The notes: generated by a model from the sequence alone, not told the origin. A stretch of DNA of 64,000 nt from Bryobacterales bacterium (GCA_963840845.1 CAWJBS010000108.1:2458-66457), one strand, 5' to 3'; counted from the stretch's first letter, positions 1-64,000 are shown. Made by a program: numbers and translations.

Positions 1-119
1 AAGTAACCCCGACATTTATGTCGGGGATCGCTAAATTACAAAATATGTTCGGCTTTAGCCAAAATGATATGAAAATTTTGGCTTGAACCATAGGCTAATC
101 CGCCTCCGGTGGAAAAGCC
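1..119. repeat. Structured interspersed repeat, copy 1 (cut by window edge)
   Basis: Module A (aagtaaccccgacatttatgtcgggga..aaattacaaa) contains an 8-bp perfect hairpin. The 40-nt module B at 80-119 is 34/40 identical to the reverse complement of 4891-4930. Confidence 0.65.
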
Positions 120-222
120 TATGAAGTCCGGGTTCCATTATTATCCGAGTTTCACATAGTGATAGCTATGCCAAAAACCCGGGGCTACTGAAGAAAAATT
201 TTTAGTACCTGCGTAACTTCAG

Positions 223-2335
223 TTAATAAATTGTTTTTACACCCAGATTCTTAAAAATAAATGACCATATATCGGTCTGTTCTTCTATAATTTTATCTGT
301 TGGCTTTCCGGCGCCGTGCCCTGCGCGTGTTTCAATTCTTATAAGTATTGGGTTTTTGCCTTTATATTTTTCCTGAAGTGTGGCTATATACTTAAATGAA
401 TGTGCCGGAACTACTCTGTCGTCATGGTCTGCTGTTGTAACAAGAATAGCAGGGTATTTTATTCCCGGTTTAATATTGTGAATAGGCGAATATTTGTACA
501 AATTATTAAACTGAGCTAAGTCGCTGCTAGCACCGTATTCATTTACCCACGCCCAGCCGATTGTAAATTTCTGGTAACGCAGCATATCCATAACACCAAC
601 CTGGGGGATTGCAACTCTGAATAAATCAGGCCGCTGATTTACAACTGCACCGATTAAAAGTCCGCCATTCGAGGCTCCGTTAATTGCAAGCTTTTGAGGG
701 GATGTATATTTGTTTTTTATCAGATACTCCGCCGCGGCTATAAAATCATCAAACACATTTTGCTTTTTATCAAGCATACCTGCAGTGTGCCAATCTTCTC
801 CATATTCACTTCCCCCGCGTATGTTGGCTATTGCAAGCACTCCGCCGTTTTCAAGAAGAATTAACCTGGAAATGCTGAATGCAGGATTTATACTTATATC
901 AAAACCGCCGTATCCGTATAGTAAAGCCGGGTTATTGCCGTTTAATTTTAAATCTTTTTTGTGAACAATAAACATAGGCACTTTTGTGCCGTCTTTGCTC
1001 TTATAAAATATTTGTTCTGTTGTATAATTGCTGAAGTCAAAATCAATTTCAGGTTTGTGCAGAACCGATGAAGATTTCGTATCAACATCAAACTTATAAA
1101 TAGTTGTTGGAAAAGTGAACGATGTAAAAGCATAAAAAGCGGTTTTATCTTCAGGCTTTCCGCTGAATCCGCCTACGGTTCCAATCGCCGGCAGTTTAAT
1201 TACTTCTTCTGATTTCCCGTCTAAATCATATATATAATCCTGGCTGTAAGCATCTTTTGTATATTCAACAAATAATTTACCGCCGATAATTGAAGCAGAC
1301 TGCAATACGGATTCCTTTTCCGGCAGTATTGTTTCCCAGTTTTTTTCACCGGGATTTTGCGGATCAATTAATACAAGACGGTACTTCGGGGCATTTTTAT
1401 TGGTCAAAACAAGAAGTTTACTGCCTATATTATCGACTACATTATAATTGTTATCAAAATTTTCAATTATTTTCACAATACCTGAATTGGGATTCTGAAG
1501 GTCTTTTGCATAAAGTTCATTATTGCTTGTCCCGGTTGACAAATAAAAAAGTAAAAATCTTTCATCATCGGTTGTCTGTGCGTTTACTATTAAATTAGGG
1601 GCAGTACTGTCCGCAAAAATTAAACTATCAAGTTTTTGATCATTACCTATTTTATGATAGTATATCTTATGGAATTCATTGCTTGAAACTAATTCTTTCC
1701 CTTGCTCCGGTTCCGGGTAACGGCTGTAAAAAAATCCGTCTTTATACCATGAAATGCCGGAGAATTTTATCCACTTTAAATTATCATTTAGCTTTTGTTT
1801 TGAAGCTACATCCATAACGAAAAATTCATTCCAGTCTGAGCCTCCGGATGCGGTGCCGTAAGCAAAATACTTACCGTCTTTTGAAACAGCATAGGTAGTT
1901 AATGAAACAGTGCCGTCTGACGACAGTTTATTCGGGTCTAAAAAAAGTTCAGGCTTAGCACTTAGGTCGCTCTGAATGTACAATACACTTTGGTTTGAAG
2001 CCCGTCGTTTTTAAAAAGAAGTAATTGGAACCTCCCTTAAATGGGACGGAATATTTTGGGTAGTTCCAGAGTTTTTCAAGGCGTTCCTTAATTTTATCCC
2101 TGTAAGTGATTTTATTCAGGTATCCGTAAGTAACTTCGTTCTCTTTTTTCACCCATTCGCTTACGGCTTTTGCCGTATCATCCTCCAGCCACCGGTAAGG
2201 ATCATTCACAACTGTGCCGAAATAATTGTCTTTAGTGTTGTCTTTGTAAGTTTTAGGGTACTTCAGTGCCTGGGGGTAACTTGTCATAATAAAAACCGTT
2301 AAAAGAAATAAAATAAGGTTTAATTTGTTAAACAT
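223..2335 (-). CDS. Prolyl oligopeptidase (peptidase S9A), reading frame broken once near 1955-1985
   Basis: Two overlapping minus ORFs (1955..2335 N-terminal with signal peptide and DPYRWLED motif; 223..1983 beta-propeller plus catalytic domain with GASNGGLL nucleophile elbow). They join into one typical POP if one base is added or removed. Confidence 0.9.
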
Positions 2336-2492
2336 GCAAAACTCCGTTTGAGTTTATAAATATTACGTAATTATAATAAAAATGTCTGCTAACAGGCAAG
2401 AAAAATATGATTGACGGGAAATCATTTTATATATTTATAACCAGGAAAATTTAATAAATGAGTTTACTTGTGTGATGCAGGATATAACTGTT

Positions 2493-2521
2493 TTGACAAG
2501 TAAGGCCAAAAGTATTATAAT
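2493..2521 (+). promoter_or_regulatory. Consensus sigma70-type promoter upstream of the OsmC gene
   Basis: TTGACA (2493-2498), a 17-nt spacer, then TATAAT (2516-2521). An AGGAG Shine-Dalgarno lies at about 2553 and the ATG at 2565. Confidence 0.5.
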
Positions 2522-2564
2522 TTCATGCAAATTAAAATAATTTTATTCAATAAAGGAGAAAAAT

Positions 2565-2994
2565 ATGCCGGTTAGAAAAGCTAATTCGGAATGGCGCGGA
2601 GATTTTAAAAAGCGGTAGCGGAAATATTAGTACGGAATCCGGAATTTTAAAAAACGTAGCGTATAATTTTATTTCAAGGTTTGATAAAGGCGATGAAACA
2701 AACCCGGAAGAATTAATCGGTGCCTTGCATTCTGCTTGTTATTCAATGGCTCTTTCAAATATGCTCTCAGGTGAAGGATTTAAAGTAAATTTTGTAAGAA
2801 CAGAAGATAAAGTTCACATTGATAAAGTCGGCGATGGATTTTCTATTACAAAGATAGAGATTAATTGTGAAGCAAGTATAGAAAATATAGATGAGCCTGC
2901 ATTTAAAAAATTTGCCGAAGATGCAAAAAAAGGCTGCCCGGTATCAAAAGCGCTGGCAGGCGTTGAATTTGTGCTTACAGCAAATTTAAAGTAA
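2565..2994 (+). CDS. osmC: OsmC/Ohr family peroxiredoxin, frame broken near 2610
   Basis: The N-terminus MPVRKANSEWRGDFK stops prematurely. The rest (2725..2994 ORF, ..GCPVSKALAGVEF..) continues in another frame and matches the OsmC C-terminal half. Confidence 0.8.
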
Positions 2995-3014
2995 AAAAAC
3001 AAAAAATATAATGA

Positions 3015-3047
3015 ACGGATGCCCTTACCCGGCATCCGTTTTTTTTA
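3015..3047 (+). terminator. Rho-independent terminator, potentially bidirectional between convergent genes
   Basis: 9-bp stem ACGGATGCC/GGCATCCGT with a 7-nt loop followed by a T9 run. An A-rich run on the other side allows function for the minus-strand GNAT gene, whose 3' end overlaps the stem. Confidence 0.6.
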
Positions 3048-3354
3048 TACTTTGCGAATACTGTATCCGGCTAAAAAGGTGTTCAAACTCTTTATGACGC
3101 TTTATATATGTTGCCACATAAGAACAAGTCGGAGTGACTTTAAACCCTTTCTCTTCTGCAAACTTCAACCCTTTAAGAACAATCACTCCGGCAATACCCT
3201 GACTTCGTAATTCATCGGGTACATATGTTTTAAACATATTCATTACATTATTATCAACAATTAAATATCTCAGGTATGCTTCGCTGCCGTTTACAACCGT
3301 ATAAAATTTATTGTCTTCTATGTTATGTTTTATTTCTATGCTCATATTATTCAT
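3025..3354 (-). CDS. Small GNAT-family N-acetyltransferase (YjdJ-like)
   Basis: 109-aa ORF with ..RSQGIAGVIVLKGLKFAEEKGFKVTPTCSYV.., typical of single-domain GNAT proteins. Confidence 0.7.
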   Translation of the reverse strand: MNNMSIEIKHNIEDNKFYTVVNGSEAYLRYLIVDNNVMNMFKTYVPDELRSQGIAGVIVLKGLKFAEEKGFKVTPTCSYVATYIKRHKEFEHLFSRIQYSQSIKKTDAG

Positions 3355-3424
3355 ATTTAAATATAAAATAATAAAAACATTTCAAATGTAAATGCAAGCA
3401 CAAAATTATATGTCTTCTATCCTC

Positions 3425-4622
3425 CTATGCTAAAAATGCCGAAGTATTTTGCATTACAAGCTTAAAGGATTTATCTACCTGAACTTTATATTTTTCATTT
3501 ATAGGAAAGGGCGTAACGTGATTGTAAGGATATTCAAAGTCTAAAACGTCCAGGCGTGTATTTATATTTCCGGGTCCTCCTGTAAGGGTATTTGAAACTC
3601 CGGATGGCGGTACAACCTCATCCTTTACTAAGGCTGTGGCGCTTATTCTTTCATGTATCTGGTGAAGGCGTTTCTCCCGCAGGTCTTTGTAATGTTTTTG
3701 GCTGATTAAAGAAGCAAAATAACTCCGGTCAATAGACATGCCCCTGAAATAATGTTCTAGCCTTCTTTCCAGTAATGGCTTGTTATCCAACTGCTGCTCA
3801 AAAAAATTTTCTACGGTTGTGGATGCCCTCAAATCTATTATGTAACGGGAAACAGGCATCATTTTATCAAATGTTGCCCCGCCGCAGAATATAACAAGCC
3901 GTGAATTGTCCAACTCCTTATTGGGATTGTCCATCAAAAGCAGTAATGAGAAAAATGCACCGATTGAATAACCGAAAAAATCAATACTGGCCCCCGGCGA
4001 TATATTTTTTTCAAAACCCATCCTTATTGATTTTAATAAAGCGCAGAAATCCTTATAGGTCTGCAAGCCCGATAAAAAGAATCTTTGCGGGCTGTTTTCA
4101 AGTCTTTCACTTATCGCTGCATTTATAAAGGATGATTTGGCATTCGATGATTTGTTGGCTCTTTGTATAGCTATTTTATTCATTAGCCGTGAATCCGACC
4201 ACGCGTATGGCGCCCTGTTCATGTGAAACGCTATCGGGAAGAGTATAATTGTTTTACCCGTCTGTCTTGCCAGTTCATAGGCCCAAGGGTAATATTTATC
4301 CCACTTCTTTTCATTTAATCCGTGAAATAAAAATATTATTCCCTCGGATTGTGAACATCCGGTATTCTGTATGGAGTAATATTCAAATATATTGTTACTT
4401 GAAATGTTATAATCATTTATACCTGTCAGGAATTGGGGATCGGGCTTGACCGGTAAAATTATTATCACCGGCAGGAATACTTGCACTAGTTCTAAATAAA
4501 TTTGTTCCGCCTGAAGTAAAGTGTCTTTTTTGTATACTTACTGAAAGATCTTTTAACTCTGTTGTTGTAACAATATTATCAAAAGCATCTTTTAATCTCT
4601 TATAAAGGATGTCATAAATCAT
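3425..4622 (-). CDS. Alpha/beta-hydrolase-fold protein, frame broken near 4440-4480
   Basis: GYSIGAF nucleophile elbow (GxSxG). ORFs 3425..4486 and 4413..4622 overlap in different frames and read as one protein. Confidence 0.6.
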
Positions 4623-4841
4623 GTTTATATTACGCCGTTAGTTTATTTGATACCTGGATCTGATTAGGATATTATTCAGTAAGCTTTATGTCAATAAGAT
4701 TGGTCTTTTTTTTATGATCTGTAATTTGCAAATAATCCCGTTAAGGATTTGTAAAAGAATTGTAAATACAATAGGCCCGAATTTAACTTAATTCAGAAGG
4801 AAAGTTTAATAATTTGCTGAAATTACATAAATGATATTTAC

Positions 4842-4930
4842 AAGTAACCCCGGGATTTATGCCGGGGACTTGAAATTACAAATCAGTGTCGGCTTTTCCG
4901 CCAGAGGCGGATGAGCCTTCGGCTCAAGCC
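4842..4930. repeat. Structured interspersed repeat, copy 2
   Basis: Module A (aagtaaccccgggatttatgccgggga..aaattacaaa) is co-linear with bases 1-45. Module B at 4891-4930 (ggcttttccgccagaggcggatgagccttcggctcaagcc) is inverted relative to 80-119. Confidence 0.65.
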
Positions 4931-5381
4931 AAAATGATTTTTTATAAGTAATTCTTCTTAGTGATTCTTAGTGTCTTAGTGGTAAAATGTCTTTCCTAAA
5001 AGAAAACTTAACGCTTAAAACTTCAGAACGCTTAGTCTTACTAATAACTTTCAGAACAGACTCCCGCTTAATAAAATCTTTAATATCTGCGTAAACTTAA
5101 ATAATTCATTGTGTTTTCGGTTATCATTGCAACATAAGACTTTAACATTTCGATTAATCTTATTGTCATATATAGTAAAGAAAAAACAATGGTTCATCAG
5201 TGTTGTAAGAGTAATTTAACCATAGAATTTACTATTTTCACCATCAAGGTCACGTTTTATTGTTCCAAAGCATTTGCGTTTTTCAATAATTATCATTTAC
5301 TTAGAAACTATTAGTTTCGTTTTACCACGGAAAGTATTATTACTAATGAAAAAGCGGGACATTTGATATTCAGAACTATAA

Positions 5382-5708
5382 ATGATTGCAAATAAACAAT
5401 TAATATCGATATTAATCCTGTCTGCAGTTCTGTTTATATACGGATGTGCCGGATCAAATAGTACTTTACCGGCAAAATTCGTTGTCGGTAATATCGTCGT
5501 AGTTGGCAATGAACCTTTTACCAAATTAGCATTGCAAACCGGACCGTCAGGTATAATTTTACTCGACTGCGACAAAGAAACTAAAGATTTTCTTCTTAAT
5601 AATCAGGGCAGGAATGTAAAGATTTTTTATGAAATAAGAGACGATACTAAAGCCCCTAATGCTGTGTATGTTAAAAAATATGAATTTATCTCTAAGGAGA
5701 TTCAATAA
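5382..5708 (+). CDS. Small lipoprotein of unknown function
   Basis: Signal peptide ending in the lipobox-like LFIYGC. 108 aa, AT-rich codon usage consistent with neighbours. Confidence 0.55.
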   Translation: MIANKQLISILILSAVLFIYGCAGSNSTLPAKFVVGNIVVVGNEPFTKLALQTGPSGIILLDCDKETKDFLLNNQGRNVKIFYEIRDDTKAPNAVYVKKYEFISKEIQ

Positions 5709-5837
5709 AAAGTAACAATTCTTTTAAAGTATTGTATAATCTATTCAATAAAGAGAATATTTTGACTTGACAGTTGGTAAATACAACTCGACCTTCGAAG
5801 TCATTTTATTAATTAATTTGTAAATATTGAGGTCAGT

Positions 5838-6873
5838 ATGCGTTTTATTTGTTATTTAACAATTTTCACAATCATCATTTCTTATTCTGCATTGTCACAG
5901 AAAAAAATACTTAAAGTTCCCCGTAAAGGAACATCCATTCATAAAAAATATCCAATGGATGGTACGCCTCTTTTGTGGAAGCAGGATCAGGCTGTTGCAG
6001 AATGGGTTAAAGCGCACCCTGATTATAATAAACAAAAACTTGCGAAAACCACCGGCACATATAGTGTTGGATCAACCCATTCCTGGTGGTCCCAGGATTT
6101 TTCAACCGGCAACTATTATGAGGTTCCTTCAACTTGCGAGGCGGTAGGGCCTAACAGTTATATTTTTGTTGAAACTGCACAGTTAAGCAGCGGCAAAGTG
6201 ATTCAGTCCGAGATTGACTCTGTTGAAAACGTCTTCGAAAATGAAACGCCTGCTAATGCCAATAAAGGTATTTTTGCAACGGATACTTCTGCTTTCGGAA
6301 ATCCCCCTGATATTAGCAGCGATCCAAGAATTATTGTCCTGCTTCTGGATATTCAATCAGGCGATAATAGCTCCAGCGGCTATGAAGCAGGTTATTTTAA
6401 CTCTCTTAATGAGACACCTAGCGCAAACAGTAATGACGCAAATATTATTTATATAGACTGCTATACTACTGATCTTTCAACTTCCGATGGATTGGAAACT
6501 GCCGAAGCAACATGTGCGCACGAGTTTCAGCATATGATTAACTGGAATTACCATCAAACAAATCCGGAAATAACATTTGTAAATGAAGGCTGCTCTATGC
6601 TTGCGGAAGTAAATTGCGGGTATCCGCCGTTTTACCCTGACCTTTACGAGGATTACACAAACTATTCTCTTTTTAACTGGGATAGTGATCCTACCCTGGC
6701 TTTAATAGATTATTCGCGGACACAAAGATATTTTATTTACTGGCTTGACCAGTTTGGTATTGGTAATTTTTAAACATGTCGTTCAGGACAACCAGGTAGG
6801 ATTAGCGGGTCTTGAAAATGCCCTTGCAACAGACGGCCAGACACAATCATTTACACAGTATTTTCAAACTCAG
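5838..6873 (+). CDS. Secreted HExxH zinc metalloprotease, frame broken near 6765 and 3'-truncated at the compositional junction
   Basis: Signal peptide and a CAHEFQHMINW zinc-binding motif. The reading continues in a second frame (..VQDNQVGLAGLENALATDGQTQSFTQ..) until the join. Confidence 0.6.
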
Positions 6874-7717
6874 TAGGTACGTGACCTTTGTAGAAATAAA
6901 ACTCACGCACGACCTTAACCGGAGGCCGGAGGAGGTTGCTCTTGTGCGCGATGACGTTGAGCAGTTCGTTGTTGGTCGGTTTGTAATCCAGGAGAATGCT
7001 CGTTTTCGGAGTGCGAAGAACATAGGCTCTCTGCCGGAGAATGATTTCGCCGTTTTCGTCTGAGACTGGATCGGGCTCAGGAGGCTTGATGGCTTCCTGA
7101 CGCTCGAGTTTACGGAGTGCTTCGAGACCGGATTTGGCGAGCCAGGCATCGCGCGCGGCTTCGGTGGCTACCTTGTCGGCGACACGCGCATCTTGCTCCT
7201 TGCGAAGTTCGAAACGCATGAGGTCGAGATCGAAGCGGGCCTTTTGCTGTTCGAATTGCGCGCGCGATTTTTCTTGAGAGAACTGATCCTTTTTGATGTT
7301 GCGCAGATTGGTGACAGCGCGGGCGAGACTGCGTTCGGCGGTGGTGCGATAGCGGTCCACGTTGACCATATCGCGGAGGCCGTAGTTCGAGGGCTGGTCG
7401 CCAGTGGTGGATTCGGCGCAGATGTCGGATTCGCGGCGAAACGAGATGCGCTGGCGACGCCAGAGAATCCAGCGGGCGACGACAGCGTCGGTGACCATGG
7501 CGGCGTCGTCGGTATGAGCCGGGGTGTGCGTTTCGAACGATTCGGCGAGGAGCTTGAAAAATTCTTGTGGATCTTCGCCGGGGAGGAACATGGAGCGGGC
7601 GGTGCCGCCGTGTTTGAGGTTGTTGAGACAGGTGAGAGCGGAGCCGGGGAGCGCCATGGCAGGCGTATAGTCCGGGTCGTTGTTCACGTTCGATTGGTCG
7701 TCCATTGGTTGTTGCAT
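6851..7717 (-). CDS. Hypothetical protein, distant paralogue of 35421..36203
   Basis: 288-aa ORF with GC-rich codon bias. It shares LNxLKxGxT....LPxxD and RWxLxR motifs and a charged coiled-coil-like C-terminal half with 35421..36203. Confidence 0.6.
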   Translation of the reverse strand: MQQPMDDQSNVNNDPDYTPAMALPGSALTCLNNLKHGGTARSMFLPGEDPQEFFKLLAESFETHTPAHTDDAAMVTDAVVARWILWRRQRISFRRESDICAESTTGDQPSNYGLRDMVNVDRYRTTAERSLARAVTNLRNIKKDQFSQEKSRAQFEQQKARFDLDLMRFELRKEQDARVADKVATEAARDAWLAKSGLEALRKLERQEAIKPPEPDPVSDENGEIILRQRAYVLRTPKTSILLDYKPTNNELLNVIAHKSNLLRPPVKVVREFYFYKGHVPTEFENTV

Positions 7718-8245
7718 AGGATTCTGAATCCGCGTTCAGGATCTTATGAGGGGCTTGCGGGCGGGTGGATTTTGGGAGGGTAAGATGTTGAAAATAAGGG
7801 AAATAAAAAATTGGCGAGTTTTGAACTAAAAAACGTTAATGTGGGGGGGGGATCGGCGGTGCGGCAAATAGGCGTGTGGAGAGGGTTCGAACGAGGGCGG
7901 AAAATTCGCATGTTCAGGCCTTGATCAGCTTCAGAATTTAAAGCAAGGATGAGCGTTTTGTGGCGAGGCGGCCGATGCCATCGTACGCGCTGTTTGCAAC
8001 ACGAGCACTGGCGCTCGTGGGAGTGCTGAAGCTCCTAAATGATCTGGGCAAGCCGCCACGGAACGAGTAGGGCGCGTAACATTCCGTCCTCTCGTCAGTT
8101 CCGAATATCGATGGTCTGGATTCGATCATCCGGCGCGACGACAACCCAAGGTTTAGACGAGGCGCGCGTGCTGGTGATCAACACACGCCAAGCTCGGAGA
8201 AGCGTTATTGAAAGTAGAGGCTTTCGGGCTGCGGCGGACAAAAGA

Positions 8246-8281
8246 GGCCGATTGCCAATCGGCCGCAGACTGCCAGTCTGC
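8246..8281 (-). terminator. Two abutting perfect palindromes downstream of the FHA-SLT gene; likely terminator
   Basis: GGCCGATTG-C-CAATCGGCC (8246-8264) and GCAGACTG-C-CAGTCTGC (8265-8281). Read on the minus strand, the first is followed by TCTTTTGT. Confidence 0.4.
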
Positions 8282-8291
8282 CCCACATAGT

Positions 8292-9709
8292 CTAACGGGT
8301 TTCCAGGTCGGCTAGCGGGTTATCGAAATCGAAACCGAAGGCATGTGGATCTTCGCCGATGACAGCGGCACTGGCGATGTAGAAGACGTAATCGTAAGTC
8401 TCTGACAGGCATGCGGTCTTTGTATTTAGTAAGTAGACGCCAAAAGTTTCGATCGCGGGGATTGTCGGGCATTTCGCGGACCAGCGGTAAGACGCGGCCT
8501 TCGCCCCAGTTGTAGCAAGCCATGACGAGAAAGCCGGAAGCTTGCGCGTCGGTATCGTAAAGATCTTTCAAATAGTGGACGGCGGCTTTGGTCTCTTTGT
8601 CGAAATGATGGCGTTCGTCGGCGGGATCGGGGCGGCGCAGGTCGACTAACGGGCCGAGGTGTAAGCCATACTTGACGGCGGTTTCGGGGATGAATTGCCA
8701 CATGCCTTTGGCGATGCCTTTCGCGGTTTGCGGGCCGCTGCTGTACTGGTCAAAACCGCTTTCCTGCAGCGCGAGGTAGAGGAATTGCGGCGGTAATCCT
8801 TGGGCTAGCAGTTCGTCGGTGATGGGCTTGATATAGCCGTTCGCCTTGGCTTTGCGGATGCCGGTAGCGAGCCGGTCGTTCTGCTGCCAGAGTTTGATGT
8901 AGCGGTCGATTTCTACCTCGAAATTCTTGGGCATATCGAGTTCGCATTCCCCGAAAATGCGAGCTACGCGCAGAATGAGCTTCTGCTTCGGGGTGAGCCT
9001 CGGGTCATAGACCTTGAGAGTGGCCAGGAAGCGGTCGTAATTTTTTTCCAGGTCTACACGCCGGCTCGCGGTACTTCTGAATCTCCGCCAAGCCGGGGCC
9101 CTGATAGGACGAGGCCTGCACAATGTTCTGCAAGTTGCCGATGTCGAGATCGAGGGACTTCATGTTATAGAAAAGATCTTCGGCGGATGAGCGTTGCTGT
9201 TGCAGTTGGTGATGGATACGCCAGGCATACGTGCCGGCACCGAGAACGATGACGGCCAAAAGAGCCACAAGCAACTGATATTTGCGGCGTTCGCGGGCTT
9301 GCACCAAGGCGGCCGCGCGGCGCATGAACTGGGTATGTTCGCTAACCGGCTCGGCGTTCGCTTTACTGAAATACCGCTCCACATAGCGATGAACCATGGT
9401 ACGGTCGCCCACTACGGAAGCGGCGGGGGGCTCCGGCTCGATCGGCTTTATCTCTGCGAAGCTAACGATTGGGCCGGCGATGCCCAAGCGAACATTTTTC
9501 ATTGCGCCGACGGCGGTTTTTGTTACCCGCTGGCCATCGAGGAAGATGCCGTTGCTGGATTGCAGATCTTCCACCCACCACTGGCCGCTTTTAAAATAAA
9601 CCTCCACGTGCTGGCGGCTGACATATTCGTGCTTGAGAGGGATGTCGCAGCTGTCGGCGCGGCCTATGCGAAACGTGGAAGTGAAGTCTCGAACGATAGA
9701 GCGGCACAA
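8292..9709 (-). CDS. FHA domain - transmembrane helix - lytic transglycosylase (SLT) fusion, frame broken near 9065 and near 8405
   Basis: The N-terminus has an FHA signature (FRIGRADSCDIPL..VSRQHVEV..DLQSSNGIFLDG). A TM helix (LLVALLAVIVLGAGTYAW) follows. The SLT core is ALQESGF...AKGMWQFIP. The C-terminus continues in a third frame (ETYDYVFYIASAAVIGEDPHAFGFDFDNPLADLETR) to the stop at 8292. Confidence 0.8.
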
Positions 9710-9875
9710 CGTCAGGGATGGTGACGCGCAGGGTGGGAGTTTGAGCAGGCGATTCCACAGTGGGGTTAGTCGAACCCGGAAGCCTATTCTAACTTGCCGG
9801 GTTAGCGGGTTACGAGATGATTGGCTTGGTTACGTGATGGTTCCTGAGCCAGGGCCGGTGAAACGGTGCGTTGCG

Positions 9876-10984
9876 TCAGGGGATTGGGCACGCTGGCGAT
9901 AGTGAGGTCAGCCGGCGACGACTGGAACGCTTTCCCCAAGTAAATTTTTTCGTCACGCTGTAATTCCAAAGAGACCCACCGACAAGCCAAGCAAGCTGGC
10001 GCCATACCATTCGGAGCCCAACGCTCCAGCGGCGTGAGCCATTTTGAGGTTGATCCACATTCCAGCCGAACAGGCAATATAAAAGGACAGGAGACCGTGC
10101 ACGCGGTCCTTTCCCTTCAAACGTACGCTGCGAAAAGTGATGGCGTTATTCAAGAAGAAATCGGCGGTCATGGCAACCACCGCGGCGGACATTTGTGCCA
10201 CGTCGAAACTCGCGCGAACGCTGAACAGCGCCAGCGCGAACACGACCGAGTACACGGTGACACCCAAACTTCCCACTAACGCAAAGAGGATATAGCCAGG
10301 TGGAACGATGCCGCCCATGATCTTGTCTAGCAACAATTGAAAAAATTCCAGGCGTGCCAGCACATCGAGCTTATTTTCCCCATTTACGCGGTCGCGATGG
10401 GCGTACGGCAGTTCAGCTACTTTGGGCCGGCGGCGGCGCGCGGAGGCGAGCAGAGCGATCAGAATTTTCGAGCCAATCCCCGAAACGCGGGGCGCTGCGT
10501 CCATTACGAATTCGCGTCGAGCGAGAAAGAAACCGCTGAGGGGATCAGCAAGTTCGCAACGGCAGATCACGGAACTGAGCCGCCGCGCAAGCCGGCCACG
10601 CTGCACAGCGCGGCTGCCCACGACCACGTCAAGGTTTTGCGATTGGATGAGGTGCAGCATGTGCGGCAGAATCCGCTCATCGTGCTGCAGATCTGCGTCC
10701 ATCACGGCGATAAAAGGCGCGGCCGTGCTCAGCATTCCTTCCAGACTGGCCGAGACCACGCCCCGCCGATTCAACCGCTGGATGAGGCGAACCCGCGGAT
10801 CATGCTGGGCGATAGCGCGCACGCGTTCGGCCGTGCCGTCGCGCGAATCATCGTCAACAAAGATCACTTCGTATTGAATGTCTTGCAAACTTTCCGCGAG
10901 ACGTTCCAGTACGATGGCCACGTTATCACGCTCTTCGAACGTGGGGATAACCACCGCTACCTTAATGTTGCGCGCGAAAGACAC
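9876..10984 (-). CDS. Family-2 glycosyltransferase (polyprenol-phosphate sugar transferase type) with GtrA-like membrane C-terminus, frame broken near 9960
   Basis: VVIPTFEE, FVDDDSRDGT and MDADLQHD (DxD) motifs, followed by four hydrophobic helices. The last helix, ..SLWNYSVTKKFTW.., lies in another frame. Confidence 0.8.
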
Positions 10985-11038
10985 ATAGGACCAATCGGTC
11001 CAGCAAGGGGAAAGGTTGAGAGGTTTATATGCTAGGTT

Positions 11039-11758
11039 GTGACCAAGATGGCAAAATTCCTAAATTGTCGAACGAGCTTAATCCTCCACCTTGCCGTGTG
11101 GGGAGTGATACTCAGCCCAATAGCGCAGAGCCAAACGGAGGCGAAACCAGACGAACCTAAGCGCGACGCGCAAGCGGCCGCCGCTGCCAATGAATCGAAA
11201 GGTATGCCACCACGAGCCTCCCCGTCCGACTATCAATCGCAAGCACATGTGGGGAACGTGACCATCGCAGCCGATTTTGCGGGCCACTCCGTAACCACGG
11301 CCGACGCCGTTTATTCATCGGAAGATTATGTGACGGTGGAAGTGGCGTTTTTTGGACCGGCGGATAGCAAAGTGAAGCTCTCTGCGGAAGATTTTTCTTT
11401 GAAACTCAAGGATAAGAAAAATGCATTTGCCAGTCAGCCTTTTAGTTATTTGACGCGTTCGTTGAAAGATCCGGAATGGCAGCCGCCCGAAGAGCCGGAA
11501 GAGAAGAAATCGAAGACCGGCATTAACACCGGGGGCGGCGGCGGAGATGAGCCGAAGGTTGCGCCGAAGATGCCGCTTGATCTGCGCCGCAAGATGGAAC
11601 AGCGCGTATTGAAATCCGTTTTGCCGGAAGGCGATCGAGCGCTGCCTGTGGCGGGCCTGATTTTCTTTCAATACCGCGGCAAGACCCAGAACATGAAGGA
11701 TATGGAATTGATTTACAGCGGTGCGGCCGGAACGGTCAGCTTGCCGCTGCAGCCTTAA
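11039..11758 (+). CDS. Secreted hypothetical protein
   Basis: 239-aa ORF with an N-terminal signal-like helix and GC3-rich codon usage. I recognise no family. Confidence 0.5.
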   Translation: MTKMAKFLNCRTSLILHLAVWGVILSPIAQSQTEAKPDEPKRDAQAAAAANESKGMPPRASPSDYQSQAHVGNVTIAADFAGHSVTTADAVYSSEDYVTVEVAFFGPADSKVKLSAEDFSLKLKDKKNAFASQPFSYLTRSLKDPEWQPPEEPEEKKSKTGINTGGGGGDEPKVAPKMPLDLRRKMEQRVLKSVLPEGDRALPVAGLIFFQYRGKTQNMKDMELIYSGAAGTVSLPLQP

Positions 11759-11763
11759 TATAT

Positions 11764-11982
11764 ATGTTGAACGCTCGTATGCGCGCTCTGGTGAAAAGCC
11801 TGGCGCAGGCTGGTATGCCAGACCATCAAATTGCTTTCAGGCTCGGCATTTCTCTGCCGACTTTGCGTGAAGTTTTCGGCGACGATATCGCGCGGGAAAA
11901 AGCGCTCAATTGCAAGCCCATCGTGCGTTTTATTGTGCGCGACCCGGACGGCAATATTCTGCACGATTCCTGGCAAAACTAG
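11764..11982 (+). CDS. Possible small helix-turn-helix protein
   Basis: 72-aa ORF. The GMPDHQIAFRLGISLPTLREVF segment looks like an HTH. It starts 6 nt after the previous stop. Confidence 0.35.
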   Translation: MLNARMRALVKSLAQAGMPDHQIAFRLGISLPTLREVFGDDIAREKALNCKPIVRFIVRDPDGNILHDSWQN

Positions 11983-12040
11983 CGCAGCGCGCACGATAGG
12001 CGTCCGCCTTTGGCCGCGCGTGCTAATATCTACTTCCACC

Positions 12041-13474
12041 ATGCACCGACACACCTCAAGTAGGCTGATCCTGCCCTTGGCGCTGTTCGCGATGGTCAGC
12101 CAAGCCGCCGATCAGACCACGATCACCAGCCAATATGGCCCAACCGCCAGCCGCCTCATTGATGCCGCTTTGCAAGATGATGCGGGCTATGCGCGTTTGG
12201 TCACGCTCTGCGACCGCATTGGTAACCGGCTTAGCGGTTCGGAATCTCTGCTGCGCGCCGTGAAGTGGTCGGCTGAAGAGATGAAGAAGGCGGGCTTGAC
12301 GAACGTAGTTACGCCGCCAGTGATGGTGCCGCATTGGGTGCGCGGGAAAGAGTCGGGCGCCATCATCGCTCCCATTGAACGGCCGCTGCATTTCTTGGGC
12401 TTGGGCATGAGCGTGCAACACGCCGCCGGCGGGCATTACGGCCGATGTTGTGGTGGTTTCCGATTTCGCCGAACTCATGGGCCTGGGGACGAAAGTAGCC
12501 GGCAAAATTGTAGTTTTCAACGCGCCCTATGAGGGCTATGGACGAACCGTCTTATACCGCGTGGCGGGACCGTCGCGCGCAGCCAAGCAAGGGGCCGTTG
12601 GCGTCTTAGTCCGCTCCATCACGCCATTAGCACTGCAGCTTCCCCATACCGGCACGTTGCAATACACCGCGGAAGATCCCAAAATTCCCGCTGCTGCCAT
12701 CAGCATTGAAGATGCCTTGTTGCTGAAGCGGCTGCAAGACAGCGGTGTTACGCCGCGCGTCCATATGGAGATGCAAGCGCACATGGAGCCCGATCAGCAA
12801 GCGGCCAACGTCATCGGCGAAATTGTTGGTGCGGAGCATCCGGAAGAAATTGTGGTGATGGGCGGGCACATTGATTCTTGGGATGTCGGCCAAGGTGCGC
12901 AAGATGACGGCTCGGGCATCATGGCTACTTTGGAAGCGGCGGCGCTTAGTTCATAAGTTAGGCTTGAAGCCGAAGCGCACCATTCGCGTCGTGTTTTGGG
13001 TGAACGAAGAAAACGGCGGCAGGGGCGGGGAAGCATATGCCCAGTGGGTGGGCGACAAAGCGAAGAACCATGTCGCCGCTATCGAGATGGACGAAGGCGC
13101 TGAGCGGCCTTTGGGGTTTGGTTATGGCACGTTCTTTGGGCGCGGACCGACAGCCGGCGGGTCGGACCATAGAGGCTCGACCCGAACAGGAGCATTCGTT
13201 TAAGTTGTGCCAGGAGATCGCTCAGTTGCTGGCGCCGATTCAGGCGACGCAAGTGAACCAGGGCGGAGGTGGAGCGGATATTGGTCCGATAGTCGCGCAA
13301 GGCGTAGCGAGTTTGAGCCCGACGACAACTGCCGAACACTATTTCGATTGGCATCATACGCAGGCGGATACGGTCGATAAAGTTGATCCGCGTGAGTTCA
13401 AGAAGAATACCGCGATGCTGGCTGTGCTGGCTTATATTCTGGCGGATATGCCGGAGAAGTTGGCGGGGCGGTAG
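12041..13474 (+). CDS. M28 family peptidase (carboxypeptidase Q-like), at least 3 frame breaks (about 12420, 12950, 13150)
   Basis: Signal peptide, PA-like insert, then GGHIDSWDVGQGAQDDGSG and FWVNEENGGRGG metal-ligand motifs, ending HTQADTVDKV. The pieces are spread over four overlapping ORFs. Confidence 0.8.
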
Positions 13475-13478
13475 CGCG

Positions 13479-14084
13479 TTACTCGCCCAGTGGATTCCAG
13501 ACCGGAGCGAGGTCTAAGACGAAACCGTCTACCGGAGATTCGGCGGCGATGGATGTGAGAGCGCTCCGCGTTTCCACTTCACGATTCGGGCGGTAGATTT
13601 CCACGCTTTGTGTGTCTGGATTAATGAGCCAGGCGAGTTGTGCGCCGTTAGCAATCCACTCGTGCATCTTTGCCTGCAGAGTGCGCAACCGGTCGCTGTT
13701 CGATTTGAGTTCAATCACGAACTCCGGACAAAGATGGAAAAATCCGTCTCGGCTTTCTTTGCTCAACTGCTGAATTTTGCTTTTCTCCACCCAACTCGCA
13801 TCCGCCGAGCGCCGCGCGCCCGAGGGCAGAACAAAGCCGCCCGACGAATCCAAGACGATGCCTCGTGAATCTTTTTGCGCCCAGGCAGTCAGTTGGCTTG
13901 TGATTTGGGAGTTGCGCGCCGCGGTCAGCGAGAAAGTGGGAGCCATGACGATGAGTTCCCCTTCAGCGGTCATTTCAAATGACAGATCTGGATGTTCGGC
14001 ACAGAACTCGGCAAACTGCGCATCAGTCATCGGAGGCGCGTTCAGGGTGGCGGGCAAAAACGACTCGTCAATCGTGAAAGCCAT
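13479..14084 (-). CDS. Uma2 family (DUF820) PD-(D/E)xK endonuclease-like protein, copy 1
   Basis: Typical Uma2 layout: ..FEMTAEGELIVMAP....DASWV....PEFVIELKS.. Confidence 0.75.
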   Translation of the reverse strand: MAFTIDESFLPATLNAPPMTDAQFAEFCAEHPDLSFEMTAEGELIVMAPTFSLTAARNSQITSQLTAWAQKDSRGIVLDSSGGFVLPSGARRSADASWVEKSKIQQLSKESRDGFFHLCPEFVIELKSNSDRLRTLQAKMHEWIANGAQLAWLINPDTQSVEIYRPNREVETRSALTSIAAESPVDGFVLDLAPVWNPLGE

Positions 14085-14179
14085 GCCAATAGTTTAGCGC
14101 GTATACAGCAACAGCGCTTTCTTGATATAATTAAGGCCTAAATCCCTAGTGTGTTTGGGATGATTCAGCCGACCCGCCC

Positions 14180-16429
14180 ATGAAAGCCAGCAATCCACAG
14201 TGGAAAGAGCGCCTATCCGCGCAGATCAAACCCGAGTTAGCAACGGAGATTGACGTCTTCGAAAACGAGATCGCCCTGAAAAAACAAGGGAAGATTGAAG
14301 ACAAAGTCTTCGCCGAAACCCGTTTGCGGCGCGGTGCTTATGGCCAGCGTTACGACAACGGCCAGCGGCATGATGGTGTGGAAAGCCGCAAGCTGGTTTA
14401 TCCGCAAGAAGCGTTGACGAAAGGCCCGGGCACTCTTTGGGATGCACCCGGTATGCAGCGGATCAAAATTCCTTTCGGCGGGATGGATGCTTCGCAAATT
14501 GAAGTCATGGCGGAACTGGCCGAAGAATATTCAGACGGCATTGCGCACGTCACCACGCGGCAAGATATCCAGTTGCACTACATCCACATCGAAGACACGC
14601 CGGCGTTAATGCGACGCTTGGCCGCGGTTGGTATCACTACGCGCGAAGCGTGTGGCAACAGCGTTCGTAACGTGACCGCGTGCCACTTGTCGGGGGTCTG
14701 CCGCGATCAATCTTTTGACGTCACGCCCTACGCGAAAGCCACCGCCTACTTTTTGCTGGGCCATCCCGACGCGCAAGATTTTGGCCGTAAGATGAAGATC
14801 GCCTTCTCCGGTTGCGACACCAATCCGTGCGGGCTGGTGCGCATTCACGATATTGGTTTGATTGCGCGTGAACGCGATGGCCAGCGCGGTTTCGAAGTGT
14901 GGGTGGGTGGTGGTTTAGGCGCGGTGCCGTATCAAGCGAAATTGTTTGACGAATTTTTGCCGGAGGCGGAATTGTTGCCGCTTACGCAGGCTATTTCCCG
15001 GGTCTTCGGCCGTTTGGGCGAGAAGAAAAATCGCAACACGGCGCGTTTGAAATTTCTGGTTGCGAAGTTGGGTCTCGACGAATTTAAGCGGTTAGTCAAA
15101 GAAGAGCGCGCCATCCTCAGCAACGATCCGCGCTGGACCTCTTATTTATCCGAGACGCGCCACGAACAGGAAACGCCGCGCCGCCCCGCCGGCTTGGTGC
15201 AAATCAAGTCGGAAGAATTTCAGCAGTGGAAAGCGGCTAACGTTTACGATCAGCGGCAAAAGGGCTACGCCACCGTTACGATCGCGCTGCCGTTAGGCGA
15301 TATCACGTCCGATCAGTTACGCGTGCTGGCTGATATCGCCCGCAAATATACCAACGAAACCCTGCGTCTCACGGTCGAACAGAACATTGTCCTGCGCTGG
15401 GTGAGCGAGGCCGATCTGGAAGATTTGCACAAAGATCTGAAGGCCGGAAAACTCGCCGCGCCGGTAGCCGAAACGATTTTCGATCCTGTCTCGTGCCCCG
15501 GCACCGACACCTGCAAGCTGGGCATTTCCGCCTCGCGCGGTCTTGCCGGCGAACTGCGCGTGCGCCTGGTCGAAAATTCCGTCACGCAAGACGAAGCCGT
15601 GCGCAAGCTGCGTATCAAGATCAGCGGCTGTTTCAATTCCTGCGGCCAGCACCACTTGGCCGATCTCGGTTTTTATGGAGTGAATCGCAACAAAAACGGC
15701 TACGCCACGCCGCATTTTCAAGTCGTGCTTGGCGGCCAGTGGAGCAACAACGCCGGCTCTTACGGTTTGGCCATTGGCGCTGTTCCTTCCAAGCGCATCC
15801 CGGAAGCCGTAGACCGCATCACCCGCCGCTTCGTATCCGAGCGCCAGAGCGGCGAAGAATTTCAAGCCTTCATCAAACGCATCGGCAAAGTGGAATGCAA
15901 GAAGATGCTTGACGATCTCGGCAATCTGCCCTCGCATGATCAAGACCCCTCCATGTATACCGATTGGCACGATCCGCGCGAATACACGCTGGGTGATTTA
16001 GGCATCGGCGAGTGCGCGGGCGAAGTAGTAACGCCGTTGGAGTTCCAACTGACTGCCTGCGAGCGCGAAGCCTTTGAAGCGCAGTTAGCTTTAGAGAAGG
16101 GTGATAGTGCGGGCGCCGCGAAGCTCGCATATCAAGCCATGCTGAACGGCGCAAAAGCGCTGCTCTCTTGGCGCAAAGCGTTCTTCCTTCCGACCGCAGA
16201 CGGCATCGTGGAAGCCTTCCGCAAAGAGTTCTACGATACCGAACTTTTCTTCGATCCGTTTGCCGGCGGCAAGTTTGGCCAATTCTTATTCCGCGCGCAT
16301 GAACACGCTGCCGATTCGTATAACGCCGAAGCCGCTCATCGCCTAACGGAAGAAACGCAGCTCTTTATTGAAGCCTGCCATAGCTGCTCGCTGCGCCTCA
16401 CACAACAACAAGCGCCGGTGCCAGCGTAA
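14180..16429 (+). CDS. Ferredoxin-type sulfite/nitrite reductase hemoprotein with a long C-terminal extension
   Basis: Duplicated NIR_SIR halves. The siroheme/4Fe-4S cysteine cluster is SCPGTDTCKL ... ISGCFNSCGQHH. 749 aa. The last approximately 170 aa lie beyond the usual catalytic core (from my recollection of typical family length). Confidence 0.85.
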   Translation: MKASNPQWKERLSAQIKPELATEIDVFENEIALKKQGKIEDKVFAETRLRRGAYGQRYDNGQRHDGVESRKLVYPQEALTKGPGTLWDAPGMQRIKIPFGGMDASQIEVMAELAEEYSDGIAHVTTRQDIQLHYIHIEDTPALMRRLAAVGITTREACGNSVRNVTACHLSGVCRDQSFDVTPYAKATAYFLLGHPDAQDFGRKMKIAFSGCDTNPCGLVRIHDIGLIARERDGQRGFEVWVGGGLGAVPYQAKLFDEFLPEAELLPLTQAISRVFGRLGEKKNRNTARLKFLVAKLGLDEFKRLVKEERAILSNDPRWTSYLSETRHEQETPRRPAGLVQIKSEEFQQWKAANVYDQRQKGYATVTIALPLGDITSDQLRVLADIARKYTNETLRLTVEQNIVLRWVSEADLEDLHKDLKAGKLAAPVAETIFDPVSCPGTDTCKLGISASRGLAGELRVRLVENSVTQDEAVRKLRIKISGCFNSCGQHHLADLGFYGVNRNKNGYATPHFQVVLGGQWSNNAGSYGLAIGAVPSKRIPEAVDRITRRFVSERQSGEEFQAFIKRIGKVECKKMLDDLGNLPSHDQDPSMYTDWHDPREYTLGDLGIGECAGEVVTPLEFQLTACEREAFEAQLALEKGDSAGAAKLAYQAMLNGAKALLSWRKAFFLPTADGIVEAFRKEFYDTELFFDPFAGGKFGQFLFRAHEHAADSYNAEAAHRLTEETQLFIEACHSCSLRLTQQQAPVPA

Positions 16430-16435
16430 GGAGCT

Positions 16436-16978
16436 ATGGACATGCAGCACGTAAACATAAAAATTTTTGCGAATGCCGACAAGAGCTTCGACGTAACGGA
16501 CGCTATCCCGGTTTTCCACCGCTGGATTCAGAAGCGCGATTTGCCGGAAATGCTCATCGACGTGGCTGATTATTCGCACGTCCCCGAAGGCCCAGGCGTC
16601 TTGCTCATCGCGCACGAGGCTAACTATAGCCTTGATTACGCGCGTGATCAATTAGGCCTGCTCTACAACCGCAAAGCCAAAGAAACCGGCGATGGCCAAG
16701 CGCAATTGCGGCAAGCCTACGACTCCGCTTTGCACGCCTGCCGCCGGTTGGAGAATGAGCCTGAGTTCAAAGGCAAGCTCGCCTTCGACAACAATCATCT
16801 GGAACTCGTTTTCAACGACCGTCTCGTTCACCCAAACACCGACGAATCCTGGAACAGCGTCAAGCCTGAAGCCACCAAGTTTTTCGACGGCATTTTCGGC
16901 GCGGGCCAATATGTTCTCGAACGCGCCGGCCAGCCGCGTGAACGTTTGCGTGCCACGGTCCGCAAGGTCACCCAATGA
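16436..16978 (+). CDS. Conserved-looking hypothetical protein embedded in the sulfite reductase-cysteine synthase operon
   Basis: 180-aa ORF starting 6 nt after the reductase stop and overlapping the cysteine synthase start by 4 nt. I recognise no family. Confidence 0.6.
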   Translation: MDMQHVNIKIFANADKSFDVTDAIPVFHRWIQKRDLPEMLIDVADYSHVPEGPGVLLIAHEANYSLDYARDQLGLLYNRKAKETGDGQAQLRQAYDSALHACRRLENEPEFKGKLAFDNNHLELVFNDRLVHPNTDESWNSVKPEATKFFDGIFGAGQYVLERAGQPRERLRATVRKVTQ

Positions 16979-17907
16979 AAAGCCATCTCCTCGAACAAAT
17001 CGGCAACACGCCCCTCGTAAGACTCGAACGCGCTTGTGCCGATCTGCCCGGCGTAGAGATTTGGGTCAAGTGCGAGTTCTTCAATCCTGGCGGCTCCGTC
17101 AAAGATCGTCCCGGCCTCAACATCATCCGTGAAGGGGAGGCTAGCGGCAAACTGAAGCCGGGCAAAACGATTCTCGATGCCACCAGCGGCAACACGGGAA
17201 TTGCTTACGCCATGATCGGCGCAGCCAAAGGCTATGCGGTGAAGCTCTGCCTTCCCGCCAACGCCAGCGACGAGCGCAAAATTATCCTCAAAGCATATGG
17301 CGCGGAATTAGTCCTAACCGATCCGGGTGCGGGTTCCGACGGCGCTTTTCGCAAAGTGCGCGAGATCTACGCCGCCGATCCAGACCGTTACTTCTACGCC
17401 GATCAATACAACAACGACGCCAACTGGCGCGCGCACTTTGAAACCACCGGGCCCGAGATCATCGAACAGACCGCTGGTCGCGTTACTCATTTCGTGGCAC
17501 TTCTCGGCACCACCGGCACCTTCATTGGCACCAGTCGCCGCCTGAAGCGCGACGTGAAAGGAGTCGAATGCTGGTCTGCGCAGCCCTCCACTCCGCTGCA
17601 TGGCGTCGAAGGGACGAAGCATCTTCCGACGTCCATCATCCCCGGAATCTATGACGATACAGTGGCCAACGGCAACATCTGGATCGACACCGAAGACTGT
17701 TACCACATGGCCCGCAAACTGGGCCGTGAAGAAGGTCTACTGCTGGGAATCTCCGCCGCGGGCAATGTCGTCGCTGCCCGCAAGTTAGGCGAACAGCTTG
17801 TCAAAGAAGGCCGCAAAGGTGTGATTGTCACCATCGGCTGCGATGGCGCTTCCAAATATTTGCGCGAAGACTTCTGGCAGGAATCAGAACTAGCCTTGCG
17901 TGTTTGA
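16975..17907 (+). CDS. cysK: Cysteine synthase (O-acetylserine sulfhydrylase, CysK/CysM type)
   Basis: GNTPLV, NPGGSVKDRPG (PLP lysine) and SGNTGIA motifs. 310 aa. Confidence 0.9.
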   Translation: MKSHLLEQIGNTPLVRLERACADLPGVEIWVKCEFFNPGGSVKDRPGLNIIREGEASGKLKPGKTILDATSGNTGIAYAMIGAAKGYAVKLCLPANASDERKIILKAYGAELVLTDPGAGSDGAFRKVREIYAADPDRYFYADQYNNDANWRAHFETTGPEIIEQTAGRVTHFVALLGTTGTFIGTSRRLKRDVKGVECWSAQPSTPLHGVEGTKHLPTSIIPGIYDDTVANGNIWIDTEDCYHMARKLGREEGLLLGISAAGNVVAARKLGEQLVKEGRKGVIVTIGCDGASKYLREDFWQESELALRV

Positions 17908-19395
17908 TTTAGGGTAGTTCGGCGAATACAGCAAGCTCTCCGGCCGCAGCGCCAGCTTGCCGTTCTTTACGAACCTGTCTCCGCGTATGGCTAGATGACT
18001 CACTAACCGTTCGCGCCACTGTGCCAGCGTCGCCCCATAGGCGCCTTCCGCCGCCAGGTTTTTCAATTCATGGCGGTCTTGCGTTAAATCGAACAACTGC
18101 TCCTCCCCATCGCGCGCGTGAAAAATATACTTCATGCGCCCATCGGTCAGCGCGTTCCAATGATTCAGCGGGCTGTAGCAAACATCATGCTCTAAATCGA
18201 TGTGCGTTCGCCACGCCGCAGTATCCGGCCGCAGCAGATCAAGCAAGCTTCTGCCATCCATCGAAACTTCTGGCGTCGGCGCGTGAGCCGCATCCAAAAA
18301 CGTCGGCAGAATATCGCGAATCTCCACCGGCTCCGCACGCACACCGCCCCGTTGGGCACTCACCAATCCCTTCGGCCAACGCAACAGCATAGGAATGCGC
18401 GCCGAAGGTTCGTAGGCATAGCTCTTGCGCCACAGATTCTGGTCGCCCGTCATATCGCCATGGTCGGCCACAAACAGAATCAGCGTCTCTTCCGTCAAAC
18501 CGCGTGCGTCCAGCGCTGCCAGCACACGCCCGATCTGCTCGTCCACATGCGAAACGCTGCCGTAATAGCCGTGCCGCGAACTGCGCACTTGCTCCGCGCC
18601 CAAATCGCCATGCCAAATTTCGTAACCCGGCCCACTGCGCGGCGCGTAACGCTGCGCCCAATCGCCCACGTGCCCTTGCGGTAAATCCGTGCCTTCATAA
18701 TGCTTCCACCAGCGCTGCGGCGGATCATACGGACTATGCGGCCGCTCAAAGGATACCTTTAGAAAGAATGGCTGCGCGCGTTGGTAATCCTGCAAAAACT
18801 TCACCGCCGTATTCGCGGTCCAAGCCGTAGGATGCAATTCCTCCGGCAGCGCATAAGGCGCAGCTCGGTAATCGTTCCAGCCGATCGCGGTTTTATCAGG
18901 ATCGGCCTGCGGAGCGACAGACCAGAACCACGACCGGTAATCGCTCCGAAAATCGATACTCTCTTCCCGGCCCGATTCGTCCAGTAGCGCTTCCTGAAAC
19001 CCATGTACATTCCGTTGCGGCGTGTAATGGCATTTGCCAATCACCGAGGTGAAATAACCGGCACTCTTCAGCGCCCGCGGCAATTCCACCGGATACCGCT
19101 CCGCCACTTTCCCATAGCCCAACAACCCATGATTCCAAGGCGCCATGCCTGTCAATAGTGCCGCGCGGGCCGGCGTGCAAGTGGGCGTGCTCGAATAGGC
19201 GCAGCGAAAACGCACTCCCTCACTCGCCAGCTTGTCCAAATTCGGCGTGTGAATCTGCGCATTGCCGTCACAGTGCAGGGCATCTCCGCGGAACTGGTCC
19301 GCCATCAACAGCAGAATGTTAGGTTGCGAAGCGGCGGCACGTCCACCCGGAAAAGTGGCAGCCGCCGCCAGCGACAAAAAAGCGCGACGATGCAT
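17890..19395 (-). CDS. Arylsulfatase (Cys-type sulfatase family)
   Basis: Signal/Tat-like N-terminus, LLMADQFR, and the formylglycine motif SSTPTCTPARAALLTGM (CxPxR). Confidence 0.9.
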   Translation of the reverse strand: MHRRAFLSLAAAATFPGGRAAASQPNILLLMADQFRGDALHCDGNAQIHTPNLDKLASEGVRFRCAYSSTPTCTPARAALLTGMAPWNHGLLGYGKVAERYPVELPRALKSAGYFTSVIGKCHYTPQRNVHGFQEALLDESGREESIDFRSDYRSWFWSVAPQADPDKTAIGWNDYRAAPYALPEELHPTAWTANTAVKFLQDYQRAQPFFLKVSFERPHSPYDPPQRWWKHYEGTDLPQGHVGDWAQRYAPRSGPGYEIWHGDLGAEQVRSSRHGYYGSVSHVDEQIGRVLAALDARGLTEETLILFVADHGDMTGDQNLWRKSYAYEPSARIPMLLRWPKGLVSAQRGGVRAEPVEIRDILPTFLDAAHAPTPEVSMDGRSLLDLLRPDTAAWRTHIDLEHDVCYSPLNHWNALTDGRMKYIFHARDGEEQLFDLTQDRHELKNLAAEGAYGATLAQWRERLVSHLAIRGDRFVKNGKLALRPESLLYSPNYPKSNTQG

Positions 19396-20001
19396 ATTGT
19401 AAGTATGGCCGCTGCCAATCTACCACCGGTTAAGGAATGGAGCGCCACTCTCTTACTCGACACCCTCGAACGCGCTTTGCACGCGAGTAAGACAGAGTGG
19501 ATGTTCCTCCGTGAGCTACGAGTGGGAACCGGATTCCGTGGACAATCCCTGCAGCGCCTTGACGCTTTCGCCCTCAACTGCCTTCCCCATCAGGGCATGC
19601 GCCGTATTTGTTACGAAATTAAAATATCTAGAGCCGATTTTAAGTGCGAATTAAAAAATCCACTCAAGAAAAAAGTCGGAATGCGCTATTCAAATGAATT
19701 TTATTTTGTAACACCGGGCGGCTTGTTAACCGCCGAGGAAATACCCGTTGAATGCGGCTTGGTTGAGATTGGATCGGCCACGTTCGAGGAATGGAAGACC
19801 ATCATGAAGCGGCAAGCGGGCTTCTTCTATTACGATCCCGATTTGGCTCGCTATTGCATGGTCACCGTGCCCGCGTGCTGGCGTGAAACTCCCGGGCCCA
19901 CTTGGCAATTCACCGCCGCTATGCTGCGAAATCAGCGTAAAGAACTTGAGGAACGGCCTCCCGTCCCTCCAAAACAGCAAAAAATTCAGTTTGATTCATA
20001 A
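19390..20001 (+). CDS. MmcB-like PD-(D/E)xK family protein (start uncertain: 19390 or 19405)
   Basis: LRELRVGTG....RLDAFAL....YEIKISRADF....NEFYFVTP pattern, as in MmcB family DNA-repair proteins. Confidence 0.55.
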   Translation: MHIVSMAAANLPPVKEWSATLLLDTLERALHASKTEWMFLRELRVGTGFRGQSLQRLDAFALNCLPHQGMRRICYEIKISRADFKCELKNPLKKKVGMRYSNEFYFVTPGGLLTAEEIPVECGLVEIGSATFEEWKTIMKRQAGFFYYDPDLARYCMVTVPACWRETPGPTWQFTAAMLRNQRKELEERPPVPPKQQKIQFDS

Positions 20002-20008
20002 CCCGCGC

Positions 20009-20221
20009 TTACGACGAAGCACTGGTGCCACGCGACCGCTTGGGCCAAGCCGGAGGTACGCCATACCATCTTGGCCGGTAGAATCGCAGTTCACAGTTGT
20101 AGCAACGGCACGTGACGATCAAAAAGCGAACAAGCGCCTCAAAAATGTTACGCTCATTTGACCGCCTGATATCGGAAGATCTGCAACGCGGACATTCTTT
20201 TGCATGAAAAGCTAACGTCAT
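20009..20221 (-). CDS. Small zinc-ribbon protein
   Basis: 70-aa ORF with CPRC ... CRCYNC cysteine pairs. An AT-rich putative promoter region lies upstream (20222-20283). Confidence 0.45.
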   Translation of the reverse strand: MTLAFHAKECPRCRSSDIRRSNERNIFEALVRFLIVTCRCYNCELRFYRPRWYGVPPAWPKRSRGTSASS

Positions 20222-20300
20222 TGTTACGTAATTTAGAGTAACATCTTTCCAAATATAGATTAATTATTGAAAAAAAGTTGACCTTGGTCTTTCAAGCCAA

Positions 20301-20336
20301 GGAAAAAACAAGAACCGCGAGGGACCCCGCGGTTCT
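20301..20336 (-). terminator. Rho-independent terminator after the 20366..21262 gene
   Basis: Stem AGAACCGCG/CGCGGTTCT (20311-20336). On the minus strand it is followed by TGTTTTTTCC. Confidence 0.6.
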
Positions 20337-20365
20337 AAAAAAGCCCGTAATGTGAGTGACGCGTT

Positions 20366-21262
20366 CTAGTTGCCCGCCGGCGCCAGTGCTCCGTTTTTCC
20401 ACTCGCCGTTCGGCGTTAGCGTATAGTCTTTGCCGTCGTCTAAGTTGTGAACCACTACCCCATCGGCGCTCTTGCCAATCGGCAGAACTTTATTGGGTGA
20501 GGCGTCTCCGTTGCGCGGAACCAGCCAGTAATCAATAGTGCCGTCCGCCGTTTTGTGGGGCACGGCCATATCCGTCGGCTTGATTTCCAGCACGCGGTGC
20601 CAGTTCTTCGGAATCGTCGGACTCACCACTACCGATGTCGAGTCTTCATTTTGCTCTGTGTTGGCTGTCTGCGCCGGACGTTCACTATTGCTCTTGGCAA
20701 TGCGCTGCAAATCGCGGTTCGATTTCTCCACCGCCGCTTCTAATTGGTTCATCCGCTCCGAAGAAGAGACCAACGCTTTCGCCAAATGATCCACAGACGC
20801 GGCCACTTTTTGGTCTTGCGCATCCGTCTCTGGGGCAATCACGGTCGGCACGCTTACGGTGGTGCGCTCGGCGCTGGAAAACGGCGAGTGTCCCACGTAG
20901 CGAATATAAGCAATTCCTAATATCAGAATGGTCGCCCAAATTGCCACCAGCGCTCCCGCCAGCAGCGCGGTGTTAGATCGGCGCGGCGCCACTTCGCGCA
21001 AGTTCCCATAACCATAAGGCACCAGCGCCATCGATCGCGCTTCCAACTGGGTAAGCAAGCGCTCCACGCGAGCGGCCTCATCCAGCGTTTGCGGATTCAC
21101 AACCGGGGCTTCGGCGCGCGCAGGTTCCGCCGCGGCGGCGGCTGTAGCGGAATTCTCCGCTTCCGGCATACCTTCCGGGTTAACCAGGAGATGCAGCAGT
21201 TGTTTGCTGTTTGGTGTGTCTTTATCGGCGCTCCGCGAGGCCGCCGTGGCGAACGAACTCAT
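20366..21262 (-). CDS. Single-pass membrane protein of unknown function
   Basis: 298-aa ORF with one TM helix (LLAGALVAIWATILILGIAYI) and a coiled-coil-like segment. It lies downstream of a WecB/TagA glycosyltransferase. Confidence 0.55.
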   Translation of the reverse strand: MSSFATAASRSADKDTPNSKQLLHLLVNPEGMPEAENSATAAAAAEPARAEAPVVNPQTLDEAARVERLLTQLEARSMALVPYGYGNLREVAPRRSNTALLAGALVAIWATILILGIAYIRYVGHSPFSSAERTTVSVPTVIAPETDAQDQKVAASVDHLAKALVSSSERMNQLEAAVEKSNRDLQRIAKSNSERPAQTANTEQNEDSTSVVVSPTIPKNWHRVLEIKPTDMAVPHKTADGTIDYWLVPRNGDASPNKVLPIGKSADGVVVHNLDDGKDYTLTPNGEWKNGALAPAGN

Positions 21263-21339
21263 AACAGTCTTCCTTCTTTTGTTGAGTGATTAGCCGGCTT
21301 TTTTCGTTCCGGCTCATATTCTCTACGGAAGAAGTGTAT

Positions 21340-22113
21340 TCAGGGGTGGGATTCTCTTACTGTTTTCAGTCGTTGGATGAGCCACAGGGGCAGAAAGCGC
21401 GGTGTTATCAGCAAATATCGCCGCCAAAGGCGCTGCGGTTCGGTGCTTAATCGGAAAAACCACTCTAAGCCTAGCCGTTGCATCCACGCGGGCGCTTGCG
21501 GCGTATAACCCGCATGAAAATCGAAAGCTGCTCCCACGCCAATCATCGTCACACCCGGAAAATTCTGACGGTGCTCAAACATCCAGCGCTCTTGTTTCGG
21601 TGTGCTGATGCCAATAAACAGGATGCGCGCGCCTGATTGCCGTATGTCCGCCTGCACTTGCAGGTCTTCCTCCGCCGTCAGCGCACGGAACGGCGGCGAG
21701 TAACGGCCCGCAATCCGCAGGGCGGGGAACTTCTCTTTCAACCGGTGCTCCAACGGCGGCAACACCTCGGGCCGTCCGCCATATAAGTAGATACCGTGCC
21801 CATGCTGAGCCGCGCTTTCGCATAGATGCAGCATTAAGGTTGGCCCATACACTCGTTGTTGCCCCGCGCTGCCGAAAGACCGGAGCGCCCAAACCACCGG
21901 CATGCCATCGGGCGTGGCGATGTCGGCAGAATTGAGGATTTTCGCGAACGACGGATCGTCTTTCGCCAAAATAATCCCGTGCACTGACGTCACGCAAATA
22001 TAGTGGCCGCCCGCCGCCGGATCTGTCGCCCATTGCCGGCATAGCTCCACCACCTCGGCATAGCTCGTTTTGCTGATGCCCGCGCTGACAACGAATTGTT
22101 TTTCAGGAAGCAC
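21340..22113 (-). CDS. WecB/TagA/CpsF family glycosyltransferase
   Basis: ..ATPDGMPVVW..., IYLYGG, FIGISTPKQERWM, GVGAAFDFHAG and EWFFRL motifs. Confidence 0.85.
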   Translation of the reverse strand: MLPEKQFVVSAGISKTSYAEVVELCRQWATDPAAGGHYICVTSVHGIILAKDDPSFAKILNSADIATPDGMPVVWALRSFGSAGQQRVYGPTLMLHLCESAAQHGHGIYLYGGRPEVLPPLEHRLKEKFPALRIAGRYSPPFRALTAEEDLQVQADIRQSGARILFIGISTPKQERWMFEHRQNFPGVTMIGVGAAFDFHAGYTPQAPAWMQRLGLEWFFRLSTEPQRLWRRYLLITPRFLPLWLIQRLKTVRESHP

Positions 22114-22780
22114 GTAGTCTGGGTAAATCCTAAAGATAGCTCGCTGTTTCGTTCTAAACTAATAATTGTGAAGACCTTAATCGGAATTTTCTTACTTTCG
22201 GCTGTTTCCTCCGCCGTTTTGGTAGGCCAGTCGGCCGAACCCCGCAAGGCGCCGGAACTCGCGTTCACCGTTCCCGGTGAGGGCGAGAAACTGTTGAGCC
22301 AGTATCGCGGCAAAGTGGTCTGTTTGGAATTCATTCTCACCACCTGCCCCCACTGCCAGGCTTCTGCGCACGAACTCACCAAGTATCAACAGGAATTGGG
22401 CAAGCACGGATTCCAAGCTATCGACATCGCCATCAACGCCTTGGACAACATGCACAAGCCCGCGGAAGCCGCACAGATGGTGGAGGATTTTGCCCGCACC
22501 TATCAGGTGGGTTTCCCGGTCGGCTACATTCCGCGCGCCAGATGATGTCGTTCTTGACTGTCACCCCGGCCGAGCGCATGGTGGTGCCGCAAGTCGTTCT
22601 GATCGACCGCAAAGGTTTCATCCACTATCAGACCCTGCCGATAGCGGCCCGCAATGGGACGCCGTGGCCAAAGATCCCAATCTGCGCCAGCACATCGACG
22701 AATTGATGGCCCTCCCCGCCACCACCACCTCCGCTCATCCGAAGAGCAAAATGGTGGCCAGTACCGCGGCGAAGCAATAA
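22096..22780 (+). CDS. TlpA/redoxin-like thiol-disulfide oxidoreductase, 2 frame breaks (about 22540, 22630); true start probably internal (about 22168)
   Basis: Signal anchor and the TCPHC active site. The continuation ..QMMSFLTVTPAERMVVPQVVLIDRKGFIHYQT.. and the tail lie in other frames. Confidence 0.7.
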
Positions 22781-24830
22781 GTGGGATCTTCGTCCCGCTT
22801 CACCAACGCGCTCATCCACGAGAAAAGCCCCTACCTTAGGCAGCACGCCCATAATCCTGTGGATTGGCTGCCCTGGGGCCAAGCCGCTTTTGACAAAGCC
22901 CGCCTCGAAGATAAACCCATCTTCCTTTCCATCGGTTACTCCACTTGCCACTGGTGCCATGTCATGGCGCACGAATCTTTCGAAGACGAAAGCGTCGCGG
23001 AACTGTTGAACCGCGACTTCGTTCCCATCAAGATGGACCGCGAAGAGCGCCCCGATATCGACCGTATCTACATGCTCTTCGTGCAGGCCACCACCGGCAG
23101 CGGTGGATGGCCCATGTCGGTTTGGCTCACGCCCGAACTCAAGCCGTTTTTCGGTGGTACCTATTTCCCGCCCGATTCTCGTTACGGCCGTCCCGGCTTC
23201 CGCCAATTGCTTGCTCAGCTCACGCACGTTTGGAAAACGGAACGCGCCAAGGTCGAACTTTCTGGCACGAATGTTTCCGAACAACTGTAGGACATGGCGG
23301 CGACTTCGCTGTCTACTGTTGAGCCCGACGCTGACCTTCTCCACTCAGCCTTTCGTCAATTCGAACGCATGTACGACAAACGCCAAGGCGGCTTCGGCGG
23401 CGCACCTAAATTTCCCCGTCCCGTGGTCTCAATTTTCTGCAGCGCTACAGCTTCAAGAAAATAATCCCGAAGCGCTGGCCATGGTGACTCATACTCTGCA
23501 CGCCATGGCGGCCGGCGGCATGCATGATCAACTTGGCGGCGGCTTCCACCGCTATTCCGTTGACGACCACTGGTTTGTCCCCCACTTCGAGAAGATGCTC
23601 TACGATCAAGCTCAACTGGCCATCGCCTATCTCGAAGCGTTCCAGGCCACCGGCGACGAAAAGCTTGCCTCCGTAGCGCGCGATATTTTCGCCTATGTCC
23701 TCCGCGATTTGACCAGCCCCGAGGGCGGTTTCTACTCCGCCGAAGATGCTGACAGCCCCGATCCTGAGAACCCCTCCCATTCCGGCGAAGGCTCTTTCTA
23801 TATCTGGCGTCAGCGCGAAATTGAAGCTGTTGCCGGCGCCGATAGTCCTTTATTTTGCAAACACTTCGGTGTAGAACCGGAAGGAAATGTTGAGGTCGAT
23901 CCCCACGGCGAATTTCACGGCCGCAACATCCTTTTCCAAGCCGACCCAACACCCGCCAGTTCCGCAGTGTTAACCGCTGCTCAGAAGCTCTTAACCGTCC
24001 GCGCCCAACGACCGCGTCCGCATCTTGATAACAAAGTTCTCACTGCATGGAATGGTTTACAAATTTCAGCCTTCGCAAAGGGATATCGGGTTTTAGGCGA
24101 TCCTCGATATCTCGCCGCCGCCCAGCAGGCCGCCAAATTTGTGCTGGCCAAAATGTTCGAACCCGGCAGCGGCCAGTTGCTCCGCCGCTACTGCGATGGT
24201 GACGCCGCTGTCAATGCCTTCCTGGACGATTACGCCTTTCTTTCCAACGCTTTGCTCGATTTGTTTGAAGCAAAACCCGAAGCTTGGTTGCTGAAGTTTG
24301 CCGTCGATTTCGCCCAGCGCGGACTTGCCCGTTTTGAAGATCACGATGCCGGCGGATTCTTCAGCACTGAAGCCAACGTTGCCGACGTTTTGCTCCGCAT
24401 CAAAGACGATTACGATGGCGCCGAACCTTCCGGCAATTCCGTCGCCACCGACCTCCTCTTCCGCCTCAGCCAACTCACCGGCAATCCAGATTTTCAAAGG
24501 CAAGCCACCCGCTCCCTGCGCGCTTTCGCTCCCAAGATGAAAGCGCAGCCGACCATTGCGCCGGTGATGCTGGTTGCGTTAGGGCGCTCGCTCCACGAAC
24601 CGGAGCAGGTCATTCTCCGCGTGAAAGAAATTGACGCTGAATCCCAGAACCTGGAGCGCGGTTACACCCAAAAATTTTCTCCCTCCGCTGTTGTCCTCTC
24701 GATCAGTGACCAGTGCGCAGCGGAATTGCACGACGTTGCCCCGTTCCTCGCCAGCCTCGAACGCCGCGGCCGCATCACGATTTACGAGTGCCGCAATTTC
24801 ACCTGTCAGCTTCCGAAAGTGATCCAGTAA
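22781..24830 (+). CDS. Thioredoxin-domain protein of the YyaL/DUF255 family (N-terminal Trx-like plus six-hairpin glycosidase-like domain), several frame breaks (about 23280-23440)
   Basis: [39 protein letters not shown], then [33 protein letters not shown]. Confidence 0.85.
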
Positions 24831-24876
24831 ACGGCGCGCGCTTTTTCTCAAGCCCGCGATGCTACACTGATGCCGC

Positions 24877-25404
24877 ATGGCTAATCAAACTGAAAACCGT
24901 TCGACGATTTTAATGGGCAAGCCCGTGGCACTCGCGGGCCCGCAACTCAAGGCTGGTGACAAGGCTCCCGACTTTGATGTGGTTGACGCCAAACTCCAGC
25001 CAGTGAATCTGGCGGGCACCGGTAGTGGCGTGCGGATTCTGAGCGTAGTGCCGTCTTTGGATACCCCGGTGTGCGACGCCCAAACCAAACGTTTCGAAGA
25101 GGAAGCAGCCAAGATGTCTGACGTCAAAATCTTCACCGTCAGTATGGATCTCCCCTTTGCACAAAAACGCTGGTGCGGCAATTTCGGCATCAACCACGTC
25201 GGCATGTTGTCCGATCACAAGTCTGGCTCGTTCGGCGAAAACTACGGAACGCTGATTCCCGCGGTGCGCATCGAAAGCCGCGCCATTTTTGTCATTGACG
25301 GCAACAACGAACTCAAGCATGTGGAGTACGTGCCCGAAGTGAGCGCCCATCCAAATTACGAAGCCGCCTTGGACGCCGCGAAAGCAGCGCTGGGCAAGAA
25401 GTGA
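24877..25404 (+). CDS. tpx: Thiol peroxidase
   Basis: 175 aa with KAPDF, VPSLDTPVCD (peroxidatic Cys) and the AQKRWCG motif. Confidence 0.9.
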   Translation: MANQTENRSTILMGKPVALAGPQLKAGDKAPDFDVVDAKLQPVNLAGTGSGVRILSVVPSLDTPVCDAQTKRFEEEAAKMSDVKIFTVSMDLPFAQKRWCGNFGINHVGMLSDHKSGSFGENYGTLIPAVRIESRAIFVIDGNNELKHVEYVPEVSAHPNYEAALDAAKAALGKK

Positions 25405-25508
25405 AAGCAGGGGCGGCGTTCCCGCCCATTCACGCCATCTTCGATGACTGCTCTCAGTTCTTCCGAGGCGTCATCGTAGGGCGGTCGGGATAAAAGTACA
25501 AGCGGATC

Positions 25509-25858
25509 ATGGAAGTTCACTTCTCCCCAGAGCAAGAAGCCCAACTGTGGCAAATTACCAGACATACCGGCACGGCCGCCGAACAGGTTGTAAAAGAGGC
25601 TGCTCTCCGCTTGGTCGAAGAGACTTCTCGCTTTCTTACCGCCGTGCGCGAGGGCTTGGCGGAAGCAGACCGTGGCCAACTTGTGGACGACGACCAAGTC
25701 GCCGCTCCCGCGAGTTTCTGAAGCAGCTTAAGAAAGCAAGGGCCCGGTGGTACTGACGGTGGACGGGAAGGCTACGGCCATCGTGCCGGATGCGGAGGAC
25801 TGCGAGAGGCTGCTGAATATGGCGGCCATCTCACCGTCCGCGCGGGGCTCGACTTCGC
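25509..25858 (+). pseudogene. Remnants of two type II antitoxins (RHH/ParD-like, then Phd/YefM-like fragment), no intact toxin
   Basis: MEVHFSPEQEAQLWQITRHTG..VVKEAALRLVEE..GLAEADRGQLVDDD looks RHH-antitoxin-like. It is followed by ..GPVVLTVDGKATAIVPDAEDCERLLNMAA, a Phd/YefM N-terminal-like piece. Confidence 0.45.
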
Positions 25859-26926
25859 CTACCCCCGCGCGGCATCATACAGCGCCCGAATATACCCCAA
25901 ACTAAACGCCCACCCCGTTCTCCGATCCCCCACCATCTTCGGCACGTGATCCGCAATCAGAATCCCGCGGAAATCCACCTCCACCAGCGTCCGCATCAAC
26001 TTCCTCATATCCGTGTATCCGTCATCCACAAACGTCTCTGTAAAATCGGGCACCGGCGAAGTCACGTTCCGAAAATGAATCTTCCAAAGCTTGCCCATGC
26101 CGGCAAAGGCGCGCGCCGCCTCAAAGACATTCTTCCCCATCAAATCGCCGCCCTCCATCCACGTCCCACAACACAGGCACACACCAATGTTCGGACTATT
26201 GGCAATCGCCAGTGCGCGCTCATAGCCTGCAAAATTTCCAAAGATACAGCGCGGCACTCCACCTAGTTCCTTCATCGGCGGATCGTCCGGATGAATTCCA
26301 ATCCGCACACCCGTCTCTTCCGCCACCGGAACAACTTGCTTAATGAAGTATGTATAGTTCTCCCAAAGCTCCTCCTTGCTGAATTTCCGCCCATGCGAAA
26401 GCGGCTGATGAAATGTGGTTGTCGTCCAGTGCCCCTCCGCATCCGCCGCATGAAAGGCCCTCGCCGGTGCTCCGCCACGGGTCGTGCCTTGTGCCGAACT
26501 CCAAATGCCGTTGCCCATGTGCGCGTAAGTCGTGTAGTAAATCCCCGCCTTACTCAAATTCCGCAAATACTGTTTGTACTCCGCAATCTTTTCATCCCGG
26601 CCCGGCAAATTCAGCGTCACCTCCGGCATGTTGTGCACATTAGTGTTGCCTATGTTACTCAGCGTCAATCCCGCTGCCTCTACGCGCCGCTTCACGTCGG
26701 CGAACACTTCGTAAGTGCCACCGCTCGTACCTGTATTCACATAGCTCACGCCAATCTGTTTCGCGAACTGCAAATCTTCGTCCGTGAAATCCAGCGGCAT
26801 CTGCCACGTAATCTTGATGCCCGGCGAAAGGGGCTGCAGCGTTGCGCCCCCGCCAATCGCACTCGCCAACGGTCCCACCAACGCCGCCTTCGCAAACTCC
26901 CGTCGATTGCTCCGCTCATCCCGCAT
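25859..26926 (-). CDS. Mannonate dehydratase (UxuA) family protein with Tat-like N-terminus
   Basis: RREFAKAAL twin-arginine-like leader. IGIHPDDPP, HFRNV and ADHVP motifs of the UxuA / xylose-isomerase-like TIM barrel. Confidence 0.75.
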   Translation of the reverse strand: MRDERSNRREFAKAALVGPLASAIGGGATLQPLSPGIKITWQMPLDFTDEDLQFAKQIGVSYVNTGTSGGTYEVFADVKRRVEAAGLTLSNIGNTNVHNMPEVTLNLPGRDEKIAEYKQYLRNLSKAGIYYTTYAHMGNGIWSSAQGTTRGGAPARAFHAADAEGHWTTTTFHQPLSHGRKFSKEELWENYTYFIKQVVPVAEETGVRIGIHPDDPPMKELGGVPRCIFGNFAGYERALAIANSPNIGVCLCCGTWMEGGDLMGKNVFEAARAFAGMGKLWKIHFRNVTSPVPDFTETFVDDGYTDMRKLMRTLVEVDFRGILIADHVPKMVGDRRTGWAFSLGYIRALYDAARG

Positions 26927-26997
26927 GACTCAAACTCCTTTTCCGCGCTCCATCATATCCCCGTCAAAATGATTCAGCGTGATAGCCTCACATATTC

Positions 26998-28330
26998 ATG
27001 TCTATCGAAATCGCTGAACTGCTCGACCACGGCCCCTGGCCTCGCTTCGCCAAACTCGCTACGCTGCTCTTTGCGATCGCCATCATTTTCGACGGCTTCG
27101 ATATCTCCATCGTCGGCTTAGCTGTGCCATCTATCATTCAAGACTGGCACCTGCCGCGCGCGAGTTTCGCCCCTCTGCTGGTCATCGGCTTAATCGGTAT
27201 GACCGTCGGCTCCACCACAGCCGGCTTCATCGGTGACCGCATCGGCCGACGCGTTGCCTTGTCACTCAGCGTTCTTTTATTCGGCATGGCCGTCGCCGCC
27301 AGCGCTTTTGCTCCAAACCTGCTCACCATCGAAGTTTTACGCTTCATCGCAGCGTGTGGCATCGGCGGCGCTTTACCGAACGCGGCTACGATGAGCGGCG
27401 AATTTACCCCTATCAAAATGCGCACGGTCGCCGTCATGGCCACCATCATTTGCGTGCCCTTGGGGGGCGGCTTGGCTGGTTCCGTGGCCGGCGCAGTCTT
27501 GCCCTTGGCCGGTTGGCGGGCACTCTTCTTCATTGGTGGCATTCTGCCCATCTTGCTGTCGTTCGTGATGTTCTGGCTTGTTCCCGAATCGCCGCGCTTC
27601 TTATCGCGTCATCCCGAACGGGCACCGGAACTCGTCCGGCTGCTGGGCCGTTTGGGCCACACCGTTCCCGCCCGATGCGAGTTTCATCGAATCTGCCACC
27701 GCCGCCGCGACGCCGTCAGTGAATGATTTCTTTGGTCCTCGGCAGATTCGCAGTACGCTCTCGTTGTGGCTTACTTTTTTCGCCAGTGGGGCCACGGTGT
27801 ATATGTGTTACAGCTGGTTGCCGGCGCTGTTATCCGCCCGGGGATTGGGTTTAGCCGGCGATAGTCATGGGTTGGAGGCTTGGAACTACGGCGGCGTTGT
27901 GGGCGTTGTCGGCTTTGCTTTGTTGGTGAATCGCTTTGGCTCGCGGATTCTCACACTTACGGCCGCTTTGGGTGCAACCATTACAGCGCTCCTGCTGGTT
28001 GCGATGGGCGTAAAGCACGGTGTCAATCCGCTTCCGTTGCTGGCCGCGTTAGCCGCGCAAGGTTTCTTCGTCAACGCTCTGCAAACCAGCTTGTTTGCTT
28101 TGGGTGTTTATCTTTATCCCACGAGAGTGCGCGCCCGCGGCGTCGCCGTGGCTTCCGCTATGACCCGGCTCGGCGGCATTCTCAGCGCCTCGGTCGGCCC
28201 TTGGATCATTCAACTGGGGTCGGATCAATTCTTTGAATATTTAATGGCCGCCATGCTCATTGCGTTCGTGGGTATGACGTTGCTGCGCAATCACATTCCC
28301 AGAGTCGAGCCTAAGGCGCTTTGGCTGCAG
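26998..28330 (+). CDS. MFS transporter (aromatic-acid/H+ symporter-like), frame broken near 27690; 3' end uncertain
   Basis: GDRIGRR motif after TM2. There are 12 predicted helices across ORFs 26998..27726 and 27578..28531. Confidence 0.75.
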
Positions 28331-28333
28331 GCA

Positions 28334-29045
28334 CTAGCGCCTTCGCCGCGCTTCGCAGTCTTCCGCCACCAACGGCATCCCCGGCTCCATATGCGCGTTC
28401 GACTTCACGTTATACCGCGCCCGTGCCGCAAACAGCTTTTCTACTTCTTCCCGGGCAAGGCCTGCGCCCCGCCCAGCATCTCGGCCACAAACGTGATCCG
28501 CGCAAAATGTTCCACCGTCTCCATCCGGTAAAACGCCTGCCACACATCGGCGCCATACGACGTGCACCGTGATTTTCTAACAGCAGCGCATCGTAGTGCG
28601 GAATAAACGGCAGCATCCCATCGCTCAGCGCCGGCGTGCCAGGCAATCCATACTGCGCCAGCGGCACCGCGCCCAATTGAATAATGACCTCTGGCAGCAG
28701 CGCCTTGTCCAACGCTCGCCCTGCCGTAGCAAAGCCAGTCGCTACCGGCGGATGCGCGTGAACCACCGCATGCACGTCTGGTCTCAACGAATAAATGGTC
28801 GTGTGCATCGCGATCTCGCTCGTGCACGCACGCTGGCCGCGGACTTTCGTCCCGCCCATGTCGCAAACAATCAAGTCTTCCGCTTTCACCATTCCCTTGC
28901 TCACCGCCGTCGGCGTGCAAAGAATCAGATCCTCGCTCAACCTGATGCTCACATTCCCATCATTCGCCGCCACCCAACCCTTCTCATACACCTGGTGGCA
29001 AACGCGCACGAGGTCTTCCCGATGCTCCTGCTCAGTCTTACTCAT
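28334..29045 (-). CDS. Class II aldolase/adducin family protein, 2 frame breaks (about 28560, 28450)
   Basis: ..AANDGNVSIRL.., SEIAMHTTIY, VVHAHPP and LLENHGA motifs. The C-terminus (VSYGADVWQAFYRMETVEHFARI..) lies in other frames. Confidence 0.8.
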
Positions 29046-29123
29046 GCGAATCTGATTTTAGCAAGCTTGCTGCCAAAATATTCCGTTCGCGGTCCTTTCC
29101 CCGCTTCCCGCTACAATTAAACC

Positions 29124-30020
29124 GTGGAAAAAAGGCGAATGTGCCCCAACTGCCGGGCCTTCATTACAATCAGCGACCGCGTCTGCCCTTACTGCGAAGC
29201 CAACGTCGGCCCCCGCGCGGTCGATCTGCGCCCCAATGCCTTCGCCTCGTCTTTCTTGCCGAGCGCCAATCTCTCCGCCATGATTGTCCTCGCCATCAAC
29301 TTTGCCTTTTTCGCGGGCAGTCTCGTTCTTAGTCACAGCGCCACCGATACCACTGTCGATGTCGGCCAGTCTTATCCTCCCTATGACGTGGGCGCGTGGC
29401 TCTTTCGCCTCCTCTTAACTCACAATCGCGTGGCCTTCCTTTTCGCTGCCCCGTTTCATTTGCACGAAGGCCAGTGGTGGCGCTTTATCTCCGCTGGCTT
29501 CCTCCATGCCAGTTGGAGCCACCTCCTTATGAACTCATGGTCGCTCTTCATTCTCGTCACCGAAGTCGAACAGTTCTACGGCACCAACCGCCTCATCGTG
29601 GCGTATGTCTTCTCCACGTTTACCGGCTTCATGCTCGCCGCCATTCTCACCCCTACCAACGTCGTTCTCGGCGCATCGTGTGCTGCCTTTGGATTGATGG
29701 GCGTCATGCTCGCCATGGGTGTCTTTGGCAATCGCGCCGACCCGCTCACCCAACTGGTCCGCCAGCATTACGGCCAGTGGCTGGTCTTCGGGCTCGTCTT
29801 GAGCTTCTTCGGCAACATTAGTTTGTGGGGCCACGTCGGTGGCCTCATCGGTGGCTTCGCCGTCGGTGCTGTCGCCGGCCGACCTGGCCATCCCAACTCA
29901 CCCCGTGAGCTTTTTTGGAAAATCGCCGCCATCGCCTCCCTCGCCATCGTCGTCGCATGCTGGTATTTCGATTTCGCCAATATTTCGTATTTGCTAAAAC
30001 ATCCTGACGCTTCCATGTAG
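29124..30020 (+). CDS. Rhomboid family intramembrane serine protease with N-terminal zinc ribbon
   Basis: CPNC..CPYC zinc ribbon, FLHASWSHLLMN, GASCAAFGLMG (catalytic Ser) and GHVGGLIGG (catalytic His). Confidence 0.85.
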   Translation: MEKRRMCPNCRAFITISDRVCPYCEANVGPRAVDLRPNAFASSFLPSANLSAMIVLAINFAFFAGSLVLSHSATDTTVDVGQSYPPYDVGAWLFRLLLTHNRVAFLFAAPFHLHEGQWWRFISAGFLHASWSHLLMNSWSLFILVTEVEQFYGTNRLIVAYVFSTFTGFMLAAILTPTNVVLGASCAAFGLMGVMLAMGVFGNRADPLTQLVRQHYGQWLVFGLVLSFFGNISLWGHVGGLIGGFAVGAVAGRPGHPNSPRELFWKIAAIASLAIVVACWYFDFANISYLLKHPDASM

Positions 30021-30046
30021 AGTAGAATAGAAAGCAAAGATCGCTT

Positions 30047-31231
30047 TTGGCACAGCTACTCCTGCTTCGCGGGGCCAAGCAACTGTTGACTTTGCGTGGA
30101 CCCAGTGGTGTACGCCGTGGTGCGGCCCTCAATGATTTAGGAATTATAGAGGATGGTTCGGTCCTCATTCGAGATCGGAGAATTCTTTCGGTGGGCCCCA
30201 CCCGCCGAATTGAAAATCTGAAAGAAAGCCGGGGCGCTATTGACGTCCCCGTCACAGGTTGCGTGGTCATGCCGGGCTTCGTTGATCCCGCCATCCACGT
30301 CAGTCTTTACGAAAATCGCGACTCCGCCGCGTCCGTCGCTAAACGCAAAAAGGCCCTCAAGTTTTATGAGGAAAGCCTCCTGCTCATTCGTTCCTGTTTG
30401 CAGCACGGTACCCTGAACGCGCAAGTCAAGGTCTTCGCCGAAGCCGCCTCGCCCGCTGCCGATTTAGCCGCTCTGCGCCAGTTGGCCACCATCGGTAGCG
30501 TGCCCGTGTCCACTGTCCGCAGTTTGCGCCTCGCCACCACTGCGCTCGATGAGCCGAACCTCACCGCCTTGGCCACCCGCCTAGCCTTGCTCCGCCGCCG
30601 CAATTTCGTCCAGTGCCTCGAACTCTTGGCCACGCCCGATTTGAGTCCGCCCGGCCAGGCTTTCTGGGATGTGCTCGCCCAAAGCGGCTTGCCGCGCAAC
30701 CTCGTCTGGCCCGGCGGTGGCCCCGCCGACACCTTGCGCCATCTGCTTGAGCAAGCGCGCCCGCGCTCTGTCTTTTGCCCCGCCGAATTGAGCCCGTCCG
30801 AAACATTTGCTCTCGCTCACTCGCCTACCATCGCCGTCTTCAGTCCTTGTAAGGAGCTTCTGGAAGAGCGCGAGAATCCATCGGCGAAGAAACTCCTTGA
30901 CGCCGGCGGCGCCATCGCCCTCGCCAGCGGGTATGATTCTAAAGATGCGCCTATTTTCAGCATGCAAATGGTGGTGGCTCTAGCCGTGCTCCGTCTCCGC
31001 CTCACCGCCGAACAAGCCATCGCCGCTACCACCATCAACGCCGCCCACGCCCTCGGTTGCGCCGATGAAGTCGGCAGTCTCGAGGCCGGCAAGCGTGCCG
31101 ACATCTTGGTGCTCAGCCTTTCCGATTACCGCGAAATCCCTCGCCGCATCGGCGTCAATCAAGTCTTGATGGCCCTCCGCGAAGGCAACTTCATGATCAA
31201 CCGTCGCCGCGCTGCGAAAGCGAGTGCCTGA
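30047..31231 (+). CDS. Imidazolonepropionase-like amidohydrolase with a degenerate metal site
   Basis: HutI-like ends (..IEDGSVLIRDRRI.., ..INAAHALGCADEVGSLEAGKRADILVL..). However, PGFVDPAIHVSL replaces the usual DxHTH motif. Confidence 0.6.
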   Translation: MAQLLLLRGAKQLLTLRGPSGVRRGAALNDLGIIEDGSVLIRDRRILSVGPTRRIENLKESRGAIDVPVTGCVVMPGFVDPAIHVSLYENRDSAASVAKRKKALKFYEESLLLIRSCLQHGTLNAQVKVFAEAASPAADLAALRQLATIGSVPVSTVRSLRLATTALDEPNLTALATRLALLRRRNFVQCLELLATPDLSPPGQAFWDVLAQSGLPRNLVWPGGGPADTLRHLLEQARPRSVFCPAELSPSETFALAHSPTIAVFSPCKELLEERENPSAKKLLDAGGAIALASGYDSKDAPIFSMQMVVALAVLRLRLTAEQAIAATTINAAHALGCADEVGSLEAGKRADILVLSLSDYREIPRRIGVNQVLMALREGNFMINRRRAAKASA

Positions 31232-31234
31232 GCC

Positions 31235-32098
31235 TTGCTGGTTGAGTGCGTCCCGAATTTTTCGGAAGGCCGCGATCCCGCCCGTGTGGCTGCTCTGGAA
31301 GCCGCCATTGCTTCGGTCCCCGGATCAAAAGTTCTTCACCGCACCAGCGACGCCGACCACCATCGCAGCGTCATCACCTTCGCCGGTGAAGCCGAAGCCG
31401 TGCTCGAATCCGCTCTCCGCGCCACCGCCCGCGCGGCTGAATTAATCGATCTCACTCACCATCGCGGCGTTCATCCCCGCCTGGGCGCGCTCGACGTGCT
31501 GCCCTTTGTTCCGTTGGGCGAAACCACACTAGCCGATTGCGTCGCGCTCGCCCACCGCGCCGGCGAACGCATCTGGCGCGAACTCCAAATCCCCGTTTAT
31601 TTTTATGAGGCCGCCGCTCTTCACCCCGATCGCAAGCTGCTCGAAAAGGTCCGTCAGGGCGAGTTCGAAGCACAAACCAAGCTTCCCGATCTCGGCGGCC
31701 CCAAACTTCATCCCACCGCCGGCGCCGTCATCGTCGGCGCACGCCCCATCTTGATCGCTTACAACATCAACCTAGCGACTCAGGATCTGCCACTCGCCAA
31801 GAAAATCGCCCGCACGATCCGTACCAGCAACGGCGGCCTTCCCTGTGTGAAAGCGCTCGGCCTCCCTCTCGAGTCCCGTGGCCAAGTGCAAGTCTCCATG
31901 AACCTGACCGATTTCCACATCACCCCGCCTCACGTCGTCTTCGCCGAAGTCACCCGCCTCGCCGCCGAAGCAGGCGTCTCCGTCGCCGAGAGCGAACTCA
32001 TCGGCCTCATCCCGCGCAAAGCCGTCGAATTCGGTTTCGCCAATGCGCTGAAACTCGCTGATTTTCATTCAGACCGCATCATTGAGAACAACCTCTGA
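31235..32098 (+). CDS. Glutamate formimidoyltransferase
   Basis: LVECVPNFSEGRD, HHRSVITF and HPRLGALDVLPFVP motifs of the FtcD N-terminal transferase domain. Confidence 0.85.
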   Translation: MLVECVPNFSEGRDPARVAALEAAIASVPGSKVLHRTSDADHHRSVITFAGEAEAVLESALRATARAAELIDLTHHRGVHPRLGALDVLPFVPLGETTLADCVALAHRAGERIWRELQIPVYFYEAAALHPDRKLLEKVRQGEFEAQTKLPDLGGPKLHPTAGAVIVGARPILIAYNINLATQDLPLAKKIARTIRTSNGGLPCVKALGLPLESRGQVQVSMNLTDFHITPPHVVFAEVTRLAAEAGVSVAESELIGLIPRKAVEFGFANALKLADFHSDRIIENNL

Positions 32099-32633
32099 TC
32101 CTGCGCACGGCAAGCCCCAGTAGCAAGGCGGCAATCAGCACTAACACCCCGCTCTCCGGCTCCGGAACGACCGGCGGGCCTCCGGTCGAGATGCTGTCTA
32201 ACCTCAATCCTTCGCCCGTAAAAACCACCGATTCATAGAAACCGGCACTAGTGTCGAATGGTAACGGTCCCGTTAGCGAGTCAGTCGTTACTACCGTACC
32301 GGTCCCGTTGAGACCTGAATACAGCGTGACCGTTCCGGCACCTTCAAAGTAAAAAGACAAGCCTGTGGCGGGGGATGCGAGATCCATGGTGACGGACGGT
32401 GCTGTCAGAACCGCCGACGGGCCGAAGGCAATAATCACGGAACTGGCCGCAATTCCCGTCGTAAAAGTAATACCGTAGTCCGGCCCCGGACCCGAGCCAT
32501 TACCTCCGAACCCGCCATCGTAGTAGTTTAAAACCTGCTCGCCGTTTTCCAGGCCATCAAAAGAGACAGATGCGGCAACGGGCAAACTAGTGGTTGCCAA
32601 GACAAGAAAACCTACTGCCGTAACTCGAAACAT
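32079..32633 (-). CDS. PEP-CTERM sorting-domain protein
   Basis: Signal peptide. The C-terminal VPEPESGVLVLIAALLLGLAVRRIR matches the PEP motif plus TM helix plus basic tail. Confidence 0.8.
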   Translation of the reverse strand: MFRVTAVGFLVLATTSLPVAASVSFDGLENGEQVLNYYDGGFGGNGSGPGPDYGITFTTGIAASSVIIAFGPSAVLTAPSVTMDLASPATGLSFYFEGAGTVTLYSGLNGTGTVVTTDSLTGPLPFDTSAGFYESVVFTGEGLRLDSISTGGPPVVPEPESGVLVLIAALLLGLAVRRIRGCSQ

Positions 32634-32677
32634 GCACGCTCCTTTATGACAACCTATTAGATCACCAATTAAGTAAT

Positions 32678-32713
32678 TGGGCTAATTGGTGCCAGTGGGC
32701 TAATTGGTGCCAG
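32678..32713. repeat. Perfect 18-bp tandem duplication upstream of the PEP-CTERM gene
   Basis: TGGGCTAATTGGTGCCAG occurs twice head to tail (32678-32695, 32696-32713). The inverted repeat CCAATT-AAGT-AATTGG overlaps its left edge. Confidence 0.8.
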
Positions 32714-32789
32714 GACACCCGATCACCATTTATGTCTTTATAAAAGGAGGGCTCTACACACCCGCTGAAGATCCCGTCCGGAACCAGCG

Positions 32790-33296
32790 TTATGCCTGTT
32801 CTTCCAACTGCCGCCAAATCTCCTCAAGCGCTACCGCAGCACCGTTAGGCAGTGACAATTCCGTAATCGCTTCCAAGCCTCTCGCCTTCCACTGCCAAGC
32901 CAATTTGTCGATAGGATCCAACACAAATATTCGCTCTGTGCCAATCCGTTCATACTGACCGCATTTGTGGATGACGTGAATTAACTTATCATCGGGAGAA
33001 AGTATTTCCACCACGATCTCGACTGGCTCGGTCGGATAATCCTTGATGGATTTCAACGTGCCGATGACGTCAGGAACGGGTTCCCATTGCGGATCGATCC
33101 GCAATTCCACCTCAGAGCCGGATTTATATCCCGCACGCCGAAGAGCCTCGCGCACGATCCCCTGTAGCACGGCGTGTAACCATGTCGGAATTGTCTTCTG
33201 TATCGGCTCTCCGAACCAGTATTCAAAATATGGCTTCTGCTGCCCATACTGGGAATGAAACTCTTCAAGCGAGATCGGCTGTGTCACGGTAGACAC
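32790..33296 (-). CDS. Uma2 family endonuclease-like protein, copy 2
   Basis: ..YEYWFGEPIQK...PDVIGT....VEILSPDD.. pattern. 168 aa. Confidence 0.7.
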   Translation of the reverse strand: MSTVTQPISLEEFHSQYGQQKPYFEYWFGEPIQKTIPTWLHAVLQGIVREALRRAGYKSGSEVELRIDPQWEPVPDVIGTLKSIKDYPTEPVEIVVEILSPDDKLIHVIHKCGQYERIGTERIFVLDPIDKLAWQWKARGLEAITELSLPNGAAVALEEIWRQLEEQA

Positions 33297-33354
33297 GAGT
33301 TTAGCCTGTTAGCTTTATATAAAGCACCCGACCGCTATTCTCCGCCGTCTTCCC

Positions 33355-34290
33355 TTAAGCCGACCCCGCCACCCCCGCATCCTTCACCTGCCGCTTCCCC
33401 AGCTCAAACAACTCATCCGCATAATGCAAATTTTCCGCCCGCATTGCTATCCAATCCAACCATCTTGCCGGAATCCCGCTCAAGCCAAAATAAGCGCCGC
33501 CCAGTTGCCCGTAAATCGCCGCCGTCGTATCCGCGTCGTCGCCCAGGTTCGCCGCTAGCAGGCAACCTTCTTCAAAGCTGGAACTGTTATAGAAACACCA
33601 CATTGCCGCTTCCAGAGACCGCACCACATAACCAGTTCCAACAATTTCGCCGTATGGCTTTTCATGCGCCCCTGTCACCGCCGCACTAATTTCGGAGTCA
33701 TAAACGTTCTCGCGCAAAAGCGAAGTCGCGCACGCAGAAACGTCTTTCACGCCGTTCAGAACATGCGCCACCAGTTCGGCGTAGAACCGGCAAGCATCCA
33801 CCGCTTGCGGCGCGCCGTGCGTGGTGCGCGAACTCTTCGCCGCCATCAAACCGGCGATGGCCGGATTGCCCGCATAGGCCATCGGGATCGCCGCCTGTCT
33901 CATCAAACTCCCGTTGCCCGCCGTGTCGCGGTCGGTCGATCCGCATTCACACTGCTGCGTCCGCTTGTACTTTCTAAGTGCCGCCGCCACCGTGTTGCCG
34001 ATATCGAAACACGCTCCCGTCGCCGACATGTATCCCCGGTCCCGCCACAAACAAAATCGCTCGAGTTGATCACACGCGTCGCACGTGCCCGTCTCCACCA
34101 ACGACGCCGCAATACACAGGCCCATCGAATGATCATCGGTAAAGGCGCCGCGCGGCAAGGCGAACGGTCCGCCGCCCACCATGTCGCTGATCGGCTTAAA
34201 TGACCCTTTCGGCTTGAACTCGTTAGTCGTCCCCACCGCATCGCCAATGGCCTGCCCGAGAAAGCATCCCCTGAACTGATCGATATTCAT
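33355..34290 (-). CDS. ADP-ribosylglycohydrolase family protein
   Basis: FLGQAIGDAVG, FTDDHSM, GNGSLMR and NLGDDADTTAAIYGQLGGAYFG motifs. Confidence 0.85.
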   Translation of the reverse strand: MNIDQFRGCFLGQAIGDAVGTTNEFKPKGSFKPISDMVGGGPFALPRGAFTDDHSMGLCIAASLVETGTCDACDQLERFCLWRDRGYMSATGACFDIGNTVAAALRKYKRTQQCECGSTDRDTAGNGSLMRQAAIPMAYAGNPAIAGLMAAKSSRTTHGAPQAVDACRFYAELVAHVLNGVKDVSACATSLLRENVYDSEISAAVTGAHEKPYGEIVGTGYVVRSLEAAMWCFYNSSSFEEGCLLAANLGDDADTTAAIYGQLGGAYFGLSGIPARWLDWIAMRAENLHYADELFELGKRQVKDAGVAGSA

Positions 34291-34393
34291 ACCAACTAAC
34301 TATATGATCCGTTCAGCAAGTGGGGCAGACATTCAGAGACTCGGCGCGCCCCCCCGATGGCCGCCCTCATACATAATCAATTCAGACACCCTG

Positions 34394-35149
34394 ATGCGCC
34401 GCCGCACACCACAAGATAAGAAACAGCTCAGTCTTGAAAAGGATCGACGCAATGTCTACGGCGAGTCCCCACACGGCGCCAGAAAAAGCATTCCGCTTCG
34501 CAAAAAACTTCGCAACCGCGCGAACCGGCATCAGCAGGAATCGCAACTGCCGGCCTCGCCGGCACAGCTCGAAGAAAGCGAGGGAGACCGGATCGAATCG
34601 TCCATGCGACTCAAAGCGCCGAAAACCTGGCATAAGGCTTCCGATGCATCCTTGGGCACCGTCATCACCCGCAAACACAAACGCCGCATTCGAGATCAAG
34701 CTCGCAAAATCCGTTCGAAAGTGCAGCGTGCTTTTTGCGATGGCCACTTTTTCGGCGAGTGCCCGAAATGCCAGAGCAGTGTATATATTTTGGTCGGCCG
34801 GCACGGCGGCGAAAAATACGGCGCATTTTGCGCTGTGGGTCGAGGCGTTCCCAACGCAACGTTCTCAAAAGCGCTGATTCACCCTTGTCTATCCACCAAT
34901 CTGCCAGAGCCCGCAAATCATTTGTTTTCGCTGTGTCTAGGTTGCAGAGACTCCGTCTTCGGAGACTGGCTTTGCCGTTTGTTTGGTGCCTGCACTTGCC
35001 CGCAATGCCGCCAACCCTTTTCTGTAGCGGAAGTTGTGGGCGCTGAACTTCGCCTCAAACTTGTTCTATCGAAAAATAGAACGCTCACCGGCATCGCCCC
35101 TTCCACATGGCGGCCGCAACTGTCCCAGTGGCTCTATTTTCAGCCCTAA
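34394..35149 (+). CDS. Hypothetical protein: basic N-terminal region plus Cys-rich (zinc-ribbon-like) C-terminal half
   Basis: DKKQLSLEKDRRNVYGESPHGARKSIPLRKK basic segment, then CPKC, CLGC and CPQC pairs. Divergent from the ARH gene. Start chosen at the internal Met. Confidence 0.45.
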   Translation: MRRRTPQDKKQLSLEKDRRNVYGESPHGARKSIPLRKKLRNRANRHQQESQLPASPAQLEESEGDRIESSMRLKAPKTWHKASDASLGTVITRKHKRRIRDQARKIRSKVQRAFCDGHFFGECPKCQSSVYILVGRHGGEKYGAFCAVGRGVPNATFSKALIHPCLSTNLPEPANHLFSLCLGCRDSVFGDWLCRLFGACTCPQCRQPFSVAEVVGAELRLKLVLSKNRTLTGIAPSTWRPQLSQWLYFQP

Positions 35150-35358
35150 CTGTTTTCTCGCCCGCAAGTCGATGAAACGAAAACACTTAATCGGTCCGTC
35201 TGAAAATTCTTCCCTCCCGGAAATCCCGGTCACAATAGTTTATCTTTTTTAATCAAATTTATATCCCCAACTGTCTCTATCACTTACAGCCAATCCAGCC
35301 AAACCCGCGTGTCACCCATGGTTCGGAATTGGGGGGTGCCAATGCTAACTTCAATCAG

Positions 35359-35395
35359 GTCCGCCAGAGTTCATCCTCTGTTGCGGGCTTTTTTT
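35359..35395 (+). terminator. Strong intrinsic terminator-like hairpin 25 nt upstream of the next start codon
   Basis: 11-bp stem (35359-35369 / 35376-35388, with a 2-nt bulge), 6-nt loop, then T7 (35389-35395). Confidence 0.6.
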
Positions 35396-35420
35396 ATTGA
35401 GTTGAAAGGAAACCAGTGAT

Positions 35421-36203
35421 ATGAAGAAGATGAATCGCCAACAACGCCGTGCCGCCGCGCACGCCGCTACTACTGCCACCACGGTCCCGCCGGCAGCAGC
35501 AGCACCTCAACCGCAGCCCGAAAAAGAAATCTCCGAAGCCCAACTCGCCGCTAACCGCGAAAACGCCCAGTCGAGTACTGGCCCCACGTCCGACGCTGGT
35601 CGCAAGAAGGTTTCTCTAAACGCTCTGAAGACCGGACTCACCGGCGCGCAAGTTCTTCTGCCCACCGATGACGCCGCTTTATATGAAGCTCACGTCCGCG
35701 ATTACAAAAACGAGTTCCAACCTGTCGGTCCTGAAGAAACTCACCTTTTGCAATCCATCATCGATACCCGCTGGCGGCTCGCCCGTATCCCCGGCCTCGA
35801 ATACGCGCTCCTCGATCTCGCCCGCCGCCAGCTCATCAAAGAGGAGCCTGGGCTCGCTAACAACCCCGCGCCGGTCCTCGAAATGCAAGCTCGCATCCAC
35901 CTGGAGCGCGATCTCCGCAATTTACATCTTCAGGAAAATCGCCTGGTCCGCCGCCGCGAACGAGAAATGAAGGAACTGCGCGAAAGGCAAGCTACCCGCA
36001 AGTCCACCGAGCAACAACAAGCCAAAGCCAAGAAAGCTGAACCCGTTTCGGCGCCTGCGTCTGCTGCTGCGCCTGCGCCCGCCACCAAAGAAGAGAATGG
36101 GTTTGTTTTTCCACCTCCTCTCATGGACGAGTTTTTGGCCATGCTGACCCCCGAAACCCGTGCTGCCTTCTTAAAAGATCGCGCTGACGCTGCCGCTGCC
36201 TAA
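35421..36203 (+). CDS. Hypothetical protein, distant paralogue of 6851..7717
   Basis: ANRENAQSSTGP..LNALKTGLTG..LLPTDD...RWRLAR.. followed by an Arg/Glu-rich helix and an Ala/Pro-rich tail. Confidence 0.65.
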   Translation: MKKMNRQQRRAAAHAATTATTVPPAAAAPQPQPEKEISEAQLAANRENAQSSTGPTSDAGRKKVSLNALKTGLTGAQVLLPTDDAALYEAHVRDYKNEFQPVGPEETHLLQSIIDTRWRLARIPGLEYALLDLARRQLIKEEPGLANNPAPVLEMQARIHLERDLRNLHLQENRLVRRREREMKELRERQATRKSTEQQQAKAKKAEPVSAPASAAAPAPATKEENGFVFPPPLMDEFLAMLTPETRAAFLKDRADAAAA

Positions 36204-36358
36204 CGAAAAATAAGGGTCCCTGCTTCTTCGCCGCAAGGTGTTCGAAGTATGGGCCACCGGTTCTTTGAAATCCGAATATGCTTTCCGGGGCAGTGGTATT
36301 CGTGTGTCCGCAGACTTACCCAAAGCGGCGCCGGCAGACCTCCTGGTCCCCTCTTTGA

Positions 36359-37234
36359 CTAACTTACCTGCTGCACAACTGCAGTAGTAACCCGCTCTTC
36401 GCGTCGCTCCTGCGTAGGTGCCATCGGATAGAGTAACTGCCCCGCCAGGCTTTCCGGAATCGCCGTATCTGTCCCATACCGCGCCGGCCAAACCTTCTTC
36501 GGCATATACCAGGTGCCGAATACCTTATCCATCCACGGCAGCATCGACGCGTAATTCTTATCGATATGCTCGTTTCTCGTGTGATGCCAGTGGTGGAACA
36601 TCGGCGTCGCTATCACAAACGACAACCAGCCAAACTGCCAGCGCACGTTCGAGTGAATGAAGAATCCCCAAATCGTACCGATCAGCATCACCAATAACGG
36701 CACCATATCTACCGACTGTCCCGCCATCGGTTGTGCCAATCCCAGCGCATACATCGGCACAAATCCGCATAGCCTCATGAACACGACGTCGAAAGGATGC
36801 GCTTTCGTGTTTACCAGCCAATCCATCTCCTCCGCGCTGTGATGAACCGCATGGAAGCGCCACAGAAAGGGAATCTCATGGCTCCAGCGGTGCCCCCAGT
36901 AAAAACCGACTTCGCCAACTACCAATGCTGCCAGCAACCGGAACTTCATCGACATCCCTTGCGCGAGTGTCTGCACCGCTCCCGGCACAATGTGATGCAG
37001 TAACCAAGCCAGCAGGCCCATCGGCACAACCAGCATCATCTTCGGCAGCAGGCTGTTAATAAAGTAATACCCTAAGTCCACCAGAAACGATTTGCGAAAA
37101 ATCTCCTGCTTGTGCAACTCGAATAGCTTTTCCAACGGCACAAAAACCGCCATCAGCAGGAGCAGCCAGATGCAAATCCGCGCTACCTCTACTGCGGCCG
37201 AAGGAAGATGTCGTAGTTGCTGTAACAGTTCCAT
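36359..37234 (-). CDS. Fatty acid hydroxylase / sterol desaturase family membrane protein
   Basis: Histidine boxes HRWSH, HAVHH and HHWHH, with multiple TM helices. Confidence 0.85.
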   Translation of the reverse strand: MELLQQLRHLPSAAVEVARICIWLLLLMAVFVPLEKLFELHKQEIFRKSFLVDLGYYFINSLLPKMMLVVPMGLLAWLLHHIVPGAVQTLAQGMSMKFRLLAALVVGEVGFYWGHRWSHEIPFLWRFHAVHHSAEEMDWLVNTKAHPFDVVFMRLCGFVPMYALGLAQPMAGQSVDMVPLLVMLIGTIWGFFIHSNVRWQFGWLSFVIATPMFHHWHHTRNEHIDKNYASMLPWMDKVFGTWYMPKKVWPARYGTDTAIPESLAGQLLYPMAPTQERREERVTTAVVQQVS

Positions 37235-37355
37235 AAAATTACATTGCTCAAAAATCGATTTTCAATACGCGAGCCCCGCCATCGGAGCCCGCGCACTGCT
37301 AACAAACAAACAAGGAACGAAAAAACTAACTCAAGCCCTCGATTGATCCTAACGA

Positions 37356-38090
37356 CTACTTGGCTTGCTTTTTGCGACGCAGAAGTCCCGCGCCCGTCAA
37401 CAAACCACCTAACATCATGGCGTAGCTCGCCGGCTCCGGAGCCGGATTCAACGAAACGCCATCCAACAATGAAAACGGCGGTGCGCCCGCTGGTGTACCA
37501 TCGGCCAAGAACGACAAAACTTCAGTCGAACTCGTCGCCACGAACGTCATCGAGGCTTGCTGCCAACCGCTGAAACCATCGGCCGGGATGCTCACCGTCG
37601 AGGTCGATTGTGTTGCGTTTCCGAACGTAACCTGCCACTGTTCGGTGGTCGGTTCATCGTCGTTATGCGTCTGCTGCGTCCCAGCCCAGTCGAAGGTCAG
37701 CACATAGGCATCGCCCACAACCAAACCGCTCACGGTCTGCGAAAGTGCTGAAACCTGCGCAGCTCCGTCTTGGCCAATAAAGTTACCGCCGTTGGGGCTC
37801 GCCCCTACTATCGTCGGCAACGCTACGTTCCCGTAGATGCCCGCGGAACCTGTAGTACCGGCCGTGCTGGGCGAAAACAAGAACGTGTAGCTCGTGGTTG
37901 GTCCGCTCGTGGTCCAGCCCGTTACTGTCGTGTTGTAGCCCAATTGGCCGGCGCCATTCGTGGACGATTCAAAACTGCCGTTTGTGATCAAATCTGCCTT
38001 CGCCGCCGGAGCCAAGGCCAAAACGGCTGCAGCAGACAGTGCCACCACAGCACCCTTGCTCACCTGACCGATCTTCTTAAAAACTTCCAT
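37356..38090 (-). CDS. PEP-CTERM sorting-domain protein
   Basis: Signal peptide, DLITNGSFE start of a beta-sandwich region, and C-terminal APEPASYAMMLGGLLTGAGLLRRKK. Confidence 0.8.
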   Translation of the reverse strand: MEVFKKIGQVSKGAVVALSAAAVLALAPAAKADLITNGSFESSTNGAGQLGYNTTVTGWTTSGPTTSYTFLFSPSTAGTTGSAGIYGNVALPTIVGASPNGGNFIGQDGAAQVSALSQTVSGLVVGDAYVLTFDWAGTQQTHNDDEPTTEQWQVTFGNATQSTSTVSIPADGFSGWQQASMTFVATSSTEVLSFLADGTPAGAPPFSLLDGVSLNPAPEPASYAMMLGGLLTGAGLLRRKKQAK

Positions 38091-38357
38091 TCATCCTCCT
38101 TTTGGATGTGTTTTGTTGTATTTGCCTGAATTGATCAGGCCGCGGAGCGCAGAAGAAGCTTCTCGGAACAGAAGTTTTTTCTCCCGCAAGCGCTCTACTT
38201 GAACCCAGTCTAATTCACGGAACGACCCGTTTTCCACAGTTTGCGTAGGCAATTCGTTCTATCCCGTTGTGGAAATGTCTACCCCTGACTGGCCGTACTT
38301 TTGACGAGGGTGTACGCTGCACGGCGTCCGGCTTTACACCCTCGCTATCATTGAAAG

Positions 38358-39584
38358 ATGGCATCAGTGATCACTCCCGAGCCCGAGCTTCTCACTCCCG
38401 CTCAAGAAGTCATGAACCTCGAGCGCGCATACCTGCTGCAGAATTACGGCCGCTATCCGCTCGCCCTTCATCGTGGCAAAGGCTGCTACCTCTACGATCT
38501 CGAAGGCAATCGCTATCTCGATCTCATCAGCGGTATCGGCGTCAATTCGCTCGGTTACGCTCATCCCCGCATCACCAAAATCATTCGTCAGCAAGCGGGC
38601 TTGTTGCTGCACACCTCGAATCTCTATTACCACGAATATCAAGGCCGCCTTGCCCAGCGTTTAGCCAAAATCAGCGGCTTAAACCGCAGCTTTTTCTGTA
38701 ATTCGGGAACTGAATCCATGGAAGGTGCGCTCAAAATGGTGCGCTCGCATGGTCATGCCATTTCGCCCGATAAATTTGAAGTCATCGCGCTCGAAAATTC
38801 TTTCCACGGCCGCACCTTTGGCGCTCTCTCCATTACCGGCCAGCCTAAATATCGCAAAGATTTTGAACCGCTGCTGCCCGGTGCCCGCTTCGTCGAACGC
38901 AACAATATCCCCGCTTTAGAAGCTGCCTTCAACTCGAACACCGCCGGTATCGTTCTTGAGTTTATTCAAGGCGAAGGCGGAATCTATCCCATCTCGGAAG
39001 CCTTCGCCCGCCGCGCCCGCGAACTCGCCGACCAGCACAATGCACTCCTCGTTTTCGATGAAATTCAATGCGGCGTGGGACGTCCCGGCGCGTATTTCGC
39101 CTATCAGTTGCTCGACCCCGTTCTTCTGCCCGATATCGTTATCGCCGCTAAGCCGATGGGCTGCGGCTTGCCCATCGGCGTTGTCGTCTCAAACGAAAAA
39201 GCAGCTGCCGCGATCAAGCCCGGTATGCACGGCACCACCTACGGCGGCGGTCCCCTCGTCTGCCGTGTCGCCCTCGAATTTTTCGATATCCTTGACGAAC
39301 TCTTGCCCTCCATCAACGCAGTGGGCGGCTACTTCCGCATGCGACTCACCGAATTGATGCGCAAGTTTTCGTTTATTAAAGAAGTCCGCGGCCAAGGTTT
39401 GATGATCGGCGTCGAACTTGAAATCCCCGGCAAGGATCTGGTGCTCGATGGCATCAAGGAAGGCCTTCTGTTTAACTGCACCCACGAAAATGTTCTCCGT
39501 CTTTTGCCCCCCTACATCCTCACCGAACAGGATGTGGACCGCGCTCTTTCCGCCCTTGTGAAGGTTTTTAAGAATGTTAAATGA
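38358..39584 (+). CDS. argD: Acetylornithine/class-III aminotransferase
   Basis: ..GIGVNSLGYAHP.., NSGTESMEGALK and FDEIQCGVGRPG motifs. 408 aa. Confidence 0.85.
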   Translation: MASVITPEPELLTPAQEVMNLERAYLLQNYGRYPLALHRGKGCYLYDLEGNRYLDLISGIGVNSLGYAHPRITKIIRQQAGLLLHTSNLYYHEYQGRLAQRLAKISGLNRSFFCNSGTESMEGALKMVRSHGHAISPDKFEVIALENSFHGRTFGALSITGQPKYRKDFEPLLPGARFVERNNIPALEAAFNSNTAGIVLEFIQGEGGIYPISEAFARRARELADQHNALLVFDEIQCGVGRPGAYFAYQLLDPVLLPDIVIAAKPMGCGLPIGVVVSNEKAAAAIKPGMHGTTYGGGPLVCRVALEFFDILDELLPSINAVGGYFRMRLTELMRKFSFIKEVRGQGLMIGVELEIPGKDLVLDGIKEGLLFNCTHENVLRLLPPYILTEQDVDRALSALVKVFKNVK

Positions 39585-39659
39585 AGAAAATAATGCAACG
39601 CATTTGCTCCTTTTCTTCTCTAACCGAAGCGCCAAAGTTGTACCCTTGAAAGAGCGATT

Positions 39660-40934
39660 TTGACGAAGCGAAATTATTTATTTATTTTTCCAGCGCTAAT
39701 CCCGCTGCTTTTTTGTTCCTGTGGGAATAAGCGTGCCAACCTGCAACTGGAACCCGATCCGCATGCGATTTCCCGCCGGCTCAACATTCCCGCGGCCCGC
39801 CATCCTCACATCGCCCTAGATCCGTCGGGCGATACAGTTTACGTTCTCGCCGTAGCGGGTTCCGACCCAACGTCCCAATTAGTCCTACTCACCAGCGTAA
39901 ACGGCGGCGACACTTTTGAACCGCCCGTTCCCATTAATGAGCCCGGGACCAACGTCAGCTCGCATGGCGAAAATAGCCCGGTTATCCTCTTCGGGCCTGG
40001 CGAAAAGATATACACCATGTGGGAGCAGCAGGATGGCGAGGCGGCTGCCATCATGTTCGCCAACTCGCTCGATTTCGGCGCCACCTTCGAAAAACCGGTT
40101 CGCGTCTCCGATCAAGCCACCCCCACCTATGCTGGCTATCCGACCTTCGCCGTGGCGCCCAACAAAACTCTCTGCGCTGCCTGGCTTGATTTCCGCGATC
40201 AAACCACCCAGTCCGATACCGCCTCCATCTATCTGTCCTGCTCCATCGATGAGGGTGCCACGTTTTCGAAGAATTTGAAAGTCGCCGACAACGTTTGCCC
40301 TTGCTGCCGGCCCACCATCGTTTACGGTCCGAATGGCCAGCTCATGGTCTTCTGGCGGCGCGTGTTCCCCGGTAACATCCGCGACATGGTTGTCTCCATT
40401 TCAAACGATCAAGGCAACACGTTCGCTCCGCCGGTTCGGGTTGCCGAAGACGGCTGGAAGTTGGATGGCTGTCCCGATTCCGGCCCCGCCGTGGCCCGCG
40501 TCGGCAGACGCATCTATGTCTCATGGCTGACGGAAGCCACTCACGCACGCGCCGGTGTCCGTCTGGCATGGACCGACGATGGCGGCAAGACGTTCTCCTT
40601 ACCGGTCATGGCATCCACTAAAACGCTCGATGCCAACCATCCGGCGTTTGCCCTGCAAGAGGACGGTACGCTGCTGCTCTCGTTCCAAGCCCGCGATCCG
40701 CAACGCCGTGGCGGCTGGACTCCGCCGCGCCCTTACGCGGTTGAGATTGATGCCCACGGCGATCTGTCCGATCCTGTCCTCATTGCCGATGGAACGATGC
40801 CCGTTGAGTTCCCCACTGTCGCCGCCGGTAACGCCGGCCGCGTCTTCTTTGCCTGGACCGAATCCCTCACCGATGCAACCGGTGAAAAGGGGACAGTGAT
40901 GTTAGTGCGCGCCCGTACGCCCGAACGCTACTGA
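39660..40934 (+). CDS. BNR/Asp-box repeat (sialidase-fold) lipoprotein
   Basis: Lipobox LLFCSC. Five Asp-boxes: SVNGGDTF, SLDFGATF, SIDEGATF, SNDQGNTF and TDDGGKTF. Confidence 0.75.
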   Translation: MTKRNYLFIFPALIPLLFCSCGNKRANLQLEPDPHAISRRLNIPAARHPHIALDPSGDTVYVLAVAGSDPTSQLVLLTSVNGGDTFEPPVPINEPGTNVSSHGENSPVILFGPGEKIYTMWEQQDGEAAAIMFANSLDFGATFEKPVRVSDQATPTYAGYPTFAVAPNKTLCAAWLDFRDQTTQSDTASIYLSCSIDEGATFSKNLKVADNVCPCCRPTIVYGPNGQLMVFWRRVFPGNIRDMVVSISNDQGNTFAPPVRVAEDGWKLDGCPDSGPAVARVGRRIYVSWLTEATHARAGVRLAWTDDGGKTFSLPVMASTKTLDANHPAFALQEDGTLLLSFQARDPQRRGGWTPPRPYAVEIDAHGDLSDPVLIADGTMPVEFPTVAAGNAGRVFFAWTESLTDATGEKGTVMLVRARTPERY

Positions 40935-40970
40935 TCCGCGTTTTTGCTATTCTGAGCCGGAGGTATCAAA

Positions 40971-41669
40971 GTGGGCTACCCGCGCGTTTTCTTGCCAGTG
41001 ATCTTCTGCGTGCTTGCTGCCGCACAGCAGGGCCATAATGCCGAAGGCACCAGACAGTTGTACTATCTGGGGCCGGAAACGCCCGCCGAAAAGACCGCGA
41101 CCTCCTCGCAGCCGGCGACGCGTCACTTAGGCCTGCGCTATAACATCGTCCTGATCCACGACAAAGGCAGAGACGAGGAGATCGCCTCGAGCCACGTGTT
41201 GCAAGACGGCGATTGCTTCGCTATTGATTTACAGACCAACCACGCCGGCTATCTCTACGTTCTGGCCAAGCAATCCAGCGGCTCGTGGCTGCCCTTGTTT
41301 CCTTCGCCCGACATGGCCGGCCAGAGCAATCAGATTGACCCCTTCACCCGCGTGCGCGTGCCTTCCGGCTATTGCTTCACCGTCCACAAACCCGCCGGTA
41401 AAGAGACGTTATTCGTCGTCTTCTCGCGCGACAAAAAAGACTTCTTCGAACTTTACGAAAACATCAAGACCAAGCACGAAAATCATCAACTGGTGGACAC
41501 CACCATTGAGCATTGGAACCAGCAGTTCGGAGGCACGCGCGATATCTCTGTAACTCGCATCTCCGAACCCGTCAAGAAAGACGAACCCCGCGGCGCGGTG
41601 TATGTCGTCAACACGTCCGACAAACTGTCCTCCAATCTTGTTACCAAGATCGAAATCATGCACCGTTAA
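40971..41669 (+). CDS. DUF4384 domain protein (secreted)
   Basis: Signal peptide. ..GDCFAIDLQTNHAGYLYVLAKQSSGSWLPLFPSPD...VPSGYCFTV..ETLFVVFS matches the DUF4384 pattern. Confidence 0.7.
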   Translation: MGYPRVFLPVIFCVLAAAQQGHNAEGTRQLYYLGPETPAEKTATSSQPATRHLGLRYNIVLIHDKGRDEEIASSHVLQDGDCFAIDLQTNHAGYLYVLAKQSSGSWLPLFPSPDMAGQSNQIDPFTRVRVPSGYCFTVHKPAGKETLFVVFSRDKKDFFELYENIKTKHENHQLVDTTIEHWNQQFGGTRDISVTRISEPVKKDEPRGAVYVVNTSDKLSSNLVTKIEIMHR

Positions 41670-41670
41670 C

Positions 41671-42861
41671 TTACTTGACCACCTGTACGCTATCGGCCGT
41701 CACCACCAGCGCAAACGGGCTCTTGCTAAACGAATCGCCATTGCCCTGAAAGCTGATCTTGGCTCCGGTGCGCACCGCGCTCGTGACCGGTACCGTGAGC
41801 TTAAGCGTTACATCCGCCGCCGTGGAATCCGTCATCGCCAGCGTGATCTCTTTGGGCGCGCGAACGGGTACCGCTTTCACCACGATGCCGCTCAACTGCG
41901 GCAGTGGCTTGCCCTGCAAATCACTGGCAAAATACTTCTCGCCATTGTCGGCTTCTAACTGCCGCCTCATCGCCAGCCACGCCGCTAGTTCCGGATTCGT
42001 CCGGCTCAATTCGGCTTCCGCCCGCCGCGCATTCACAACTGTTGCCGGATCAATCGCAAACTCGGCCGGCGGAAACGGATTGCTGGCCGATAGCTTGCGA
42101 ACCTGATCCAAACCTTCGAGCGACCCATGATAAGAAACGTACACCGTTTCTAACATCCCGTTCACTTGCCGGCGCTGATCTTCCGGCAACGGCGTTACCA
42201 GATCTTTCGTGCTGGCTCGCGCCAGATGCCACACGGCTTGTGGCTGCTTGTTGTTGTCCAACCCGGATACGATCCCGAGCCACGACGATATCTCCGCGTT
42301 TCCCGGTTCCTTCTTTAAACACGCCGCGAAGTCCTCGGCTGCCGCGCTGAAGTTGCCGCGCTGCCATTCCGCCCATCCTTCGGTTCGTTGCGCCAGCACT
42401 TCCACGCTCACTCTTTGCTTCTGCCATTCGGCTTCCGTCACGCTGGCTGGCTTTTTGTCGGCTGCAAAGTAATCCTTGGTCGAGGCCAGCAGTTGGTGAG
42501 CGGCCTTGTCGCCCGCATCCACAATCTCCGTATTCGCGTTGGTCTGTTGCGGCGCCAGCACCGTTACCCAATACAGCCCCACCGAATTACCTGGTTGAGA
42601 AGCCAGCATTTGCCGCGCAATGCTGAACATGCTTTGCTTGTCCCCAATAGATTCGTAAGTGGAGAGATACAACTCCTGCCGTGCCCGCGCCAAACCTGAT
42701 TGGGGATAGCTCTTGCTCCAAGTGTCCAGCAACGCCAAGCGCTTTTCAGGAGAGGCCTCCGAGCGAATGGTCAGGACAAGGTCATACTCTTTGCGATCGG
42801 TCCAATCGGCTGCTACTGCCATCGACACAAAAGCCAGGCAACAAATCAACTTCCGCTTCAT
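41671..42861 (-). CDS. Secreted helical-repeat (TPR-like) protein, last gene of the kinase-caspase operon
   Basis: Signal peptide MKRKLICCLAFVSMAVAA. 396 aa, mostly helical-repeat-like sequence. Its start is 3 nt after the caspase gene stop. Confidence 0.6.
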   Translation of the reverse strand: MKRKLICCLAFVSMAVAADWTDRKEYDLVLTIRSEASPEKRLALLDTWSKSYPQSGLARARQELYLSTYESIGDKQSMFSIARQMLASQPGNSVGLYWVTVLAPQQTNANTEIVDAGDKAAHQLLASTKDYFAADKKPASVTEAEWQKQRVSVEVLAQRTEGWAEWQRGNFSAAAEDFAACLKKEPGNAEISSWLGIVSGLDNNKQPQAVWHLARASTKDLVTPLPEDQRRQVNGMLETVYVSYHGSLEGLDQVRKLSASNPFPPAEFAIDPATVVNARRAEAELSRTNPELAAWLAMRRQLEADNGEKYFASDLQGKPLPQLSGIVVKAVPVRAPKEITLAMTDSTAADVTLKLTVPVTSAVRTGAKISFQGNGDSFSKSPFALVVTADSVQVVK

Positions 42862-42864
42862 TGC

Positions 42865-44562
42865 TTATTTGCCCCTCGTCAATGAAACAGTCTTGGTCTG
42901 GAAGGGCACCACTTCAACTTCTTGCGACGCGCCTACCACCACGCCCTTTTCAACCAGTCGCACCGTGTATTTGCCGGGCGGCAGCTTCACGGGTGTTGGC
43001 AGCGGATCAGCCAGCCACTCGCCGTTTACCAGCACCTTGCCGGAGCCAGTGGAGCCAATGATCAAAAGCGTTCCCGTCGCTGTGTCGCTCGAACTCCCGA
43101 TCTTGTGAATGGAGATATCGCGCGTATCCCCGGTTGGATTCACTTCCACATGCAGAATTTCTTTCTCAATCTTCGCGTCCGTTGCCTCGGCAGCCGCCGG
43201 TTCAGCGGGTGGAGGATAGGCGGCTTGTAACGCCTTGCTCCAGCGCGCTAAAGGCACCGATGACGACTGTGCCACGCGGATACCAGCGCTCCAATCCGGC
43301 ATCCCAAACTGCACGGTTTGGAAGAGTTCTTGCACTGGCGGCGGCGCTGGAAGCTCGGTCTTGATGACCTGTGCCGCTTCCGGGTAGACTGGTCCTAGTT
43401 CCTTCAACATGGCCGTGGCTTTGGCTACTGATTCACTGGTTCCGCGCAAGCGAATCACACCCAGCATATGCACTGCTTCCGCTAACTGGTCGCTCAGTAA
43501 ATAGCTGTTCACGGCTTCGAATGCCGAATCGATCGCGAACGGATCAAGGTTCAGCGTCTTTTCATAGGTCACCGCGGCGTCCTTGTATTGCGCCGCTTCA
43601 TACTTCTGGTCCGCTTCTTTGCGTGCCATCAGATAGGGAAGCTTCGCTTTGGCGGTAGATTCCAGTGCGCCGCCCGGTTTGCGTTGAATCACCTGATTGA
43701 CTAGCCGAATGGCTTGGTCCCAATCCTGACGCTGCTCGCGTTTCTGCGCTTCGAGCATCCAGCGAGACGCCTGCGATGGGTCGTTCGCCGTTTGCAAATT
43801 AGAGGGCGGATGGAAATAGAAGGTATTGGTGAGGCTAGAGATAGTCCAAGGCGACTGACGGCTTTCGGTCTCTTGTGAGACGCGCGCCTTGACCTTAGTG
43901 AAGACATCATCAAGCGTCAGCCCTGGCTGATCGATCAAATCCGCCAAAGCTTCCGTGAAGAAGCTATCGCGTCCGTTGGGATTGTCCGCTGCCACTTGTC
44001 CTGGGCTCGTCGAAAAAGCGACGTAGGTTTCAATGCCCGCCACTTGGGGTTGGGCCAAACCCGATTGCAGCGCGTTCTTCTCCGATACCGGATTGCTGCG
44101 GCACGCGTCTAAAATAATGATGCTTCGCTTGGTACGTTTCTTCAATTCTTCAAATAACTGTCCTAAGCGGAAGCATTTGAATTTGGCCTGAATCACCGTG
44201 CTGGCCGCTTCAAAATCCACCGGGACTAGAAAGTTTTCACTATCAATCTGAACGCCGTGCCCCGCGTAGAAGAACAAAGCGGTATCGTCTGGACCCAGCT
44301 GCTCTGCCAGTTTCGCGGCAGCTTCTTCCATCTCTGGATAAGTGGCGTCTTCTTTCAGAATGGTTTTGAAACCAGCCGCTTGCAACGCCTTATCCATCAG
44401 CCGCGCGTCGTTGATCGCATTCCGCAGAGGGCTGATGGAATAGTTATTGTTGCCGATAATCAAAGCGACTCGCTTGCCTTCTTCCTGCGCCGCCGCCGTG
44501 CCGAGCGCCAGCAAAAACGCTAAACAAAGAAACTGGAACCTAACTAAACTCTTCATGCCCAC
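42865..44562 (-). CDS. Secreted caspase-family (peptidase C14) protein with TPR region and C-terminal PEGA-like domain
   Basis: Signal peptide, RVALIIGNNNY, FFYAGHGVQ (His), IIILDACRSNP (Cys), central TPR-like helices, and C-terminal ..VLVNGEWLADPLPTPVKLPPGKYTVRLVEKG.. Confidence 0.85.
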   Translation of the reverse strand: MGMKSLVRFQFLCLAFLLALGTAAAQEEGKRVALIIGNNNYSISPLRNAINDARLMDKALQAAGFKTILKEDATYPEMEEAAAKLAEQLGPDDTALFFYAGHGVQIDSENFLVPVDFEAASTVIQAKFKCFRLGQLFEELKKRTKRSIIILDACRSNPVSEKNALQSGLAQPQVAGIETYVAFSTSPGQVAADNPNGRDSFFTEALADLIDQPGLTLDDVFTKVKARVSQETESRQSPWTISSLTNTFYFHPPSNLQTANDPSQASRWMLEAQKREQRQDWDQAIRLVNQVIQRKPGGALESTAKAKLPYLMARKEADQKYEAAQYKDAAVTYEKTLNLDPFAIDSAFEAVNSYLLSDQLAEAVHMLGVIRLRGTSESVAKATAMLKELGPVYPEAAQVIKTELPAPPPVQELFQTVQFGMPDWSAGIRVAQSSSVPLARWSKALQAAYPPPAEPAAAEATDAKIEKEILHVEVNPTGDTRDISIHKIGSSSDTATGTLLIIGSTGSGKVLVNGEWLADPLPTPVKLPPGKYTVRLVEKGVVVGASQEVEVVPFQTKTVSLTRGK

Positions 44563-44566
44563 TCTC

Positions 44567-46474
44567 CTAGCGGAACGTCACTTGTCTCGAACGGTCATCG
44601 AGTGAAGCGTCCGTACTGCATTGGGCCGACGCGAGCCGGCCGCCGTTGTAGTTGTACTTCACGTGTGAAGACTTGCCTTGGCTGGAAATTTCTTCAGCCA
44701 CTAGCCGCCCGTCTTCATATTGCATCGTCCGCTCATAAATTCGGGAGCGATTTTTCGGATCCACACCCTGATAGCCGCGAATGGCAGACAGATGCTGTCC
44801 GTCCCATTCGAAGTCCAAAGAAAAACCAGTCAGCGAACCATTCTGATCAACTAACTCCACGGCGCGCGCTACCCGGCCGGCCGCGTCGTAACTAAAGCGG
44901 AAGTAGTGGACATGGTCCCAAACAAAGGGTTCGAAGTAGCGATTACCCGCGATGCCCATGCTCACGTTCTTTCCTGTGAGTTTCTCAACGCTATCGGGAT
45001 CGATGTATGGGTTATTTAGCACTACAACAGCAGCATGCTTCAGTAAGTCGTCTGGGTCGGCCGTGTTCACGCTCGGATGCGCGTCTCCTTCCACGGCAGA
45101 AATCACTTGCGGAAACTTATCGTTGTAGGCGAAGGTGATTTTCGGTTCGCCCGTGTTTTTCTCTGCCTTCTCAAACGTCGGCGTGATGGAGACTAAGCGG
45201 TCGCCATTCCATTCGTAATCGACTTTCATCTTGCCCGAGGCGTCGATGTGTTCGATCTTGGGTTGAAACGCCAGGCTGATGGGGCAATAGAAAACATCGC
45301 TGGGAAGCTTCTTGCCGGAGAGCCAGTTTGCCGTGCCGTTTTCAGCGGAGGCCGAAGTGGGCGCCGGTGTATAGGATGCCAGCATGGCGCGTACTTTCGC
45401 CCGTTGATCTAGATTGGCGTCGAGCGTGTTGGTAATGGTCAGATAGCGCGTGAGCAAAACGCGGCTTTGTTGCGCATCGCGGCTGATGGCGGAAGCCGTG
45501 GCTGCCTGGTACAGCAGATCGGGATCGCTGTCGCTGGCGCTTAACCCTTTCAATGCCAATTCGTGAAGCTTCACGTAATTGCCTTCGCGCAAGGCCTTCT
45601 GGATTTGATCTTTGACATCTTCGAGCGAGTTGGTTTGCCGGAACAGCAGTTCGTTGCGCAGATTGCTGGCCTTCTCGCGCTCTTCGTCGACTGCGTGCAA
45701 GTCATAGCGGTCGAGTGTGGCGAATGCCTCGGCAAATTCGCTGCGTGCCCCCAGAATCTCGGCTTTCTTGAGAAGCATCGGCAACGAATCCGGATCAATG
45801 CGTTCGGCCTCGGTAATGCTCTTCAGCGCCAGATCGAGTTTGTTCTCAATCTTATAGTTAGTGGCAAACTGCACGGCTTGATTGAGAATTTCGCGTTCGC
45901 CCACGCCGAGTTGCTTGCGTTCGCGTTGATTGTCCAGCGCCACTTCGCGCGAATAGCTGGCCCAGGAGGCGATGGCCCGTTGCTGCAAGATCTTGTCTGA
46001 CGGCTGGCGCATGCTGGCCAATCGAAACTGCCGGAACGCCGCACCATACTCCCGTTCAGTGAACAGTTGCTCCCCAGTATCCTTGTGCTGCTCTAAGCTA
46101 GTTTGCAGCGCTTTCTTGCGCAAGGCGGCGAGGTCTGGGAACGAACGTTCGTATTGCTCAAAATCGCCATCGCTGATGATAAACGGGTCCCAGGCATTGG
46201 CGGCGGCGAACGCGCGCAACACCGCTACCTTACGGTCGAGCCACCTTTTGCGCTGGGCCAACTGGTCGCGCAGTTTTGCCTGTTCGGGAACCTCCGGATA
46301 AAGCGATTGCGACAGCTCGGCATAACGCAATCCTTGATCCAAGACTTCGAAATTCGCTGTGCCGTTTTCAAATTGCTCATAGCGGACGCGCATGGCGCTT
46401 TCCACATATTTTTGTAGTGTGCGAGCGGCTGGATCTTGCGGATAGGTTTTGGCGATCGCTGAGATCAAGCTCAA
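44567..46474 (-). CDS. Large helical-repeat protein with YD/RHS-like repeats in the C-terminal half
   Basis: 635 aa. Repeats: DYEWNGDRLVSI, FSYDAAGRVARA, DFEWDGQHLSAI, MQYEDGRLVAEE and YNYNGGRLASAQ. The TTG start overlaps the upstream stop by 4 nt. Confidence 0.6.
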   Translation of the reverse strand: MSLISAIAKTYPQDPAARTLQKYVESAMRVRYEQFENGTANFEVLDQGLRYAELSQSLYPEVPEQAKLRDQLAQRKRWLDRKVAVLRAFAAANAWDPFIISDGDFEQYERSFPDLAALRKKALQTSLEQHKDTGEQLFTEREYGAAFRQFRLASMRQPSDKILQQRAIASWASYSREVALDNQRERKQLGVGEREILNQAVQFATNYKIENKLDLALKSITEAERIDPDSLPMLLKKAEILGARSEFAEAFATLDRYDLHAVDEEREKASNLRNELLFRQTNSLEDVKDQIQKALREGNYVKLHELALKGLSASDSDPDLLYQAATASAISRDAQQSRVLLTRYLTITNTLDANLDQRAKVRAMLASYTPAPTSASAENGTANWLSGKKLPSDVFYCPISLAFQPKIEHIDASGKMKVDYEWNGDRLVSITPTFEKAEKNTGEPKITFAYNDKFPQVISAVEGDAHPSVNTADPDDLLKHAAVVVLNNPYIDPDSVEKLTGKNVSMGIAGNRYFEPFVWDHVHYFRFSYDAAGRVARAVELVDQNGSLTGFSLDFEWDGQHLSAIRGYQGVDPKNRSRIYERTMQYEDGRLVAEEISSQGKSSHVKYNYNGGRLASAQCSTDASLDDRSRQVTFR

Positions 46475-46979
46475 ATTGCAGTGGCGAACGTTTTATCCGA
46501 GCTATCGATCATGCGCACCAACGGCTCACTGCGCGCTAGTTCTGCCAGTTCTTCGACGCCGCCGGGCGCAAAGGCCACAAACGACGCAGCCGGAATTTCT
46601 GTTTGAGTCTTGTCGGAGCCTTTAGCCGAATGCGCGCGTTGCCCCACATGGCCCAAGCAAGTTCGGTACCTTTCGGGTTGCCTTCCGGCAGAACGTAATG
46701 AATGGAGCCTTCCGAACTCAGCGCGAAGAATCCCGTGGCCTGATCGCGGTAAAGCGTTTCGCCCAGCTTGATAGAGGCGAGCTTTGCAGTTGGATCTTCA
46801 ATCTTCGAATTGGCGCCCAGATTTAAGACTTTATCCTTGCCATTCACGTTGAGCGAAACGGCATCGCCAAATTGAAATCCCTTGTCGGTGTGGGTGACAA
46901 CGATACCGGCGCAGAGCGCTTCAGTGGCGCATAAAACTGCTGTAACTATAAGGGAAAGAAAACGAGTGGGCGTGGACAC
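46471..46979 (-). CDS. Small secreted protein, frame broken near 46640
   Basis: Signal peptide MSTPTRFLSLIVTAVLCATEALCAG. The tail continues in ORF 46471..46656. Confidence 0.5.
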
Positions 46980-47040
46980 AGTTTGAACTCAACTCAGTTT
47001 AGAGTTTACCTTTGTGCGGTAAACGTAGCAAGTTTAGGTC

Positions 47041-48727
47041 CTAATGTGTCTCTGGTGACTTGGCGCAGCGGAAACCGATGCGCTGGCTGGCGAGCCGGGC
47101 AGGGAAGGTGGCCGTTTCGCTCAGTAAGGAAGCTGGCAGGTAGTAGTAACCGCCGCGGATTCGGTAGAAGGGCTCATCCAGGGTGAGCGTTTTATCCAAA
47201 CTCTTCTGCATTTTCAGCAAGTTATCGGGCGTGGGCTTCTCGTTGCCGTCTACCCACTCCCAAACGTTGCCGCACATGTTGAGCGCGCCATATGGGCTGG
47301 CGCCTTGCGGAAAGGCATTCACGTTCATCATTTCGTGCTTTGCCAGGGTTGGATTATCCAAAACGTTAGCGCGTTGGGGTTCCGGTTGATCACCCCAAGG
47401 GTACTTTCGACCGTTTGCACCGCGTGCCGCTTTCTCCCACTCGTCGTCGGTGGGTAGCCGTTTACCCGCCCAGTTGGCGAACTCTTTGGCGTCATATAGG
47501 GTCACGTTCACCACTGGAAAGTCGGGCTTGTCGTCGGGGAAGTCTTTGGATTGCGCAATCCCTTCGCCTTCAGGAACTCGGCGTAAGCTCGATTCGAAAC
47601 CTCGGTCTTATCAATGTAGAAGGGTTTGATGTTTACTTTGTGGTTATCGGAACCAATCAGCGCGGGTCCGCCATCTACTAGAGCCATATCGCCGCTGGGT
47701 AAAGTGAGCGTCTTTGCCAAAGTCGGGGTGGCTGGCGCGTGGTCTTTGGCAAGGTGCCAGATGAGCGCTCCCACAGACAGAAGCACTAGAAGCAGCGCTC
47801 CCGCCAGCACACGGCGGAACATATTCGGCTGAGCCAAGCGATCTAGGACGGGAATGGCTTGTGTGCGCCAGAGCCAGGTCTTTTCGGAGACCTCGTTTTC
47901 GGAGATGGCTTGCAGCCCTTTAAGGATGGGGGCGAAGTCGGCGTAACGATTCTCCGGCTTCTTTTCCAGGCAACGCTTGACCATCAATTGCAAAGATTCG
48001 GGCGCGCCACAGACAGCCATGACTTTCAAATCGGGAGTACCGTTCAAAATGGCGGCCCAAAGCGTTTCGAGCGTAGATCCGACAAACGGCCGGCGTCCGC
48101 CGCAGATCATCTCATAAAGAAGTACGCCAAAGGCCCAGACGTCGGTACGAAAGGTAACTTGCTCACCGCGAACTTGCTCGGGCGCCATGTAGAACGCTGT
48201 GCCTTTGGTCCAACCGGCTTGGGTCTTATTCCAATCGACTGCTTTGGCAATGCCGAAATCAACGAGCTTGATACGTCCGTTCGGATCGAGATTGAGATTC
48301 TGCGGCTTTAGATCGCGGTGAATGATGCCTTGCGAGTGAACGTATTCCATGGCGTAGGCAATCTGTTGCGCGATGCGCACGATCTGCTTTATGTTGCCTA
48401 ACTCACCGGCGCGGATGGTCTTATCCAAGCTCTGGCCGCGCAGAAACTCCATGACGATGAAAGGCGAGCCTTCGAAGTCGCCTTTGTCGTACGTGCTGAC
48501 GATGTTTTCGTGAGAACAGCGGCTGGCTAGCTGGACTTCATCCAGAAACGAATCGCGCACTTCGCCATCGGTTTCTTTGCCGGGCTTGAGGATTTTGATG
48601 GCTACGTCGCGCGGAAGCTCGGTATCGCGGGCGCGATAGACGTCGCCATCTCACCGCCGAGATGCTCTTCACAGCGATAACGGCCTGCGAGGAACGGGAC
48701 TTGGCGCATCTGGCGCAGGGCTTCCAT
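47041..48727 (-). CDS. Ser/Thr protein kinase - TM helix - FGE/SUMF1 (formylglycine-generating-enzyme-like, C-type-lectin fold) domain; frame broken near 48645 and near 47515
   Basis: [11 protein letters not shown](G)EMGDVY glycine loop, [14 protein letters not shown] and MAPE motifs. TM helix [17 protein letters not shown]. Then ..[14 protein letters not shown].., [37 protein letters not shown] and IGFRC. Confidence 0.85.
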
Positions 48728-48836
48728 TGTAAGTTGACGAACCCATCATTCTACCGAAAGTGCCCGCTTGAGTAGGTTGAAGAAAGTGGCTGTCTTGTTT
48801 ACGCTACACTGAACTGTTTGGCGGACAGTCTGCTCA

Positions 48837-51800
48837 GTGTCCGTATCAAGGAGATTCGCCGTAATGCAATTTGCCGCCTTTGTTTCGATAGCCATCCTAT
48901 GCTCTGCGCCTTCCCTTGAGGCGCAGGTTTCGGCTCATCTGGGGACCGTGACAGATCCATCAGCGGCGATTGTCTCGAGCGCGAATCTGACGGCCAAGAA
49001 CGTTGACACAGGGCTCGAGCGGGAGACGGTGACGGATGGACAGGGCCGCTACCAATTTTCGGCACTACCGGTGGGGCGGTATGAGATTCACGCTACGAAG
49101 AACGGATTTGCGGAAGCCATTCGCAGCGGCATCCAACTGGTGGTTGGGCAAGATGCCACGGTGGACATCACGCTCAAAGTGGGTGAAGCGAGCCAGCAAA
49201 TTACCGTGAACGGCGACGCGCCACTGGTGAACGCCAGCACTGCCGACATTTCGGGTTTGGTTGGGGAGACCCAAGTCAAGAATCTGCCACTGAACGGCCG
49301 CAGTTACGACGAACTGCTTACCCTCAACCCCGGCGTGGTGAACTTCACCATGGAAAAGACGGGTGGCATCGGAGTTTCGAACTCAACGGTGGGCAATAAC
49401 TTTGCCGTGATGGGAAACCGTCCACAGCAAAATTTGTTTTTACTGAACGGAATCGAATTTACTGGGGCGGCGGAGAACAACATGCAGCCCGGCGGCACGA
49501 GCCAGCAACTGTTGGGCGTGGATGCGGTGCGCGAATTCAATCTGCTGGCCGATTCGTACGGAGCCGAATATGGCAAACGGCCGGGCGCGCAGGTGGTGAT
49601 TCTGACGCAATCGGGCACGAACGAGTTACATGGCTCGATTTATGAATTTCTGAGAAACAACGCATTCGATGCGCGCAATTTTTTCGATGGCGCTTCAACG
49701 CCCGGCTTCGAACGCAATCAGTTTGGCGGCGCTTTGGGTGGAGCGGTAAAGCAGAATAAAACCTTTCTCTTTGGCAACTTCGAAGAATTTCGCCAGCATC
49801 TACACCAAACTGGGGTAGACTTAGTTCCCGATAACAACGCGCGTAACGGATACTTGCCTTGCAAATTAGTCACGCCGGCTCCGACGTGCCCGAGCAATGG
49901 ACTGGTGTTTGTCGGCATTTCTCCGCTGATCAATGCGTGGCCTGTTGCTTCAGCGGGCGCGCCCGATTTCGGTGGTATCTCGGAAGCTTTTAACAGCCCA
50001 TTACAAACGATTCGCGACGATTTCGGAAATGCGCGGCTGGATCATATTTTTTCCAGCAAAGACACTTTCAATGCGGTTTACACCATTGATTACAGCAATG
50101 ATTTCACACCGACGAGCACAAACGCCTATAGCGCTGACGCGGAAAATCTGCGGGAACAAGTGGCCAGCATGGAAGAGACGCATATCTTCTCGCCGACGTT
50201 ACTGAATACGGCGCGAATTGGCTTTTCGCGGGCGGTCTACTTCTTTACGGGTGAACCTACGCCCGGCACGCCCGCTGCGAGTTTGCCCGGTTTTCTTTCC
50301 GGCTTGCCATTGGGAGCGATTGTGGTGGGTGGGAGTGCCGCTTCGAATCCAACGGCGCAGCTGAGTTTGGCGGGCAGTAATAACGGCAGTAATCTCGATG
50401 TGGCGCGAAATCTGTTTACTTACGAAGATCGGGTTTCATTCACCAAAGGCCGGCATCAGGTTAGCGTGGGGGCTTCGTTTCAGCAACTGCGGTCGAACGA
50501 AAATTTAGCGTTGAGCCAAGATGGCCAAGCGACGTTCGCGAGTTTGCAAACCTTCTTACAAGGCGGAGGCACGGCGAGTTCGTTGCTGTATGATCCGACG
50601 CCTACGCCGCTTAGCTGGCGCTCGTGGTTTGGAGCGGGATATGCGGAAGATGTCATTCGCATGGCGCAGAACTTCACGCTTTCGCTGGGTTTCCGCGACG
50701 AATTCAGCACGGGGTGGAATGAGGCGCATGGACGCGCAGCGACTTATACTTATCCGGGCGGCGTTATCTCGAGCCTGCCTACTATTGGAAGTTCTGCTTT
50801 CACGGTGAACAATGCCAAGTTTCTGCCTCAACCGCGAGCTGGCTTGGCTTGGAGTAACGGGGGGCACAGCCAATTTCCGACGGTGATCCGCGCGGGCTTT
50901 GGGATGTACAACGATTTGCAAGACGCGTTGGGTTACCGGACGGATCAAAACGCGCCGTTTAATCCGACGTGGAGTTTGCCAAACGGCGAAAGTCACATCG
51001 CTGCCGATTTTGACAAATCTGCCGGGTGCCGGCGACGGCCAAATTAGTGCCGGGCGGCGTGCAGCCGGATATGCAAACGCCGACGCTGATTTCGTGGTCG
51101 TTCCGGGTTCAGCAAGCGATTACGCCGAATACGTCTTTGAGGTGGGTTATGTGGGGTCGCACGGTTATCACGAATTGATAGGGATTGACGCCAACGAACC
51201 GTTTCCGGTGATTTGTCCAGCGAAGCCATGTCCGGCGGTTTATCCGAACACGTTTCCGGCGGGAATTGCGGGAACGCCCGTCACTCCTGGCACCTACTAT
51301 GTGCCAACGGCTACCAAACCGAATGCCACGCTGAACAATACGTGGACTTATTTTCAGAAGGTGACAGTTCTTACAATGCGCTGCAAGTGGACTTGAACCA
51401 TCGTTTCAGCCACGGGCTTGTGCTGCGGGGCGTCTATACATGGTCGCGCGCGATTGACGATGGTGATTCGTTGAATGCGACAACTTCGGGCGGAGAGCCG
51501 GCGCTCACATCAGATCCTTATGATTTGGGCGCCGATCCGGGGATTGGCGAACTTCGATGTGAGACATGTGGGGGTGATCAATGCCAGTTATCTGTTGCCA
51601 TTCCTGAAGCAGCAGAAGTTACTGGCGGATGGACGATCAATTCGATTGTGACGCTGCAAGCGGGTTTTCCGTTCACGCCGCAACTGAGTTACAACCCTTC
51701 GAATAACGGCGATACGCGCAATCCGGTGCGGCCTTTTGTGAACCCAGCGTTTACAGGAAAGGTAATTGAAGGTTCGGTGAACCAATGGTTTAATCCGGCG

Positions 51801-52092
51801 GCGTTTCTGGCTCCGGCGGCGAGCAGCGGCTTTTATGGGAATCTAGGCCGCGATACGCTGATCGGGCCGGGACTGGGCACTTGGGACGTTTCGCTGCTGA
51901 AGAACACGCCGATCGGCGAGCGAGCCCACGTGCAGTTTCGGGCGGAGGTATTCAACGTGTTGAACCGCGCCAATTTCAACACGCCCAATGCCGTGGTGTT
52001 TACGCCATCGGCGTATCGCCACGGCAGGGCTAATCACGAGTACTTCGACAACATCTCGGCAGATTCAGCTCGGGTTGAAGTTGCTTTGGTAG
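48837..52092 (+). CDS. TonB-dependent receptor with N-terminal carboxypeptidase-regulatory-like domain, at least 3 frame breaks (about 51040, 51350, 52020)
   Basis: Signal peptide, ..GTVTDPSAAIVSSANLTAKNVDTGLERETVTDGQGRYQFSALPVGRY.., and plug region NGRSYDELLTLNPGV. The beta-barrel tail ..FRAEVFNVLNRANFN.. ends in an alternative frame with ..RQIQLGLKLLW. Confidence 0.85.
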
Positions 52093-53534
52093 TTAGTGCG
52101 ACTTGCCCGCGTCTTTGAAGTTGATGGCGAAGTAAGGATAGTTGTAATTGGGACCTTTGGTGAGCTTCTGCAGGAACTCGCCGCCTTCAGATGCGCATCC
52201 AACGCCCACGTTGACGTGGCGGTTTAGTTCGTACCAAGTATAGGGGTCGAATTCTTTGCCGACGTGCGTTCCCGAGTTGCCCGTTGTGTCGCGGACAATG
52301 CTACCGCCGGAAGTGTTGTAGAGAGCGTCTTTTGCTCCGGCAAGCCAGAAGTCCAGAAACTGGCTGGTGATCGTCCAGCGGCGGACGGGTTCGAGTTCAA
52401 CCGACTCGCTCGGCAATAATGTTCTGCCAGCCGAACAAGTCTGAGCCGCCAAAGCGGTCGTGGGCCGTGGGGTACATGGTGTCGAAGGTGTTGTGCACTG
52501 CCGTCTGTCGGGTTGCTATCGCCGGAAGCGTAATCGTACTGCCAGAAAACGCGCGGCTTCCACCAAGACCTGATCGATGCGATACGCAAGACCGCCGGTT
52601 GCCGCCCAGGCCTTGATGCCGTTGTTGCCATCGTTACCGCGCTCGATGATGCTCTCCGCCGAGTAGTCGAGGCTCTTCACGAAGACACCTTTGAAGCGGA
52701 GTCCATAAGCGGTCTCACTCTGCTTGCCGGTTTTGAGTTTAGCGGTGGTCTCGATAGCGACGCTTGGTTGAAGGCGCCAGAGTACGAAGGGCTCGAGCAC
52801 AGAGTGAGGCAGTATGCGGTCGATGCCGCCATAGGCACCGTAGATATTGTTGCCTTCCTGATGATGACTGATGCCATCGGCGAGCGGCACCACGGCTGAG
52901 CCGCCAAAGAGACCCAAGCGGTAGCGATCATGATGCAAATTGGCGACAACGGCATCGTAGGAGCGGCCCTGATTGCGCCATTCGGAGTTGGCGATGATCG
53001 TGTTGTTGTAGTTGATCAACTGGCGACCGACGCGCAGGCTGATCCAACTGGTTTCGGGATCGCCGAATTCAGCGTACGCCAGCTTCAGATCCCAGGCGTT
53101 GAGATTGGGCGGACCCCATGGTGGTTTCTGCATGAAGGGGCGGGCGTCTTGCAATTGGCCGACTACTTTGAACCAAGAGGTTGGTTTGATGTTCATCTGA
53201 AGGCGCGAGCGAAGCAGGAGGTAGGAATCGTTGTTGTTCAGTTGAAGCCGCTGTCGTGATAGCCCTCATAGCGGAGGCGTTCTTCCCAACCGAACCAAAG
53301 CCACTTTGGCAGTTTCTGGTTGAGATCGTAAGCAGGGGCGAGGTCGGGCAGATCGTAAGCTGAGGCCTGGCCGAAGGTCCGATAGGCAGGGCCGTTGAGG
53401 AAGCTGAGCGGGTTGGAGGCGGGGCCGGTGATGAAACCGCCGCCGAAGGCGCTGGCAGCATTCTGGGTGGTGATGTCGTCCTGTGCGAGGAGGGCGGATG
53501 CGCCCAGAAACAGGATTGACAGTAGTCTCCGCAT
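52093..53534 (-). CDS. Outer-membrane beta-barrel channel (alginate-export/porin-like), at least 3 frame breaks
   Basis: Signal peptide MRRLLSILFLGASALLAQ. Alternating beta-strand pattern (..WFGWEERLRYEGY.., ..WDLKLAYAEFGD.., ..YGLRFKG..) and aromatic C-terminus ..YPYFAINFK. The pieces lie in four ORFs. Confidence 0.6.
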
Positions 53535-53627
53535 ATAAGACCAAGTCTATCGAATTTGGGGTGTATAAGGCAAGGGGAATTTTTAGGGGTTGGGGTGGGT
53601 GGACCCCTTGTTTACGCGGGATTCGGT

Positions 53628-54722
53628 TCAGATTGAGTAATCGACGGCGGGCTCTTCGGCGACGAAGACGCGGGCATCGCGGACGCGGACGAAAACTTCG
53701 TCGCCCGGTTGGATGGCGAGCTCGCGATAGCGGTCGTGGGTGGTTTCGACGGTCATGGCTTGACCCTGTTCGCTGGTGAGTTCAACGCGCACGATGGAGC
53801 CGGCCGATTGAATGCGGGTGATGCGGGAAGGGACGGAACTGCCGTTGTTGGAATGGCGCTCAATTTCCAATTCGTGCGGGCGGACGAAGACGCGCGCGGA
53901 CTTGCCATCGGGCACGGAGGCGTCTTGCCGCTGGCCGACGCTGACTTGGCCGATGACCGTTTGACCGGATTCTACACGGCCGTGAAAGAGATTGACGTTG
54001 CCGAGAAACGTCATGACGAATTCGGAGGCGGGGTTGTGAAAAACTTCGTTGGGTGTACCGATTTGTTCGATGTGGCCTTGGTTCATGATGACGACGCGGT
54101 CGGCCACTTCAAGGGCTTCTTCCTGGTCGTGCGTGACTAAAACGCTGGTGATGTGAATTTTGGCGTGCAGGTTGCGGAGCCAGCGGCGGAGGTCTTGGCG
54201 AACGCGGGCGTCGAGCGCGCCGAAGGGCTCGTCGAGGAGCAAGATGCTGGGTTCGATGGCAAGAGCGCGAGCGAGGGCGACGCGCTGGCGCTGGCCGCCG
54301 GAGAGTTGCGAAGGGTAATGAGATGCCCAGCGGTTGAGTTGGATGAGTTCGAGAAGTTCGTTGACTTTGGCTTCGATGGCTTTGTTCGACGGACGCACTT
54401 TGCGGGGGCGGACGCGCAGACCAAAGGCAATGTTTTCGAACACGGTCATGTGACGGAAGAGGGCGTAGTGCTGGAAAACGAAGCCGACTTTGCGTTCGCT
54501 GACTTGCTTACGAGAGATCTCTTCATCGTTGACGAAGACGGCGGTTTCGGGATTGGGATCGGGCGCATCGAGGCCGGCGATGATGCGGAGCAGCGTTGTT
54601 TTGCCGGAGCCGGAGGGGCCTAGGAGGGCGACGAGTTCGCCATCGTTGACTTTGAGGCTGACGTCTTTGAGCGCCGTGTATTGGGAGAACGATTTGTTTA
54701 CGTGTCGTGCGTCAATTGCCAT
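53628..54722 (-). CDS. cysA: Sulfate/thiosulfate ABC transporter ATP-binding protein
   Basis: Walker [10 protein letters not shown], signature LSGGQRQR, Walker B LLLDEP, and a C-terminal TOBE-like domain. Confidence 0.9.
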
Positions 54723-55554
54723 TGGTATGCCCCCAGGTTGGGCGGTCGCCAGAGATTTTCCATTCGAGCAGGGCCTTCGCGATGAGCGTTACGACGGCGA
54801 GCAAGGCAAGCAAGCTGGCGACGGCAAAGGCGGCGGCAAAGTTGTATTCATTGTAAAGAATTTCGACGTGCAAGGGGAGGGTATTAGTGCGTCCGCGAAC
54901 GTGACCGGAGACGACGGAGACAGCGCCGAACTCACCCATGGCGCGGGCGTTGGCGAGAACGACGCCATAGACAAGGGCCCAGCGGATGTTGGGGAGAGTG
55001 ATGCGGCGAAAGGTTTGCCAGGCGCCGGCTCCGAGGAGAATGGCGGCTTCTTCCTCTTCGCTGCCTTGTTCCTGCATGAGGGGAATGAGTTCGCGGGCGA
55101 TGAAGGGAAAGGTGACGAAGATGGTGGCAATGATGATGCCGGGGGTGGCGAAGACGATTTGAATGCCGGCGTGGCGAAGCGCTGGGCCGAACCAGCCGCG
55201 CGCGCCGAAGACGAGGATGAAGATCAGGCCGGAGATGACGGGCGAGACGGCGAAGGGAATATCAATTAAGGTGAGCAGGAGGTTTTTGCCCGGGAAGTTG
55301 AATTTGGCGATGCACCAGGAGGCGGCAAGGGCAAAGACGAGATTGGCTGCCAGAGTAACGAGGGCGGTCAGCAAGGTGAGGCGGAGCGCCGACAAGGCGA
55401 GCGGAGCGCTGACGCTATCCCAATAAAAGGCCAAGCCTTTGCGCAGAGCTTCGGTGAATACGGCGACGATGGGCAGGAAGATGAGTACGCCGACGAAGGT
55501 GATGGTGATGGCGATTAAGGTGTTGCGCAGCCATTTGGGTTCGGTGTGTTGCAT
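54712..55554 (-). CDS. cysW: Sulfate ABC transporter permease
   Basis: Six TM helices and an EAA-like loop (..[21 protein letters not shown]..). Its stop overlaps the cysA start by 11 nt (54712-54722). Confidence 0.85.
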
Positions 55555-55557
55555 CGT

Positions 55558-56394
55558 TTAGAGCCTCTCCCGCTGTTTGCGCGTGAGCCACCACTGGCCG
55601 AGATTAACGCTGAGTAATAGTAAGAACGAACTTACTAACATGAGCAGGGCGATGGCGGATGCTCCGGCGTAATCGTACTGCTCGAGCTTGGTGACGATGA
55701 GCAAGGAGGCGATTTCGGTTTTCATGGGCATATTGCCGGAGATAAAAATGACGGAGCCATATTCGCCGAGGCAGCGGGCGAAGGCAGTGACGAAGCCAGC
55801 GACGAGGGCGGGTTGCAGGGCGGGCAGAATGACCCGGCGCAAGGCCGTGAGGCGGGGTGCGCCCAGAAGGGCGGCGGCGGCTTCGGTGGCGGGATCGAGA
55901 TCTTCCATAGTAGGTTGCAGGGAACGCACGATGAAGGGCAGGCCGATGAACATCATGGCGATGACGATGCCTAACGGCGAGAAGACGGCTTGGATGCCGA
56001 GCGGTTTGAGGAAGCGGCCGAGCACGCCATCGGGCGCGTAAATGGCAGTGAGAGCAATGCCGGAAACGGCGGTGGGCAGAGCGAAGGGAACGTCAATAAG
56101 CGCGTCGATGATGCGGCGGCCAGGGAATTTGTAACGGACCAGACTCCAGGCGATGATGAGGCCGAAGAAGGCATCGAGAAGAGCGGCGATGAAGGCCGTG
56201 CCGAAGGTTAGGCGCCAGGCGGCGAGTGTGCGCGAATCAAAAACAGCGGCGCTGAATTCGGCCCAGGGCTGCGCGGTGCCTTCGGCGACAAGCGCGGCTA
56301 AGGGGATGAGCACGATGAGGCTGAGATACGAGACCGTGTAGCCAAGGCTGATGCCAAAGCCGGGGAGGACGCTATGTTCGCGGAGTTTCTGCAT
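55558..56394 (-). CDS. cysT: Sulfate ABC transporter permease
   Basis: Permease fold with ..EAAAALLGAPRLTALRRVILP.. Position between sbp and cysW. Confidence 0.85.
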   Translation of the reverse strand: MQKLREHSVLPGFGISLGYTVSYLSLIVLIPLAALVAEGTAQPWAEFSAAVFDSRTLAAWRLTFGTAFIAALLDAFFGLIIAWSLVRYKFPGRRIIDALIDVPFALPTAVSGIALTAIYAPDGVLGRFLKPLGIQAVFSPLGIVIAMMFIGLPFIVRSLQPTMEDLDPATEAAAALLGAPRLTALRRVILPALQPALVAGFVTAFARCLGEYGSVIFISGNMPMKTEIASLLIVTKLEQYDYAGASAIALLMLVSSFLLLLSVNLGQWWLTRKQRERL

Positions 56395-56409
56395 GGTACG
56401 TGTTTCGAT

Positions 56410-57477
56410 CTAGGGCTTATAGATCTGGTCAAAGACTCCGTGATCGGCAAAGTGTTTTTTCTGGGCTTCTTTCCAAGTTCCGGCAATATCGGCGAGAGTG
56501 AAGAGCTGGATTTTGGGGAATTGCGCTTGATATTTGGCGAGGGCGGTTGGGGATTGAGGGCGGTAGTAATTTTTGGCGGCGAGTTCCTGGGCGGGTTCGG
56601 AATAGAGGTATTGCAAGTAGGCTTCGGAGACGGCGCGTGTGCCGTGGTCATCGACGTTGCGATCGACAACGGCCACGGGTGTTTCGGCGACGATGCTACT
56701 GGAAGGGTTTACGATTTCGAACTTGTCGGCACCGAATTCGCGGACGGATAAGTACGCTTCGTTCTCCCATGCGAGGAGCACATCGCCCAAGTTTCGCTGG
56801 ACGAACGTGGTGGTGGAACCGCGCGCGCCGGAGTCTAAGACGGGGACGTTGTGATAGAGAGCGGCGACGAAATAGCGTGCCTTGTTTTCGTCGTGGCCGA
56901 AGTGATTCCAGGCATAACCCCAAGCGGCGAGATAGTTCCAACGGGCGCCGCCGGATGTCTTAGGATTGGGCGTGATGACGCTGACGCCGTTGCGAATGAT
57001 GTCGGGCCAATCGTGAATTCCTTTGGGATTGCCTTTACGGACGAGGAAGACGATGGTGGAGGTGTAGGGAACGCTGTGATTGGGGAGGCGGGTGGCCCAG
57101 TTGGGGTTGATGATGTGGGCTTGGTCAACGATGGCGTCGATGTCGTAGGCGAGGCCGAGGGTGACGACGTCGGCTTGGAGACCTTCGATGACGGCGCGGG
57201 CTTGCTTGCCGGAGCCGCCGTGGGATTGCTCGATTTCGAGAGTTTGGCCGGTTTTTTGTTTCCAGGACGCGGAGAAGTCGTTGTTGATTTCTTGATAGAG
57301 TTCGCGAGTGGGGTCGTAAGAGACGTTGAGGATTTTGATGGTGGAGGGTGGTTGAGGCGAGGAGGTTTTAGAGCAAGCGGCGAGACAGAGCGCGGCTAGG
57401 GCGAGGAAGAAGAAGGAAGGCGGACCGGGGGTCCGCCGCAGGCTGGAAGTCTGCCCCAAAATGTTGTTGATGGTCAT
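56410..57477 (-). CDS. sbp: Sulfate-binding periplasmic protein (lipoprotein)
   Basis: Lipobox [28 protein letters not shown] and [15 protein letters not shown] motifs of Sbp/CysP. Confidence 0.9.
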
Positions 57478-57581
57478 GTGTTTTATAAAGTCGATAGAAA
57501 AACTAGAGTATCAGATTAAGCAAGGGCGGGAACGTCGCCATTTTTCTTAAGAACGATAGGATGTGGCCGCGGCCCTCTTTC

Positions 57582-57845
57582 CTATTGAAGGGAGGAGGGG
57601 AAGGCCTGTGAGATGAAGTAGCCCAACGCGCCGCGTGCATGAGTGCGATGGCGGTCGGACTTTTTGGGTTCGATGCCGGCGGCGCCGGTGGCATCAACGG
57701 TCCAGGAGACTTCTTCGAGATCGCGAATGAGGTCGTTGCAACTGGGGTCGAGTATCTGCGAGTCACGCCCAGCAAGAAATGAATTGACAAGACCACTCAT
57801 TCGTGGATTAATACCTGTAATTAGACGAAAAGACGGCTTGGTCAT
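57582..57845 (-). pseudogene. Fragment resembling the C-terminus of a phage terminase large subunit
   Basis: ..ILDPSCNDLIRDLEEVSW....KKSDRHRTHARGALGYFISQAFP resembles the terminase nuclease-domain tail (C..LI.DLE...W......D...TH..DALGY). I see no N-terminal ATPase part. Confidence 0.45.
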
Positions 57846-57913
57846 CTAAGGCGCGATAGTGCGCCGACTTAATAGTCTTCGCCTGCAATCCATATACGGA
57901 GGAGGACGGCCCA

Positions 57914-58318
57914 GTGGACGTTCGGATACAGGCTGTGTTGAGGTTGATGGAGTTGGACACCGCTGCGGCTCAGGACGTGCGAGCTATGGCCGAGAAGGTC
58001 AATTTGTCTTTGTCTCGCTTCTATGACCTCTTTCGCCGCGAAACCGGCGGCGGGCCCACGCAGTACATTCGCGCGGTGCGATTTAAGAAGGCCGAGACCC
58101 TGTTGCTTACGTCTCACTTGACTGTGAAAGAAATCGCCAATGCGGTGGGCATTCACGATGTGAGCCATTTTGTGCGCGATTTCGAGAAGCAGTTTGGCAT
58201 GTCGCCACGGCGTTTTCGTCGCGCGCACGCTTCTGCTTTTCGGGCAGGACACGCCGCCAACGAATCGCAACAACGGCCAATAAATAGCAGGCGGATTCGC
58301 GACGGACTGACCCTATAA
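57914..58318 (+). CDS. AraC-family HTH transcription regulator (short)
   Basis: ..LSLSRFYDLFRRETG..PTQYIRAVRFKKAETLL..LTVKEIANAVGIHDVSHFVRDFEKQFGMSPRRFR. Confidence 0.8.
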   Translation: MDVRIQAVLRLMELDTAAAQDVRAMAEKVNLSLSRFYDLFRRETGGGPTQYIRAVRFKKAETLLLTSHLTVKEIANAVGIHDVSHFVRDFEKQFGMSPRRFRRAHASAFRAGHAANESQQRPINSRRIRDGLTL

Positions 58319-58407
58319 TCGCTGACAGTCGGAGAAAATCAGCGACACCCGGAGGAGTCCAAGATAGAAGTTATGGACTCGACGGACTACAAAAGGAGAA
58401 CGAGTCC

Positions 58408-59079
58408 ATGAAAGACATGAAAACGATGGCTGAGGTTCTGTTATGTACCTTGGCGTTAGCCGCGACGGTTACGGCAGGTCCGCTTTGCAACACTGGCGTG
58501 GCGAGTGGGTGTGGTGCAGTGCTGGCTGCAGGGGCTACCCTCGACCCGAATTGGACGGTCGAGCAAACTGCTGTTTACCCGTCAATCGGGGGCGCCGGCA
58601 TTATCCCGCCAACTCCGGGCAATGCGTACACGGTTGTTCCGCCCGATTCGGCTTGGTTGCCGGCCGACGGAGCCTCGGACTGGATCAACCCACTTGGGGG
58701 CGATACCGTCGAAGCGGGCGACAATTACTATACCTACCAAACTACCTTCACAGGGTCAGCGGCCATTGAAGGCCGGTATTCTTCAGACAATCAGACAATG
58801 GCCGTCTATCTGAACGGCGTTCTGGTGCCGCCCTCCGAGCTTACCCTCGATTCTGCCAACAGTTTCAACACCTGGACAGCGTTCGATATTACTACGGGGC
58901 TGAATTCTGGTACGAATACGTTGGATTTTGTGGTTTATAACCTTCCGGCCTCCTTCGGTCCCGACACGGTTACTGGCTTTCGGCTTGAGACGACTCCGGA
59001 ACTTTCCTCGCTCGCCCTTATTGTGGGAGGCTGCTTGTTACTCGGAGTGTTAGTCACCCGTCGTCGCAGCGCGGCATAA
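58408..59079 (+). CDS. Secreted protein with PEP-CTERM-like C-terminal anchor
   Basis: Signal peptide. The C-terminal TPELSSLALIVGGCLLLGVLVTRRRS has a variant PEP motif plus TM helix plus basic tail. Confidence 0.65.
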   Translation: MKDMKTMAEVLLCTLALAATVTAGPLCNTGVASGCGAVLAAGATLDPNWTVEQTAVYPSIGGAGIIPPTPGNAYTVVPPDSAWLPADGASDWINPLGGDTVEAGDNYYTYQTTFTGSAAIEGRYSSDNQTMAVYLNGVLVPPSELTLDSANSFNTWTAFDITTGLNSGTNTLDFVVYNLPASFGPDTVTGFRLETTPELSSLALIVGGCLLLGVLVTRRRSAA

Positions 59080-59149
59080 ATCGCGACGAAGTGGCTGTTG
59101 AGTTTTTGGCGCCAAATTAACCCAAATGGACCTAAATCAAATCAGGGAG

Positions 59150-59650
59150 GGATTTAGCCGCGGATGAACGGACGAAGAGACTGACAAGCGGAGAGCTTGC
59201 GCGGCGGGGCCTAGGAGCGAGGTGGGCTCAGTTTCAACGCTGTTGCGGCGATCAATAGATCGGCAAAGCATCCTGCAGTCCTTGTGCCTGGAGCCTGATG
59301 ACTGTATAAAAGTGTCAGACCAGCGTGCGCTGCGGCGACCATGACGGTGGAGTCGGTCAGGATCCGATGCTTGGCTAATCCCAATTGGGCGGTTCAAGGG
59401 GTCGCGATGGTTGTCAAATAAGGATTGAACGTCCGTGGCGAAGTCGGCGTCCAGGGTGGCCGTCGAATTTTCTGGCAGCGCAGCCATAATGTCGGAAAGC
59501 CTGCGGCCACGAGGTTTGGTCGCTCGCAAAACGGCCACTGGCACAGCATTCCGGTCGATGACAACTTCTTCGCCGGCTTGCGCGCGTCCATGACAGATCC
59601 GAGATTCCGAGCGAGTTCGGCTTCCGCCATATGTAAGACGGCCAAAGTCT
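59150..59650 (-). pseudogene. Decayed type II toxin-antitoxin pair (Phd/VapB-like antitoxin plus PIN/VapC-like fragment)
   Basis: MAEAELARNLGSVMD(frameshift)AQAGEEVVIDRNAVPVAVLRATKP.. looks like an antitoxin. Downstream, ..ILTDSTVMV....FADLLIAATALKLS.. resembles a PIN-domain C-terminal motif. The frames are broken. Confidence 0.45.
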
Positions 59651-59877
59651 TTATGATCGTGAGGCGGCGTAGGCTTTCTTTTTTTGCGGGTGGTGGATGT
59701 TGGTGCGGTGGTCGGGGTGGGAGTGTTAGGAAAACCGGGAAACGCGTGGAGTGTCCACACTTTATGATGCCCCTTAATGCCCCGGACGGGTAAGGAGGAA
59801 ATGGTAATCGCGTGTATTCTCACCAATTTCCCTTGGCGCCAATTTCCCCATTTCAATTTGCTCTTACTTCCTGACAC

Positions 59878-60790
59878 TTACGGTTTTGCGCCAGAGTATG
59901 AGCACTGAATTACATGGGCGCTATCAAGACGCCGTTCGAGACGACTTGTTGCCGAATCCCAAATTAATAGTGTGGCCGGTGCCGCCTTTGACGGTAAGAC
60001 CTGTGCTCGTGTATGCTTCGCAATTATTAAAGAAGACCTCACCGTAGTCCGGCAACTGAGTCTGGCTTCCATTGACCGTGGGCGCTTCGACAATCCATTC
60101 AGCTGAGTTGCCTGCCAGTGCGCTACCAGCAGGAGCGGAGAGGCTTATGTTTGTGCTGGCGCCGGTTGTTATATTTGTCAGAAACAGACTCCCCAGGTAG
60201 AAGCATAACCTCCGCCACAGAGAGATATTGAGATGAAGTCGCCGGGGCTTACGGGGAAATTGGTGATGGAGTAAGCGGGGCCCGGGAACCACTGCCACCA
60301 AGCGTAATATGACGGGGACGCACCCGTGATTGGGGACACGGCAGATTCGATGCCAGATTGAGCACATCGGGGGATCCGTCTCCATCAAAGCCGATCCAGG
60401 TGGCGCAATCATAAGCCTCACCGCTGACAGGTGCGGTCACGGCGGGAATGACCCAATTTCCCAGCATCCAAGTTAACGATTGCCCGGCGGGCGCATACAC
60501 AACTGAGCCGGACCAGTTGCTAGAGGTTTCCGGACCATCAGTGAGAAGGCGCTTCCGCGGGCCATGGATGCGCTCTTTGTCGTGCGGATTTGGGGCTCAA
60601 TGTAGTGATATTTGTTTTTGATGCGATTCCAGATTTGGGCGAAGCGCTGACGATGATGGTCGTCGTTGGGTACTGCAGGGAAACCATTGGCGACGAGTTG
60701 AGCCGTGGTCGCGGTGAGCGGGTTGAAGGTCGCGCGGGTGGGGTAAGTGGTGACTTTATGGCCGTCGTCGCTAGTGATGACTTTCTTCAT
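59878..60790 (-). pseudogene. Peptidase G1 (eqolisin / scytalidoglutamic peptidase) family gene with at least 4 frame breaks
   Basis: The pieces read ..SSNWSGSVVYAPAGQSLTWMLGNWVIPAV..ATWIGFDGDG..YYAWWQWFPGPAYSI..VSPGDFISISL..NSAEWIVEAPTVNGSQTQLPDYGEVFFNNC.. across four frames. Confidence 0.6.
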
Positions 60791-60964
60791 ATGAAAAGCT
60801 CCTTGATGGGAAGAGGGCGTGGCGGGTTTTTCCTTTACGACCTTCCGTATGCTGAATAGTGTTGGGTCAGTTAAAAACGTTGCAGGTGAGAGTCGATTGA
60901 AGGTTAAGGGCTCCGCCCACTTGCCAGAGTGGTTTATCAGAACCCGATCGCTTGAGACGAATCA

Positions 60965-61525
60965 ATGGCTGAACAAGGGAAAAAAGCGAAAACGAGTTGG
61001 AAAGATGTCAAGGCAAACCTGGCCGGGTTTGACAAGACGGAGTTGACGGGGTTGCTGCACGATTTGTATGCGGCACAGAAGGAGAGCCGCGCGTTTTTGC
61101 ATGCGCGGCTTGGGTTGGGTGGCGGAGATGTTTTGGCGCCTTATCAGAAGACGATCGAGCAGTGGCTGGCGCCTGATCCACAGGGACGAAAAGAGTTTGA
61201 GATTTCGCCTAGCAGAGCGAGGCGGGCAATTACGGATTACCAGAAGGCAGCGGCGAGGGATCGGGCGGGCTTGGCGGAGTTGTTATTGTTTTATTGCGAG
61301 ACGGCGGTGCGTTTTGGCTTAGCGTTTGGGTATGACGATGGGGCTTATTATGGCGCGCTGAAGAAGGTGTTCGGAGAAGCACTGACTGTGTTGCGTGAGC
61401 TGCCGGAAGGTGATGGGCGGTCGGAACTGGTGATTCGGTTGGATGACCTGGTGGGGGAAGCGTGCGACTTGCCTTATGATGTGGCGGATGAAATGGAGGA
61501 ACTGAAGGCGCAGTTTAAGCTGTGA
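60965..61525 (+). CDS. Hypothetical protein
   Basis: 186-aa ORF with coding-like composition. I recognise no family. Confidence 0.5.
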   Translation: MAEQGKKAKTSWKDVKANLAGFDKTELTGLLHDLYAAQKESRAFLHARLGLGGGDVLAPYQKTIEQWLAPDPQGRKEFEISPSRARRAITDYQKAAARDRAGLAELLLFYCETAVRFGLAFGYDDGAYYGALKKVFGEALTVLRELPEGDGRSELVIRLDDLVGEACDLPYDVADEMEELKAQFKL

Positions 61526-61980
61526 GGCGCGGGTTGTCTTAGGCAGTTTTGCGGAGATCGAGAGGCTAGCCAGAAGCGTTCGATGCCGCAGACCATCTCG
61601 ATGTAGGCAGGCAGTCCGCTGGGTTTGGTGATGAAGCCTGCGGCTTGGAGGCGGGAGACTTGGCGGCGTTCGTCGTCGGAGGTGGAACTGCTGAGGATGA
61701 CGACGGGGATGGATTGGAGGGTGGGGGACCTTTTCATTTCTGCGAGGACTTCGCGGCCATTGCGGCGGGGGAGGTTGAGGTCTAAGAGGACGAGATCCGG
61801 ATGGTCGTTTGGGGTGTTTTCCAATTGGTGGAGGTGGCGGGTGGCTTCCATGCCGTCGCGGGCGACGGTCAACTGGATGGGTAACTGAGCGAGCCGGAGG
61901 GCTTCGCGGAGGAGCCAGACATCGGCCGGGTTGTCTTCAACGAGCAGAAGGCGGATGTCGCGAGGGTAAAGGTGATGCAT
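61474..61980 (-). CDS. Stand-alone response-regulator receiver domain protein (3' end uncertain)
   Basis: LLLVEDNPAD, LVLLDLNLPRRNG, PVVILSSS and the FITKP receiver motifs. Confidence 0.8.
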   Translation of the reverse strand: MHHLYPRDIRLLLVEDNPADVWLLREALRLAQLPIQLTVARDGMEATRHLHQLENTPNDHPDLVLLDLNLPRRNGREVLAEMKRSPTLQSIPVVILSSSTSDDERRQVSRLQAAGFITKPSGLPAYIEMVCGIERFWLASRSPQNCLRQPAPHSLNCAFSSSISSATS

Positions 61981-62119
61981 GTGCGAGACGACTCGGGGCA
62001 GCGTAAGAGCACGCGAAGCACCAAGACAGAAAGGTAGACAGATCAGTGGTTTAGGAAGGGCGCAGGGCAGGCAAGCTGGTAAGAATTCGCTTTGCGCGGA
62101 AAAAAGTGCGTGGCTGGGC

Positions 62120-62715
62120 TTAGAGCAGCTGACCCGGAGAAAATGAGGAATTGGGCGCGCTGAGTGGGGACAGGGCTTCGTGCTGGTTGTAGACGGAAAC
62201 GGACGTGTAAGCACCGTCTATTGGTTGGCGATGGCAGTAGATCTGTTTGGCGGCGACATCGACGACCCAATATTCAACGATGGCGGCCCGGGCGTAAAGG
62301 CGACTTTTGACGGTAAGGTCGTAGTTGAGGGAGCTATCGGAGATCTCGACGACTAGGCGCAGATCTTTGGGCTGGGGTTGACGGATACAAAGGTATCGTA
62401 TTCGCGGTTCAGGACGATGATGTCGGGTCGGGCTCATTGGTGGGATTGTCTTGCGGCGCGACTCGATGGGCGCTTCCGCATTAACGAATTGCTTTCCAAA
62501 GACTTCGAGAGCCACAAATGCATGATCGAAACGCGTTGACATGCGGGCGGTTTTTTCCCATTTTGCTGAGCAGTTCGCCGCTTACCAGTTCCAGTTTCTC
62601 GTCTCTTGAAAACGCCAGAAGCTTCGAGTTCGGCGCATTCTTGCCGAGTCCAGCGTTTGCGCGCGGGTACCTGAGGAGGCGGAATTTCCAGGGCGGATGT
62701 GACCAGGGTCGGCAT
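62120..62715 (-). CDS. Uma2 family endonuclease-like protein, copy 3, at least 2 frame breaks
   Basis: ..RWTRQECAELEASGVF.. / ..EKLELVSGELLSKMGKNRPH.. / ..RLVVEISDSSLNYDL..KSRLYARAAIVEYWVVD.. in three frames. Confidence 0.65.
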
Positions 62716-62834
62716 TGAGATCCTCTTTCAAGTATACGGCGGGTAAGGCGTTTGATCTTCAAATAGGCTAAACTCTTTGTTAGCTATACATTGCGGGAGA
62801 AGAGACACCCAAGTCCGCAACGGCTGGAGGCTGT

Positions 62835-63105
62835 TTGATCAAGTTAGACATTATCAACGAAGTAGTGAATCGAACCGGGCATCACCAAGACGAAGGCGGA
62901 GATGGCGGTCGAAACGGTATTCGACACGATGAAAAAGGCGTTGAGTGAAGGGGACCGGATCGAGTTGCGGGGATTTGGAATCTTCAACGTGCGGCCGAGG
63001 AAGACGGGGATTGGGCGCAACCCGCGGACCGGCGCGGAAGTGGCGATTCCGCCGGGCAAAGGCGGTGCGGTTCAAGCCGGTAAGGAACTGCAGGCACTGC
63101 AGTAA
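62835..63105 (+). CDS. HU/IHF family DNA-binding protein, 3 single-base frame breaks
   Basis: (M)IKLDIINEVVNRTGITKTKAEMAVETVFDTMKKALSEGDRIELRGFGIFNVRPRKTGIGRNPRTGAEVAIPPGKAVRFKPGKELQ is obtained after correcting G-run indels at about 62877, 63060 and 63075. Confidence 0.8.
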
Positions 63106-63163
63106 ACACGGTTGTGTCACAGCAGCCGGAATTGCTGGGCCCCTGGAAAGGCGGCGCGGCGAG

Positions 63164-64000
63164 GATGGCGGGAGAACGAAATCACCGAATCGCCGCGTGT
63201 GGACGTTGCCGCGTTTTTGGTGGTTGAATCTTCTTTTGTTCCTGTGCACGCTGGGTCAGCACAACCGTTTTCGGGTATGCGCTGGTGAGCAGCTTTGCGG
63301 CGGGGCATCCGTTTGGCGAAGCGGATCTTCTCTATAGCTTTTATCGGTTTATGCACGGCAATACCGTTGGTGGCGCGGGGGGTGATTTTTTCGGATTCCG
63401 CTGCTGTTGATTCTGATGGCCCATGAGATGGGGCATTATGTGGTTTGCATGAGGCGCGGGGTTGACGCGACGCTGCCGTTTTTTATGCCGTCGCCGACGT
63501 TGTTTGGGACGTTGGGCGCTTTATTCGGATTAAGACGCCGATTTATACGCGGCGGGATTTATTCGATATTGGCGCGGCGGGGCCGATTGCGGGTTTCGTG
63601 ATGCTGGTGCCGTTTTTATTGGTGGGTGTGTGGCTGTCGCATCCGGTATCGGCGACGAGTGATCGGAACGCGTTGCTGGTGGCGATGCCGCTGGGGTTAC
63701 GAGCGATTGAGGTTTGGCACTTTGGCGCGGTGAGTGCGGCGCATATTTTGCTCCATCCGATGGCGATTGCGGCTTTAGCGGGGATGCTTTTGACGGCGCT
63801 GAATTTGTTGCCGCTGGGGCAACTGGATGGCGGGCATGTGGTTTATGCGGCGCTGGGTGAACGCTGGCATAAGGTGATTTCTACCGGCATGGTGGGCGCG
63901 CTGGTGGTGATGGGCAAGTTTTATTTCCCGTGGTGGGGCTGGGCGGTGTTGATGTTTTTTGTAGGACGGCGACATCCGCTGGTTTACGATAACGAACCGC
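63164..64000 (+). CDS. Site-2 protease (peptidase M50) family membrane metalloprotease, partial at window end, several frame breaks; start approximate
   Basis: LILMAHEMGHY (HExxH), ..GAAGPIAGF.. and LTALNLLPLGQLDGGH motifs, with multiple TM helices. Confidence 0.75.

Follow-up and report, generated by a model that had tools for sequence, protein, structure and literature searches.

The locus studied here brings a receptor-like kinase and a presumably exported caspase homolog together in one compact block of a Bryobacterales genome, which raises the question of whether its genes form a genuine functional unit and what such a unit would do. It lies in a 64,000-nucleotide stretch of DNA (the window), of which positions 40,971 to 48,727 were analyzed. 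An earlier note, made from the sequence alone, had described five co-directional genes facing a DUF4384 gene and had proposed an envelope-located sensing and proteolytic response module. We found that the true number of co-directional genes is four, the count of five being an artifact of frameshifts. The cluster in the window consists of four minus-strand genes, in the order kinase-TM-FGE, 804-aa protein, caspase-TPR-PEGA-like protein and 396-aa TPR protein, together with one convergent DUF4384 gene. The cluster is real and is so far known from a single order of soil Acidobacteria only.

Gene content and interrupted reading frames

The first minus-strand gene (47041..48727) encodes a Hanks-type Ser/Thr kinase with a single TM helix and a periplasmic FGE-sulfatase domain of the C-type-lectin fold, as assigned by Pfam on the frame-corrected sequence (Pkinase, 9e-51; FGE-sulfatase, 2e-39). 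In the window sequence the kinase is not the single ORF that had been described; the earlier reader had tacitly corrected two frameshifts. Compared with the intact 559-aa ortholog of locus L001, two single-base frameshifts, near 48645 and 47545, break the gene into three ORFs (48727-48602, 48560-47508 and 47514-47041). The catalytic residues of both the kinase and the caspase, whose loss the earlier note had named as evidence against its reading, are intact after frame correction. The second gene (44567..46979, minus strand) encodes one 804-aa protein, predicted to be Sec-exported; full-length homologs and tblastn identify it as a single gene. What had been read as a small secreted protein and a 635-aa YD protein are fragments of this product split by frameshifts, and the supposed 4-nt overlap between them is a frameshift within the gene and not a gene boundary. 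The fused 804-aa query recovered more than 100 homologs of about 800 aa at 97 to 100% coverage, and tblastn placed the frame changes near 46625 and 46474. The absence of a signal peptide from the 635-aa ORF does not hold for the protein, which has its signal peptide at the true N-terminus (46979).

The remaining genes are uninterrupted. A predicted exported C14 caspase homolog of 565 aa (42865..44562, minus strand) and a predicted exported TPR-containing protein of 396 aa, TPR396 (41671..42861, minus strand), which is the third core gene by family homologs and gene order, are both intact in the window, and a convergent, accessory gene (40971..41669, plus strand) encodes a DUF4384 protein of 232 aa that is also predicted to be exported. 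The Peptidase_C14 (3.5e-43) and DUF4384 (2.5e-12) domains, like those of the kinase, were found by Pfam on the strands claimed for them. The other junctions had been measured correctly at 61 nt (47041 to 46979), 4 nt (44567 to 44562) and 3 nt (42865 to 42861), as had the single base (41670) that separates the convergent stops.

Four frame-disrupting indels thus fall in two adjacent genes of the window, and we considered that the locus could be decaying in this organism, with the kinase and 804-aa genes true pseudogenes and the cluster nonfunctional here. The concentration of the indels in neighboring genes would be consistent with such decay, as would their position, which is not obviously at long homopolymers. 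However, the fragments are about 61 to 97% identical to the intact L001 proteins (87 to 97% outside a short overlap segment), with no further disruptions seen in them beyond the indels, and intact orthologs exist at 90 to 97% amino-acid identity. Unrelated neighboring genes at 48.8-53.5 kb are likewise frameshifted: the TonB-like and Alginate_exp-like neighbors contribute four or more additional frameshifts to the same 7 kb, with none in the genes on either side, and a prolyl-oligopeptidase gene at 223-2335 is split as well. Comparable splits occur on other long contigs (P0534 and P0535 on one contig; the L075 caspase as 328 and 256 aa). Assembly errors are the most likely source of the window frameshifts, and we regard decay as quite improbable.

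A conserved triad with optional neighbors

Comparison with 69 Bryobacterales/Solibacteraceae MAGs reduced the cluster to an invariant core, a triad in which the 800-aa protein is followed by the caspase and then by the 400-aa TPR protein. In 55 of 56 loci the gene immediately downstream of the 800-aa gene is that of the caspase, and in 45 of 48 the caspase gene is in turn followed by TPR396 in the same orientation. The earlier note had proposed gene-order conservation as a check on its reading; the triad order and its tiny spacers recur in nearly every related locus, but the exact block does not, given that the arrangement in which the kinase lies upstream and DUF4384 converges is limited to a near clade (L001-3, L007, L008, L019, L075). 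Judged from this nearly universal order, co-transcription and a shared function of the triad appear well supported. The two spacers measure 4 and 3 nt in the window and 10 and 3 nt in L001, and distances of 3 to 10 nt support coupling inside the triad. The kinase may or may not be co-transcribed with the triad, given the 61-nt gap and its shifting position in relatives; promoter and terminator scans of the locus were uninformative, the promoter scan yielding nothing.

When flanking ORFs were clustered without bias, only the caspase, TPR396, kinase and DUF4384 families stood out as clearly recurrent partners; no further real cluster occurred in more than 11 loci. DUF4384 and kinase-FGE genes are frequent but optional members of the cluster. 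The DUF4384 gene is present in 22 of the 38 fully flanked loci, convergent and adjacent in 19 and elsewhere in the neighborhood in 3. Kinase-FGE genes occur in 17 of the 38, at no fewer than four different positions: apart from the arrangement in the window, they follow the TPR gene or DUF4384, lie upstream in divergent orientation or some 9 kb away, or are missing altogether, as at L006, even though that locus is 84% identical. This variability makes the kinase a recurrent accessory and not a gene required at the head of a single operon. The kinase-FGE genes at differing positions look orthologous, being about 40 to 44% identical to that of the window and all keeping the VAxK, HRD and DFG motifs and the TM helix. 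Eleven of the 38 loci, L006 included, have neither a kinase nor a DUF4384 gene within 10 kb, so that the link to the sensor would be either dispensable or supplied by genes located elsewhere.

Architecture of the putatively exported proteins

Signal peptides were judged by eye from the N-terminal sequences. A signal-peptide-like segment begins each of the core proteins as well as the DUF4384 protein, and N-terminal hydrophobic segments of this kind are kept across alignments A1, A3 and A5. In the 804-aa protein the signal peptide is followed by an N-terminal beta domain, a TPR-like alpha-solenoid of about 390 aa and, at the C-terminus, some 250 aa of YD/Rhs-like beta-sheet, boundaries that are supported by an AF2 model (pLDDT 89.3). 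No model in Pfam, NCBIfam or PADLOC matches the protein at threshold, and its family is small, with just 353 matches among 1.84 billion representatives. The YD/RHS-like repeats that had been attributed to it were not borne out by sequence at threshold (RHS_repeat, E=0.003, 18.4 bits vs 22) but were recovered at the level of fold, given that Foldseek matched the model to TPR superhelices (1.6e-5) and, partially, to Rhs shells (8cp6, 8qja and 8qjc, about 1e-4).

These matches led us to consider an Rhs/YD polymorphic-toxin locus, in which the YD protein would encapsulate and deliver a toxin and its neighbors would be processing or immunity factors. The shells of Tse5 (8cp6) and of T6SS Rhs cores (8qja, 8qjc) share YD-type beta-hairpin repeats, with motifs such as YDxxGRV and FEWDG, with the C-terminal 250 or so residues of the 804-aa protein. 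Its beta region is much too short for a closed Rhs cocoon and amounts to a shell fragment fused to a long TPR solenoid; toxin cargo, an Rhs core and a cleavage motif were not seen in it. Instead of a variable toxin, the protein ends in LDDRSRQVTFR directly after the repeats, a motif that does not vary among the 20 sequences of alignment A1, and its C-terminus is among its best conserved regions, the opposite of what a polymorphic toxin would show. No toxin domain was found, and VgrG, PAAR and T6SS genes were not called in five Pfam-annotated relative loci. We rejected membership in this class because neither an RHS_repeat match above threshold with a closed shell nor a variable toxin C-terminus is present, and the architecture contradicts it; we regard a toxin function as highly improbable.

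The caspase combines a signal peptide, a caspase domain (Peptidase_C14, 148.4 bits vs a cut-off of 21.4), a TPR region and a C-terminal PEGA-like beta-sandwich. The His/Cys dyad reported previously (YAGHG, DACRSNP) is intact, and H102 and C154, as well as D52 and D152, are invariant in 64 orthologs of the main family, to which the window protein belongs, down to 49% identity, which indicates selection on catalysis. An AF2 model (pLDDT 81.8) matched MALT1 (6e-15) and caspase-7 (1e-11) in Foldseek. We take D52 and D152 to correspond to MALT1 D365 and D462 of the acidic, Arg-selecting S1 pocket. The resemblance of the invariant D52 and D-x-C154 to the S1 pockets of MALT1 and metacaspases leads us to infer cleavage after Arg/Lys. 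Relative to MALT1 and caspase-7, with which it shares the caspase-hemoglobinase fold and the catalytic His and Cys at an identity of about 22%, the bacterial protein has no death or Ig domains, carries C-terminal TPR and PEGA-like domains and, given its signal-peptide-like N-terminus, is probably exported. The PEGA-like assignment stood in part: in the window caspase the match is below threshold (E=0.051, 13.9 bits vs 20.8), although it is near full length and the model places a beta-sandwich at residues 497-561, and longer orthologs of 645 to 680 aa carry precomputed Pfam PEGA (PF08308), apparently as an extra inserted domain.

Members of the wider family gave us reason to weigh a second possibility, a nonproteolytic complex, either a periplasmic scaffold or one for envelope assembly, whose caspase fold would act chiefly as a binding module, its activity being secondary or vestigial. 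A paralogous subfamily has a Tyr/Ser pseudo-caspase (FAGYAV, DASRMY in L049), and in a divergent subfamily (L067) the 800-aa homolog is paired with a TPR-PEGA protein that lacks a caspase domain, so that the central activity across the wider family may be something other than proteolysis. Every component is also made up largely of interaction modules of the TPR and beta-sandwich types. The invariance of the dyad and of both pocket Asp residues in the main family argues against a scaffold, and we consider it unlikely for the window locus.

TPR396 gave only weak TPR_14/TPR_16 matches, under the Pfam cut-offs, and its family comprises 191 homologs of 395 to 428 aa, all from metagenomic Bryobacterales/Solibacter. 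The DUF4384 match (PF14326) reached 47.1 bits against a cut-off of 27, and two Cys residues are invariant among its orthologs, a pair that fits an oxidizing compartment.

Known systems and a proposed function

The kinase retains the VAxK Lys, HRD, DFG and TM helix in 19 cluster-linked orthologs, and its sequence matches in the PDB are FGE (chains at 3e-21), EgtB and PorK/GldK. The catalytic cysteine pair of human FGE, C336/C341, lies in the C-terminal segment. The FGE/SUMF1 pair is absent from this segment of the ectodomain in the window and in the 19 orthologs, where the sole conserved Cys of the 32 residues is the structural GFRC cysteine. By these residues, the ectodomain is predicted to be a nonenzymatic lectin-fold (FGS) domain, a sensor and not an enzyme.

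A lectin-fold sensor beside a caspase could point to an anti-phage or programmed-cell-death conflict system, in which the ectodomain would sense an invader at the envelope, the kinase would signal and the periplasmic caspase would inflict self-damage. Conflict systems of multicellular bacteria that pair FGS domains with caspases are the analog for this interpretation, and FGS/FGE-fold domains and caspases recur in predicted conflict systems as sensors and effectors. It would also be consistent with diversified paralogous loci within one genome (bog_375, L020 and L049; SRVP_31, L011 and L065) and with a ParE toxin gene near one locus. However, among the genes called within 10 kb in five Pfam-annotated relative loci (L001, L004, L075, L076, L077), no MoxR, STAND or other NTPase, vWA or EAD component was present, and the flanks of these loci hold ordinary metabolic and transport genes and are not defense islands. 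PADLOC-DB v2 returned only generic kinase-domain matches (PD-T4-6, mad6) and a generic caspase match, with nothing for the 804-aa, TPR396 and DUF4384 proteins. Neither plasmid nor phage copies of the 804-aa protein were found, all matches came from MAGs labeled Acidobacteriota, mostly Bryobacterales, with a graded divergence that looks vertical, and an informal look noticed no hypervariable FGE region or DGR. In the NTPase-dependent systems (MoxR-vWA/VMAP, iSTAND ternary), FGE/FGS is the presumed ligand sensor and caspase the presumed effector, and PEGA is found in some iSTAND versions, which act at the membrane or cell wall (Kaur, Burroughs, Iyer & Aravind 2020, PMC7159879). The Bryobacterales cluster shares the lectin-fold domain and the caspase with them, whereas its core proteins appear exported and not cytoplasmic, and it is restricted to one lineage. 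We view a conflict function as unlikely.

The co-occurrence of caspase, FGE, DUF4384, PEGA and TPR domains that the earlier note mentioned is documented: bacterial C14 caspase homologs with TPR, FGE-sulfatase or DUF4384 partners have been cataloged, none of this type with a tested function (Asplund-Samuelsson et al. 2012, PMC3501461; Klemencic et al. 2019, PMC6426788). The window caspase resembles these orthocaspases and metacaspases in its Peptidase_C14 dyad fused to TPR, its hydrophobic N-terminus, which we read as a signal peptide, its association with FGE-sulfatase, DUF4384 and kinases, and the Tyr/Ser pseudo-variants among its paralogs. The surveys, however, describe single-protein architectures such as caspase-FGE fusions. 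In the Bryobacterales cluster, by contrast, the FGE domain belongs to a receptor kinase and DUF4384 to a secreted protein, each encoded apart from the caspase, which is itself locked into a conserved unit of three genes whose two other families lack a Pfam model. Surveys have already recorded the domain partnerships, whereas the triad appears not to have been described. Similarly, the 'Proteo1' kinases of the bSTK atlas, whose architectures include C-terminal FGE-sulfatase and DUF4384 (bioRxiv 10.1101/2025.01.12.632604), resemble our kinase by architecture (kinase, TM helix, FGE-sulfatase), whereas its specific and repeated link to a caspase triad is not mentioned in the atlas passage on that family.

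We consider that the locus has about an even chance of being, as a whole, a Bryobacterales-specific extracytoplasmic caspase module, Sec-exported and envelope-associated, with optional sensor modules and with window frameshifts that are assembly errors. The sensing and proteolytic response proposed by the earlier note fits this predicted topology. The triad products would be co-translated, exported by Sec and assembled via their TPR solenoids into a periplasmic complex, which the PEGA-like and YD-like beta domains would anchor at the cell envelope and in which the caspase would cut after Arg/Lys. Fusions of the same domains occur in other bacteria (caspase-FGE in 33 sequences, kinase-FGE, kinase-DUF4384 and protease-DUF4384). 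A precedent for the DUF4384 protein as a substrate or adaptor may be the type III-E CRISPR Craspase, in which the TPR-CHAT protease Csx29 cleaves Csx30 and the C-terminal domain of the partner protein is DUF4384 in some lineages (bioRxiv 10.1101/2022.08.17.504292). The likeness, a TPR-bearing caspase-like protease with a partner protein, is one of analogy only, given that the Bryobacterales cluster has no Cas7-11, crRNA or sigma-factor module and that its protease is C14 and not CHAT, in a setting predicted to be periplasmic and not cytoplasmic. The lectin-kinase, and possibly the DUF4384 protein, would be optional sensor, adaptor or substrate modules of the triad, through which an envelope ligand may be coupled to cytoplasmic phosphorylation and to the protease.

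Gene layout and frameshifts

As the sequence stands, the minus strand of the locus (40971-48727) holds ORFs for a kinase N-terminus (48727-48602, 41 aa), a kinase core with a TM helix (48560-47508, 350 aa) and the C-terminal part of an FGE-sulfatase domain (47514-47041, 157 aa), followed by a 147-aa ORF that opens with a signal peptide (46979-46536), a 635-aa ORF with a TTG start (46474-44567), a caspase gene (44562-42865, 565 aa) and the gene for the 396-aa TPR protein TPR396 (42861-41671). A 232-aa DUF4384 protein is encoded convergently on the plus strand (40971-41669). Pfam and the ORF map of this interval agree with the earlier note on the domains and strands, and the map also gives its junctions of 61, 4 and 3 nt and the single base between the convergent stops. 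The gene integrity that the note assumed was wrong, given that the kinase and 804-aa genes are both frameshifted in the window. Its single kinase-FGE gene is three ORFs that form one gene only after a frame correction it did not state, and its separate small secreted protein with a 4-nt overlap likewise depends on an unstated correction and is part of the 804-aa gene. The locus consists of four co-directional genes, not five, plus the convergent DUF4384 gene.

Window 36.4-57 kb shares synteny with a metagenomic contig, L001, on which the genes for kinase-FGE (559 aa), the 804-aa protein, caspase (563 aa), a 399-aa protein and DUF4384 (233 aa) are intact. When the L001 proteins were aligned to the window by tblastn, frame changes appeared near 48645 and 47545 in the kinase gene and near 46625 and 46474 in the 804-aa gene. 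In the 48837-53516 region, a TonB-dependent-receptor-like gene (1076 aa intact in L001) has at least three frameshifts and an Alginate_exp-like gene has one. In the same comparison the caspase, TPR396 and DUF4384 genes and the rest of the syntenic genes kept their frames, and all frameshifts detected in the syntenic region fall in 46.4-53.3 kb, a stretch of approximately 7 kb, with low coverage and strain mixture among the conceivable causes. The frame-corrected fusion of the 147-aa and 635-aa ORFs is 95% identical to the L001 804-aa protein, and the fused query has over 100 database matches, each about 800 aa long, at 97-100% coverage; the two ORFs are therefore one gene. The 635-aa YD protein was said to lack a signal peptide, which holds for the ORF as annotated but not for the true 804-aa gene, given that the signal peptide belongs to the N-terminal part of the fused gene.

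We read the window frameshifts as probable assembly errors, since four unrelated adjacent genes are affected within 7 kb, since identity of the fragments to the intact L001 proteins is otherwise 87-97% (about 61% in one short overlapping segment), and since other long contigs are split likewise. P0534 and P0535, which lie on one 1.65-Mb contig, show the same type of gene split, and the caspase of the related locus L075 is broken into pieces of 328 and 256 aa. We dropped the idea that all four cluster frameshifts lie at homopolymers, given that DNA alignment to L001 (about 85% identical) gave no clean support. The practical lesson is that frameshifted long contigs can make one gene mimic a small secreted protein plus a signal-less large protein. 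Elsewhere in the window, GC changes abruptly near 6.8 kb, from 0.32-0.38 in 1-6800 to 0.54-0.61 in the remainder, and one of the AT-rich genes, prolyl-oligopeptidase-like, is itself broken into two frames (223-1983, 1955-2335). The segment reflects a chimeric assembly join or else recently acquired foreign DNA. A scan of the locus, of a kind uninformative for Acidobacteria, gave no sigma-70-like promoter sites, and terminator-like sites did not exceed shuffled expectation.

A conserved three-gene unit

Scanning one genome per species with two peptide patterns, which could miss divergent copies, returned 69 loci and no cultured isolate carrying the cluster. All were in MAGs labelled Acidobacteriota, mostly Bryobacterales/Solibacteraceae, with one labelled Limnocylindrales, and the cluster members there are labelled 'hypothetical protein'. 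Gene order was determined by searching six-frame ORFs of the loci with the window's proteins. The caspase gene directly follows the 800-aa gene in 55 of the 56 loci with enough flank, the remaining case being an artefact of the distance filter, and is itself followed by TPR396 on the same strand in 45/48. Full 10-kb flanks are available for 38 loci, of which 22 have DUF4384 (convergent-adjacent as in the window in 19) and 17 have kinase-FGE, while 11, including the 84% identical L006, have neither within 10 kb. The placing of kinase-FGE takes at least four forms in this set. Three loci have it upstream and co-directional, the window arrangement; in 5 it immediately follows TPR396 and in 6 it comes after DUF4384; in the last 3 it is upstream on the opposite strand or farther off. 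Unbiased clustering of flank ORFs produced no other clearly recurrent partner family. The exact window-type block also occurs in L001-3, L007, L008, L019 and L075, with differing flanking genes.

Given the near-constant order of the triad and the optional kinase and DUF4384 genes, the conserved unit is the apparently exported triad, a tightly spaced set of three genes whose caspase dyad is intact and conserved, and DUF4384 and the lectin-kinase are accessory. The linkage of both accessory genes is recurrent and variable in position, and their persistence through rearrangements is a sign of functional association. The reading of the locus as an envelope kinase-caspase operon is partly supported; the kinase has no fixed place and the gene count was wrong.

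The flanks of the Pfam-annotated relative loci consist of ordinary transport and metabolic genes. A BNR gene (39660-40934) was rejected as a module component since L001 and L002 alone have it next to the cluster. L077 encodes an RHS/TEN_YD-shell protein of 1781 aa and a TPR-CHAT protein of 1084 aa (1-982, 21859-22403) no more than 10 kb from its triad, and these neighbours may be coincidental. A 244-aa secreted protein encoded at window 37356-38090 (minus strand) ends in a PEP-CTERM-like sorting signal, PAPEPASYAMMLGGLLTGAGLLRRKKQAK, which implies an exosortase system in this organism.

Protein features and diverged paralogues

Neither the 804-aa family nor TPR396 had a match at threshold in Pfam, NCBIfam or PADLOC. 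Against 1.84 billion representative proteins, the former gave 353 matches (160 at E<=1e-30, many fragments) and the latter 191; the 804-aa protein had no match in plasmid or phage collections, and its family gave only marginal TPR matches to PDB sequences. The 147-aa N-terminal part has no Pfam match. We predicted the structure on P0001, which is 95% identical, with an 82-sequence alignment. The model (pLDDT 89.3) has a signal peptide (residues 1-23), a beta domain (25-140), an all-alpha solenoid (142-535) and a beta-rich domain (550-804). Foldseek against the PDB matched it to the TPR superhelices of OGT (1.6e-5), IFIT5 and Tom71, and its C-terminal part to the T6SS Rhs shells 8cp6, 8qja and 8qjc (about 1e-4). 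The YD/RHS-like repeats that had been proposed are thus recovered at the level of fold, whereas RHS_repeat (E=0.003) is below the Pfam cut-off. An Rhs toxin-carrying cocoon was rejected on architecture, given that the YD/Rhs-like region spans only about 250 aa and ends in the conserved LDDRSRQVTFR. These last 11 residues (window 44567-44610) are conserved throughout a 20-sequence family alignment and nearly so in one of 82. They include three Arg, and it is pure speculation that they could be an Arg-specific caspase recognition or cleavage site, or a sorting signal.

The caspase matches Peptidase_C14 (Pfam, 3.5e-43), and His102, Cys154, Asp52 and Asp152 are invariant in 64 orthologues, in agreement with the intact His/Cys dyad noted earlier. 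Its model (pLDDT 81.8) runs from the caspase domain through TPR helices to a C-terminal beta-sandwich, with MALT1 (6e-15) and caspase-7 (1e-11) as best fold matches. The PEGA-like domain assigned to its C-terminus falls below cut-off in the window protein (E=0.051), but orthologues of 645-680 aa carry Pfam PEGA and TPR domains. TPR domains in TPR396 are below Pfam cut-offs. Homology between cluster components was rejected, given that profile-profile comparison of the 804-aa protein with DUF4384, and of TPR396 with the caspase and with the 804-aa protein, gave probabilities of 0.1-4.6%, reflecting generic TPR likeness only. All four non-kinase proteins have N-terminal signal-like segments, as read by eye. 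In the DUF4384 protein (Pfam, 2.5e-12), C82 and C135 are invariant across the aligned orthologues, which fits a disulfide in an exported protein. The kinase-FGE protein matches Pkinase (9e-51) and FGE-sulfatase (2e-39) in Pfam, and its VAxK, HRD and DFG motifs and one TM helix are kept in 19 cluster-linked orthologues; the kinase is apparently active. In the same 19, the ectodomain lacks the catalytic cysteine pair of true FGEs, the structural GFRC cysteine being the sole one that the segment conserves; the ectodomain is therefore a lectin-fold binding domain and not an enzyme.

A single MAG can carry a second, diverged locus; bog_375 has one of the L049 type in addition to the canonical L020. 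The caspase gene is short and without the PEGA-like end in L049, L045, L051 and L057, and a TPR396-like gene lies on the opposite strand in L049 and L051. The one caspase of this subfamily that was read, from L049 (12358-13584), has 408 aa and Tyr/Ser in place of the dyad (FAGYAV, DASRMY), which is the pseudo-orthocaspase signature of Klemencic et al. (PMC6426788). In L066-L071, L073 and L074, the partner gene of the 800-aa homologue has no caspase-domain match. L067 (9959-15286), the one locus of this group that was read, encodes a 954-aa homologue with a Gly-rich insertion, then a 218-aa ORF and a 617-aa TPR-PEGA protein (PEGA 1e-12). Given these partners, the association between the 800-aa family and a TPR/PEGA protein may predate catalysis or be separable from it.

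Known systems and possible role

Published surveys support the co-occurrence of caspase, FGE-sulfatase, DUF4384, PEGA and TPR domains that the note put forward. Caspase-FGE-sulfatase fusions (33 sequences) and TPR partners have been surveyed (PMC3501461), the bSTK atlas describes one kinase family that can carry FGE-sulfatase or DUF4384 domains at the C-terminus (bioRxiv 10.1101/2025.01.12.632604), and DUF4384 is reported in the literature as fused to proteases and co-occurring with kinases. FGS domains with caspases, and separately PEGA domains, occur in predicted NTPase-dependent conflict systems (PMC7159879). The locus is not a member of those systems, given that the genes called in five Pfam-annotated relative loci include no NTPase, vWA or EAD component and that, in contrast to those systems, all core proteins here appear exported. 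No curated NCBIfam family or PADLOC defence system matched the cluster as such, and the literature searched, limited in coverage, contained no description of the triad. The cluster is a variant within the known, functionally uncharacterised bacterial caspase-homologue modules, and its domain partnerships are known.

We propose that the triad products would be exported by Sec and assembled through TPRs into a periplasmic complex, which the PEGA-like and YD-like domains could tether to the envelope. The pocket formed by Asp52 and Asp152 suggests that the caspase may cleave after basic residues. The lectin-kinase and the DUF4384 protein could serve as optional sensor, adaptor or substrate modules, and the Csx30-DUF4384 case is a loose precedent for the latter as adaptor or substrate. 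We lean towards a role nearer envelope homeostasis or protein maturation than defence or cell death, given that the distribution is lineage-restricted and vertical-looking and the genomic contexts are ordinary. We consider it unlikely that the locus performs NTPase-independent extracytoplasmic caspase signalling, in which the lectin-kinase and DUF4384 would link recognition of an envelope ligand, whether a glycan, a part of a phage or a signal of damage, to controlled periplasmic cleavage by the caspase-TPR complex, with the secreted DUF4384 protein as adaptor or substrate. If true, the locus would parallel at the envelope the caspase-based proteolysis that serves immunity or regulation in the cytoplasm, of which Craspase/Csx30 and MALT1 are examples.

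Bacterial caspase homologues are abundant; to our knowledge, a role is known for very few, and research has concentrated almost wholly on NTPase-linked systems of death or defence in the cytoplasm. The cluster offers a defined, conserved test case of an apparently exported caspase with fixed partners, and its optional lectin-kinase link and natural variants, both the Tyr/Ser paralogues without catalysis and the partners without a caspase domain, are useful in this regard. If the complex and the substrates were identified, the task of a periplasmic caspase in a major soil bacterial group would become clear, and DUF4384 and two unannotated protein families would gain a function.
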